A stretch of DNA of 33,743 nucleotides from Fidelibacterota bacterium CG1_02_48_14 (GTDB lineage: Bacteria; Fidelibacterota; UBA8477), in contig MNWS01000226.1 of assembly GCA_001872685.1 (NCBI GenBank), positions 1 through 33,743 of the forward strand, read 5' to 3'. How positions within the stretch are numbered: the stretch's first letter is position 1; each line of letters begins with the position of its first letter. The position numbers were made by a program, and so were the translations under genes. This document shows, in pieces, positions 1 through 33,743 of the stretch. The notes below the pieces were generated by a model. The model was not told the origin of the DNA. It saw only the letters and a program-made list of their open reading frames with translations, and did no database searches.

Positions 1-258
1 GAAATTGTCATTACGCTCCCTGCAGATACCAAGGAATCTGCCAAAGCCGACGATATTTCAGCCGGAGTCAGTGATGGTTCACTGGTTCGTGTCATCCGGG
101 CGCCCTATTTCGGGCGATTGGGACGGATAAAAAGTTTGCCGCCGGAATTGCAGCAGATGGAATCCGAAACCATGGTTCGGATTGCCGTGATCGAGTTTGA
201 AAAGGGTGATGTAAAAACGGTTCCACGCGCTAATTTGGAGATGGTCGAGACCGACTAA
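1..258 (+). CDS. 5'-truncated conserved hypothetical protein with C-terminal KOW/SH3-like domain
   Basis: Missing from the ORF track because it has no start. Frame 1 is open from base 1 to TAA at 256-258: EIVITLP...GSLVRVIRAPYFGRLGRIKSLPPELQQMESETMVRIAVIEFEKGDVKTVPRANLEMVETD. GxxVRVIRxPYFGxxGxI is a KOW-like pattern. Confidence 0.8.
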   Translation, partial: EIVITLPADTKESAKADDISAGVSDGSLVRVIRAPYFGRLGRIKSLPPELQQMESETMVRIAVIEFEKGDVKTVPRANLEMVETD

Positions 259-274
259 GATCAAAAAACATGTC

Positions 275-631
275 ATGCTAGGATTTAATGATAAAGTTTT
301 GCCAGCGCCCGACCCGGCTATTTTAACCCGGGTTGCACAGAAAATTGTGGATCGGGGTATGATGGTGCCTGCGATTTTGGCATTAGAGATGATGAAGCCA
401 TTGTCATTTATCGGTAGTCAGGCATTGGTGTTTGTAGGACCGATTTTGACTGCCTTTGTTCGGGCACAGACCTATTACGAATTGACGGAATTATTGGAGG
501 ATTACCACAATGTGGAGTTCCTCGTTTGCGAAATAGAACGCCTTGATCGGGAAGCCGGGGGTAAAAATCCTGAGGAAACCGATGCGCGGATTGAAAATGC
601 GTCGGTGCCCCGGAGTGATTCCGGCAGATAA
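275..631 (+). CDS. Small conserved hypothetical protein with hydrophobic centre
   Basis: 118-aa ORF starting 16 nt after the previous stop, co-oriented. Hydrophobic segment PAILALEMMKPLSFIGSQALVFVGP followed by an acidic helix. Confidence 0.75.
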   Translation: MLGFNDKVLPAPDPAILTRVAQKIVDRGMMVPAILALEMMKPLSFIGSQALVFVGPILTAFVRAQTYYELTELLEDYHNVEFLVCEIERLDREAGGKNPEETDARIENASVPRSDSGR

Positions 632-707
632 TAATTTGTTTCACCGCTGATTGCTTATTCATGAGCAATTGTAGCCAGATCGACCAATTTGACCTTTTGG
701 AGGGTGT

Positions 708-1574
708 ATGAAATCTGGGAAAAAAGTCCTGATGTATGCCGGAATCTTTGCGGTTCTGTTCATCATCTATTACGCGTTTGGTCATCCCTTTTTCAATGGG
801 AATCGGCTAACCATGTTTGTTTGTGTGATGGCTTTGTCTGTCACGATCTTGTACTACATCGCCAGGGCTAATGGTGGCGCAAAAATTTACCTCCGAACCA
901 TCCCGGGCTTAAAAGCCTTTGATGAAGCGGTTGGTCGTGCGACCGAAATGGGTAAATCGGTACTCTATGTTCCGGGCATTATGGACATGGACCAGGTCGA
1001 AACCGTAGCCGGTGTCATTATTTTGGGTCATGTGGCCAAGATGACCGCTTCCTATGAAACCAATCTGAATGTTCCGGTTTCCCGCTCCATCGTGATGGAA
1101 GCAAGTCGTGAAATTGTGAAGGAATCCTATATGTCGGTTGGTCGACCGGACCTGTTTAATGATGACATGGTGCATTATCTGACCGATGAGCAATTTGCCT
1201 ATGCCGCCGGCGTGGATGGCATCATGCTGCGAGAAAAACCAGCAGCCTGCTTTTACCAGGGGAAATTCTACGCGGAGTCCCTGATTCTGGCGGAAACGGG
1301 CAATAGCATCGGGGCGATTCAGATTGCCGGAACCGCATCGCCATCGCAGATTCCATTTTTCGTAACCGCCTGTGATTACACACTGATCGGTGAAGAATTT
1401 TTAACAGCGTCCGCCTATTTATCGCAAAAACCAGCGTTACTGGGGAGTGTAAAGGGGCAGGACATGGGTAAGTTTATTGTCATGATCGCCATCGTTCTGA
1501 TTTTCATTCTGAATGGTTTTCATGATTTGGGCTGGATAGATATTGATTTTCAAGAACTTTTAAGGGTGCAATAG
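708..1574 (+). CDS. DUF6754-type membrane protein
   Basis: GGAGG RBS just upstream. Two N-terminal TMs, then motifs RTIPGLKAFDEAVGRATEMG, QFAYAAG, AESLILAETGN, QIPFFVTACDYTLIGEE that I recognise as DUF6754-like, then a C-terminal TM. Confidence 0.8.
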   Translation: MKSGKKVLMYAGIFAVLFIIYYAFGHPFFNGNRLTMFVCVMALSVTILYYIARANGGAKIYLRTIPGLKAFDEAVGRATEMGKSVLYVPGIMDMDQVETVAGVIILGHVAKMTASYETNLNVPVSRSIVMEASREIVKESYMSVGRPDLFNDDMVHYLTDEQFAYAAGVDGIMLREKPAACFYQGKFYAESLILAETGNSIGAIQIAGTASPSQIPFFVTACDYTLIGEEFLTASAYLSQKPALLGSVKGQDMGKFIVMIAIVLIFILNGFHDLGWIDIDFQELLRVQ

Positions 1575-1583
1575 GAGGCCGGT

Positions 1584-2606
1584 ATGTTCTGGAAACGACA
1601 AGTTCCCATTGCGATTGTTTTTATTACGGGTATCCTGACCCTGTTTGGATGGTTTGTAGACTCCCCGAGATTTGAGGGTTTTGTGAATGACGATGCCACA
1701 CAGTGGTACGACATTATCGCGAGCTTTGCCATTATCCTGGGCGCATTGAATTTGCTGAAGCTTCAGTTTCTGAAGATCGTTAAGCAGAAAAAGGATTGGC
1801 AGTACAGTATTCTGGCAGTGGTAGGATTTTTCTTCGCCATTACCGCCGGATTTTTCTGGAAAGGCGCTAATTATATTCACATTAACAATGTGACTGCCAA
1901 TGTGTCTACGGTAGCACCGGTGATTGCAGAGATGGAGCAAAAAACGATTGAACAGGTACTGCCGCTGCTGGAAGGGGCCGATACTTACGATGTCGGGCAT
2001 ATCTTTATAATTAAAGGCAGCGCGAAAAAATATTTTGATGAGTTGACAGCCAGTGGCGTCAATGCTGAGATGAAAGAAAAATCCTGGGGGGAGCACCTTC
2101 TGGAGGAAGGCACCGTTTTCAATTGGTTGTTTAAATACCTCTTCACACCCATGTCAGCAACCATGTTCGCCCTCCTGGCGTTTTTCGTTGCGTCAGCGTC
2201 CTATCGCGCTTTCCGTATTCGCAATTTCGAGGCGACACTACTCCTGCTTTCAGGAATCATCATCATGCTGGGGCGCGTTCCACTTGGTTCGAGTATATCA
2301 GCCTGGTTTATCGCTTACATCATCGTCTTGTCTGCCGGAATGGGCGCGAATATCATTTGGAAGAATCGGATGACCACCTTCGCTGTGGTGACCGGCGGCA
2401 TTTTGCTGGTGACGATCCTGGGCTGGATCAGTGGTTGGCCGGTGGATAAGCCGGGCTTCCTATACCTGCCGGTTTTGCAGGAATGGATTTACACGGTACC
2501 CAATATCGCTGGCGCTCGTGCCATTATGATTGGGATTGCGTTGGGAATGATCGGCACGAGTTTGCGGATTATTCTTGGAATCGAAAAATCCTTCATGGGG
2601 GAATAG
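1584..2606 (+). CDS. Polytopic membrane protein of unknown function with a ~70-aa soluble insertion
   Basis: AGGAGG RBS at the preceding stop. About 8 hydrophobic segments. Motifs ATMFALLAFFVASASYRAFRIRN and ARAIMIGIALG...LRIILGIE. Confidence 0.85.
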   Translation: MFWKRQVPIAIVFITGILTLFGWFVDSPRFEGFVNDDATQWYDIIASFAIILGALNLLKLQFLKIVKQKKDWQYSILAVVGFFFAITAGFFWKGANYIHINNVTANVSTVAPVIAEMEQKTIEQVLPLLEGADTYDVGHIFIIKGSAKKYFDELTASGVNAEMKEKSWGEHLLEEGTVFNWLFKYLFTPMSATMFALLAFFVASASYRAFRIRNFEATLLLLSGIIIMLGRVPLGSSISAWFIAYIIVLSAGMGANIIWKNRMTTFAVVTGGILLVTILGWISGWPVDKPGFLYLPVLQEWIYTVPNIAGARAIMIGIALGMIGTSLRIILGIEKSFMGE

Positions 2607-2610
2607 CACC

Positions 2611-3462
2611 GTGGATAAAAATAATTTCATCAGTATTGTAATAAAGCTGGGGAAGGTTGACCGTCGGGTCATTTTCCTCCTGATTGCGGTGGTCGTCTTG
2701 CTGCCACTCCTTTTTCCAATCGGGTTGCCCATTCGGGCTACCGACACAACGCAAAGGTCGTTTAACGCTGTGGATGCGTTAGGGCAGGGCGACAAACTAC
2801 TACTCTCCTTTGAATATGGTCCCAGTACGAAACCTGAAATTCATCCCATGGCTGAGGCGGTGTTACATCACGCATTCAGCAAAGGGATGAAGGTTTACAT
2901 CGTCTGTCTGTGGCCGGATGGACAGTTTATGGCCATTGATGCCCTGAACGCCATCGCTCCGCAATACAACGCTGTTTACGGAGAAGATTATGTCCTGCTT
3001 GGATTCCGCCCGGGTGGGGAAGCGGTGGTGAAAGGAATTACGAGCAATTTGCGTAAACTCTATACTGTGGATTATCAAAATACACTCGTGGAGTCCATCC
3101 CCATGATGCAGGGCGTGAATAGTCTGGCTGATTTCAAATTGATCTTCAGCTTTTCGGCTGGCTATCCGGGAACCGTTGAATGGGTGCAGTACGGAAGTGA
3201 TCCAACGGGCGTTCCTATGTCCACCGGAACCGCCTCGATCCAGGTCAACGAGATTATCCCTTACGAAAATGCCGGTCAATTACGCGGAGTAATCGCGGGA
3301 ATGCCTGGTGCTGCCGAGTATGAGGCGTTGATAGGGAAGAAGGGATTGGGGACTTCCGGAATGGATGCTCAGTCCATAGCGCATCTGGTCATCGTTTTGT
3401 TCATTATCTTTGGCAACATCACCTATTTTCTGGAACGTAGACGTTCCGAAAAGAAATATTAA
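2611..3462 (+). CDS. Conserved hypothetical membrane-anchored protein (TM, alpha/beta domain, TM)
   Basis: The in-frame GTG at 2611 follows GGGGGA and lies 4 nt after the previous stop, so it is preferred over 2575. Motifs SFEYGPS, PDGQ, YGEDYVLLGF, GMPGAAEYE, MDAQS. Confidence 0.85.
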   Translation: MDKNNFISIVIKLGKVDRRVIFLLIAVVVLLPLLFPIGLPIRATDTTQRSFNAVDALGQGDKLLLSFEYGPSTKPEIHPMAEAVLHHAFSKGMKVYIVCLWPDGQFMAIDALNAIAPQYNAVYGEDYVLLGFRPGGEAVVKGITSNLRKLYTVDYQNTLVESIPMMQGVNSLADFKLIFSFSAGYPGTVEWVQYGSDPTGVPMSTGTASIQVNEIIPYENAGQLRGVIAGMPGAAEYEALIGKKGLGTSGMDAQSIAHLVIVLFIIFGNITYFLERRRSEKKY

Positions 3463-3481
3463 TCAGGAGGATAGATAGAGC

Positions 3482-4303
3482 ATGTATACCACTGAAATCA
3501 TTGGTGCCTGGTTCGCAGTCTTCCTGACCCTGGCCATATTTAGTTTTCTCTACAAAGACAATCCATTTTACAAAGCTGCCGAACACCTTTTTGTGGGTGT
3601 TTCTGCCGGATATTGGGCCAGTACCTTTTTCTGGACTCAAATCCAACCGAACCTGTTTGGACGGTTGTGGCCCAAACTCACTGAGGAACCATCGGGGATA
3701 AAAGCAGCATGGTACGGGATTTATGACTTCTTTGGGTGGTTTCACGAAGGGATTTTCCCGGGTGGCGGGATCGACAAGGGTCACGAATTGAATCTGTTTT
3801 ACCTCATCCCATTTTTACTGGGAATTTTCATGTTGCTGAGACTGTCCCGAAAACTGGGGTGGCTGGCTCGATGGTCAATGGCTTACGTCGTAGGTTTGGC
3901 AGCAGGATTACGACTTTATGGTTTTCTTAATTCCAATATCCTGGCCCAGGTGCGTGGGTCAGCGCTTTCATTGTTCGATGGATGGGGTACGGCAATTAAT
4001 TCCATCATCATTATCGTTGGTACACTGACCGGTCTGTTTTACTTCTTCTTCTCCAAGGAGCATACTGGTGTTTTTGGGAAAATCAGCCGCGTCGGAATTT
4101 GGTTTTTAATGGTTTCATTCGGTGCCGCGTTTGGCTTTGCGGTGATGGGACGAATTTCACTCTTGATTGGACGGTTTTACGACCTGATCCAATTCAGTGG
4201 TTCCCAATACTATCACGCGACTTACTGGCTGTTGGCTTTGATCGTCATTATTTTGGGCTTTCAGGCATTCCGGGAGCGTGGAAGATCAACCGAGGAAGCT
4301 TAA
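3482..4303 (+). CDS. Polytopic membrane protein of unknown function
   Basis: AGGAGG RBS upstream. About 7-8 TMs. Motifs LTLAIFSFLYKDNPFYKAAEHLFVGVSAGY, YFFFS, FGAAFGFAVMGRISLLIGR. Confidence 0.85.
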   Translation: MYTTEIIGAWFAVFLTLAIFSFLYKDNPFYKAAEHLFVGVSAGYWASTFFWTQIQPNLFGRLWPKLTEEPSGIKAAWYGIYDFFGWFHEGIFPGGGIDKGHELNLFYLIPFLLGIFMLLRLSRKLGWLARWSMAYVVGLAAGLRLYGFLNSNILAQVRGSALSLFDGWGTAINSIIIIVGTLTGLFYFFFSKEHTGVFGKISRVGIWFLMVSFGAAFGFAVMGRISLLIGRFYDLIQFSGSQYYHATYWLLALIVIILGFQAFRERGRSTEEA

Positions 4304-4339
4304 AATATTTCAGATTGTCGGGCAAGATAAGGAGTCATT

Positions 4340-5371
4340 TTGACTGATCGATTGCTGGATGTTGAGAATCTTAAAACCTACTTCTCCACAGAAGAGGGGC
4401 TGGCTAAAGCGGTCGATGATGTGACTTTTCATGTTGATCGCGGAGAGACTCTGGGAATCGTGGGGGAATCTGGCTGTGGAAAATCGGTTACAGCATTATC
4501 GGTGATGCGATTGATTCCAACGCCTCCGGGTGAGATTGTTAATGGCAAAATCCATTTCGATGGAATTGATGTCCGGTCATTACCTGAAGATGAGATGCGT
4601 CGGATTCGTGGCAACGAAATATCCATGATTTTCCAGGAACCCATGACATCTTTGAATCCGGTGTTTACCTGTGGCGACCAAATTATGGAAGCCATTCGAC
4701 TGCATCAAAAGGTTGACAAAACTGAAGCCCGAATACGTGCGATTGACATGCTGAAATTGGTGGGAATCTCCGACCCGGATCAACGGGTGGACGAGTATCC
4801 GCACCAGCTTTCCGGTGGTATGCGTCAACGGGTGATGATCGCCATGGCATTATCCTGTAATCCAAAATTACTCATCGCGGATGAACCGACGACTGCCTTG
4901 GATGTGACTGTCCAGGCTCAAATTCTTGAACTGATTGCCAGCCTTCAGAAAAAGCTGAACATGTCGGTCATCATTATTACGCATGATTTGGGTGTGGTGG
5001 CAGAAGTCACGAAGCGCGTCATTGTCATGTATGCAGGTAAAATTGTTGAGGAGGGGGATATTCGCACCATTTTCAAATCTCCCAAACATCCTTACACCCA
5101 GGGATTACTCAAGTCGATTCCCAACCCCGCGAAGAAGGTTGACCGGCTGGCGGTGATTGAAGGGGTTGTTCCCGTTCCGACTGAATTTCCTGCCGGATGT
5201 AAATTTCATCCGCGCTGTGAATTTGTGGAAGATCGGTGTCGTCAGCATGAACCCCCCTTGGTCTTTTATGATGCGGAAAAAGGGTTAAATGTGCGGTGCT
5301 GGGTTGCTTTTGACAAACTGGGGTTGGAAGTACCTCTGGATACTCAGGACAATCAGAGCACAAAAATTTAA
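4340..5371 (+). CDS. oppD: Oligopeptide/dipeptide ABC transporter ATP-binding subunit (OppD/DppD family)
   Basis: TTG start after AAGGAG. Walker [52 protein letters not shown], and C-terminal GCKFHPRC...C...C. Confidence 0.93.
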
Positions 5372-5420
5372 CCAGAGTATAAACACATTATCAGCTAGAG
5401 AGAGTAAAGGCTATTCGGGT

Positions 5421-6353
5421 ATGGCAGTTTCGATTACCCTGCGAAATATAACGAAAAAATTTGGAGCAGTGACTGCCGTGAACAACCTCTCATTCGGGGT
5501 GGAACACGGGACGATTTTCGCCATTGTTGGTCCCTCCGGTTGCGGGAAGAGTACTTTGTTAAAAATCATGGCGACCATGTTAGCGCCATCCCAGGGTTCA
5601 GGCTACATCAATGGCCAGAATCTGATTGCCCGACCCTGGCAGATCCGGCAGCAAATCGGGTATATGGGACAACGGGTGATTCTGGATGAACAACTCACCA
5701 TACTGGAGAATTTCGTTTTCCATTGCAAACTCCATGGATTGGATGACCAGGAAGCCGAAGCGAGAATTCTGGGTTTGGCTGAACGGTTTGATTTAATGGA
5801 CATTTTGCATGAGTTACCTGAAAGTCTTGCCTATGGTGTCCGCCGAAAAATCCAATTGGTTCGGACGCTTCTGACGCAACCCAAAATATTGCTTCTGGAT
5901 GAACCCACGCGCTCCCTCGACCGTCAGACAGCATTAAAAATTTGGGATTACCTGAAAGAGCACCGGTCCAGTCTTACCATCGTGATGATCACGAGCAGCA
6001 TGGCTGAAGTAGAACATGTGGCTGACCGATTGATTATCATGAATCGCGGGCACATTTTGGTGGATGGATCGGTTGATGAAATTCTGTATGCTCAACAACC
6101 GAACCTCGTGTTAGAGGCCACCGTTAGGGACTACGATGAGGAAGAATATCGGACCATTCGGGATGCTGAGTTTGTTTTGGGGATTTCGCGTAACGAAAAT
6201 GTCTATGAAATTATCACCAAATCACCGGCCGCCCAGGCACAGATCATTCAGCTATTTAAACCCGGGAATCTGGTTGCCTTCATTCCCAGACGGACTCGAC
6301 TGGCAGATGCATTTATTCACACGCTAACACAGGAGCAGATGATTGATGAATAA
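5421..6353 (+). CDS. ABC-2/DrrA-like ABC transporter ATP-binding protein with degenerate motifs
   Basis: Likely start is ATG 5421 (MAVSITLRNITKKFG). Walker A GPSGCGKS and Walker B LLLDEP are intact; signature reads LAYGV and the H-loop reads ITSS. Confidence 0.88.
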   Translation: MAVSITLRNITKKFGAVTAVNNLSFGVEHGTIFAIVGPSGCGKSTLLKIMATMLAPSQGSGYINGQNLIARPWQIRQQIGYMGQRVILDEQLTILENFVFHCKLHGLDDQEAEARILGLAERFDLMDILHELPESLAYGVRRKIQLVRTLLTQPKILLLDEPTRSLDRQTALKIWDYLKEHRSSLTIVMITSSMAEVEHVADRLIIMNRGHILVDGSVDEILYAQQPNLVLEATVRDYDEEEYRTIRDAEFVLGISRNENVYEIITKSPAAQAQIIQLFKPGNLVAFIPRRTRLADAFIHTLTQEQMIDE

Positions 6354-7104
6354 TGCATACCGTGCGCTCTGGTGGCGCGAATTCGTTCTTTATCGGCGGA
6401 ATTTTATCGGTGAGGGGGTTTTAAATCTTCTGTTACCGTTGATCTTTTTCTTGTTCTTAGGAATGGGTTTTCAACAAATCGTAGGCAAGATTGATGGCGT
6501 TGCCTATTTCGAGTTTCTCATTCCCGGCATGGTCTTACTCACCATAGCGCTTTCAGCTTTCGAGACGACCTCCTGGTTTTATGCCACGAATCGTCGGAAT
6601 CAACAGTGGCAGGAAGTTATTCTGATGGGGGACTTCCCGAATAAACGCAGTTTATTCTTATCGCAAATCCTGATCGGAATCGTGAAAAGTCTATTCCATG
6701 GGTTGGTTATCTTCCTCATCACCGTATTTCTCTCCGGTGCTTCTGTGTCTCAAATCAATATCCAGGCATTTTTAGCCTTTGTCCTGTTTACCGCCATACA
6801 ATTTTCAGCTTTGGGGCACATCGTCGGATTGTATGTCAAGCCGGGTCCGCTTCTGGGGCGTTTGGTGATTTTCCTGATTTTCCCATTGTTCATTGTCTCC
6901 GGAATTGGCTGGAATATTTCACAGTACACGCCGGTATTTGAGAAAATAATCTATTGGTTGCCTACCTATACACTCATGCATGGCACCCAGTCCGCCTTTC
7001 TAAAAGGCGTCATCCAAAATTTTGCCCTGATTGTCACGATTGTGGAAACAGGTGTTATCGTAGGGGTTGCACAACTGCTAACCGGCACCCGGGACGACGT
7101 GTGA
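6346..7104 (+). CDS. ABC-2 type transporter permease
   Basis: Overlaps the ATPase stop. About 6 TMs, with YFEFLIPG, PLFIVSG and WLPTY patterns typical of ABC-2 permeases. Start is ATG 6346 or TTG 6343. Confidence 0.85.
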   Translation: MNNAYRALWWREFVLYRRNFIGEGVLNLLLPLIFFLFLGMGFQQIVGKIDGVAYFEFLIPGMVLLTIALSAFETTSWFYATNRRNQQWQEVILMGDFPNKRSLFLSQILIGIVKSLFHGLVIFLITVFLSGASVSQINIQAFLAFVLFTAIQFSALGHIVGLYVKPGPLLGRLVIFLIFPLFIVSGIGWNISQYTPVFEKIIYWLPTYTLMHGTQSAFLKGVIQNFALIVTIVETGVIVGVAQLLTGTRDDV

Positions 7105-7589
7105 AAGTCTATCTCGCTGGGGCAATTGAAGCGGCACCGGATGGTGGCAGACGCTGGCGCGATGACCTCAGACCTTTTCTGGAGAATGAACTGGGATTTA
7201 CGGTTCATGACCCGACAAAGTTAGAGTTTAATGTCGTGCCCCCTGATGAATATGCGTTATTCCGGGAGTGGCGTGAAACCGATTTTACCAGGTTTCAGGA
7301 GACCATGCATCGTATTATAAAACAAGACCTTAGAACGATTATATTTGATACGGATTATATCATCTGTAATTGGGATCAGTATGTGGAAAAGGGTGGTGGT
7401 ACACAAGGGGAGCTAACGCTGGCTTTTGTGTACAGGATTCCGGTGTTCATGGTAACACAAATTCCGGTCACTCAAATCTCTTCCTGGATTTTGGGCTGTG
7501 CGACTCAAATATTTAGTAGTTATGAGTCATTAAAAAGCCACTTGAAAATACTTGAAAATGTCCGCAAAGCTAAGCTGGGTACGGCTTAA
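7101..7589 (+). CDS. Nucleoside 2-deoxyribosyltransferase-like / nucleotide N-glycosidase family protein
   Basis: GTG start overlaps the previous TGA (GTGA at 7101-7104). KVYLAGAI...WR, HDP, QD...D and GGTQGELTLA match the NDT-fold pattern (YLAG...GT..E). Confidence 0.75.
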   Translation: MKVYLAGAIEAAPDGGRRWRDDLRPFLENELGFTVHDPTKLEFNVVPPDEYALFREWRETDFTRFQETMHRIIKQDLRTIIFDTDYIICNWDQYVEKGGGTQGELTLAFVYRIPVFMVTQIPVTQISSWILGCATQIFSSYESLKSHLKILENVRKAKLGTA

Positions 7590-7597
7590 TATAAATC

Positions 7598-7625
7598 TTG
7601 ACTTTAATTGTTATTGCTTTAACTT
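7598..7625 (+). promoter_or_regulatory. Putative sigma70-type promoter for hup
   Basis: TTGACT-N16-TAACTT in the AT-rich intergenic region about 140 nt before the hup start. Confidence 0.35.
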
Positions 7626-7765
7626 GCGCCAAAATCGATGCTTTCAATACCTAGGATGTGCATTGAAAAAAGTGCTAAAATGGAGAGAATCCGAAGATTG
7701 GGCTTTCAGTTTTAGCAAACATGGTCTTGGGCAAAAACGATAAACCACAATGAGGAGGATAACTT

Positions 7766-8038
7766 ATGAAAAAACAAGAATTGGTAGCAAAAATTGCTAC
7801 TGACGCTGGGATTAGTAAAGCACAGGCCGAACGCGCATTGGGTGCTTTCACAGATGCTGTTACAGCAACATTGAAAAGCAATGACAAGCTGACGTTGGTT
7901 GGTTTCGGTACATTCGAAGCCTCCAAACGGAATGCTCGCACAGCTCGCAACCCACGCACGGGTGCCAGCATCAATGTTCCTGCAAGCACGGTTCCTCGTT
8001 TTAAAGCTGGCAAAGCCCTGAAAAGCGCTGTCAACTAA
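7766..8038 (+). CDS. hup: HU family DNA-binding protein
   Basis: 90 aa. MKKQELV, LVGFGTF, RNARTARNPRTG, VPRFKAGKALK. GAGGAGG RBS. Confidence 0.97.
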   Translation: MKKQELVAKIATDAGISKAQAERALGAFTDAVTATLKSNDKLTLVGFGTFEASKRNARTARNPRTGASINVPASTVPRFKAGKALKSAVN

Positions 8039-8050
8039 GCATAGCTACTA

Positions 8051-8088
8051 AAGGGACGCATACTGATCAAGCATGCGTCCCTTGTTTT
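8051..8088 (+). terminator. Intrinsic terminator of hup
   Basis: 11-bp stem AAGGGACGCAT / ATGCGTCCCTT followed by GTTTT. Confidence 0.85.
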
Positions 8089-8236
8089 ATACGCCCGTCC
8101 CTCTATACAATTGGAATGTACCATTAACGCGAAGACCTCGTTTTAATTGGTGATTACAGATCGTCACGAAAGTGCATATAATGGACGGGATTTCTCTCTT
8201 GAAGAATTTGCCTCTTAGAATTCCGGGGACAGGCGC

Positions 8237-9322
8237 GTGAAAACCCTGTGCCACGTTTCCCAATCTGCTCTGATTAACAACTTTACCGTGTTCCAAGCCC
8301 TGATGGGTCATGCCCAAGTGATTCCGGTGGTAAAAGCCAACGCTTACGGCCATGGCGCTGTTGCGGTAACCCGAATTCTCCGTGACCAGTTTAATTGTAA
8401 AATGGTCGCCGTAGCGACACTGGAAGAAGCGCAGGAGCTTGGTCAATTTTTTCCCGACTTGGATGTCTTGATGTTCACCCGGATTTTTCCATCTGAACTA
8501 GCACAACTCCCCTCAAATGCCATTATCTCCGTTACGGGGTGGGACGATTTCCTCACTTTAAAGTCCTGTGCAAGCCGTGCATTACGGCTACACATTAATA
8601 TCAATACGGGCATGAATCGGTTGGGTATGCGCCCCGAAAGAGTATTGGAGGCAATTAAAAATCCGAACCGGTATTTACAAATTGAAGGTGTCTACTCGCA
8701 TTTCTCCTCTTCAGATACGGCGGACCAGACCGTCATGAGAAAACAAAAAGAAAGTTTCCAACAGGTGTGTTCAGCATTGGACGATATAGGGTTTTCCGGA
8801 CTGAAACATTTGTCAAATTCAGCCGGCATTTTGAATGATCCTGAGCTTGCTTGTGATGCTATGAGACTGGGCATCAGCTTGTATGGCTATGATACCACAC
8901 CCGGGCAGCGCTTCAGCGAACAACTTTCACCAGTGATGACCGTTTTAGCGCCGCTCGTGCGTGTTTCAAGCATTTCCACCGGCGAGTCTGTGAGTTATGG
9001 TGAAACCTGGACCGCCAGTACCAAGACACGGGTAGGAACATTACGCATAGGGTACGCTGACGGTTACCGCCGGAGTTTATCGAATCGAGGGATCGTAGAG
9101 TTTGAAAATCGGTCATTCCCGGTGATCGGCACCGTAACGATGGACCATATCATGGTGGATCTGAAGGATGCAAAAATCCCCACAGGTGAATATTTCACAG
9201 TCTTGGGTGGCGGTGAAAAGACAAACGCGATCGCGCGTGTTGCAAATCAGCTCGGCACGATCCCATACGAAATTTGTTGTGGCATTTCCCCACGAGTTGA
9301 GAGAGTCATTATCGCAGAATGA
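8237..9322 (+). CDS. alr: Alanine racemase
   Basis: PLP-lysine motif VVKANAYGHG, NTGMNRLG, YSHFS, HLSNS, VSYG, IGYADGY, GTVTMD, GTIPYEI. Confidence 0.96.
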   Translation: MKTLCHVSQSALINNFTVFQALMGHAQVIPVVKANAYGHGAVAVTRILRDQFNCKMVAVATLEEAQELGQFFPDLDVLMFTRIFPSELAQLPSNAIISVTGWDDFLTLKSCASRALRLHININTGMNRLGMRPERVLEAIKNPNRYLQIEGVYSHFSSSDTADQTVMRKQKESFQQVCSALDDIGFSGLKHLSNSAGILNDPELACDAMRLGISLYGYDTTPGQRFSEQLSPVMTVLAPLVRVSSISTGESVSYGETWTASTKTRVGTLRIGYADGYRRSLSNRGIVEFENRSFPVIGTVTMDHIMVDLKDAKIPTGEYFTVLGGGEKTNAIARVANQLGTIPYEICCGISPRVERVIIAE

Positions 9323-9482
9323 ACTTCGTATAAAAGTGAATACAAACTGAAAATATATTGATGTTTAAAGAAAAATATTTATTGTGCTCTCGTCCTTGAA
9401 AAAATGACGATTCTATCTGAAACAGGAGCAGTGATCTGAGCAAAATTCTGCAAACAAGTTCCAGCGAAAGGAAAGACGACTA

Positions 9483-10949
9483 ATGGCAAACCAACTCAAT
9501 GTAGTGGTGCTGTACAATGCTTCACGATTGGATATTAATCCACTCCTCAGCCAACTTGATGGCCACAAAGTGGTAACTCTGGCCACAGAAAATCTCACGA
9601 TGCAGGAATTTAGCGTTGCGATTAAAAATTGTGAGTCTGAGTCAATTCTCTTTATCAATGCCTCCCAATATTCCATTTCCCTGAAAAAAAGCGCGATTAC
9701 GCTATTCGAAATGGTCGCTAAAACTGAACTCAACTGGTCTTTGATTTACTCGGATTACAGTATGCTGTCAGGGACTGAGTTACAAGAAGAACATCTTCTG
9801 GATCACCATGCCGGACGGCTGCGGGATGATACCGATTATGGATTTGTCTGGCTTCTGAATCGTTCGAAGTTTTTAGCCTGTCTGCCAATGGATCAGGAAA
9901 ACCAATCAAGTATTCTGTATGAATTGCGACTAAGAATGAGTGAATATGGTCGCCTGGTGCACGTCGCCAATCGTTACTCAGGTTCTTTGTACACAGTGAC
10001 AAAGGCCGCCGACACCCAAAATGTCTTTGCCTACCTCATGGCTGGGAAAGCGTTGCAATTGGAGCGAGAGCGGGTTTTGACCGAGCACCTAAAGCGACTG
10101 GGGACCTATCTTTCTCCCGGTCAAAACTATAAAACCGTGCCCTATCATGATAAAAGCTATGAACTGAGCGCTTCAGTCATCATTCCGGTGAATAATCGCC
10201 CGAAATTCATTGGCGCAGCGATTGAATCAGTTTTCAATCAAACGGTGTCTGATGTGGAGGTGATAATCGTCGTAAATGGGGGCGAAGCTGATCCGACAAT
10301 TCCGGCAGTTCAAGCCTTTCTGCCGGGTGGTTCCAGGTACGATGCGTCCAAACCACCCGTTAACCTCATCGTGCATGACATTAACAACATTGGCTTTTGT
10401 TTGAACAGTGGGCTGGAAATCGCGAAGGGTAAATTTTATGTCCAATTGGATTCGGATGACCAGCTTATTCCGGATTGTATCGAGAAAATTATCAAAGTTT
10501 ATGAGGAAGATGACACCATCGGCATGGTTATCGGCTCGTACGAGGTTTGGGAATTGAAGGATTCGGGGGAACTCATCCGCATGGAAAGTATCCCAGTTGT
10601 GACGCATGATGAATGGACTGAAGAGAATGGACGGAACAATCTACTACGCATTAATGGGGCAGGGGCACCGCGTTCCTTCTATATTGACCTGGCGAAAGAT
10701 TTAGGTTTATTGGATATGAATACCTCTCCCTATGCTCGTAATTACGGCGAAGATTACCATTTCGTATTGCGCATGTGCGAGCAGTACCGAATGGGTCGCG
10801 TGTGGGAGCCCGTGTACAAAGTTGTTCGACATTCCGGGGGGACGGATCACAGTATTAATCGCCAGGCGGTTGATCGTAATAATGATGCGAAAGATGCCAT
10901 GCGGCTGGAAGCTCTGCAGCGTCGGAAAAAAATGAATAGGAAGACCTGA
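9483..10949 (+). CDS. Glycosyltransferase family 2 protein with an additional N-terminal GT-like domain
   Basis: SVIIPVNNR, AIESVFNQT, QLDSDD, INGAGAPRSF, YGEDY. The N-terminal half has an LIYSDY...GRLRDD segment. Confidence 0.88.
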   Translation: MANQLNVVVLYNASRLDINPLLSQLDGHKVVTLATENLTMQEFSVAIKNCESESILFINASQYSISLKKSAITLFEMVAKTELNWSLIYSDYSMLSGTELQEEHLLDHHAGRLRDDTDYGFVWLLNRSKFLACLPMDQENQSSILYELRLRMSEYGRLVHVANRYSGSLYTVTKAADTQNVFAYLMAGKALQLERERVLTEHLKRLGTYLSPGQNYKTVPYHDKSYELSASVIIPVNNRPKFIGAAIESVFNQTVSDVEVIIVVNGGEADPTIPAVQAFLPGGSRYDASKPPVNLIVHDINNIGFCLNSGLEIAKGKFYVQLDSDDQLIPDCIEKIIKVYEEDDTIGMVIGSYEVWELKDSGELIRMESIPVVTHDEWTEENGRNNLLRINGAGAPRSFYIDLAKDLGLLDMNTSPYARNYGEDYHFVLRMCEQYRMGRVWEPVYKVVRHSGGTDHSINRQAVDRNNDAKDAMRLEALQRRKKMNRKT

Positions 10950-10951
10950 CG

Positions 10952-12145
10952 ATGGATAATTTGATTTTATTGGGAATTGATGGCGGCGCCTCCAAGGTGT
11001 TGATTAACCGGGTGATTTTGCATACAGATCCGATTCGTTTTTCAGCAGTTAAACCACGCATCGAAGTCAGCTATAGTTCCTCTGAATATTTCAAATCCGG
11101 TTTTAAGCCGGTCGCGCTCAAAACACAATTAAAAGAACGCAATGATGATGCTCTAAACCAAACGCCGGGTGAGAAAAATCAGGAACTTGCGATCATTGAC
11201 ACCTTCCAGCGTGCAATCAAGGCGATACTGCCTCCTAATTGTAACCAAAAACAAATTCTCATCGGTATTGGTCTGCCAGGACTGAAAACCAGTGACAAAA
11301 GGGGCATTAACGCCATGGCCAATGGTCCCAGAATGCCGCAATTTCTGACCAATCTCGAAAATGCATTGCGGGCAGCGGGATTAACCAGCCTGGATGCTAT
11401 TCACGATCTCGGTAGTGACGCTGATTATTGCGGCTTGGGTGAAAGATGGGGAGATCATGGCGCATTTCGGGATGTCTCGGATGCTTATTATATTGGGGTG
11501 GGAACCGGCGTGGCTGACGCCCTGTTATTAGACGGCCATTTGGTTCCGTTTGATGACATTAAACCATGGATGGCAAAATCCTGGGAAATTGTGCGTGAAG
11601 ATGGGGCAACCTACGAATCCATTATCTCCGCCAAAGGTATCCAGCAACAGTATGCTGATTTAACTGAGCAGAACGTCGAAACGCTAATCAGTAATAATAT
11701 TTTTCCCTGGCAAATTTATGAATTCGCTATGGACGGGGACGAACATGCAAAAGCAATCGTCACGACGGTTGCGAATGCATTTGCCGAGTTATTCTTTAAT
11801 CGGATTAAAGCTCTGGCAGTAGGTGACCCCAGTCAAAAACTCATACAAACCGGCCGCAAGTTGGAAGATAATCATCCTTTTCTGGGTAAAGTTTTAAAGC
11901 GAATTGTGATTGGTCAGCGTCTGGGTGACATTTGGCAATTCCCAGATTTTGCCCCTCTTTTTAAAGACCCGGTGTTTGCTCAACTGAGCGGTCTGATTCA
12001 CCAATCCGATTTACCTCAGGTAATAAAAAATGGTTACCTGACTCAAACAAAGCGATTGGATGATGAGTTCATCATTGGCAGCGAACTTCGTCATGCACCA
12101 GCTTTGGGAGCCGCCGTAGATGCCTACTTCAACTGGGCTAAATAG
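10952..12145 (+). CDS. ROK-family sugar kinase-like protein
   Basis: LLGIDGGASK, IGIGLPG, SDADYCGLGE (NDANxAALGE-like), YYIGVGTGV, PALGAA. No HTH and no CxCGxxGC zinc motif. Confidence 0.8.
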   Translation: MDNLILLGIDGGASKVLINRVILHTDPIRFSAVKPRIEVSYSSSEYFKSGFKPVALKTQLKERNDDALNQTPGEKNQELAIIDTFQRAIKAILPPNCNQKQILIGIGLPGLKTSDKRGINAMANGPRMPQFLTNLENALRAAGLTSLDAIHDLGSDADYCGLGERWGDHGAFRDVSDAYYIGVGTGVADALLLDGHLVPFDDIKPWMAKSWEIVREDGATYESIISAKGIQQQYADLTEQNVETLISNNIFPWQIYEFAMDGDEHAKAIVTTVANAFAELFFNRIKALAVGDPSQKLIQTGRKLEDNHPFLGKVLKRIVIGQRLGDIWQFPDFAPLFKDPVFAQLSGLIHQSDLPQVIKNGYLTQTKRLDDEFIIGSELRHAPALGAAVDAYFNWAK

Positions 12146-13436
12146 CCGAACAATTCGTGTCGGAATCATATTACCCGAAGATAACTCTCAGGAAATCTCC
12201 CTATCCTGGCCGCCTGATTTAATCGTAGCCAGCTCCCAGGATTTCGACGATCAATTAAACGAAATCACGATTCGGGTTGACCAGGGTAAACTGAGTGTCA
12301 GCCTGGGTGAATTGACCGTATTTGTGGACCATTTCTTACTCGCTTCCGGTGACCATCTCTCAGGTTTATCCGCTGAACGCGGGGTAAAAATTGATTCCGT
12401 TGTGGCCGGTCGGGGATTCCATTGGGAGAAGAAAATTCAACCGATATTGCCGGGACGGTTGCTTTTTTCCGTGGAAAATAACAGCCTGTTACTGATTAAT
12501 GAACTCTCTGTAGAAGCGTATGTCGCCTGCGTCGCCACAAGTGAGATGGGTGCTTCTGCACCAGATGCCCTGCTTGCGGCGCAAACCATCGTTGCGCGAT
12601 GCTGGGCTTTGGCCAGCGTGGAGCGTAAACACGTCGCTCTAAATTTTGATGTATGTAATGACGATTGTTGCCAACGCTACCAGGGCACAACCTATCTCAC
12701 TGATTACGCATTAGCCTCCGCGGTTGCCACTCAAAATGAAGTTCTGGTCTATAATAACAAGGTCATTGATGCCCGTTATTCAAAGTGCTGCGGTGGAATC
12801 GTTGAGGATTACACCACTGTATGGCAGGGCAAAAAAGTGCCCTATTTGATTCCGCTCTGGGACGGACCCAATCATCCTGAGGAGATGGCATTTGACGATC
12901 TCAAACCTCTTTTAGCCTATTCGGAAGCCTATTGCTCCAGTGCCAGATTTAAAGAAGTTGACCTTTTGGCGATGCTAGGGAAAGTTGATGTAACCGGAAG
13001 TTATTATCGATGGAAGCATGCTCTAAAAAAACAAGTTATCCTCGATAACTTAAAGAAACACTTTAAGGTACTATGGTCTGAAATATTTGAAATCATCGTG
13101 TTAAAACGCGGGGCCAGCGGACGGATTTCTCATCTGCGTTTAGCTGGCGTTAATCAGGAAAGTGATCAGGTTACCTTCGATCTGAAAAACGAATATGATA
13201 TTCGCCGGACATTCAATGAATCGTTTCTTTACTCCAGTGCTTTTATCATCGAAAATGCCACGACTCTGGAAGATGATACCACTGTCTATCTGTCGGGTGC
13301 CGGCTGGGGACATGGTGTCGGGTTGTGCCAGATTGGTGCCTTGGGAATGGCGCTTGAGGGCAGCTCCTACTCCGAAATATTAAGTCATTATTACCCGGAT
13401 ACCGCGTTGATGAAACTGGCTGAAGATACCTTTTAA
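12120..13436 (+). CDS. SpoIID/LytB domain protein (lytic transglycosylase-like)
   Basis: INELSVEAYVACVATSEM, AQTIVAR, DVCNDDCCQRYQG, YSKCCGG, GAGWGHGVGLCQIGA, EILSHYYP. Overlaps the ROK gene by 26 nt. Confidence 0.92.
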   Translation: MPTSTGLNSRTIRVGIILPEDNSQEISLSWPPDLIVASSQDFDDQLNEITIRVDQGKLSVSLGELTVFVDHFLLASGDHLSGLSAERGVKIDSVVAGRGFHWEKKIQPILPGRLLFSVENNSLLLINELSVEAYVACVATSEMGASAPDALLAAQTIVARCWALASVERKHVALNFDVCNDDCCQRYQGTTYLTDYALASAVATQNEVLVYNNKVIDARYSKCCGGIVEDYTTVWQGKKVPYLIPLWDGPNHPEEMAFDDLKPLLAYSEAYCSSARFKEVDLLAMLGKVDVTGSYYRWKHALKKQVILDNLKKHFKVLWSEIFEIIVLKRGASGRISHLRLAGVNQESDQVTFDLKNEYDIRRTFNESFLYSSAFIIENATTLEDDTTVYLSGAGWGHGVGLCQIGALGMALEGSSYSEILSHYYPDTALMKLAEDTF

Positions 13437-13458
13437 GAGTAATCCGGCGAGGTTAAAA

Positions 13459-14724
13459 ATGCGACGCAATATCATCCCGGAAATTACCACCTTTCTACTC
13501 CTGTCAGGTTGTTCCTTTTTTCAGCCGCAGGTGACCTTCATTGTCCCGATCCCTGAACCAACAATCCTTCCCGAACGAGCACCAGTCGTCACTGGACTCG
13601 AAGTTTTTCTCTCTACCCCTCATGATTCTGCTTTTCGTTACGGATTAATGACCAACCAAACCGGCATTGATTCAAAACTGAATTCCAATATCGTCTTACT
13701 GAACGATGCGATGACGCTGACAGCACTGTATTCACCTGAACACGGGATTTATGGCGCTGAGTTCGCCGGTGATAAGGTCGGTAAAGAGATTGATCCCCAG
13801 ACCGGCATTCCAGCGTTCAGCACCTATGGTAAAAAACCGGCTGACATTGTCCCGTTACTCGCCGGAGTGGATGGTGTTATCATTGACATTCAGGATATTG
13901 GCGTTCGGGGGTATACCTACATTTATTCCATGGCCTACATGATGGAAGCCGCGAAAATTGCAGGTAAGAAAATTATCGTCCTGGATCGTCCGAATCCCAT
14001 CAACGGGCATATCGTGGAAGGAAATGTCCTTGATCCGGCCGTGGCCTCTTTCGTCGGACTTTACCCAATTCCGTATCGTTATGGCATGACCATTGGTGAG
14101 CTGGCCTGGCTTTTCAATGAAGCATTCGGTATCCGTTGTAGCCTTGAAATTGTCCGCATGACCGGCTGGACCCGTGACATGTGGTTTGATGAAACCGGTC
14201 TGCCATGGATTCCCACATCGCCGCATGTGCCGCACCCGACAACCATTCTAAACATGATCGCCACAGGGGTTTACGGTGAACTGGGGGTCTTGTCAGAAGG
14301 CGTCGGCACCACGTTGCCCTTCGAATACATTGGTGGACCCTGGATCAAGGATCCGCATCGATTTGCCGAGGTCCTGCAAAGCCGCATTGGAGGTGGCGTG
14401 AAACTGCGACCTTGTTTTTTCAAACCCTATTATGGCCGACACCAGGGTAAGGTTTGTGGCGGTGTCCAGCTCTATATCACGGACAGAAATGCTTTCCGAC
14501 CTTATATAACAGGGTTGATCGTGGTTGCCGTTACTCGGGAGCTTTATCCTGAAATTGATTTGTTTGGCAACGAGGATCGCTGGAAAATGTTTGATCAGGT
14601 GAGCGGTGGAACCTGGATCAGAGAAGCGCTTCAGGACGGCGTTAATCCACTGACATTTGAACAGAAATGGTCGGACGAGTTAGCAGATTTTATGGCATTA
14701 AGACAAAATTATCTGCTTTACTAA
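13459..14724 (+). CDS. namZ: Exo-beta-N-acetylmuramidase NamZ family (DUF1343) lipoprotein
   Basis: Lipobox LLSGC. TNQTG, SPEHG, DIQDIGVRGYTY, LDRPNP, GMTIGELA, WIPTSP, SEGVGT, RQNYLLY. Confidence 0.92.
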   Translation: MRRNIIPEITTFLLLSGCSFFQPQVTFIVPIPEPTILPERAPVVTGLEVFLSTPHDSAFRYGLMTNQTGIDSKLNSNIVLLNDAMTLTALYSPEHGIYGAEFAGDKVGKEIDPQTGIPAFSTYGKKPADIVPLLAGVDGVIIDIQDIGVRGYTYIYSMAYMMEAAKIAGKKIIVLDRPNPINGHIVEGNVLDPAVASFVGLYPIPYRYGMTIGELAWLFNEAFGIRCSLEIVRMTGWTRDMWFDETGLPWIPTSPHVPHPTTILNMIATGVYGELGVLSEGVGTTLPFEYIGGPWIKDPHRFAEVLQSRIGGGVKLRPCFFKPYYGRHQGKVCGGVQLYITDRNAFRPYITGLIVVAVTRELYPEIDLFGNEDRWKMFDQVSGGTWIREALQDGVNPLTFEQKWSDELADFMALRQNYLLY

Positions 14725-14763
14725 TTGGAGTAGACCGACCACAAATCAGGAGTTTATGACATT

Positions 14764-17244
14764 TTGAATCATATAAAATTTTTCTATAAATCCGGTGGGC
14801 TGGCAACCCTGTTAATCATCCTAATCGTGGGATTATTGCCGACCCAAACAATCAACGCACAGGATGACAGTAGGATGGGACCCCATGAAGTGGAGTGGCT
14901 TGCTCACCAGGGTGAGGCTGATCCGATTCTGGATTTAACACCCGATGCACCGATTCAACCGCTGGTTTCATTACGCCGGGACCCTTCCCATGTCATTTTT
15001 GGTTATCACCCTTATTGGAATGGGACCTCCTATACCTCCTACAATTATGATTTACTGACTCACCTTGCCTATTTTGGCGTCGAGATGAACAGTTCCGGTC
15101 AAATCACCAATTCCCACTCCTGGCCGGTGACGAGTCTGATAAATCTCGCCCATAGTAATGGTGTGAAAGTGATTCTAACCGTGACCTTGTTTGATAACGC
15201 AGATATTGGGACGCTGGTAGGTAATGCCAGCTATCGACAGGCTGCTATTGATAATCTGATTACCAGGGTCATACAGGGAAATGCCGACGGCGTGAATATT
15301 GATTTTGAATCGGTTCCGGCTGGGTCCAAAACCAATTTTAATATTTTCATCCATGATCTCACCCAGGCTTTCCACGATCAAATCCCAGGATCAGAAACCA
15401 GCATTGCCATGCCATCTGTTGATTGGTCCAGTTCCTATGATTATGAATATTTAAATGAGAACTGCGACGGTCTTATGATCATGGCCTATGCCTATTACTG
15501 GGGTGGCAGTTCGTCGGCCGGACCGGTTGCGCCATTGTACAATGGCGGCATGGCCAGTTATAACATTGATCGGACGGTCAATTCCTACCTGACAGCCACA
15601 TCAAACGATGGCAGCAATATTTTTCTCGGCTTACCATGGTATGGTTACAATTGGCCGGTCTCAAGCACCGCACAAAATGCCACCACTACCGGGACGGGAA
15701 GTTCGATTGTCTATTCGGTCGCAGAACCGGCGGCAAATTCCTACGGCAAGCATTATAACACGGATGTCCACAGCGCCTGGTACAATTATACCGCCAGCGG
15801 TCAGCAGCGTCAGGTTTGGTACGATGACAGCCTGAGTCTGGTCACGAAATACAACTACGCCAAAACCCGGCAACTGGCCGGGATCGGCATTTGGGCATTG
15901 GGTTATGACGGGAATCGTCCCGAAATATGGGGTGGATTAAATGACGCCTTTGGTGCGTCAACGCCACCACTTTCACCAGGCTGGTTTTATGTGAAAAATA
16001 TCGGTGATGGCAATGTATTGGTCCATGCAGCGAACAGCGCTAATGCTGAGAGTTATCAATTATACCGGAGCCAGGATGCTCAAAATTTCGAATTGTTTCG
16101 TGAAGCGCCATCCCCGGCATTTCTGATTGACTCGCTTCCCATTGATACGATCCAATATTTCAAACTGAAAGCCCTCAACACTTTCGGCGCATCCGATTTT
16201 ACTGAAGTCCTGGCCGTCTCGCCATTTGTGGGTCAGTCAGAAGTGCTCATTGTGAATGGCTTTGAGCGCGTTTCCGGCACCACCAATACCTTCGATTTTG
16301 TGAAAGAACACGGACCGGCAATCTTTGCCGCCGGGTACCATTTCGATTCTGCCAGCAATGATGCCATTCCGCCTGATGTCATTTCTTTGACGGATTACGA
16401 TTTTGTTGATTGGATTTCCGGTGAGGAAGCCACCAGCAATACAGCCTTCAGTGGTAGCGAGATGGATGCCATTTCTGTCTATCTGGAAAGCGGCGGTCGT
16501 CTGATTATCTCCGGTTCCGAAATTGGATGGGATTTAGAAGCAGTGGGTGCGCCACAGGAGATTGATTTTTACCATAACTATTTTAAGGCAGATTATTTCG
16601 TAGACGATGCTGGTTCGTACGAAGTTCAGGCTATGGCTTCCGGACTGTTCAACGGCATACCGAATTTTCATTTCGACGATGGCACCCATGGCACCTATGA
16701 TGTTGATTATCCGGATGGAATCAAACCCTACGGTGGCTCAATCTCCAACCTCCATTTTGCAGGAATAGACTACACCGCCAGTGGTGGTGCCGGAATACAG
16801 TATCGGGGTCCATTCGGAACGAGTAATATTGACGGCGGACTGGTTTACCTGTCTTTTGGTTTTGAAACGATCTACCCGGCCAGCGTGCGGGAAAATGTCA
16901 TGAGCCGGATGCTGGAATATCTGGCGCCCGGGGTTTCAATTGAGAACGAGCAGACAACCACGATACCGATTTCGTTCACTCTGGGAAACGCCTACCCGAA
17001 TCCGTTCAATGGCGCGGTATCTGTTCCTTTCACGCTTCATCAATCCGGCCATTTGAATTTTGCAGTGTATGATATTAGAGGCGCGTTGGTTTTCTCAACA
17101 AACGGCATGTATGGGCCGGGAGAAAGTGTGTGGCATTGGAACGGGCAGTCCCAGTCGGGAGCTGGTCTAAGCTCTGGAACCTATTGGATTGTCGCGTGGA
17201 ATGAGATGACGCTGCAACGATCCAAAGTGACATTTCTGAAGTAG
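14764..17244 (+). CDS. Secreted GH18 glycoside hydrolase with FN3-like, accessory and T9SS/FlgD-type C-terminal domains
   Basis: Signal peptide. DGVNIDFE catalytic motif, IMAYAY, GLPWYG, QVWYDD, GIGIWALGYD. C-terminal NAYPNPFN...VYDIRG...LSSGTY...KVTFLK. TTG start 11 nt after AGGAG. Confidence 0.9.
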   Translation: MNHIKFFYKSGGLATLLIILIVGLLPTQTINAQDDSRMGPHEVEWLAHQGEADPILDLTPDAPIQPLVSLRRDPSHVIFGYHPYWNGTSYTSYNYDLLTHLAYFGVEMNSSGQITNSHSWPVTSLINLAHSNGVKVILTVTLFDNADIGTLVGNASYRQAAIDNLITRVIQGNADGVNIDFESVPAGSKTNFNIFIHDLTQAFHDQIPGSETSIAMPSVDWSSSYDYEYLNENCDGLMIMAYAYYWGGSSSAGPVAPLYNGGMASYNIDRTVNSYLTATSNDGSNIFLGLPWYGYNWPVSSTAQNATTTGTGSSIVYSVAEPAANSYGKHYNTDVHSAWYNYTASGQQRQVWYDDSLSLVTKYNYAKTRQLAGIGIWALGYDGNRPEIWGGLNDAFGASTPPLSPGWFYVKNIGDGNVLVHAANSANAESYQLYRSQDAQNFELFREAPSPAFLIDSLPIDTIQYFKLKALNTFGASDFTEVLAVSPFVGQSEVLIVNGFERVSGTTNTFDFVKEHGPAIFAAGYHFDSASNDAIPPDVISLTDYDFVDWISGEEATSNTAFSGSEMDAISVYLESGGRLIISGSEIGWDLEAVGAPQEIDFYHNYFKADYFVDDAGSYEVQAMASGLFNGIPNFHFDDGTHGTYDVDYPDGIKPYGGSISNLHFAGIDYTASGGAGIQYRGPFGTSNIDGGLVYLSFGFETIYPASVRENVMSRMLEYLAPGVSIENEQTTTIPISFTLGNAYPNPFNGAVSVPFTLHQSGHLNFAVYDIRGALVFSTNGMYGPGESVWHWNGQSQSGAGLSSGTYWIVAWNEMTLQRSKVTFLK

Positions 17245-17296
17245 AAGTACCCGTTTCGCGGATGAAAAATTATCAGTCAGGCGGAGAGGAAATTTC

Positions 17297-18637
17297 ATGA
17301 ATCATTCATCAGTCTTTCTGAAATTCAGCGTTGGTCTGAACTTACTGTTGCTATTGGCCTGTACCGGGAATCAGCCGGATGTAAAACCACACGCGCACCA
17401 GCAACAAGAGATGGTCGCAGTCCAGAAACCAATTGAAATTTTACCAGTACTCACGGGAATTGATGTTCTGGAGAGGATTAATTTCGCTCCGATTCAGGGC
17501 AAAACCGTAGCTGTCGTGTGCAACCATACCGCCCTGGATAAGCAGGGTCGGCATTTAGTGGATATTTTGTACGAATCACCGGATGTCACCTTGAAAGCCA
17601 TTTTCGCACCCGAACATGGTTTTCGCGGCGTGACCGAGGGGGGATTTGATATAAATGACTCGCTGGATCAGAAGACCGGCGCCATGATTTACAGCATTTA
17701 TGGTGACATTCGCAAACCGACCGCGCAGATGCTTAATGGTGTTGACATGATTATTTTTGACATTCAGGATGTGGGCGCACGGTTTTACACCTATATCTCC
17801 ACTATGGGGAATGTGATGGAAGCGGGTGCGGAACTCGGCATTCCGGTGATGATTCTTGATCGCCCCAATCCAATTTCTGGTTTTACGGATGGCAATATTC
17901 TGGACCTCAAATTCCAGAGTTTTGTAGGGATGTTTCCAATTCCGATTCAGCACGGCATGACAGTTGGGGAATTGGCTCGAATGATTCAAGGCGAGGGCTG
18001 GATCAATCAAGCCGCCGATTTAGATTTGCGCATCGTGAAAAATGAGGGCTGGAGTCGCGATCTGTTTTTCAACGAAACTGACTTGAAATGGGTTGATCCG
18101 TCACCCAACATGCGCAACCTGAATGAAGCGCTGATTTACCCCGGAATGTGCCTCCTCGAAGCCAATATCTGCGCTGAAGGTCGGGGGACTGACAAGCCTT
18201 TTGAGTGGGTCGGCGCACCGTTCATCGATGGGAAACAATTGGCCACCGCCTTGTACGCCGGCGGCTTGGAAGGTGCTACCGTCGAGCCTATCTCATTTGT
18301 ACCCAGGGATATGCCCGGTCGTGCTGTGAACCCGAAATTTGAAGGCCAAAAAGTTAATGGCATCCAAATCCGGGTGACCGAGCCCATGGAATTTCAGCCG
18401 GTTCAGTTCGGCGTGAAATTCCTGGTAACGGTCAAACGGCTTTATCCCAGAGATTTTAAGTGGGTAAGTGAGAGCCGCGCTGCAAGATTGTGGGGCAGCG
18501 AAACACTGGTGCAGATGATCGCTGCCGGGAAATCTGCGGATGACATTATCGCAAGTTATCAACCGGAACTTGACCAATTCAAACTTAGGCAGCAGCGATA
18601 TTTGCTCTATCCGAGCAGTCGGGCGGGCAATTTATAG
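17297..18637 (+). CDS. namZ: Second NamZ family (DUF1343) lipoprotein
   Basis: Lipobox LLAC. TGIDVL, CNHT, FAPEHGFRG, FDIQDVGARFYTY, LDRPNP, HGMTVGELA, PSPNM, EGRGT, YLLY. Confidence 0.93.
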   Translation: MNHSSVFLKFSVGLNLLLLLACTGNQPDVKPHAHQQQEMVAVQKPIEILPVLTGIDVLERINFAPIQGKTVAVVCNHTALDKQGRHLVDILYESPDVTLKAIFAPEHGFRGVTEGGFDINDSLDQKTGAMIYSIYGDIRKPTAQMLNGVDMIIFDIQDVGARFYTYISTMGNVMEAGAELGIPVMILDRPNPISGFTDGNILDLKFQSFVGMFPIPIQHGMTVGELARMIQGEGWINQAADLDLRIVKNEGWSRDLFFNETDLKWVDPSPNMRNLNEALIYPGMCLLEANICAEGRGTDKPFEWVGAPFIDGKQLATALYAGGLEGATVEPISFVPRDMPGRAVNPKFEGQKVNGIQIRVTEPMEFQPVQFGVKFLVTVKRLYPRDFKWVSESRAARLWGSETLVQMIAAGKSADDIIASYQPELDQFKLRQQRYLLYPSSRAGNL

Positions 18638-18667
18638 TCAGAGCATGATGCTGATTACGAATTCTTC

Positions 18668-18730
18668 AATGTCAAATGACGAATGTCAAAGCTCAAAGCT
18701 CCAAGCTCCAAGCTCCAAGCTCGAATAACG
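18668..18730. repeat. Degenerate heptamer tandem run (9 units)
   Basis: In-phase units AATGTCA AATGACG AATGTCA AAGCTCA AAGCTCC AAGCTCC AAGCTCC AAGCTCG AATAACG. Confidence 0.9.
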
Positions 18731-18735
18731 ATTTT

Positions 18736-19226
18736 CCCGCTCGCCCTTCGACGCCGCTCAGGGTGACGAGCGGTGAATGTCCAATGTCTAATGCCAATGT
18801 CAAAGCTCGAATACTAACCCACCCCCGGCGACTGCCGAGCCACCCCGCCTCCCTGGGGGATCCCTTCGGGGCAAGCGGGGGCTAAGACTACCAATGACGA
18901 ATGTCCAATGTCAAGGCTCAAGGCTCAAGGCTCCAAGCTCAAATATCCGATGAACCCGCTCGCCCTTCGACGCCGCTCAGGGTGACGAGCGGTGAATGTC
19001 CAATGTCTAATGCCAATGTCAAAGCTCGAATACTAACCCACCCCCGGCGACTGCCGAGCCACCCCGCCTCCCTGGGGGATCCCTTCGGGGCAAGCGGGGG
19101 CTAAGACTACCAATGACGAATGTCCAATGTCAAGGCTCAAGGCTCAAGGCTCCAAGCTCAAATATCCGATGAACCCGCTCGCCCTTCGACGCCGCTCAGG
19201 GTGACGAGCGGTGAATGTCCAATGTC
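18736..19226. repeat. 219-bp direct tandem repeat (~2.2 copies) of REP-like hairpins and heptamer linkers
   Basis: CCCGCTCGCCCTTCGACG starts at 18736, 18955 and 19174. Copies look identical by eye, and the third diverges after about 19226. Confidence 0.95.
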
Positions 19227-19287
19227 CAATGTCAAATGTCTAAGCACAAGGCTCCAAGCTCAATTATCGATGAACCCGCTCACCCGC

Positions 19288-22200
19288 TCACCAGACATCC
19301 GGCACGGTGTCAAGCACAATCCGGAGTTTACTGGCAAGCGCTTGCACGGTGAATGGTTTTTGGATGAAATTAACGCCGTCATCCAGCACCCCGCGATGCG
19401 CAATGACATTAGCAGGATAGCCTGACATGAAAACGACTTTGATGCGCGGGTACAACTCCTGAACGCTGGTGGAAAACTCACGACCATTCATCTCAGGCAT
19501 CACCACATCTGTCAGTAGCAGATCAATTTTGTGCTGTTTCTCAGTTTCCAATAGCGACAACGCGTCCCGGGGTCTTCCCACTGCAATAACCCGATATCCC
19601 AGACTCGTCAGGATCGCCTTGGTCATTTCAAGAACTTCCCGCTCATCTTCTACAATCAGGATCGTCTCACCCTGGCTGCTACGAACTGTCCCGGAGTCCT
19701 GCAACATCTGTTTAGCGGTCAATCCCTTGAATCGAGGTAAATAAATGGTGAATGTGGTTCCAAAACCGGGTTCGCTGTCCACGGTGATAAAGCCATCGTT
19801 TTGTTTCACTATTCCGTAAACTGTCGCCAGGCCTAACCCTGTTCCCTTACCAACTTCCTTGGTCGTGAAAAATGGTTCAAAAATTTGTTCGGCAGTCGCC
19901 GTATCCATGCCAATACCATTATCACTGACGGAAATGGAGACATAATCACCCGGGCTTGAGCCTGGGTGTTCAGCACAAAATGACTCGTCAGAGACAATGT
20001 TACGGGTAGAAATTTTGATCTGACCCACACCGGAAATGGCATCCCGGGCGTTCACACATAGGTTGGTCAAAATTTGGTCTATCTGTGATGGATCAATTTT
20101 TACCGACCAAATCTCTTCACCGGGATTCCACTCCAGATCAATTTCTTCATTGATCAGCCGGTGTAACATTTCCACCGATTGTTCAATGGCATAGTTCAGT
20201 TCCAGTGACTGTGGGTGAATGGCTTGTTGCCGGGCAAAGGTCAAAAGTTGCCGGGTAATCTCAGCCGAGCGGTAGGTTGCCCGGAGGATGCCCTTTAAAT
20301 CGGCTTCCACTGTTTGTTTCTGTTCCAACCTTTCAAGCGCCATTTCGGCGTGTCCGCTGATGACGCTTAACATGTTGTTATAGTCATGAGCAACACCGCC
20401 AGCCAACCGTCCCACCGCTTCCAACTTTTGTGACTGCGCCAATTGATCCTGGAGTTTATCATGCTCCGCCTCAGCCAGTTTGCGATCAGTGATGTCCTGA
20501 AAAGATCCAATCATGTGGGTACATCGCCCGGTAATACTAAATACCGGGGAGACACTAACCACGCCCGATTTCTGACCAACACGCAGGTTGAAATTTTCTT
20601 CCCAGGTCACGGTCTGTTTTTCCTCAATTGCGCGTTCAAGATTCGCACGGAATTGATTTAGAGAGGCTTGGGGAATGACATTTGCCAGCGTTTGGCCGAG
20701 GACTTCTTCAGAGTGCGCACCGGTCATTTTCAGGAATGCAGGATTGACGGATTCGAACCTGAACCTGGGACCGGCTTCCACCGTCAGAGAGAAAATTCCG
20801 TCTGCTACTGAGCTATAAATCAGATCGAGTTGCTGATTTTGTAGTTGTAATGCTGCTTCAGATTTTTTCCGGGCAGAAATATCCCGGACGATGACCTGCA
20901 CACCCACCTCCCTGTCGAGACTGATCGATGTTGTCGCGACTTCGGCGTCAAAAACCCGTCCCTTGCGTGAGATCATTTTTTCCTCAATGAGGGGGACTTG
21001 TCTTTTGTGTTTTGTAATATTTTCAACCCGTTCTCTCATAAGATGGTGGAAATCGGGATGGATAAGATCCATCACCGGCGTATTTATAAAATCCTTTAGA
21101 TCCGATACTTCAAACAATTTCAGCGCAGCGGCATTGGCATACTGAATGAATCCGTTGATCTGAATGTATAATGCGTCTGGTGATGCCTCTACCAGATTAC
21201 GGAATTTCTCTTCACTCTCCTCTATACGCCGCGCAGCATTCACCTGGGTCGTAATATCGGAAATGACATGTACCGCCCCCGTCAATTCGCCGTCATCACT
21301 CCAAATCGGATCGGCAACAACTCTGAATATCCGGTCGTTCATCTCCATCTCTATGCTTTCGCGTTGATTTGACGCTTGCATTTCTATAAATGGGCAATAA
21401 GAAAGTGGTTCGTCACAAGCATGCACGATATGGTAGCAATAATGAAAATTGATCTCTTGATCGGTTTTGTTAAACAGCTTTTTGAACGCCTCGTTGCTTT
21501 GCTGGATTTTCTGGTCGCTGTCCAGTAAAGCAATGGCATCATCACTGGCATCAAAAGTTTTTGACCAATTATTAGCGAAATTACGAATCCGCGAATCAGC
21601 TCGTTTTTGCGCAATGATGTTCCAGGTGATGTCCCCCAGATAACCAATACTCTCTAAATCGTCCTCCGAATATTCAGTCTCACGATTCCCGATTCCAAAC
21701 ACAGCCACCACATGATCGTTGCGAATAATGGGGATCACCATTTCACGAGTTAACTCGGCGTGTCCTTCGGGCAACCCTTTCTTATTCGGCAGCGATGCAT
21801 AATCATTGTGAATAATGGGTCGTTTTTGTCGGATACTATCCGCCCAAATGCCTGCTGAGGATACGGGATAGTGAATTTGTTCGCCTTCGGCGTGACAATA
21901 GATTGCGCGAGTCTGGGTAGACCACTGTTGCAGCAGAATGGTTTCCTGATCCTCCTCCACAAAATGGTAAAAGCCGATGGGGCTGTCCGTATAGGCGCAC
22001 ATTTCATCCAATGTTTTTACCAATAATTCATCAATGGTGTGTGTGGTGGCGTAATCGTGAAGTAAAACGCGCAGTTGCAGCAACAAATGGGAACGTTGAT
22101 CCTCCGTCCGATCCCGGAAGGAAAGCACCGCACCAATAATTTTACCCGAATTATCAAAAATTGGTGCTGCATTGTCGGTAATGGGAATTTCCCGGCCATC

Positions 22201-23589
22201 GCGAGTCAGGAGTAAAGGATATTCAACGGCAGTGACAGGTTTTTTGTCATCCAGCGCCAGGAGTACAGGATGAGGTGGCGACTCACGTGTGTCCCGGTTA
22301 ATGATTTTGTACACCTCCGTGACTGACTTACCCAGGGCATCCGGTCCTTTCCAGCCCGTAAGCACCTCTGCAGCCGGGTTCATAAATTCAATGAACCCTT
22401 TCGTATCGGTGGAAATCACCCCATCACCAATGGCGTGCATCATCACACTATGGCGTTCTGATTCGGTGCTGTAGGCTAGTTCCGACTCGTAGAGATTTTG
22501 GAAGTGTTTTTTCAGCTTTATTTGCCAGAGCATGAATCCGCCAACGACACCCAACCCAAACAACACCGCAATCAAAACCAGGATAAATCCGGAATGTTTA
22601 TGCCAGTGTGCATAAATTTCGTCCGAATCGATTTTGGAAATCAGGAGCATTTCGGAATTTGGAACCGGTAGGATATAGGCTGTGGTAAGGACATTTCGAT
22701 AATCAAGACCCGTTACAATTCCCCTCTGACCATTGATGGCTTTAACAGCGACGTGTTCTGATTTGGCAACATCCATTTTAAAAGTAAGTGCTGTCTTGGG
22801 ACGGTGTCGCAAATCATTCAGATATTCCGCTTTTTGGCTGGATTTCCGTATGAGCAGCGTTTCGGCAGATTTGCTGGATGTTGGCCAGGATTGGATCAGT
22901 GGATAGAGAAATTGCTCAGGATTCAGGACAATAACCAGTGCGCCCATGAGATTAGAATCTGTGTCAATGTCTTGATACACCGGCGCAACAACACCCAACT
23001 CGGGTGAAAGCGTATCCATATCCTGTAAATGCAGCGTGATAATTTCCGGTCGGTGATTTTGCAGTACTGCATGGAAAGCGGTGCGGAAGGCATTGTCGTT
23101 CTCCGTGTGACCATTCAAACTGAGAAGTTGCTCTCCAACGGAAGACATCAATACGACATCAATGGATTCATTTTGTCTGACGATACTCTTGAAATGGAGT
23201 AGCAGATCGCCACGGTTGGCGGCAGAAGGATCGCCCATATATCGCAACAAGCTCTGTCTTAATGGCGAATCAGCGGCGTAATCGGTCGCGTCTTCCATCT
23301 GATCTTCAATCCAAAGCGAAATTTGGCTGACTTTAATCTGGGCGATGGATGCCAGTTCATCTTCTGCATTTTTTTGCATCATCCTGGCTTGTGCGTGGTA
23401 AAAAGCGAACCCGCCCGTTACAATTCCCGCCAGAATGAGCAGGAATATCGTGCGCAGCCATCCCGGAAAGACCTGCCTTTGGATTTGATTGATTCTGGAA
23501 ATGGTTACCGTCAAACTTTCCCCCCGGGGTCGGGCGATCTTCAAACCCGCCTGAATGAACCTGATGCGGCGACTTGAATCTAAGACCAA
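19288..23589 (-). CDS. Membrane-bound hybrid sensor histidine kinase (Cache-like, PAS, GAF, PAS x3, HisKA, HATPase, REC)
   Basis: Two TMs around an extracytoplasmic domain. PAS ends [83 protein letters not shown]. The true start may be TTG at 23514, after GGGGGA. Confidence 0.95.
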
Positions 23590-23817
23590 TGCCGGATCAT
23601 CACATAAAGGTCGCCTTCTGAATTATCCATTCCGGTGGTGGATTAAGTTATGAATCCGCAAAAACAATCCTATCAAATTTCCTTAATGTGGAATCCGCAA
23701 CGGTATCGTGACCCTTTCAGGGCACCATTTTTTAACGGGAAATCGTGACAAATGGACCAATTAACCGAATCAAGACTATTAATGTTTCAATAGTTGGTTA
23801 ATAGATTACCTTTGCCG

Positions 23818-24174
23818 ATGAATATGCCAGACAAACTCAATATTTTGAATGAGTCGATCCGCGCGTTTATTGAGGAGCGGGATTGGGAACAATTCCATTC
23901 ACCCAAAAATTTGGCCATGGCACTGAGTGTGGAGGCTGGTGAGTTACAGGAACATTTTCTGTGGCTGACACAGGCTGAGAGTCGAGAATTGACACCGGGT
24001 AACCTTTCTGAAGTCGAAGATGAAATTGGCGATGTCATGGTATATTTATTGCGGTTGTGCGATGTATTGGGAGTTGATCCCATTCGGGCGGCAACCCAAA
24101 AAATGGTGAAAAACGGAGTGAAATACCCAGTTGAGAAGTCTCGTGGAAACGCCAAAAAATACACCGATTTGTGA
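23818..24174 (+). CDS. MazG-like nucleotide pyrophosphohydrolase (dCTPase-like)
   Basis: ERDWEQFHSPKNLAMALSVEAGELQE, EDEIGDV, KYPVEKSRG. ATG 23818 or 23824 is preferred to 23794. Confidence 0.92.
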   Translation: MNMPDKLNILNESIRAFIEERDWEQFHSPKNLAMALSVEAGELQEHFLWLTQAESRELTPGNLSEVEDEIGDVMVYLLRLCDVLGVDPIRAATQKMVKNGVKYPVEKSRGNAKKYTDL

Positions 24175-24291
24175 CGACAGAATCGCTTCGACTTCGCCGG
24201 ATTTGACTGGAATTTTTCGACATACTATTGATTTTAATTCCATATATTTATTTGAGTTGTGGGGTAGGAACATAACGGGAGCACCTGAAAG

Positions 24292-24696
24292 ATGAATCAA
24301 ACAGAAAAAACGTTTGCAGATTATAAAGGGACTGAAAATGTTCTGGTTGTGGAGGACGAAGAGATGACCAGAAATATGGTAACAGAGATATTGGAAGGAT
24401 TGGGCTACACAGTTCTGAATGCTCCGAATGCCGAGACTGCCATCGAAATTTCTGACGATTTTGAGGACGATATTCACCTCCTGCTCTCGGATGTCATCAT
24501 GCCACTCATGAATGGTAAACAATTGTCTAATCAACTAGCCATGTCCCGCCCCACCATGAAAGTGCTGTTTATGTCCGGCTATACCGACAACATGCTGGCG
24601 CCTTACGGCATTCTCGAGGAAAATATTCACTTCCTGCAAAAGCCATTTTCTGTCAAGATTCTGACCCAAAAAGTACGCGAGACGCTTGATAGCTAG
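24292..24696 (+). CDS. Single-domain response regulator (REC only)
   Basis: VLVVEDE, LLLSDVIMP, FMSGY, LQKPF. GGGAG RBS upstream. Confidence 0.92.
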   Translation: MNQTEKTFADYKGTENVLVVEDEEMTRNMVTEILEGLGYTVLNAPNAETAIEISDDFEDDIHLLLSDVIMPLMNGKQLSNQLAMSRPTMKVLFMSGYTDNMLAPYGILEENIHFLQKPFSVKILTQKVRETLDS

Positions 24697-24879
24697 ATCA
24701 TAACTGAATTCGCCATCCCAGCCATTTACCTGACTCTGTTCATTATTCTCCTCTGATGAGGCTCGGTTTTCATATCGCTCCGGTTTCTGTAATTATTCGC
24801 TGCAATCCCAAAGAACCCATCTAAATTCCCCACCGCTATGCAAAGAAAGACAGTTTCTAACAGGACAAGGTAAACTCAC

Positions 24880-27800
24880 ATGGCTCATGCGAATAAATTT
24901 GGCACTTTCAGCGGCGTTTTCACACCCGCGATCCTGACAATTCTGGGCGTCATCATGTACATGCGTCTGCCGTCAATCGTGGGTCAGGTTGGTCTGATTG
25001 CCACCCTGGGTATTATCCTCTTGGCGCACGTCATTTCGGTGACAACCGGACTCAGCGTCTCCTCTATTGCAACGGATAAAAAGGTGAAAGCCGGCGGCAC
25101 CTATTACATGATTTCCCGGAGTTTGGGATTGCCCATTGGTGGTACGCTTGGTTTAGCGCTCTTCGTCGGTCTCTCCTTCAGTGTCAGTTTGTACATCATC
25201 GGATTTTCTGAAAGCTTCATCAATTTTTGGGGTTGGAGCATCAATAAGAATACGATTCGACTGGTGGGTTCCGGTGTTTTGGTTCTGGTCACGACCGTAA
25301 CCTTTATCAGTACCGCTCTGGCGATCAAAACCCAGTATTTCATCATGGCTGCAATTGTTCTGTCATTGGCATCGATATTTCTGGGGTCACACGGAACCAC
25401 ATCAGTGCCGCACATTGCCCTGCCAACGACCGCGGTACCACTTGTGGTTCTTTTCGCGATTTACTTTCCGGCGGTCACCGGTTTTGAAGCCGGTGTTTCC
25501 ATGTCCGGTGATCTGAAAGATCCGAAACGCTCAATCCCAATCGGCACGATCACCGCTATTTCGGTTGGGCTGGTTGTCTATGTTACCATGGCAATCTTTT
25601 TTGCTTACCGTGTAGACCCGGACGAGTTGGTAAACAATCCAAACGTGTTGTTGGAGATTTCACTTTTTCCCCCACTGGTTCTGGCGGGCATTTGGGGCGC
25701 TACGATTTCATCGGCATTGGGAAGTATTCTGGGGGCACCGCGCATTCTCCAGGCGATTTCAGCCGATCGCATTACACCCCGGATTTTTGCCACCGGTGTT
25801 GGGAAGGAAAACGAACCCCGGAACGCACTGCTCCTGACTTTCATGATCGCTGAAGTCGGAATCTTAATCGGAGAATTGGATGTTATCGCCCGGGTTGTGA
25901 CCATGTTTTTCATCATGACCTATGGATTTTTGAATACCAGTTGCGCGATTGAAAGCTGGGCTAGTCCTGATTTCCGGCCCGATTTTAAAATCCCAAAAAC
26001 GGTGAGCATTATTGGCGCATTAGCAGCGTTTTTGGTGATGATTCAATTGGACTTTGTGGCCATGATCGGCGCAACATTGATTCTGGGAGCGCTCTTTTTT
26101 TACCTCAAACGCCGTGAATTGACGCTGGAATCCGGTGATACCTGGGAGGGTGTCTGGTCATCACTCGTACGAACTGCACTGCACCGCTTGAGCAAAGGTG
26201 AGGTTCATCAGCGTAACTGGCGACCCAATCTGATCTTATTCAGTGGCGGTAAAGGAGCTCGACCACATCTGGTTGAATTGGGACGGTGGTTGGTCGCCCG
26301 GCGTGGCATATTGTCCGATTTTCAGCTCATCGAAAATCCCAAAGTTTCGAGTCTGGTGATCCGGAACCGTAAGGAAATTGAGCTCGCAAATGCCGCGATT
26401 CCGGAAGAGGAGAATTTTACGGGTCGCTTCGTCCGCCGGGCTGAAACGAACGACATCTATGCCACGATGCAGGAAATCGTCAAATTCTATGGTTTTGCCG
26501 GGGTGGAGCCGAATTCTGTTTTATTGGGCTGGGGGCGGAATAGTCGTGAACCAAAAAAGTTCGTGGACGTTTTGGCGACCTTGCAACAGATGGATTATAA
26601 TGTTTTACTGCTGGATCATGATGATGTACGCGGCTTCGGTGACCACGCCAGCGTTGACATCTGGTGGCGGGGTGGCGGAAATAATATTAGTCTGGCGTTA
26701 GCGCTCATTCGTTTTCTGGCTTCAAGTGACGATTGGCGGGAAGCCAACATCCGACTTCTCATCGTGAATGATGATGAAAGTGCGTTGCGGGAAACCATTC
26801 TCAAACATGCCAACAACATTTTGGAAGAGTACCGCCTGGACGCCGATGTCAAAGTCATCAATAATGCCATTGAGCAGAAAAATTTCCAGGAAATTATTCG
26901 GGTTGAGTCGGCCCATTCAGATTTTACAATCATCGGAATCCCACCGCTGAACACTCGGGATCCACTGAGTTATGTGGATTTCGTGAATCAGATCGCCAAC
27001 GACCTGGGATCGGTTCTCTTGATCCATGCCTCGTCATTTTTTGAAGAATTGTATGTGGGCATTAATCAGGAAAGTACCGCCGCGCCGGATGAAATCAACA
27101 TTCTGGCGATGGAATCGTCCAACCTGCCGGTGGTTGTTCCGCCCCGGGCTGAGTTGACAGCCAGCGCCATTGAACGGCTCACCGCGGCTCTGGACCAAAT
27201 GAACATCAGGTTGACCGATCAGCATCTGTACAAGGTCATTTCACAACAACTGGCTTTGATCGGGCAATTCCAGGATTTAACTGAACGAAGTTTTGATGCC
27301 TTAGAGCGCAATTTCACCAAAGATGCCAGGCTTCGTAATCGTCGGGCTTTGCTCCGGGTAAACAGCGATTTTCTTTTCCAGGCTCAACGGCTGCTCACCG
27401 AATTCCGTCAGACGGATTTGCCGCTTCAGAAAGCAGCTTTGACGGATGGTGTCGAACATCACCGCAGCCAGATAAAAGAGCTGATTGCAGCCCAGCCCGG
27501 ATCCATCACCCTTGCCTTTACCCGAAGTGAGTACAGGAGCGCAAAGGAAAGCGGTTACCTGATGCGGCAGTATCAATTCTGGAAAAGATTCAGCGCTAAA
27601 CTTTCACGCAAAAATGTCATTTCTCACCAGGTAAAATTCCGGGAATTGGTTGCCGGGCAACTCGCCAACAAATACGATCCGATGTTGTTGAGCGTCCTTG
27701 AGCGATTCGGCATTTACAGCTATCAAACCGTTGCCGACCTCCAAAAGGCGATCAGTTTAGTCCGGGAAAGCTTTGGCATATTGGAAAATCGCATTCTTGC

Positions 27801-30051
27801 GGGGGAAGGTTTCCCCATCGAACAATTGTATGCTCAGCGCAAGCAGGTTTTGGCGGGGACGGAGAGAATTGCAGAGGTTCTAAAAGAACGTCAGGCGCAA
27901 CTGCGGCATATTCTGCTGAAAGAGACCCGGGAAATTCTCATACAACTCAGCCATACGGCCGATCATATAGATTCGAATCATTGGGTTCCGAAGGAATTCA
28001 AACCCAATAAGCAGTCCATGACGGTTTCTGACACTCTCACGGAATTGTCGGAACGCTGGTTCGGGAATCAGGCTGATTTCCTGGAAATGGCCGTCCTGGA
28101 TGTCCAATTATTAGCGTTACAAAATCGGCTGGGAACGATTGTCGAGCGGATGAAAGATGACGTAACCCTTCGCATCCAAAATACGGTTTTGGGTGAGTTG
28201 GCCGGTTTGCGGGACGAGCTGAATACCCTCAAAGCGAGCGCATCGAAAAATTCACCGGTTCGAAACAACCATTTCACCTACGATGCTCCGGTCCCGCTGG
28301 ACCCCATCGCTGTCATGAACGAATTGTTAGTGGAAGTACATGCCGCTACCAGGGATTTACCCGAGAATGTTGATGTCATCAGCGAAGCGGCCATGAATGA
28401 TCTGGAAGCTCATCAGTTCGAGGAACAGGAGGTTCTGACAATCGCTTTGCGACGCCTGGCTGAATACATTGTGGAATCAGAATTCCTGGGACCCCTCCAG
28501 GAACGGATGAATCAATTACCAAATATTTTTCAGGGAGCACAGACTGTCGCTCAGGATGTCTTGCGCTTGACGACATTCGATTTGATTGAGACCGAAAGCA
28601 ATGAGACGCTCACCGATTTCGCACAGCATGAGACGCGGCAGAAAATTCTCATCAACGGTGATAATCGACTCGCAGAGGAACTAACCCGGATACAGCAGGT
28701 ACAGGATGATTTGGGAACCTTCATTCAGCAGCAGTTCAGGAAAACCAAAGATCAATTGAATCCGTATAGTATTGTTCATTCAGCGGACACTTACCAGCAA
28801 TACATTCGCGGCCGCCGAACCCGGGGTGTGGTCACACGTTTTCAGCGCACCCGCCTGCAAGTGGAGCGCTTCACCACTGAAAAATTTGTGCAATTGCTGT
28901 ATCGGCGGAGTGAAGGCGTTCTTTTCGCGCGCCGACTCCAGGCCGACAAACAATCGTCACAAACGATTACTGATAAAATGCTGAATTTGTTGGATCAGGT
29001 GACACCGAAGCCGGAAATCGTTGAGAATTTGCCTTTTTACTACAAACAACTCTTTTTGGGCAAACCGACTATAACGAACGATTTTTGGATAGGTCGCGAG
29101 CACGAATTAGAGCTCGCCGATAAGGCGGTTGGCCGATTCAACCGGGGCTATGGTGGTGCTCTGTTCATTATTGGTGAAGAGCACATGGGCAAATCGGCGT
29201 TGGCACAATTCATCGCCTCCCGGCATTATGAAAAGCATCGTATTTTCACCATCAACCCGCCGGACAGCGGTAGTACATCGCTGGAAGAATTCACCCGGCG
29301 GCTGCAACAAGCGGTTGAGATGACCAGTGGACCGGATGAAATATTGGGTCAGTTGACCAATAGGAATGTGGTGGTTTTTAATGATGTTGAATTGTGGTGG
29401 GAGCGGAGTGATTCAGGTTGGGCGGTGTTGCAGGAGCTACTAAATCTTATTCGACAATACAGTCGCCAAACACTGATGATCCTGAACCTGAATCAGTACA
29501 CCTACAATTTTCTGGCACCCATGTGTGACTTTCAGGAATTAGCCTTAAGTGTCATCGAATGTGAGCCCTATGACGCTGAGGAGCTGAAAAATATCATTCT
29601 GTTACGTCATCGTTCCACGGGTCTGCGATTCGAATGGGATGGCATTGAGGATGCAGATATTTCCGAATGGAAGTTGGCTAAGTTGTTCACGGGACTCTTT
29701 GACTATTCCCGGGGCAATGTAGGTGCTGCCTTGCGTGCCTGGATAGCGGCTATTCATAAAAATACCAAGGGGAAACTAATTCTAAAATTGCGGCCCTATC
29801 CGGATACCAGCGCTCTGCGTGGACTGGATGTGGAATCAATCACGCTAATGCTCCAATTCGTCCTGCATAAGCGCATGAATCGAGAGAAAATTGCCCGCAT
29901 TACGAGGTGGTCAACAGATCAGATTGAGAATCAAATCCAGTTCCTGCAAAACACCGGATTGATAACGACCCAGGCGCAGGAAGTCCTGATTATCAACCCC
30001 TACCTGGAGTCTTTCCTCATTCGTAATCTGAAAGAGCGGGGGTACCTGTAA
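24880..30051 (+). CDS. Cation-chloride cotransporter (SLC12/CCC-like) fused to a long helical region, a P-loop NTPase and a putative winged helix
   Basis: CCC motifs FGTFSGVFTP..LTILGVIMYMR, GGTYYMISRSLG, YFPAVTG, SGDLKDP, GAPRILQA, NWRP, DIWW. Walker A GEEHMGKS at 29173-29196 and Walker B-like VVVFNDVE. One uninterrupted 1723-aa frame. Confidence 0.9.
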   Translation: MAHANKFGTFSGVFTPAILTILGVIMYMRLPSIVGQVGLIATLGIILLAHVISVTTGLSVSSIATDKKVKAGGTYYMISRSLGLPIGGTLGLALFVGLSFSVSLYIIGFSESFINFWGWSINKNTIRLVGSGVLVLVTTVTFISTALAIKTQYFIMAAIVLSLASIFLGSHGTTSVPHIALPTTAVPLVVLFAIYFPAVTGFEAGVSMSGDLKDPKRSIPIGTITAISVGLVVYVTMAIFFAYRVDPDELVNNPNVLLEISLFPPLVLAGIWGATISSALGSILGAPRILQAISADRITPRIFATGVGKENEPRNALLLTFMIAEVGILIGELDVIARVVTMFFIMTYGFLNTSCAIESWASPDFRPDFKIPKTVSIIGALAAFLVMIQLDFVAMIGATLILGALFFYLKRRELTLESGDTWEGVWSSLVRTALHRLSKGEVHQRNWRPNLILFSGGKGARPHLVELGRWLVARRGILSDFQLIENPKVSSLVIRNRKEIELANAAIPEEENFTGRFVRRAETNDIYATMQEIVKFYGFAGVEPNSVLLGWGRNSREPKKFVDVLATLQQMDYNVLLLDHDDVRGFGDHASVDIWWRGGGNNISLALALIRFLASSDDWREANIRLLIVNDDESALRETILKHANNILEEYRLDADVKVINNAIEQKNFQEIIRVESAHSDFTIIGIPPLNTRDPLSYVDFVNQIANDLGSVLLIHASSFFEELYVGINQESTAAPDEINILAMESSNLPVVVPPRAELTASAIERLTAALDQMNIRLTDQHLYKVISQQLALIGQFQDLTERSFDALERNFTKDARLRNRRALLRVNSDFLFQAQRLLTEFRQTDLPLQKAALTDGVEHHRSQIKELIAAQPGSITLAFTRSEYRSAKESGYLMRQYQFWKRFSAKLSRKNVISHQVKFRELVAGQLANKYDPMLLSVLERFGIYSYQTVADLQKAISLVRESFGILENRILAGEGFPIEQLYAQRKQVLAGTERIAEVLKERQAQLRHILLKETREILIQLSHTADHIDSNHWVPKEFKPNKQSMTVSDTLTELSERWFGNQADFLEMAVLDVQLLALQNRLGTIVERMKDDVTLRIQNTVLGELAGLRDELNTLKASASKNSPVRNNHFTYDAPVPLDPIAVMNELLVEVHAATRDLPENVDVISEAAMNDLEAHQFEEQEVLTIALRRLAEYIVESEFLGPLQERMNQLPNIFQGAQTVAQDVLRLTTFDLIETESNETLTDFAQHETRQKILINGDNRLAEELTRIQQVQDDLGTFIQQQFRKTKDQLNPYSIVHSADTYQQYIRGRRTRGVVTRFQRTRLQVERFTTEKFVQLLYRRSEGVLFARRLQADKQSSQTITDKMLNLLDQVTPKPEIVENLPFYYKQLFLGKPTITNDFWIGREHELELADKAVGRFNRGYGGALFIIGEEHMGKSALAQFIASRHYEKHRIFTINPPDSGSTSLEEFTRRLQQAVEMTSGPDEILGQLTNRNVVVFNDVELWWERSDSGWAVLQELLNLIRQYSRQTLMILNLNQYTYNFLAPMCDFQELALSVIECEPYDAEELKNIILLRHRSTGLRFEWDGIEDADISEWKLAKLFTGLFDYSRGNVGAALRAWIAAIHKNTKGKLILKLRPYPDTSALRGLDVESITLMLQFVLHKRMNREKIARITRWSTDQIENQIQFLQNTGLITTQAQEVLIINPYLESFLIRNLKERGYL

Positions 30052-30785
30052 TGGATATGCTCTCCTTTGATGTCTCTGAATATCTCATCGTGAAATATGT
30101 GCTGCTGGGGTTGTTACTGGTGGGTGTATTGATTGGACTGCGGAAGGGTTTGCATCTGATCCAACTGAAGCCAACGACGCGTGAACGCATTGATCGCTCG
30201 TTGCCTCTGGTGGAAGCACTGATGGGATTGATTTTCATCGTCCTCGCGGCTCACTCGATTTTTCAAAACCAACCAACTTATTTCATGGTGCTATTTAGCG
30301 CGATTCTTGTCATTCTGGTTTGGAGCTTTTGGTTCGCCATTCAGGATTTTGTCAGTGGTCTGATTTTGAAATGGGAGGACACTTACACGGTAGGTGATCT
30401 GCTCACAGTCGAATCGGAGACGGGTCGGGTAATCCGGGTCGGGTACCGTTCCTTGATGATTGAAACAGCGGATGGTCAACGCATCAAGTTCCCCTATTCG
30501 CATTTGACCCGAACCCAGGTTCACAAGCTGGATGCAGATGAAGTGGTCTGGGCACACACATTCCAAATGGCGGTTCCATTAATGGATGCTCCCGAAGTAA
30601 TGATGAAGCGAATCATTCTGGCTGCGACTAATGTCGTTTGGTCGGCGGTCAATCGGGTTCCACAGGTCGTCTTCCAGGGGGTTCAGAATGGTGTGCAACT
30701 ATTTGAAATTACAGTATATGTGCTGGATCCTAACCGCCGCAGTACCATCGAGTCGCGTATACGGGAATCGCTGGGTAACACATAA
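30051..30785 (+). CDS. MscS-family mechanosensitive ion channel domain protein
   Basis: 3 TMs, then QDFVSGLIL...VGDLLTV..ETGRVIRVGYRSLMIETADGQRIKFPYS. ATG overlaps the upstream TAA (TAATG). Confidence 0.88.
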   Translation: MDMLSFDVSEYLIVKYVLLGLLLVGVLIGLRKGLHLIQLKPTTRERIDRSLPLVEALMGLIFIVLAAHSIFQNQPTYFMVLFSAILVILVWSFWFAIQDFVSGLILKWEDTYTVGDLLTVESETGRVIRVGYRSLMIETADGQRIKFPYSHLTRTQVHKLDADEVVWAHTFQMAVPLMDAPEVMMKRIILAATNVVWSAVNRVPQVVFQGVQNGVQLFEITVYVLDPNRRSTIESRIRESLGNT

Positions 30786-30799
30786 AATTACCGGCTTAC

Positions 30800-30840
30800 A
30801 AATAAAAAAATGCCGACGCAAAGGTCGGCATTTTTTATTT
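30800..30840. terminator. Bidirectional intrinsic terminator
   Basis: AAAAAATGCCGAC-GCAAAG-GTCGGCATTTTTT between convergent genes. Confidence 0.92.
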
Positions 30841-30863
30841 CATTCAGGGTGTCGTTGTTACGG

Positions 30864-32216
30864 TTATTTATTTTTAAAATCGGTCTTTTCTGGCGAGAGT
30901 CTAAAGACGACCGGAATGGTAATCACAGCCTCAACGGGTTGGTTGTGCAGCATCGCCGGATTCCAGGTAACTTTCTCGATTGCCGCCACAGCAGCTTCAT
31001 TCAATCCACCTTCCGGGATACCCCTGACCACCTGCGATTGAACGGCTGCGCCAGTAATGGAAATTTTTGTCTGAACAATGACGGTTCCTTGAATGCCGGC
31101 TTTTCTCGCCAAATCCGGATATTGAACCGCTCTTTGAATCGCACCGTAACCACCCAATGGCTCCGGTGGCGTATCGAAGTTCACTGCGATGCTATCTTCC
31201 ATTGTCTTGGCAAGTGAATGATCCGACTCCGAATGCGCGGTGAGGCGATCATCCTTACCCATGTTACAACTCACAACCAATGCCAATACAACGACCATTC
31301 CCATGAGCATTTTATGATACATCTTAAGTCCCTCCTCCAAATCTGATTGTTTGCGGACGATATATTCAAACCGCCTTACCAGGCTGTGTTTGGTGAAAAA
31401 AAATCCACTGGCTAACACGGCATGGTGGACATGATTGGTGGATCGTTCAAGCTGATTCAGCAAATTCCGACCGTAGCCTTTGCGATCCGCATTAGTCGCG
31501 CGGATGGCAGCGTCGTCACAAATGCGCTCGCGTTCCAAATCCATCTGGTCATTCAACAACCAAATGGCAGGATGAAACCAATAGATCATTTTAACGATGG
31601 CTTGCAGATGAATCACCGCGAGATCCAGTCGTCTGATGTGAGCCATTTCATGGGCGATGACGCTGAGTATTTCGGAATCTGACCAATTTACAACGGTGTC
31701 TGGCAGGTAAATCCGGGGTCTTAATAATCCCAGTGAGAATGGATTTTGAACGTCCGGCGAAATCAGGATGAAGGGCGTTCGGGAAAGCTTCTGACTGGTG
31801 AGAAAGGCGTTGATGCGAGTCGGGACGATCCAAGGTGTTGCATCTCCAAGGGTCTTTCGGAATCGGATGTCATTCACCACCAATCTGACCAGGAAAAACA
31901 TCGCACCACCTAACCACAGACTGACGATCAATAGTGCTATAGTTATCGTTGAGTTACTGCCACCGCCTAAAGTAACCTGGGGAAGTTGGGTGATAAAATT
32001 CGCTGACTGACGCTGAATGGTTGTATTTACAAGTTCTATTGGCAGGTTGAAGGGCAACAGTGCCTTAAGAAGCAAAATACTCCATAATCCGTAAGCAAAT
32101 TCAGGATGCGAATTTCTGCTGATTCTTGAAATTGGCCAGATAAGGAGTGTCAGAAATGCCAGTTGCCAGGATGATTGCCAAAGCATGGATAACACAGTGG
32201 AGAAAAAATCAACCAT
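30864..32216 (-). CDS. BlaR1-type M56 metallopeptidase fused to a TonB C-terminal domain
   Basis: GLLRPRIYLP, HEMAH zinc motif, YWFHP, ERICD. C-terminal YPDLARKAGIQGTV...GLNEAAVAA...WNPA...IPVVFRL (TonB_C). Confidence 0.9.
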   Translation of the reverse strand: MVDFFSTVLSMLWQSSWQLAFLTLLIWPISRISRNSHPEFAYGLWSILLLKALLPFNLPIELVNTTIQRQSANFITQLPQVTLGGGSNSTITIALLIVSLWLGGAMFFLVRLVVNDIRFRKTLGDATPWIVPTRINAFLTSQKLSRTPFILISPDVQNPFSLGLLRPRIYLPDTVVNWSDSEILSVIAHEMAHIRRLDLAVIHLQAIVKMIYWFHPAIWLLNDQMDLERERICDDAAIRATNADRKGYGRNLLNQLERSTNHVHHAVLASGFFFTKHSLVRRFEYIVRKQSDLEEGLKMYHKMLMGMVVVLALVVSCNMGKDDRLTAHSESDHSLAKTMEDSIAVNFDTPPEPLGGYGAIQRAVQYPDLARKAGIQGTVIVQTKISITGAAVQSQVVRGIPEGGLNEAAVAAIEKVTWNPAMLHNQPVEAVITIPVVFRLSPEKTDFKNK

Positions 32217-32604
32217 TTTGATCCTCCGCTTCCTTCAGCATTTGCCGGATGACTAGAATATCCTCCGGTTGCAAATTGATATTAGGCAGAAGAAAAGCGG
32301 CCAGCCGGCTGGCAGATCCACCAAAAACCTGGTTTACGAAGTGGCTTGTCGCGCCTTCGACGACGCTGGAACGGTTCACCGTGGCGGTATAGAAATTCAC
32401 CAGCCCAAGTTTTTCCTTTTGCAGGTAACCCTTTTCCACGAGACGCTCCAAATAGGTCTGAATGGTTGTATAAGCGCGCCGGTGTTCAACCGGTAAAGCC
32501 TCCATGACCTCTCTGGCGGTCTGTCGACTCTTCTCCCAAATTCGATTCATGATAGTCCACTCGAATTTACTCAACGGTTCAAGATTTTTCTGCCTGTGGC
32601 CCAT
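32209..32604 (-). CDS. BlaI/MecI/CopY family transcriptional repressor
   Basis: LSKFEWTIMNRIW, AYTTIQTYLERLVEKGY, FVNQVFGGS. AGGAG RBS. 8-nt overlap with the M56 gene. Confidence 0.93.
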   Translation of the reverse strand: MGHRQKNLEPLSKFEWTIMNRIWEKSRQTAREVMEALPVEHRRAYTTIQTYLERLVEKGYLQKEKLGLVNFYTATVNRSSVVEGATSHFVNQVFGGSASRLAAFLLPNINLQPEDILVIRQMLKEAEDQNG

Positions 32605-32616
32605 GCGACTACTCTC

Positions 32617-32628
32617 CTACAGTTGTAG
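32617..32628. promoter_or_regulatory. BlaI-family operator palindrome
   Basis: CTACA-GT-TGTAG matches the established TACAnnTGTA BlaI/MecI/CopY box. It lies between the putative -10 and the RBS of the repressor gene. Confidence 0.85.
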
Positions 32629-32629
32629 T

Positions 32630-32658
32630 ATAATAGCGACATCTTTCGGAGGATGCAA
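32630..32658 (-). promoter_or_regulatory. Putative sigma70 promoter of the blaI-M56 operon
   Basis: Minus strand TTGCAT-N17-TATTAT immediately upstream of the operator. Confidence 0.55.
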
Positions 32659-32751
32659 AACAATTTTTGGTGTTCGGCCCATCAGGGGTCGATTTTTTTA
32701 AAATCAATTCCAGTCTTTGACCAAAGTGGCTGATTTTAAAAATATCGAATA

Positions 32752-33636
32752 TCAGCCAGGAAGGTGGGCGAGCAGTTCGCGGATTTTCTTTATCGTGATT
32801 GGCGCGGAACCTTCGTAGTGATTGTTGATGTTGAGGAATACATTGACGCGATTTTGACGCAAATGCTGGATCATCTTCACAATGGTTTCCAGCTCATCAT
32901 CCTTAGGCCGTAACACCCGGCTCCAGTCTCCGCCACTTTCATTTTCAATGCCACTCCGATCGGGACCGTGCAATCGAATGACCACATTCCCCGCCAATGA
33001 CGGATAAATCTTCCGGTAGGTCTCTACAATATTCGGCATGTAGTACCCATGCAGCAATACAGGTGTAAGGTTGAGTTCCCTGAGCCAGTCAAAGAATCGG
33101 CGGTTCAAATAGTTGGGATTACGAATTTCCACGGCGTGGATCAGGTTCGGGGGCAGGTGTTCGGCAAATGTTTGAAACCGGCGTTGGAAGTCTGTCTGAC
33201 TTGGCATTTTATGCTTATTCAAATATTCAAATTGATACAGCAACGCGCCGATTTTCGTGCCAAAAGGTTCGAGCTGATGCAGCGTCGTTTTAAGTAAGTC
33301 GGGTGACAGAAAGTGCGGATTGGTTTCCAATTCGTCTGAGGGCTTTTTTCGATAAAAGTGTGTCAGCGTCAGGCTGTTTGGCATTTTGATCGTGAACCGA
33401 AAATTGTCCGGAACGCTGGCGGCGTAATCTTCGACAATCTGTGGATCCGGCAACACCACCTTATCCGTTCCAAATAGCGACCAAAACCATTGGTCAATCT
33501 CAACGGTATCGAAAATCTGGGAATATGCCGTCAGGTAATCCCGGTTTTTGATCGTTTCGTCCGAATAAACCAATCCACGCCAGGAATCATATTTCCAGCT
33601 ACAGGTGCCTATTCGTAGTGTCCCGAGTTCAGGCAT
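32752..33636 (-). CDS. DUF72 (YecE-like) domain protein
   Basis: RIGTCSWKY..W.G.VY, FDTVEID, FRFTIK, LTH, LLYQF, AVEIRN, IRLHG, NNHYEGSA. Confidence 0.92.
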   Translation of the reverse strand: MPELGTLRIGTCSWKYDSWRGLVYSDETIKNRDYLTAYSQIFDTVEIDQWFWSLFGTDKVVLPDPQIVEDYAASVPDNFRFTIKMPNSLTLTHFYRKKPSDELETNPHFLSPDLLKTTLHQLEPFGTKIGALLYQFEYLNKHKMPSQTDFQRRFQTFAEHLPPNLIHAVEIRNPNYLNRRFFDWLRELNLTPVLLHGYYMPNIVETYRKIYPSLAGNVVIRLHGPDRSGIENESGGDWSRVLRPKDDELETIVKMIQHLRQNRVNVFLNINNHYEGSAPITIKKIRELLAHLPG

Positions 33637-33679
33637 GGGGAAAAATAGGAATTATGGGGCGGGGGAGAAATACGGAATC

Positions 33680-33719
33680 AGTAGAAAAGTAGGAAAGTAG
33701 GGAAGTAGGAAAGTGGAAA
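33680..33719. repeat. Degenerate purine-rich octamer tandem run (5 units)
   Basis: AGTAGAAA AGTAGGAA AGTAGGGA AGTAGGAA AGTGGAAA. Confidence 0.75.
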
Positions 33720-33743
33720 CTGGAAAAGGGGGGAGTTGTGAAA

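Follow-up and report, generated by a model that had tools for sequence, protein, structure and literature searches.

The window studied here (a stretch of 33,743 nucleotides, contig MNWS01000226.1 of Fidelibacterota bacterium CG1_02_48_14) opens with six co-oriented, closely spaced genes that fill its positions 1 to 4303 and are followed by oppD (Table 1). The question raised by this locus is whether these genes encode the parts of a single membrane complex and what such a complex would do. The ORF list gave gaps of 16, 76, 9, 4, 19 and 36 nt from gene 1 through to oppD. Shine-Dalgarno-like sites (GGAGG/AGGAGG) precede genes 3, 4, 6 and oppD, GGGGGA stands ahead of the GTG of gene 5, and no obvious site of this type was found upstream of gene 2. 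The tight packing and mostly recognizable ribosome binding sites described in the first-pass annotation were thus confirmed, and the recurrence of all six genes in relatives indicates that the layout is more than chance. Pfam provided a single family among genes 2-6, DUF6754 in gene 3; genes 2, 4, 5 and 6 matched none at E ≤ 0.01, genes 1-6 had no Opp or ABC family at the same threshold, and the NCBIfam search of the window genes, these four included, gave nothing near the cut-off.

Table 1. Genes at the start of the window and the ABC ATPase gene that follows them.
Feature	Position	Strand	Description
gene 1, C-terminal part	1-258	+	ORF 5'-open at the window edge
gene 2	275-631	+	118 aa
gene 3 (DUF6754)	708-1574	+	288 aa
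gene 4	1584-2606	+	340 aa, polytopic membrane protein
gene 5	2611-3462 from GTG, or 2575-3462 from upstream TTG	+	283 aa from GTG
gene 6	3482-4303	+	273 aa, polytopic membrane protein
oppD	4340-5371	+	oligopeptide-type ABC importer ATPase; ABC_tran E 1.3e-31, oligo_HPY E 5e-21

The set extends beyond the window edge. Another contig of this genome, C18, has at its end oppA-oppB-oppC, followed by a gene for a GlmL/MutL-like ATPase and by the first part of gene 1. The joined order, in which the ATPase gene is followed by gene 1 and the rest of the cluster, is present in close relatives. An ATPase of this kind had been expected upstream, and this is where it was found. The protein (C18:4136-5533, 614 aa) matches PF13941 (GlmL/MutL) with 415.2 bits, and its counterpart at the same-genus locus L015 does so at E 5.9e-125. 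It resembles in profile the GlmL/MutL accessory proteins that are encoded with the coenzyme-B12 glutamate mutase, and like them has an actin/Hsp70-type fold; ATP hydrolysis is assumed here by analogy with the family. However, it carries ca. 140 additional C-terminal residues, its gene lies between oppC and gene 1 instead of next to glutamate mutase subunits, and it is accompanied by a 375-aa partner and by membrane proteins. In this genome (89% complete) no glutamate mutase E subunit (Met_asp_mut_E, PF06368) turned up, and none of five further carriers of the cluster, some of them 99-100% complete, matched it over the cut-off. On these grounds a role as glutamate mutase helper was rejected. 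Two passages of PMC5597319 mention glutamate mutase only as an entry among the non-polymerising actin-fold families.

The partner is the product of gene 1, of which the window holds the last 85 of 375 residues (80-81% identical to the C-termini of the 375-aa proteins of same-genus relatives), while its first 202 codons close contig C18. It is a soluble protein with an N-terminal barrel-sandwich hybrid domain and a KOW-like C-terminus. Family members gave weak matches to RnfC_N (36/43), Biotin_lipoyl (35/43), KOW (26/43) and NQRA_N (20/43), and a profile search against PDB sequences returned nothing at E<0.1. The KOW end proposed in the first-pass annotation recurs weakly in the family (26 of 43 proteins at E ≤ 1, lowest E 2.6e-5), but the fragment in the window stays under the Pfam cut-off (PF00467, 17.6 bits against a gathering score of 22.3). 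Gene 2 accompanies these two genes: it was matched in 10/10 loci of relatives, and in several other phyla is located directly upstream of the ATPase gene instead (L073, L075, L089, L097, L104, L106, L107). By hydropathy, residues 44-62 of its product form a single hydrophobic stretch, which speaks against a purely soluble protein.

The other four genes encode membrane proteins. Gene 3 encodes a DUF6754 protein (PF20539, E 3.7e-116), which scores 387.2 bits where the cut-off is 27, covers positions 5-248 of the 257 in the profile and belongs to a family with 2009 representative clusters at 50% identity. Hydropathy predicts two N-terminal and one C-terminal transmembrane (TM) helices, and the AlphaFold2 model (pLDDT 92.9) places between them a soluble alpha-beta, Rossmann-like domain (residues ca. 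63-240), which the K+R charge bias places in the cytoplasm. In the 111 sequences compared, 34 columns are invariant and the identity across phyla is 42-70%; together with the 64% mean column identity of gene 1, these values are typical of core machinery. Gene 5 has a similar architecture, with one TM segment at each end by hydropathy and a soluble alpha-beta (Rossmann-like) domain between them in the AlphaFold2 model (pLDDT 95.2), so that the two proteins described from the start as TM/soluble domain/TM are borne out. K+R residues are abundant in its C-terminal tail (mean 4.4 in 15 residues, n=102); from this bias both termini are predicted to face the cytoplasm and the domain to lie in the periplasm, on the opposite side from that of gene 3.

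The fold searches said nothing about ligands. For gene 3 the best match was 3u31 (Z 10.1), with 186 chains at Z of at least 8; the best matches include TrkA-N/RCK, transhydrogenase dIII and MT0777 chains (3fwz, Z 9.9; 4j16_C, 9.4; 1kjn, 9.6). For gene 5 the best was 1kjn (Z 10.6), and 3l4b reached Z 9.0. Foldseek against PDB gave nothing at E ≤ 1e-3 for either model. Compared with the Rossmann-like domains known to be tied to membranes, the sequence identity of genes 3 and 5 is 5-13%, hundreds of unrelated Rossmann-like chains fall within 1-2 Z units, and the gene 5 domain is, unlike TrkA-N/RCK or dIII, predicted to be periplasmic. Being flat and non-specific, these lists carry no information on ligand, and for gene 3 no NAD(P)-binding Rossmann or DHS-like domain (sirtuin, transhydrogenase dIII, TrkA-N) stood out from the other folds. 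The idea that genes 3 and 5, and 4 and 6, are pairs of paralogues was rejected by sequence, with hhalign probabilities of 1.3% and 1.2%. Even so, strands and helices follow one another in the same order in the proteins of genes 3 and 5, which also have fold matches in common, among them 1kjn, 4j16_C and TrkA-type chains.

Genes 4 and 6 were rightly recognized as polytopic, with ca. 7 and 5-6 TM segments, respectively, by hydropathy. Profiles of both against PDB sequences returned nothing at E<0.1, and the ESM Atlas gave unnamed clusters only. Gene 4 is longer here (340 aa) than in its family (median 227 aa) and carries an insert of ca. 90 residues (ca. 93-185) that is absent from the shorter orthologues outside Marinimicrobia, where the match breaks into two pieces. 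A likeness of this insert to L12 was discarded (ESM Atlas match with TM 0.24, meaningless). Among 105 gene 4 members, 41 gave a weak TMD0_ABC match (best E 8.7e-5) that the window protein itself lacks and that may be taken as a lead only. Gene 6 has 22 invariant columns in 90 sequences, and no ABC membrane-domain family was matched by any of these. A complex prediction with the compact WOR-3 orthologues (genes 3-6 of L086) scored 0.74, and the control in which chain 3 was replaced scored 0.75; this prediction counts neither in favor of binding nor against it.

The clearest evidence that these genes belong together comes from their distribution. We surveyed 78 loci from many phyla holding 111 DUF6754 matches, and the order of genes 3-4-5-6 was intact at 95 of them, cut by contig ends at 15 and broken at one; it was also intact in 10/10 loci from Marinimicrobia. 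The exception (L079) is a lone DUF6754 gene with a C-terminal extension; within 10 kb it is joined neither by genes 1, 2 and 4-6 nor by that of the ATPase. The system is present in Marinimicrobia, Zixibacteria, Ignavibacteria, Gemmatimonadota and WOR-3, as well as in Eisenbacteria, Fermentibacteria, Coatesbacteria and others. Genome by genome, DUF6754 and the MutL-like ATPase go together: in 41 Marinimicrobia genomes both were found in 32 and neither in seven, the ATPase appeared without DUF6754 in two, both incomplete (87% and 72%), and DUF6754 never appeared without the ATPase (0/41). The genes fall into two modules, one with the ATPase and one with the membrane proteins, that are often distant from each other in the genome; in the five genomes where a membrane module had no ATPase gene within 10 kb, this was found elsewhere (5/5). 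The membrane module is triplicated in tandem in 10 loci and duplicated in eight; in the loci where the ATPase pair is in view, these multiplied modules adjoin a single pair, and in a quick tree the copies form separate cross-phylum clades. The suggestion that the genes are subunits of one complex is supported to the extent that they behave as one unit, with the order kept at 95/111 and the co-occurrence with the ATPase. The system is also undescribed, as had been supposed: neither the fold and profile comparisons nor the literature led to a characterised relative or complex, and no paper in the library searched names DUF6754 or the gene system.

The explanation that we consider probable is that the locus encodes a two-module, seven-gene, ATP-driven machine of the inner membrane, six genes of which lie in the window. 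It is built on the gene set and its order, the joint presence of the genes genome by genome, the modelled folds and the side of the membrane deduced from charge bias, from which we infer that the seven proteins form one machine. The cytoplasmic module would consist of the GlmL/MutL-like actin-fold ATPase, its gene 1 partner and the small hydrophobic gene 2 protein, and the inner-membrane module of DUF6754, the polytopic proteins of genes 4 and 6 and the gene 5 protein. The ATPase module may dock on DUF6754 at its cytoplasmic face, which is strongly conserved, and motion driven by nucleotide would be relayed by the membrane helices to parts in the periplasm, putatively the gene 5 domain and the gene 4 insert. 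In other lineages an exported domain fused to DUF6754 could be a further periplasmic part: among 51 long DUF6754 proteins, 24 have PQQ_2/BamB-like beta-propellers and two have Fn3 domains, located N-terminal to the DUF6754 domain, and an N-terminal, hydrophobic signal-like segment precedes the exported domain in 9 of the 12 long forms checked. The task of the machine would be to move a substrate, or to act on one, either at the inner membrane or farther out. The idea of a cytoplasmic ATPase that moves periplasmic domains without a necessary through-channel is shared with MacB, FtsEX and LolCDE, the mechanotransmission ABC systems. The ATPase here has an actin fold and not an ABC fold, and FtsX and MacB_PCD families had no match in Pfam/NCBIfam among the window genes or in the gene 4 and gene 6 sequence sets.

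The beta-propeller and Fn3 fusions would also suit a machine for envelope or membrane-lipid biogenesis, exporting or inserting a lipid, a lipid-linked compound or a surface polymer, an alternative to which we give a low but appreciable probability. In 16 of the 26 Marinimicrobia loci with room for it, cdsA immediately precedes the ATPase gene at a distance of 9-44 nt; in the two loci scanned (L031, L048) a YegS/DAGK-type lipid kinase gene comes before cdsA, and Wzy/Wzz-type genes flank L107. However, the linkage with cdsA was seen in Marinimicrobia only, the flanks elsewhere being heterogeneous, and neither glycosyltransferases nor flippases nor families of known exporters are part of the core.

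The position next to oppD had suggested peptide or amino-acid uptake. Pieced together from C18 and the window, this genome has the seven genes nested between oppABC and oppD. The flanking genes belong by family to an Opp importer, OppA (SBP_bac_5), OppB and OppC (BPD_transp_1) being recognized by Pfam in L015, with the same ORFs on C18, and the ATPase having oligo_HPY. The second ATPase (OppF) is not local, and other oligo_HPY genes are on C56, C47 and C156. A scan for consensus matches detected no terminator-like site in the gaps between gene 6 and oppD or between oppC and the MutL-like gene, and one promoter-like consensus match (10 of 12) at the oppC end on C18; the seven genes are probably co-transcribed with the opp genes here. 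An accessory of the Opp importer, in which the membrane module and its ATPase aid peptide uptake or processing with OppABCD, would accommodate this arrangement, which is found also in relatives from several families. An oligo_HPY ABC ATPase gene is the first after gene 6 in 13/34 Marinimicrobia loci, three of which (L020, L031, L047) have cdsA instead of opp upstream. In L107, from another lineage, OppA-OppD-OppF is directly upstream of gene 3, and peptidase genes (M28, M6, S8, C1) and a TonB receptor gene with ExbB adjoin some loci. Nonetheless, we regard this alternative as distinctly unlikely. Five genomes have Opp-type ATPases with neither DUF6754 nor MutL-like protein and G033 (95% complete) has the cluster with no oligo_HPY match, so that the two distributions are independent. 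An Opp-type ATPase lies within ca. 5 kb of DUF6754 in just 8 of the 32 cluster-bearing genomes, none of them from family f2. G039 (99% complete) has only two Opp-type ATPases, which serve one permease pair encoded on a different contig; one of these two ATPases lies beside the cluster and thus looks like an ordinary Opp leftover. Outside Marinimicrobia, Opp ATPases were adjacent in 1/43 loci (L107), and in two more the region a few kb downstream gave a weak match of OppA type. Compared with an Opp/Dpp importer (OppABCDF), the seven genes have no family in common with its parts, one ATPase gene is local, and the linkage is restricted to part of one phylum. Uptake as the general role was therefore not upheld: the link with opp is a real one of gene order but particular to Marinimicrobia, there are genomes with Opp alone and with the cluster alone, and oppD is a neighbor of the system and not a core part.

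A third alternative is an ion-translocating or redox complex, loosely like Nqr/Rnf or transhydrogenase, whose cytoplasmic Rossmann-like domain would bind a dinucleotide. The layout is reminiscent of these (a soluble subunit, polytopic subunits and TM-anchored domains, one periplasmic and one cytoplasmic), the gene 1 N-domain is weakly of the RnfC_N/NQRA_N barrel-sandwich type in the member counts given above, and transhydrogenase dIII and TrkA/RCK are among the tied fold matches of gene 3, a list which is flat. Yet there is no homology to Na+-NQR/Rnf past the gene 1 N-domain, and even there hhalign against the NqrA of this genome gave a probability of 3.7%, over residues 1-140 only. No Rnf, Nqr or Pnt membrane families were found; at E ≤ 1, neither Rnf-Nqr nor NQR2_RnfD_RnfE was matched by the 105 sequences of gene 4 or the 90 of gene 6. 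No cofactor motifs were seen. Gene 1 and the four proteins of the membrane module show no conserved Cys clusters, C222 of DUF6754 being the one nearly invariant Cys. The organism already has a regular NqrA, and an ATPase in the set points to ATP rather than redox as the energy source, all of which makes this alternative highly improbable. That the genes are mere neighbors forming no complex, as the separability of the ATPase and membrane modules in many genomes might suggest, is hardly credible given the order kept across many phyla, the duplication of the four membrane genes only as a block and the strict co-occurrence.

Returning to the ATP-driven inner-membrane machine, its nesting in an opp operon is a Marinimicrobia arrangement and not a general property of the system. 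More tentatively, it may represent a new class of primary-active trans-membrane machine with an actin-fold (GlmL-like) motor in place of the ABC, P-type or AAA+ ones, in which one ATPase module drives one to three interchangeable four-protein modules linking cytoplasmic Rossmann-like domains to exported domains, and which in Marinimicrobia could serve nutrient acquisition through co-expression with Opp. If an ATP-driven envelope machine with such a motor is confirmed, it would be a new kind of energy coupling at bacterial membranes, would account for a set of uncharacterised genes in uncultured bacteria that abound in marine waters and sediments, and would correct the widespread "hypothetical protein" labels that these genes now bear.

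The start of the window had been described in the first-pass annotation as six tightly packed genes on one strand ahead of oppD, and this is confirmed by the ORFs, by the intergenic gaps (16, 76, 9, 4 and 19 nt, in order) and by the GGAGG-type ribosome-binding sites found ahead of genes 3, 4, 6 and oppD. Gene 3 codes for a DUF6754 protein (PF20539). The KOW match in the gene 1 fragment was below the Pfam threshold, no Pfam family was found for genes 2, 4, 5 and 6, and an NCBIfam search of the six genes added nothing beyond Pfam. The hydropathy layout stands as first described except for gene 2, which has a hydrophobic stretch too.

Coordinates of features in the window, on contig C18 of the same genome and at two loci of other lineages (L107, L079)
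Feature	Sequence	Position	Strand	Remarks
Gene 1, 3' part	window	1-258	+	ORF open at window edge
Gene 2	window	275-631	+	ORF
Gene 3 (DUF6754)	window	708-1574	+	ORF; Pfam E 3.7e-116
Gene 4	window	1584-2606	+	ORF
Gene 5	window	2611-3462	+	ORF from GTG; upstream TTG at 2575 likewise open
Gene 6	window	3482-4303	+	ORF
oppD	window	4340-5371	+	Pfam ABC_tran and oligo_HPY; 36 nt after gene 6
162-aa ORF	window	7101-7589	+	no family; after ABC-2 ATPase and permease pair
Cell-wall/chitin turnover run	window	12120-18637	+	SpoIID-like, NamZ exo-muramidase, GH18 (826 aa), second NamZ; alanine racemase and GT2 gene ahead of the run
Hybrid histidine kinase	window	19288-23589	-	1433 aa; several PAS, one GAF, receiver domain
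1723-aa ORF	window	24880-30051	+	sole Pfam match amino-acid permease, first 450 residues; ~1270 further residues without family
MscS-like channel gene	window	30051-30785		overlaps stop of 1723-aa ORF
BlaR1-type M56 peptidase fused with TonB C-terminal domain	window	30864-32604	-	BlaI-type repressor gene upstream
Promoter-like site	L030 (G000:C18)	4051-4080		TTGACC, 18 nt, TAGAAT; 10/12, consensus match only
OppA, OppD, second ABC ATPase	L107	2226-7315		directly upstream of gene 3
Lone DUF6754 gene	L079	9461-11866		C-terminal extension of ~380 residues

Position 1 of the window is position 1 of its contig (C245). A GlmL-like ATPase gene had been suggested as the upstream partner, correctly: the sole strong PF13941 (GlmL/MutL) match of the genome lies on contig C18 (6563 bp), where a partial oppA, oppB and oppC are followed by the MutL-like gene (614 aa) and by the first 202 codons of a truncated ORF that leaves the contig at its end. 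Same-genus relatives have the joined order, i.e., TPR protein, cdsA (CDP-diglyceride synthase), oppA, oppB, oppC, MutL-like (614 aa), gene 1 (375 aa), genes 2-6, oppD, ABC-2 ATPase and ABC-2 permease (Pfam on the same-genus locus, L015). Therefore, C18 most likely adjoins the window, with ca. 88 codons of gene 1 missing from the assembly. At the oppC end, 32 nt ahead of the MutL-like start, there is a promoter-like site that may be an internal promoter of the seven genes. ORFs of 159-162 aa occupy the position of the family-less 162-aa ORF of the window in four relatives (L014, L015, L017 and L021). A role of the MutL-like protein as glutamate-mutase helper was rejected; Met_asp_mut_E had no match in the source genome (89% complete) and none above the cut-off in five other carriers.

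The genes behave as a unit, as had been proposed. Genes 3-6 were consecutive and in constant order in each of ten loci taken from the phylum's genomes, gene 2 being matched in all ten and gene 1 in nine. A DUF6754 scan over one genome per species gave 631 encoding stretches, and the 78 loci kept span Marinimicrobia (recorded as Neomarinimicrobiota or Fidelibacterota), Zixibacteria, Ignavibacteria, Gemmatimonadota, WOR-3, Eisenbacteria, Fermentibacteria, Coatesbacteria, Stahlbacteria and others. Genes 4, 5 and 6 follow DUF6754 in order in 95 of the 111 matches within these loci, and in 15 others a contig end interrupts an order that is consistent up to there. The sole exception, on a Zixibacteria chromosome (L079), is a solitary DUF6754 gene extended at its C-terminus, around which profiles of genes 1, 2, 4-6 and the ATPase found no partner within 10 kb; the same genome also has a normal module (L093). 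Both DUF6754 and the MutL-like gene were found in 32 of 41 phylum genomes and neither in seven. The MutL-like gene occurred alone in two, both incomplete (87 and 72% complete), and DUF6754 without it in none of the 41. In five genomes no ATPase gene lies within 10 kb of the membrane genes, and all five have a PF13941 gene elsewhere. Because of the kept order, the co-occurrence and these ATPase genes located elsewhere, the system can be described as two modules that occur together but may be apart in the genome: the MutL-like gene with genes 1 and 2 makes up the ATPase module, and genes 3-6 the membrane module. The assignment of gene 2 to the former is based on its place just upstream of the ATPase gene in several other phyla. 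No gene outside the seven was conserved across phyla among 114 flank proteins from 19 loci, and we found nothing on this seven-gene system in the searched, non-exhaustive set of literature.

The AlphaFold2 models, based on alignments of 111 natural sequences for gene 3 (pLDDT 92.9) and 102 for gene 5 (pLDDT 95.2), each contain a six-to-seven-stranded alpha-beta (Rossmann-like) domain amid membrane helices, which ends in a long membrane-entering helix. Foldseek returned nothing at E<=1e-3 for either model. With an exhaustive aligner gene 3 matched sirtuin 3u31 (Z 10.1), TrkA-N 3fwz (9.9), MT0777 1kjn (9.6) and transhydrogenase dIII 4j16_C (9.4), with 186 chains at Z>=8, and gene 5 matched 1kjn (10.6), followed at Z 8-9 by numerous dehydrogenases and TrkA-type domains. 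The match lists are flat; such a fold is widespread and does not indicate a function. In the DUF6754 family, K+R is 4.1 in the 15 residues after the N-terminal helix vs. 1.45 before it and 0.85 in the C-tail, a bias from which its Rossmann-like domain is predicted to be cytoplasmic. The gene 5 family has 4.4 in the C-tail and 2.7 ahead of the first helix, which would place its domain in the periplasm, so that the two domains are predicted to lie on opposite sides of the membrane. Independent support for this charge-based sidedness comes from exported fusions. BamB-like (PQQ_2) beta-propellers are present in 24 of 51 long DUF6754 proteins and Fn3 domains in two, in both cases N-terminal to the DUF6754 part, and a signal-like hydrophobic start was present in 9 of the 12 long fusion proteins checked. 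The invariant residues of DUF6754 (R63, R77, T79, E80, G90, T99, E190, E196, Q205, G208, T209, Q214, D223, E229, E230 and D252, among others) are mostly at strand ends and helix starts, the usual binding-site place for a Rossmann-like fold, and could form a candidate site. Gene 4 of Marinimicrobia has an insert of ca. 90 residues between helices three and four that other phyla do not have.

The membrane module also multiplies in tandem. It was triplicated in ten loci and duplicated in eight, mostly from Zixibacteria and Ignavibacteria, next to an ATPase pair that is single wherever in view. A quick maximum-likelihood analysis of 117 DUF6754 sequences (midpoint root; the thorough search was incomplete) put the first, second and third copies in separate clades, each of them cross-phylum. 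The four genes are therefore duplicated together, and the copies are old. The single-copy sequences of Marinimicrobia formed their own clade (100% SH-aLRT). Block duplication fits a single motor for several diverged membrane units. The DUF6754 of a record titled ‘uncultured Lentisphaeria bacterium’ (CAYVVT010000005.1, locus L041) is identical to that of a genome (G007) from the same taxonomic order as the window, and groups inside Marinimicrobia in the tree, so that the taxonomy of the title looks wrong.

In the 26 Marinimicrobia loci with room, the gene upstream of the ATPase gene was cdsA in 16, an Opp (oligopeptide importer) permease in eight and another gene in two. The permease calls were made by Pfam (L015 and L038), by Pfam with one or two small ORFs intervening (L018, L019 and L022), by tblastn (L041) or by ORF size and order only (L014 and L021). 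The distance from cdsA to the MutL-like gene was 9-44 nt (L016, L020, L031, L037, L039, L042, L043, L045, L047, L048, L052, L053, L054, L056, L059 and L064), a YegS/DAGK-type lipid kinase gene stood before cdsA in L031 and L048, and seven further Marinimicrobia loci had an ORF of 295-296 aa at the cdsA position. A role in envelope or lipid biogenesis would agree with the linkage of cdsA and the lipid kinase to the ATPase gene, but this linkage was seen only in this phylum and we consider such a role unlikely. The flanks vary and include M28 peptidase, S33-like hydrolase and ornithine/DAP decarboxylase genes in Eisenbacteria-like loci, genes for a TonB receptor and ExbB in a locus of Fermentibacteraceae, and cytochrome c assembly genes, glycogen genes and acyl-CoA dehydrogenases elsewhere.

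The idea of a peptide-uptake function had come from the adjoining oppD, and the linkage is real in Marinimicrobia: in this lineage the seven genes are nested inside an apparent single opp operon. The first gene after gene 6 was an ABC ATPase with oligo_HPY, the mark of Opp-type ATPases, in 13 of 34 loci (window included), among them three (L020, L031 and L047) where cdsA, not opp, is upstream; other genes found there code for an aldehyde dehydrogenase, an aminotransferase, an M6 peptidase, an ABC-2 ATPase and others. An oligo_HPY gene lay within ca. 5 kb of DUF6754 in 8 of 32 cluster-bearing genomes, belonging to families f1, f7, f8 and f10 of the phylum sample, none of the eight being from f2 or f6. 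Outside the phylum, one of 43 loci (L107) had OppA, OppD and OppF adjoining gene 3 and showed no permease gene over its 17 kb; complete oppBCDF genes are on a different contig of that genome. In two others (L091 and L102) a weak match to OppA (27-29% identity) lies a few kb downstream. One nearly complete Marinimicrobia genome (G039, 99%) has only two BPD_transp_1 permease genes, mutually adjacent on a contig apart from the cluster, and no more than two oligo_HPY ATPases, of which one is next to the cluster; the simplest reading of this inventory is that the latter is an ordinary Opp component whose gene stands apart from those of its permease. From these distributions, the nesting is old within Marinimicrobia and probably means co-expression; Opp and the seven-gene system are not mutually dependent. 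Five genomes had Opp-type ATPases with both DUF6754 and MutL-like unfound, and the reverse was true of G033 (95% complete), with the cluster and no oligo_HPY match. The nesting would favor an accessory of Opp, but the independent occurrence and the scarcity of neighboring Opp genes make this quite improbable.

The gene 1 family (375 aa) has a mean column identity of 64%, and weak matches recur among its 43 sequences to RnfC_N (36), Biotin_lipoyl (35), KOW (26) and NQRA_N (20), suggesting a protein with a barrel-sandwich hybrid domain first and a KOW-like end. As an overall homolog of NqrA/RnfC it was rejected, the comparison with the NqrA of the same genome giving 3.7% probability and the likeness being confined to the first 140 residues. 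This argues against an ion or redox complex, which we regard as very doubtful. That the seven genes are mere neighbors and form no complex is hardly credible.

For this two-module system of seven conserved and co-occurring genes, with its exported fusions and block duplication, the general mechanism that we infer, and hold to be somewhat probable, is that the parts form one ATP-driven machine moving nucleotide-dependent motion across the membrane. The movement would start at the cytoplasmic face of DUF6754 and would reach the periplasmic domains, through which the machine would act on a substrate.

What the first reader, a model, noticed from the sequence alone, without database searches (positions are those of the whole stretch)
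24880..30051. Giant SLC12-like cation-chloride cotransporter fused to a helical stalk, P-loop NTPase and winged helix
Seen: about 410 aa of TM domain with CCC motifs, then the SLC12-type cytosolic domain (NWRP...DIWW, to about aa 715), about 650 aa of helical or coiled sequence, then WIGREHEL, Walker A GEEHMGKS, Walker B-like VVVFNDVE, YSRGNV, and a terminal wHTH-like segment (MNREKIARITRWSTDQIENQIQFLQNTGLI). Established: characterised CCCs (NKCC/KCC and prokaryotic homologues) are secondary transporters that end after the cytosolic domain. Inference: a nucleotide-regulated or oligomerising ion transporter with a STAND/AAA+-like module. I know of no characterised example.
Basis: partly seen in the sequence, partly recalled or inferred. 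Interest (0 to 1): 0.85.

Follow-up and report, generated by a model that had tools for sequence, protein, structure and literature searches.

The report
Salt cotransporter fused to ATPase switch
A bacterial relative of the animal Na-K-Cl salt cotransporters carries a 1,000-residue tail ending in an ATPase-type switch and is almost always encoded next to a pressure-valve (MscS-type) channel, which points to an undescribed machine for controlling cell salt and volume.

Summary
ORF 24880..30051 (+) encodes 1723 aa: an SLC12/CCC transporter (TMD plus cytosolic domain, aa 1 to about 750), a roughly 610-aa helical region with no known family, an AAA_16-type P-loop NTPase and a C-terminal winged helix. 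It is not a chimera. The best 120 homologues are mostly about 1700 aa at 98-100% coverage, and Walker A Lys is kept in 119 of 120. (1) An MscS-family gene follows immediately in 60 of 68 usable loci; in the window the stop and start overlap (TAATG). (2) The whole tail (aa ~764-1723) is homologous (hhalign E 1e-57) to a stand-alone ~1000-aa protein family without a transporter, and 66 of 69 usable loci of that family also carry an MscS-like gene directly downstream. One protein fuses the same module to a Na+/H+-exchanger domain. (3) The K+, both Cl- and the NKCC-type Na+ site residues are conserved. Best reading: an ORC/Cdc6-STAND-like nucleotide switch on a helical arm that works with an MscS-type channel and here was fused to an NKCC-like transporter for ion and volume homeostasis. 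The mechanism is inferred. My literature searches found no description.

The parts
24880..30051 (+). Whole gene: 1723-aa CCC-stalk-NTPase-winged-helix fusion protein (P0001)
   Evidence: Single copy in its own 3.02-Mb, 89%-complete genome.
24880..26199 (+). SLC12/CCC transmembrane domain (aa 1-440); only about 12 residues precede TM1
   Evidence: Pfam AA_permease 13-450, E 7.5e-45. KCC4 alignment. TM8 segment is closest to human NKCC1, E 2.7e-13. Hydrophobic segments in aa 10-396.
26200..27129 (+). SLC12-type cytosolic C-terminal domain (aa ~441-750)
   Evidence: KCC4 7d99 alignment runs to aa 661. TIGR00930 best stretch is 252-674. PF03522 scores 18.1 bits on the window segment (below GA 27) but 30.3 and 29.8 bits on the same segment of two homologues.
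27169..29004 (+). Helical 'stalk' of unknown family (aa ~764-1375), homologous to the N-terminal two thirds of a stand-alone protein family
   Evidence: No Pfam family in more than 2 of 67 members. No PDB hit below E 0.01. hhalign A2 vs A6, E 1.1e-57 over 936 columns. Composition and periodicity.
29005..29799 (+). AAA_16-type (ORC/Cdc6-STAND-like) P-loop NTPase, aa 1376-1640. Walker A is aa 1432-1439 (29173-29196). The Walker B region is aa 1497-1509 (29368-29406).
   Evidence: AAA_16 in 61 of 67 members; the window's own segment scores 33.9 bits against GA 32.6. Column counts. Weak profile hits to ClpC (E 1.5e-4) and Cdc6 2qby_A (E 0.004, 31-204 vs 24-211).
29800..30048 (+). C-terminal winged helix (aa 1641-1723) with invariant His1663
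   Evidence: Profile hits to wHTH proteins 1uly (E 4.9e-4) and 4mnu (E 0.0019) at profile positions 263-334. H1663 in 120 of 120; exposed helix-3 positions are variable and acidic.
30051..30785 (+). Partner gene: 244-aa MscS-family protein; its start overlaps the stop of the big gene (TAATG)
   Evidence: PF00924, E 1.9e-11. Family profile vs E. coli MscS, E about 1e-16 over profile 11-225. Three hydrophobic segments. Present in 60 of 68 usable loci.
30805..30836 (.). Hairpin (13-bp stem) with T runs on both strands: likely bidirectional terminator closing the two-gene operon
   Evidence: This is a consensus scan only; the number of such sites in the region was not above the shuffled expectation.

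Best explanation
The gene and its downstream neighbour form a two-gene ion and volume homeostasis unit. SHOWN: (a) The first ~750 aa are a full SLC12/CCC cotransporter whose K+, Cl-(1), Cl-(2) and NKCC-type Na+ site residues are kept. (b) The last ~960 aa are a complete copy of a protein family (helical arm + AAA_16/ORC-Cdc6-STAND-like NTPase + winged helix) that also exists without any transporter. (c) In both forms an MscS-family gene follows directly on the same strand. (d) The canonical Walker A Lys and the acidic Walker B residues are conserved in the fused form. INFERRED: The NTPase-WH module is a nucleotide-state switch of the ORC/Cdc6-STAND kind, in which ATP and ADP states select different conformations or assemblies; it is not a motor. 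It communicates through the helical arm with the MscS-type partner, which acts as a membrane-tension sensor or valve. In this family the switch was fused to the cytosolic domain of an NKCC-like Na+/K+/Cl- symporter, so that salt uptake and tension-dependent release or sensing fall under one controller. That would make it a prokaryotic counterpart of the phospho-regulation that acts on the cytosolic termini of animal CCCs. I put about 0.55 on the general reading (a regulatory nucleotide switch functionally coupled to the MscS-like partner and the transporter for ion/osmotic homeostasis). I put about 0.3 on direct physical coupling of all three parts in one complex.
For: Fusion conserved: the best 120 of 1233 hits are 1669-1814 aa. 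119 of them cover 98-100% of the query by best local alignment; P0115 shows 42%. Identity is 40-82% and the source names span many phyla. 66 of the 80 genome loci kept have an uninterrupted frame of 1650 codons or more. 82 of the best 150 representatives are at least 1650 aa. All 65 shorter ones that were newly returned by this search and checked align colinearly, running from an internal position to within 50 residues of the C-terminus, as expected for 5'-truncated fragments. Walker A: G1432 120/120, G1437 120/120, K1438 119/120, S/T1439 117/120. D1502 110/120, E1504 113/120, W1507, R1509, R1576, H1577 and H1663 120/120. Ion sites, from the KCC4 alignment read against passages of PMC11994965 and PMC9713717: N131/I132 -> T20/I21, Y216 -> Y105, P429/T432 -> P197/T200, G134-V135-I136 -> G23-V24-I25, G433 -> G201, Y589 -> Y348. 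hNKCC1 A610/S613/S614 align with A274/S277/S278, where KCCs have G-A. Most of these are invariant in 55 sequences. Partner: a 228-296-aa same-strand ORF starts -56 to +204 nt from the stop in 60 of 68 usable loci, 23 of them with a 4-nt overlap. All 60 are MscS-like. Module independent of the transporter: hhalign of fused vs stand-alone family gives prob 100%, E 1.1e-57, with P0001 aa ~764-1723 matching 13-1031. 66 of 69 usable stand-alone loci have an MscS-like ORF -7 to +208 nt after the stop. The MscS-like gene is the only neighbour shared widely, in 62/80 and 69/80 loci; the next cluster is in 14/80. Third architecture: P0318 has a Na_H_Exchanger domain (41-420) plus the module (531-1406), hhalign E 1.4e-35. 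A Na_H_Exchanger gene is adjacent in 14 of 80 fused loci and Usp in 5. The whole frame is under purifying selection: 29 synonymous vs 9 non-synonymous among 38 listed strain differences.
Against: In the stand-alone family the Walker A Lys position is not conserved (R13, K10, I5, A3, T2 and others, of 37), so hydrolysis may not be essential to the module's core role. 4 of 68 fused loci have no MscS-like gene within 3 kb, 3 keep only a C-terminal remnant and 1 has an interrupted copy, so the transporter part can evidently persist without the partner next to it. The partner of the fused form has lost the Gly/Ala-rich pore-helix pattern (G+A 0.14 vs 0.30; aromatics 0.20 vs 0.06), so it may not conduct like MscS. 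From recalled knowledge, MscS channels are heptamers and CCCs are dimers, which sits awkwardly with one fixed complex. Distribution is patchy: 9 of 301 genomes sampled in the phylum match the stand-alone-form query.
Confidence: 0.55

Rival explanations
1. Scaffold or assembly device only. The arm plus NTPase oligomerises or positions the transporter and channel, for example into clusters, without gating either one. The gene pair is linked by co-expression rather than by allosteric control.
For: AAA_16/ORC-Cdc6-STAND NTPases act through nucleotide-dependent assembly (established knowledge, recalled). The Walker A Lys is degenerate in the stand-alone family. The long arm is weakly conserved in sequence but conserved in length.
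Against: Invariant residues flank the nucleotide site in the fused family. The same module is attached to three different ion-transport partners, which fits a regulator better than a passive scaffold. Neither point is decisive.
Confidence: 0.17
2. Conflict or abortive-infection system. A STAND-like NTPase senses an invader and opens membrane effectors (the CCC and/or the MscS-like pore) to collapse ion gradients.
For: STAND-type NTPases joined to membrane effectors are common in defence (recalled; compare PMC7159879, seen only in the search listing). Weak nSTAND3 hits in 32 of 67 members and BrxC_BrxD in 11 of 67. nSTAND1 on the stand-alone protein, 31.5 bits against GA 27.1. Patchy phyletic spread.
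Against: No PADLOC family hit for either protein. There is no C-terminal sensor repeat array; the protein ends at the winged helix. The transporter domain is the most conserved part, with all ion-site residues kept. The recurrent neighbours are a Na_H_Exchanger, Usp, histidine kinases and PD40 proteins, not defence genes. The window's own neighbours are a PAS/GAF hybrid kinase, a receiver, a BlaR/BlaI pair and glycosidases.
Confidence: 0.1
3. ATP-energised transport. The NTPase hydrolyses ATP to drive or prime ion movement through the CCC domain, turning a secondary carrier into a primary pump.
For: Canonical Walker A and B are conserved in the fused form.
Against: The coupling-ion sites of a secondary Na+/K+/Cl- symporter are intact. 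The NTPase sits about 600 residues away from the transporter in sequence. The same module exists with no transporter at all and with a degenerate Walker A Lys. ORC/Cdc6-STAND-type ATPases are switches, not transport motors (recalled).
Confidence: 0.05
4. Membrane-tethered transcription factor. The terminal wHTH binds DNA and reports transporter or ion status to gene expression.
For: Profile matches to ArsR/MarR-like wHTH proteins (1uly E 4.9e-4; 4mnu E 0.0019).
Against: Exposed positions at the start of the putative recognition helix are variable and mostly acidic: aa 1678-1680 have D/E 51, 67 and 42 against K/R 0, 7 and 5, of 120. A winged helix after the lid is a standard structural part of ORC/Cdc6 and STAND ATPases (recalled). 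The conserved residues are buried-type hydrophobics plus His1663.
Confidence: 0.03

Closest known systems
Animal NKCC1 / KCC1-4 (SLC12 cation-chloride cotransporters; PDB 7d10, 7d99 and others)
   Same: 12-TM LeuT-fold domain followed by the SLC12 cytosolic domain. The K+, Cl1, Cl2 and NKCC-type Na+ site residues are kept. The physiological theme is cell volume and chloride control.
   Different: There is no N-terminal regulatory region, since only about 12 residues precede TM1. The KCC4 residues between about 317 and 429 (large extracellular loop) have no counterpart. About 960 extra C-terminal residues carry a P-loop NTPase. The characterised CCCs end after the cytosolic domain and are regulated by phosphorylation (recalled, and abstract of PMC8280820 in the listing). 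TIGR00930 scores 391.5 bits against a cut-off of 953.4.
Stand-alone ~1000-aa 'ATP-binding protein' + MscS-like gene pair (uncharacterised; found here, e.g. P0267/P0268 in locus L086)
   Same: Homologous over the whole arm + NTPase + winged helix (hhalign E 1.1e-57). Same gene order, with an MscS-like gene directly downstream (66 of 69 loci). Shared motifs before and inside the NTPase.
   Different: No transporter domain. The Walker A Lys is not conserved. Its MscS-like partner is longer (median 323.5 vs 243 aa) and keeps a canonical Gly/Ala-rich pore helix. On a quick tree the fused modules form one side of a branch, SH-aLRT 100.
ORC/Cdc6 and STAND NTPases (Pfam AAA_16, AAA_22, ATPase_2, nSTAND families)
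   Same: Walker A and B, an Asn after the next strand, an Arg-containing motif, a G-N-x-G-x-A lid motif and a following winged helix with a conserved His. AAA_16 reaches its cut-off. Weak Cdc6 match spanning the whole ATPase.
   Different: It is attached to a transporter and a 600-aa arm. There are no DNA-replication partners and none of the C-terminal sensor repeats typical of STAND proteins. The position where Cdc6 has its sensor-2 Arg appears to be Gly1615; this motif comparison is recalled, not tested.
E. coli MscS and relatives (YnaI, MscK, MscM)
   Same: The partner aligns from TM1 to the alpha/beta domain of MscS (profile 11-225 vs MscS 29-242, E about 1e-16). PF00924 in 56 of 61.
   Different: It is shorter (about 243 aa). 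The pore-lining helix is rich in Leu/Trp/Phe instead of Gly/Ala. It is always encoded after an NTPase-containing protein. My searches found no MscS relative described with a P-loop partner.
Nucleotide-binding regulatory domains on cation transporters (RCK/KTN domains of Trk/Ktr/Kef; nucleotide pocket in KCC cytosolic domains)
   Same: The principle of a cytosolic nucleotide-binding module appended to, or partnered with, a cation transporter (recalled; KCC nucleotide binding from the title of PMC8280820, listing).
   Different: Those are Rossmann-type or USP-like pockets that bind ligands without a P-loop. Here the module is an AAA+-class P-loop NTPase with a winged helix on a long arm.

Membership tests
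SLC12 / CCC cation-chloride cotransporters (TC 2.A.30) | APC/LeuT-type 12-TM domain with CCC-specific sequence | tested here: met
   PF00324, E 7.5e-45, 153.9 bits against GA 24.6. The top 32 PDB matches are all SLC12 chains, E 5.8e-79 to 4.4e-54. TIGR00930, E 8.8e-117, but 391.5 bits is below the equivalog-style cut-off of 953.4.
SLC12 / CCC cation-chloride cotransporters (TC 2.A.30) | SLC12 cytosolic C-terminal domain (PF03522) | tested here: inconclusive
   The window segment scores 18.1 bits (E 0.0015), below GA 27. The same segment of two homologues scores 30.3 and 29.8 bits. The KCC4 alignment continues through aa 661. PF03522 is precomputed for many of the 120 homologues.
SLC12 / CCC cation-chloride cotransporters (TC 2.A.30) | Ion-coordinating residues: K+ (TM1, TM3 Tyr, TM6 Pro/Thr), Cl1 (TM1 G-V-I), Cl2 (TM6, TM10 Tyr), Na+ (TM8 Ser-Ser) | tested here: met
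   T20/I21, Y105, P197/T200, G23-V24-I25, G201, Y348 and A274/S277/S278, from the alignments read against passages of PMC11994965 and PMC9713717. Conservation. TM1 Asn is replaced by Thr; in NKCC1 this contact is by backbone carbonyl.
SLC12 / CCC cation-chloride cotransporters (TC 2.A.30) | Electroneutral cation-Cl- cotransport activity | not testable with these tools
   Needs flux assays.
AAA_16 / ORC-Cdc6-STAND-like AAA+ NTPases | Profile match at the curated threshold | tested here: met
   The isolated segment aa 1375-1723 scores 33.9 bits for PF13191 against GA 32.6, E 5.4e-8. 61 of 67 family members match at E <= 0.1. On the full-length protein the score is 27.8 bits, below the cut-off.
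AAA_16 / ORC-Cdc6-STAND-like AAA+ NTPases | Walker A GxxxxGK[ST] and an acidic Walker B after a hydrophobic strand | tested here: met
   G1432 120/120, G1437 120/120, K1438 119/120, S/T1439 117/120, D1502 110/120, E1504 113/120.
AAA_16 / ORC-Cdc6-STAND-like AAA+ NTPases | Sensor 1, arginine finger or sensor 2 at the proper structural places; alpha/beta base + helical lid fold | not testable with these tools
Only weak sequence-profile hits to ClpC and Cdc6.
AAA_16 / ORC-Cdc6-STAND-like AAA+ NTPases | Winged helix directly after the lid | tested here: inconclusive
   Profile positions 263-334 match wHTH proteins at E 4.9e-4 to 0.0025. Pfam wHTH-PRTase_assc scores E 0.013, below its cut-off. H1663 is invariant.
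Classical STAND signalling or defence NTPases (NACHT, NB-ARC, Avs-like) | C-terminal sensor repeat array and/or membership of known defence families | tested here: not met
   The protein ends at the winged helix. No PADLOC hits. NACHT matches only 4 of 67 members weakly.
MscS family (partner gene 30051..30785) | Three C-terminal TM helices + beta domain + alpha/beta domain | tested here: met
   PF00924 scores 44.4 bits against GA 20.2 and is found in 56 of 61 members. Profile vs E. coli MscS, E about 1e-16 over 29-242. Three hydrophobic segments.
MscS family (partner gene 30051..30785) | Gly/Ala-rich pore-lining TM3a helix | tested here: not met
   The G+A fraction in the 23 profile columns before the conserved R-D is 0.14 (n=61). 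It is 0.30 (n=68) in the partners of the stand-alone family, which keep a canonical motif. That this pattern is needed for MscS-type packing is recalled knowledge.

The most novel reading that the evidence does not exclude
The helical arm + ORC/Cdc6-like NTPase is a previously unrecognised, portable controller of membrane ion flux. It docks onto the cytoplasmic cage of an MscS-type channel and reads or sets its tension-dependent state. In this family it transmits that state directly to a covalently attached NKCC-like transporter. The result would be a single bacterial 'volume-regulation machine' in which salt uptake and the emergency valve are reciprocally switched by nucleotide state. It would be a mechanistic analogue, of independent origin, of WNK-SPAK control of animal CCCs.
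Probability: 0.3. Interest if true: 0.9.

Novelty: new variant of a known kind. Interest (0 to 1): 0.78.

Why it matters
SLC12 transporters and MscS channels are two of the best-studied families in cell-volume control. No functionally characterised prokaryotic CCC with a regulatory system turned up in my searches, nor any P-loop partner of an MscS channel. This family is large: 1410 representative clusters at E <= 1e-30 for the module, fragments included. It occurs in cultured strains according to the record titles (Flexithrix dorotheae DSM 6795, Labilibaculum filiforme, Mangrovivirga halotolerans). It offers a compact, genetically tractable system with a covalent link between an NKCC-like carrier and its presumed regulator. 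It could show how a CCC cytosolic domain transmits regulatory input. It could show what a nucleotide switch does to an MscS-type channel. It could also show how bacteria outside the classical Kdp/Trk/BetP paradigm handle Na+/K+/Cl- and turgor. The module's appearance on three different ion-transport partners makes it a candidate for a general regulator class.

Tried and rejected
Chimera or assembly artefact: rejected. Contigs from four groundwater/aquifer DNA runs also bridge the internal junctions (X1 record 4 covers 26410-30900, X2 record 11 covers 27172-30900, X5 record 18 covers 26410-28682). These runs may come from the same campaign as the window and are not independent support.

Stand-alone or split forms of the C-terminal module close to the fused family: only 13 proteins of 191-611 aa were found, mostly on contigs of 1-6 kb. 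All 65 shorter representatives checked are colinear, 5'-truncated fragments. They were rejected as separate architectures.

Dynamin/OPA1-like stalk: the OPA1_C hit (E 0.0021 on the full protein; E 0.00079 on the stalk alone) occurs in 1 of 67 members. It was rejected as chance.

Stalk relatives: the PDB profile search gave nothing below E 0.01. The ESM Atlas gave no usable hit.

ESM Atlas on the C-terminal part returned 329-793-aa AAA_22/AAA_16 'hypothetical' clusters. I treated these as leads only.

Conserved upstream regulators: homologues of the window's receiver (24292..24696) were found in 1 of 80 loci and of its hybrid kinase in 8 of 80. They are not part of the system.

Promoter scan: the number of sigma-70-like sites was not above the shuffled expectation, so no promoter is claimed.

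Expression: no RNA holder was listed, so nothing can be said about expression.

Literature: searches found no paper describing a CCC-NTPase fusion or an MscS/P-loop pair. I saw search listings for all of them. I read passages of PMC3924187 (irrelevant, 'AAA' there is a nucleotide transporter family), PMC4301019 (prokaryotes appear only in its reference list), PMC11994965 and PMC9713717. Supplementary files were not consulted. Subscription papers and TCDB entries are outside the library, so 'not in print' is limited to these searches.

The tree is the quick tree; the careful search did not finish.
Full report
OBSERVATION. The window holds one uninterrupted ORF at 24880..30051 (+) of 1723 codons. 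GC content across it (0.48-0.50) does not differ from the flanks. Hydrophobic segments occur only in aa 10-396. The gene is single-copy in its own assembly, which has 3.02 Mb in 277 contigs and is 89% complete.

THE TRANSPORTER PART (aa 1 to about 750). Pfam AA_permease covers aa 13-450 at E 7.5e-45. NCBIfam TIGR00930 'K-Cl cotransporter' scores E 8.8e-117, but its 391.5 bits are far below that model's cut-off of 953.4. Against PDB sequences the top 32 matches are all SLC12 chains. The best is human KCC4 7d99 at E 5.8e-79, aligned from aa 2 to aa 661, that is through the transmembrane domain and well into the cytosolic domain. The isolated cytosolic segment hits PF03522 (SLC12) at only 18.1 bits (GA 27). 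The same segment of two homologues reaches 30.3 and 29.8 bits.

I mapped the ion sites with the alignment and passages of PMC11994965 and PMC9713717.
- K+ site: N131/I132, Y216 and P429/T432 of KCC4 correspond to T20/I21, Y105 and P197/T200.
- Cl1 site: G134-V135-I136 corresponds to G23-V24-I25.
- Cl2 site: G433 and Y589 correspond to G201 and Y348.
- Na+ site: a search with the TM8 segment alone ranks human NKCC1 first (E 2.7e-13), ahead of NCC (5e-9) and the KCCs (4e-6). It aligns NKCC1 A610/S613/S614 with A274/S277/S278. KCCs carry G-A at that place, which PMC9713717 gives as the reason they do not bind Na+.

Most of these residues are invariant in 55 aligned homologues and at least 95% conserved in 120. 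The carrier therefore looks like a working, NKCC-like Na+/K+/Cl- symporter. The stoichiometry is inferred. Only about 12 residues precede TM1, so the N-terminal phospho-regulatory region of animal CCCs has no counterpart.

THE C-TERMINAL MODULE. Taken alone, aa 1375-1723 reaches the Pfam AAA_16 cut-off (33.9 vs 32.6 bits). In an alignment of 67 such segments taken from genome loci, 61 match AAA_16, 48 AAA_22, 32 nSTAND3 and 25 ATPase_2.

Column counts over 120 homologues:
- G1432 120, G1437 120, K1438 119, S/T1439 117.
- A hydrophobic strand, then D1502 110 and E1504 113.
- W1507 and R1509 120, N1536 110, R1576 and H1577 120.
- G1612 120, N1613 111, G1615 116, A1617 115, W1621 120.

A profile search of PDB sequences gives only weak ATPase hits: ClpC 6lsy at E 1.5e-4, and Cdc6 2qby_A at E 0.004 spanning profile 31-204. 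It also gives winged-helix hits at profile positions 263-334 (1uly E 4.9e-4; 4mnu E 0.0019). In the winged helix His1663 is invariant, while the exposed start of the third helix is variable and acidic. That argues against sequence-specific DNA reading. From memory, the order of motifs resembles ORC/Cdc6 and the STAND NOD: a strand-P-x-D/S-x-E-E-L helix ending in Arg, then a G-[DN]-x-x-x-A lid motif, then a WH with a conserved His. This comparison is recalled and was not tested.

THE MIDDLE. Aa ~764-1375 has no family. No Pfam model is hit by more than 2 of 67 members. No PDB profile hit falls below E 0.01. The Atlas search gave no usable hit. The region is length-conserved with few gaps but is the least conserved part; 50-residue windows have a mean consensus fraction of 0.26-0.49, against 0.69-0.90 in the membrane domain. 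It is poor in Pro+Gly (6.2%), rich in Leu/Glu/Gln/Arg, and has a hydrophobic period of 3.6-3.8. This is crude support for amphipathic helices packed as bundles rather than a canonical heptad coiled coil.

IS THE FUSION REAL AND CONSERVED? Yes.
- The best 120 of 1233 hits are 1669-1814 aa. Of these, 119 cover 98-100% of the query by best local alignment (P0115 shows 42%) at 40-82% identity. Source names span Marinimicrobia, Calditrichota, Bacteroidota, Ignavibacteria, SAR324, Desulfobacteraceae, Gemmatimonadetes, Latescibacteria and Leptospiraceae.
- In one genome per species, 595 of 599 pattern matches encode a relative. Of the 80 loci kept, 66 have an uninterrupted frame of at least 1650 codons; the rest are cut by contig ends or interrupted.
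- An exhaustive profile search with the module gives 1410 representatives at E <= 1e-30. Of the best 150, 82 are at least 1650 aa with the match at the C-terminal end. All 65 shorter ones that were newly returned by this search and checked align colinearly, running from an internal position to within 50 residues of the C-terminus, so they are 5'-truncated calls.
- Closely related strains in four groundwater/aquifer runs carry contigs that bridge the junctions. Of 38 listed differences in the two genes, 29 are synonymous.

THE PARTNER. The next ORF, 30051..30785, starts on the last base of the stop codon (TAATG) and is followed by a 13-bp-stem hairpin at 30805-30836. It is an MscS-family protein. 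PF00924 scores E 1.9e-11, it has three hydrophobic segments, and the family profile aligns with E. coli MscS residues 29-242 at E about 1e-16.

Of the 80 loci, 12 were dropped because the big gene was incomplete. Of the 68 left, 60 have a 228-296-aa same-strand ORF starting -56 to +204 nt from the stop, 23 of them with a 4-nt overlap. All 60 are recovered by iterated search from the window's protein, and PF00924 hits 56 of 61. Of the other 8 loci, one has a full-length but interrupted copy, three keep only a C-terminal remnant and four have nothing within 3 kb.

Clustering all flanking ORFs shows no other widely shared neighbour. The MscS-like cluster is in 62 of 80 loci. Next come a Na_H_Exchanger in 14 (12 divergent just upstream, 2 just downstream), PD40-repeat proteins in 13, histidine kinases in 11 and Usp in 5. 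Many of these loci come from related Cytophagales and are not independent.

THE MODULE EXISTS WITHOUT THE TRANSPORTER. A genome of the same order holds a 1006-aa protein (P0267) with no transporter domain. Its last 375 residues align with P0001 1362-1717 (BLASTP E 3e-18). It is followed 7 nt later by a 318-aa MscS-like gene. Relatives of about 976-1125 aa are labelled only 'ATP-binding protein' or 'hypothetical'.

Profile-profile comparison of the fused family (A2) with 37 of these proteins (A6) gives probability 100%, E 1.1e-57 and 936 aligned columns. P0001 aa ~764-1723 matches positions 13-1031. The whole arm + NTPase + WH is therefore one inherited unit.

In 80 metagenome loci of this family, 5 lack the 3' end and 69 of the remaining 75 have at least 700 nt downstream. 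Of those 69, 66 carry a same-strand MscS-like ORF (258-395 aa) -7 to +208 nt after the stop. The three misses are two loci with too little room and one where my stop assignment was off. Several loci carry further MscS-like genes in tandem.

One protein (P0318, 1409 aa) joins a Na_H_Exchanger domain (41-420) to the same module (531-1406; hhalign E 1.4e-35). On a quick maximum-likelihood tree of the NTPase-WH segments, the 67 fused modules are one side of a branch (SH-aLRT 100) against the 37 stand-alone ones and P0318. That is compatible with a single fusion event; the careful search did not finish.

Two differences are notable. The Walker A Lys position is not conserved in the stand-alone family (R13, K10, I5, A3, T2 and others, of 37). 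Its partners keep a canonical Gly/Ala-rich MscS pore helix and are longer, whereas the partners of the fused family are short and have a bulky, aromatic-rich helix there.

HOW IT MOST LIKELY WORKS. The architecture, the conservation, the gene pairing in two architectures and the intact ion sites are shown. The following is inferred.
- The NTPase-WH is a nucleotide-state switch of the ORC/Cdc6-STAND kind.
- Its conserved functional partner is the MscS-type protein.
- In this lineage the switch was fused to the cytosolic domain of an NKCC-like carrier, so that salt uptake is set by the same device that interacts with a tension-gated channel or sensor.

The altered pore helix of the fused family's partner suggests it may have shifted from valve towards sensor. 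The rivals are ranked in their own section: pure scaffold, abortive-infection device, ATP-driven pump and membrane-tethered transcription factor. The defence reading is weakened by the absence of PADLOC hits, by the ion-homeostasis flavour of the recurrent neighbours and by the very high conservation of the carrier. It is not excluded, because distribution is patchy: 9 of 301 sampled genomes of the phylum match the stand-alone-form query, 5 of them in the fused form and 4 in the stand-alone form.

NOVELTY. In seven full-text searches I found no paper describing a CCC with a P-loop module or an MscS relative paired with one. Database names are 'amino acid permease', 'ATP-binding protein' or 'hypothetical'. 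The parts belong to known families. The arm, the fusion and the obligate pairing with an MscS-type gene are new as far as these searches reach. I file it as a new variant of a known kind (a CCC with an unprecedented regulatory module). If the arm-NTPase/MscS pair proves to be a physical complex, it would be a new class of ion-flux controller.

LIMITS. There is no structure, complex, expression or activity evidence. Helicity of the arm rests on crude propensities. Motif-level comparison with ORC/Cdc6/STAND is recalled, not computed. Counts of genomes are lower bounds or samples. Related loci are not phylogenetically independent. The organism's affiliation (Marinimicrobia-like) is inferred from the names of the closest proteins only.

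Noticed in passing
L086:1546-4566 (+) and L086:4573-5529 (+); loci L096-L175: A transporter-less ~1000-aa arm + NTPase + winged-helix protein family is followed by an MscS-like gene in 66 of 69 usable metagenome loci. Its Walker A Lys position is variable (R13, K10, I5, A3, T2 and others, of 37). The family is itself undescribed as far as my searches reach.
   Followed up: yes
protein P0318 (1409 aa): A Na_H_Exchanger (CPA) membrane domain (41-420) is fused to the same arm-NTPase module (531-1406). Only one such protein was seen; its genomic context could not be fetched.
   Followed up: partly
L099, L103, L105-L108, L123, L125, L127, L141 (downstream of the stand-alone module gene): One to three additional MscS-like genes lie in tandem, 1-2.9 kb after the first partner.
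   Followed up: no
L009, L011, L016, L023, L033, L048, L051, L054, L059, L060, L062, L068 (upstream, divergent); L006, L007 (downstream): A ~424-aa Na_H_Exchanger gene sits next to the fused gene pair in 14 of 80 loci, mostly Cytophagales-like records. Four of these loci (L009, L059, L060, L068) are among those where the MscS-like partner is reduced to a remnant or missing.
   Followed up: partly
window 30864-32216 (-) and 32209-32604 (-): A BlaR1-type M56 peptidase sensor fused to a TonB C-terminal domain, with an overlapping BlaI/Penicillinase_R repressor gene. The pair is convergent with the MscS-like gene.
   Followed up: no
window 19288-23589 (-) and 24292-24696 (+): A 1433-aa hybrid histidine kinase (dCache, four PAS, GAF, HisKA, HATPase_c, receiver) and a stand-alone receiver protein lie just upstream of the big gene. 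Homologues were found in 8 and 1 of 80 related loci, so they are not part of the conserved unit.
   Followed up: partly
window 14764-17244 (+) and 17297-18637 (+): A GH18 glycosidase with a weak Por-secretion-tail match (22.1 bits, below the cut-off of 27), next to a NamZ exo-beta-N-acetylmuramidase. This suggests a peptidoglycan or chitin salvage cluster.
   Followed up: no
window 26319-26439: Contigs of all four laid runs break or split into two variants here, with four linked synonymous differences. This is a strain-level assembly bubble inside the cytosolic-domain coding region.
   Followed up: no
window 32752-33636 (-): A DUF72 family protein (E 8e-36).
   Followed up: no
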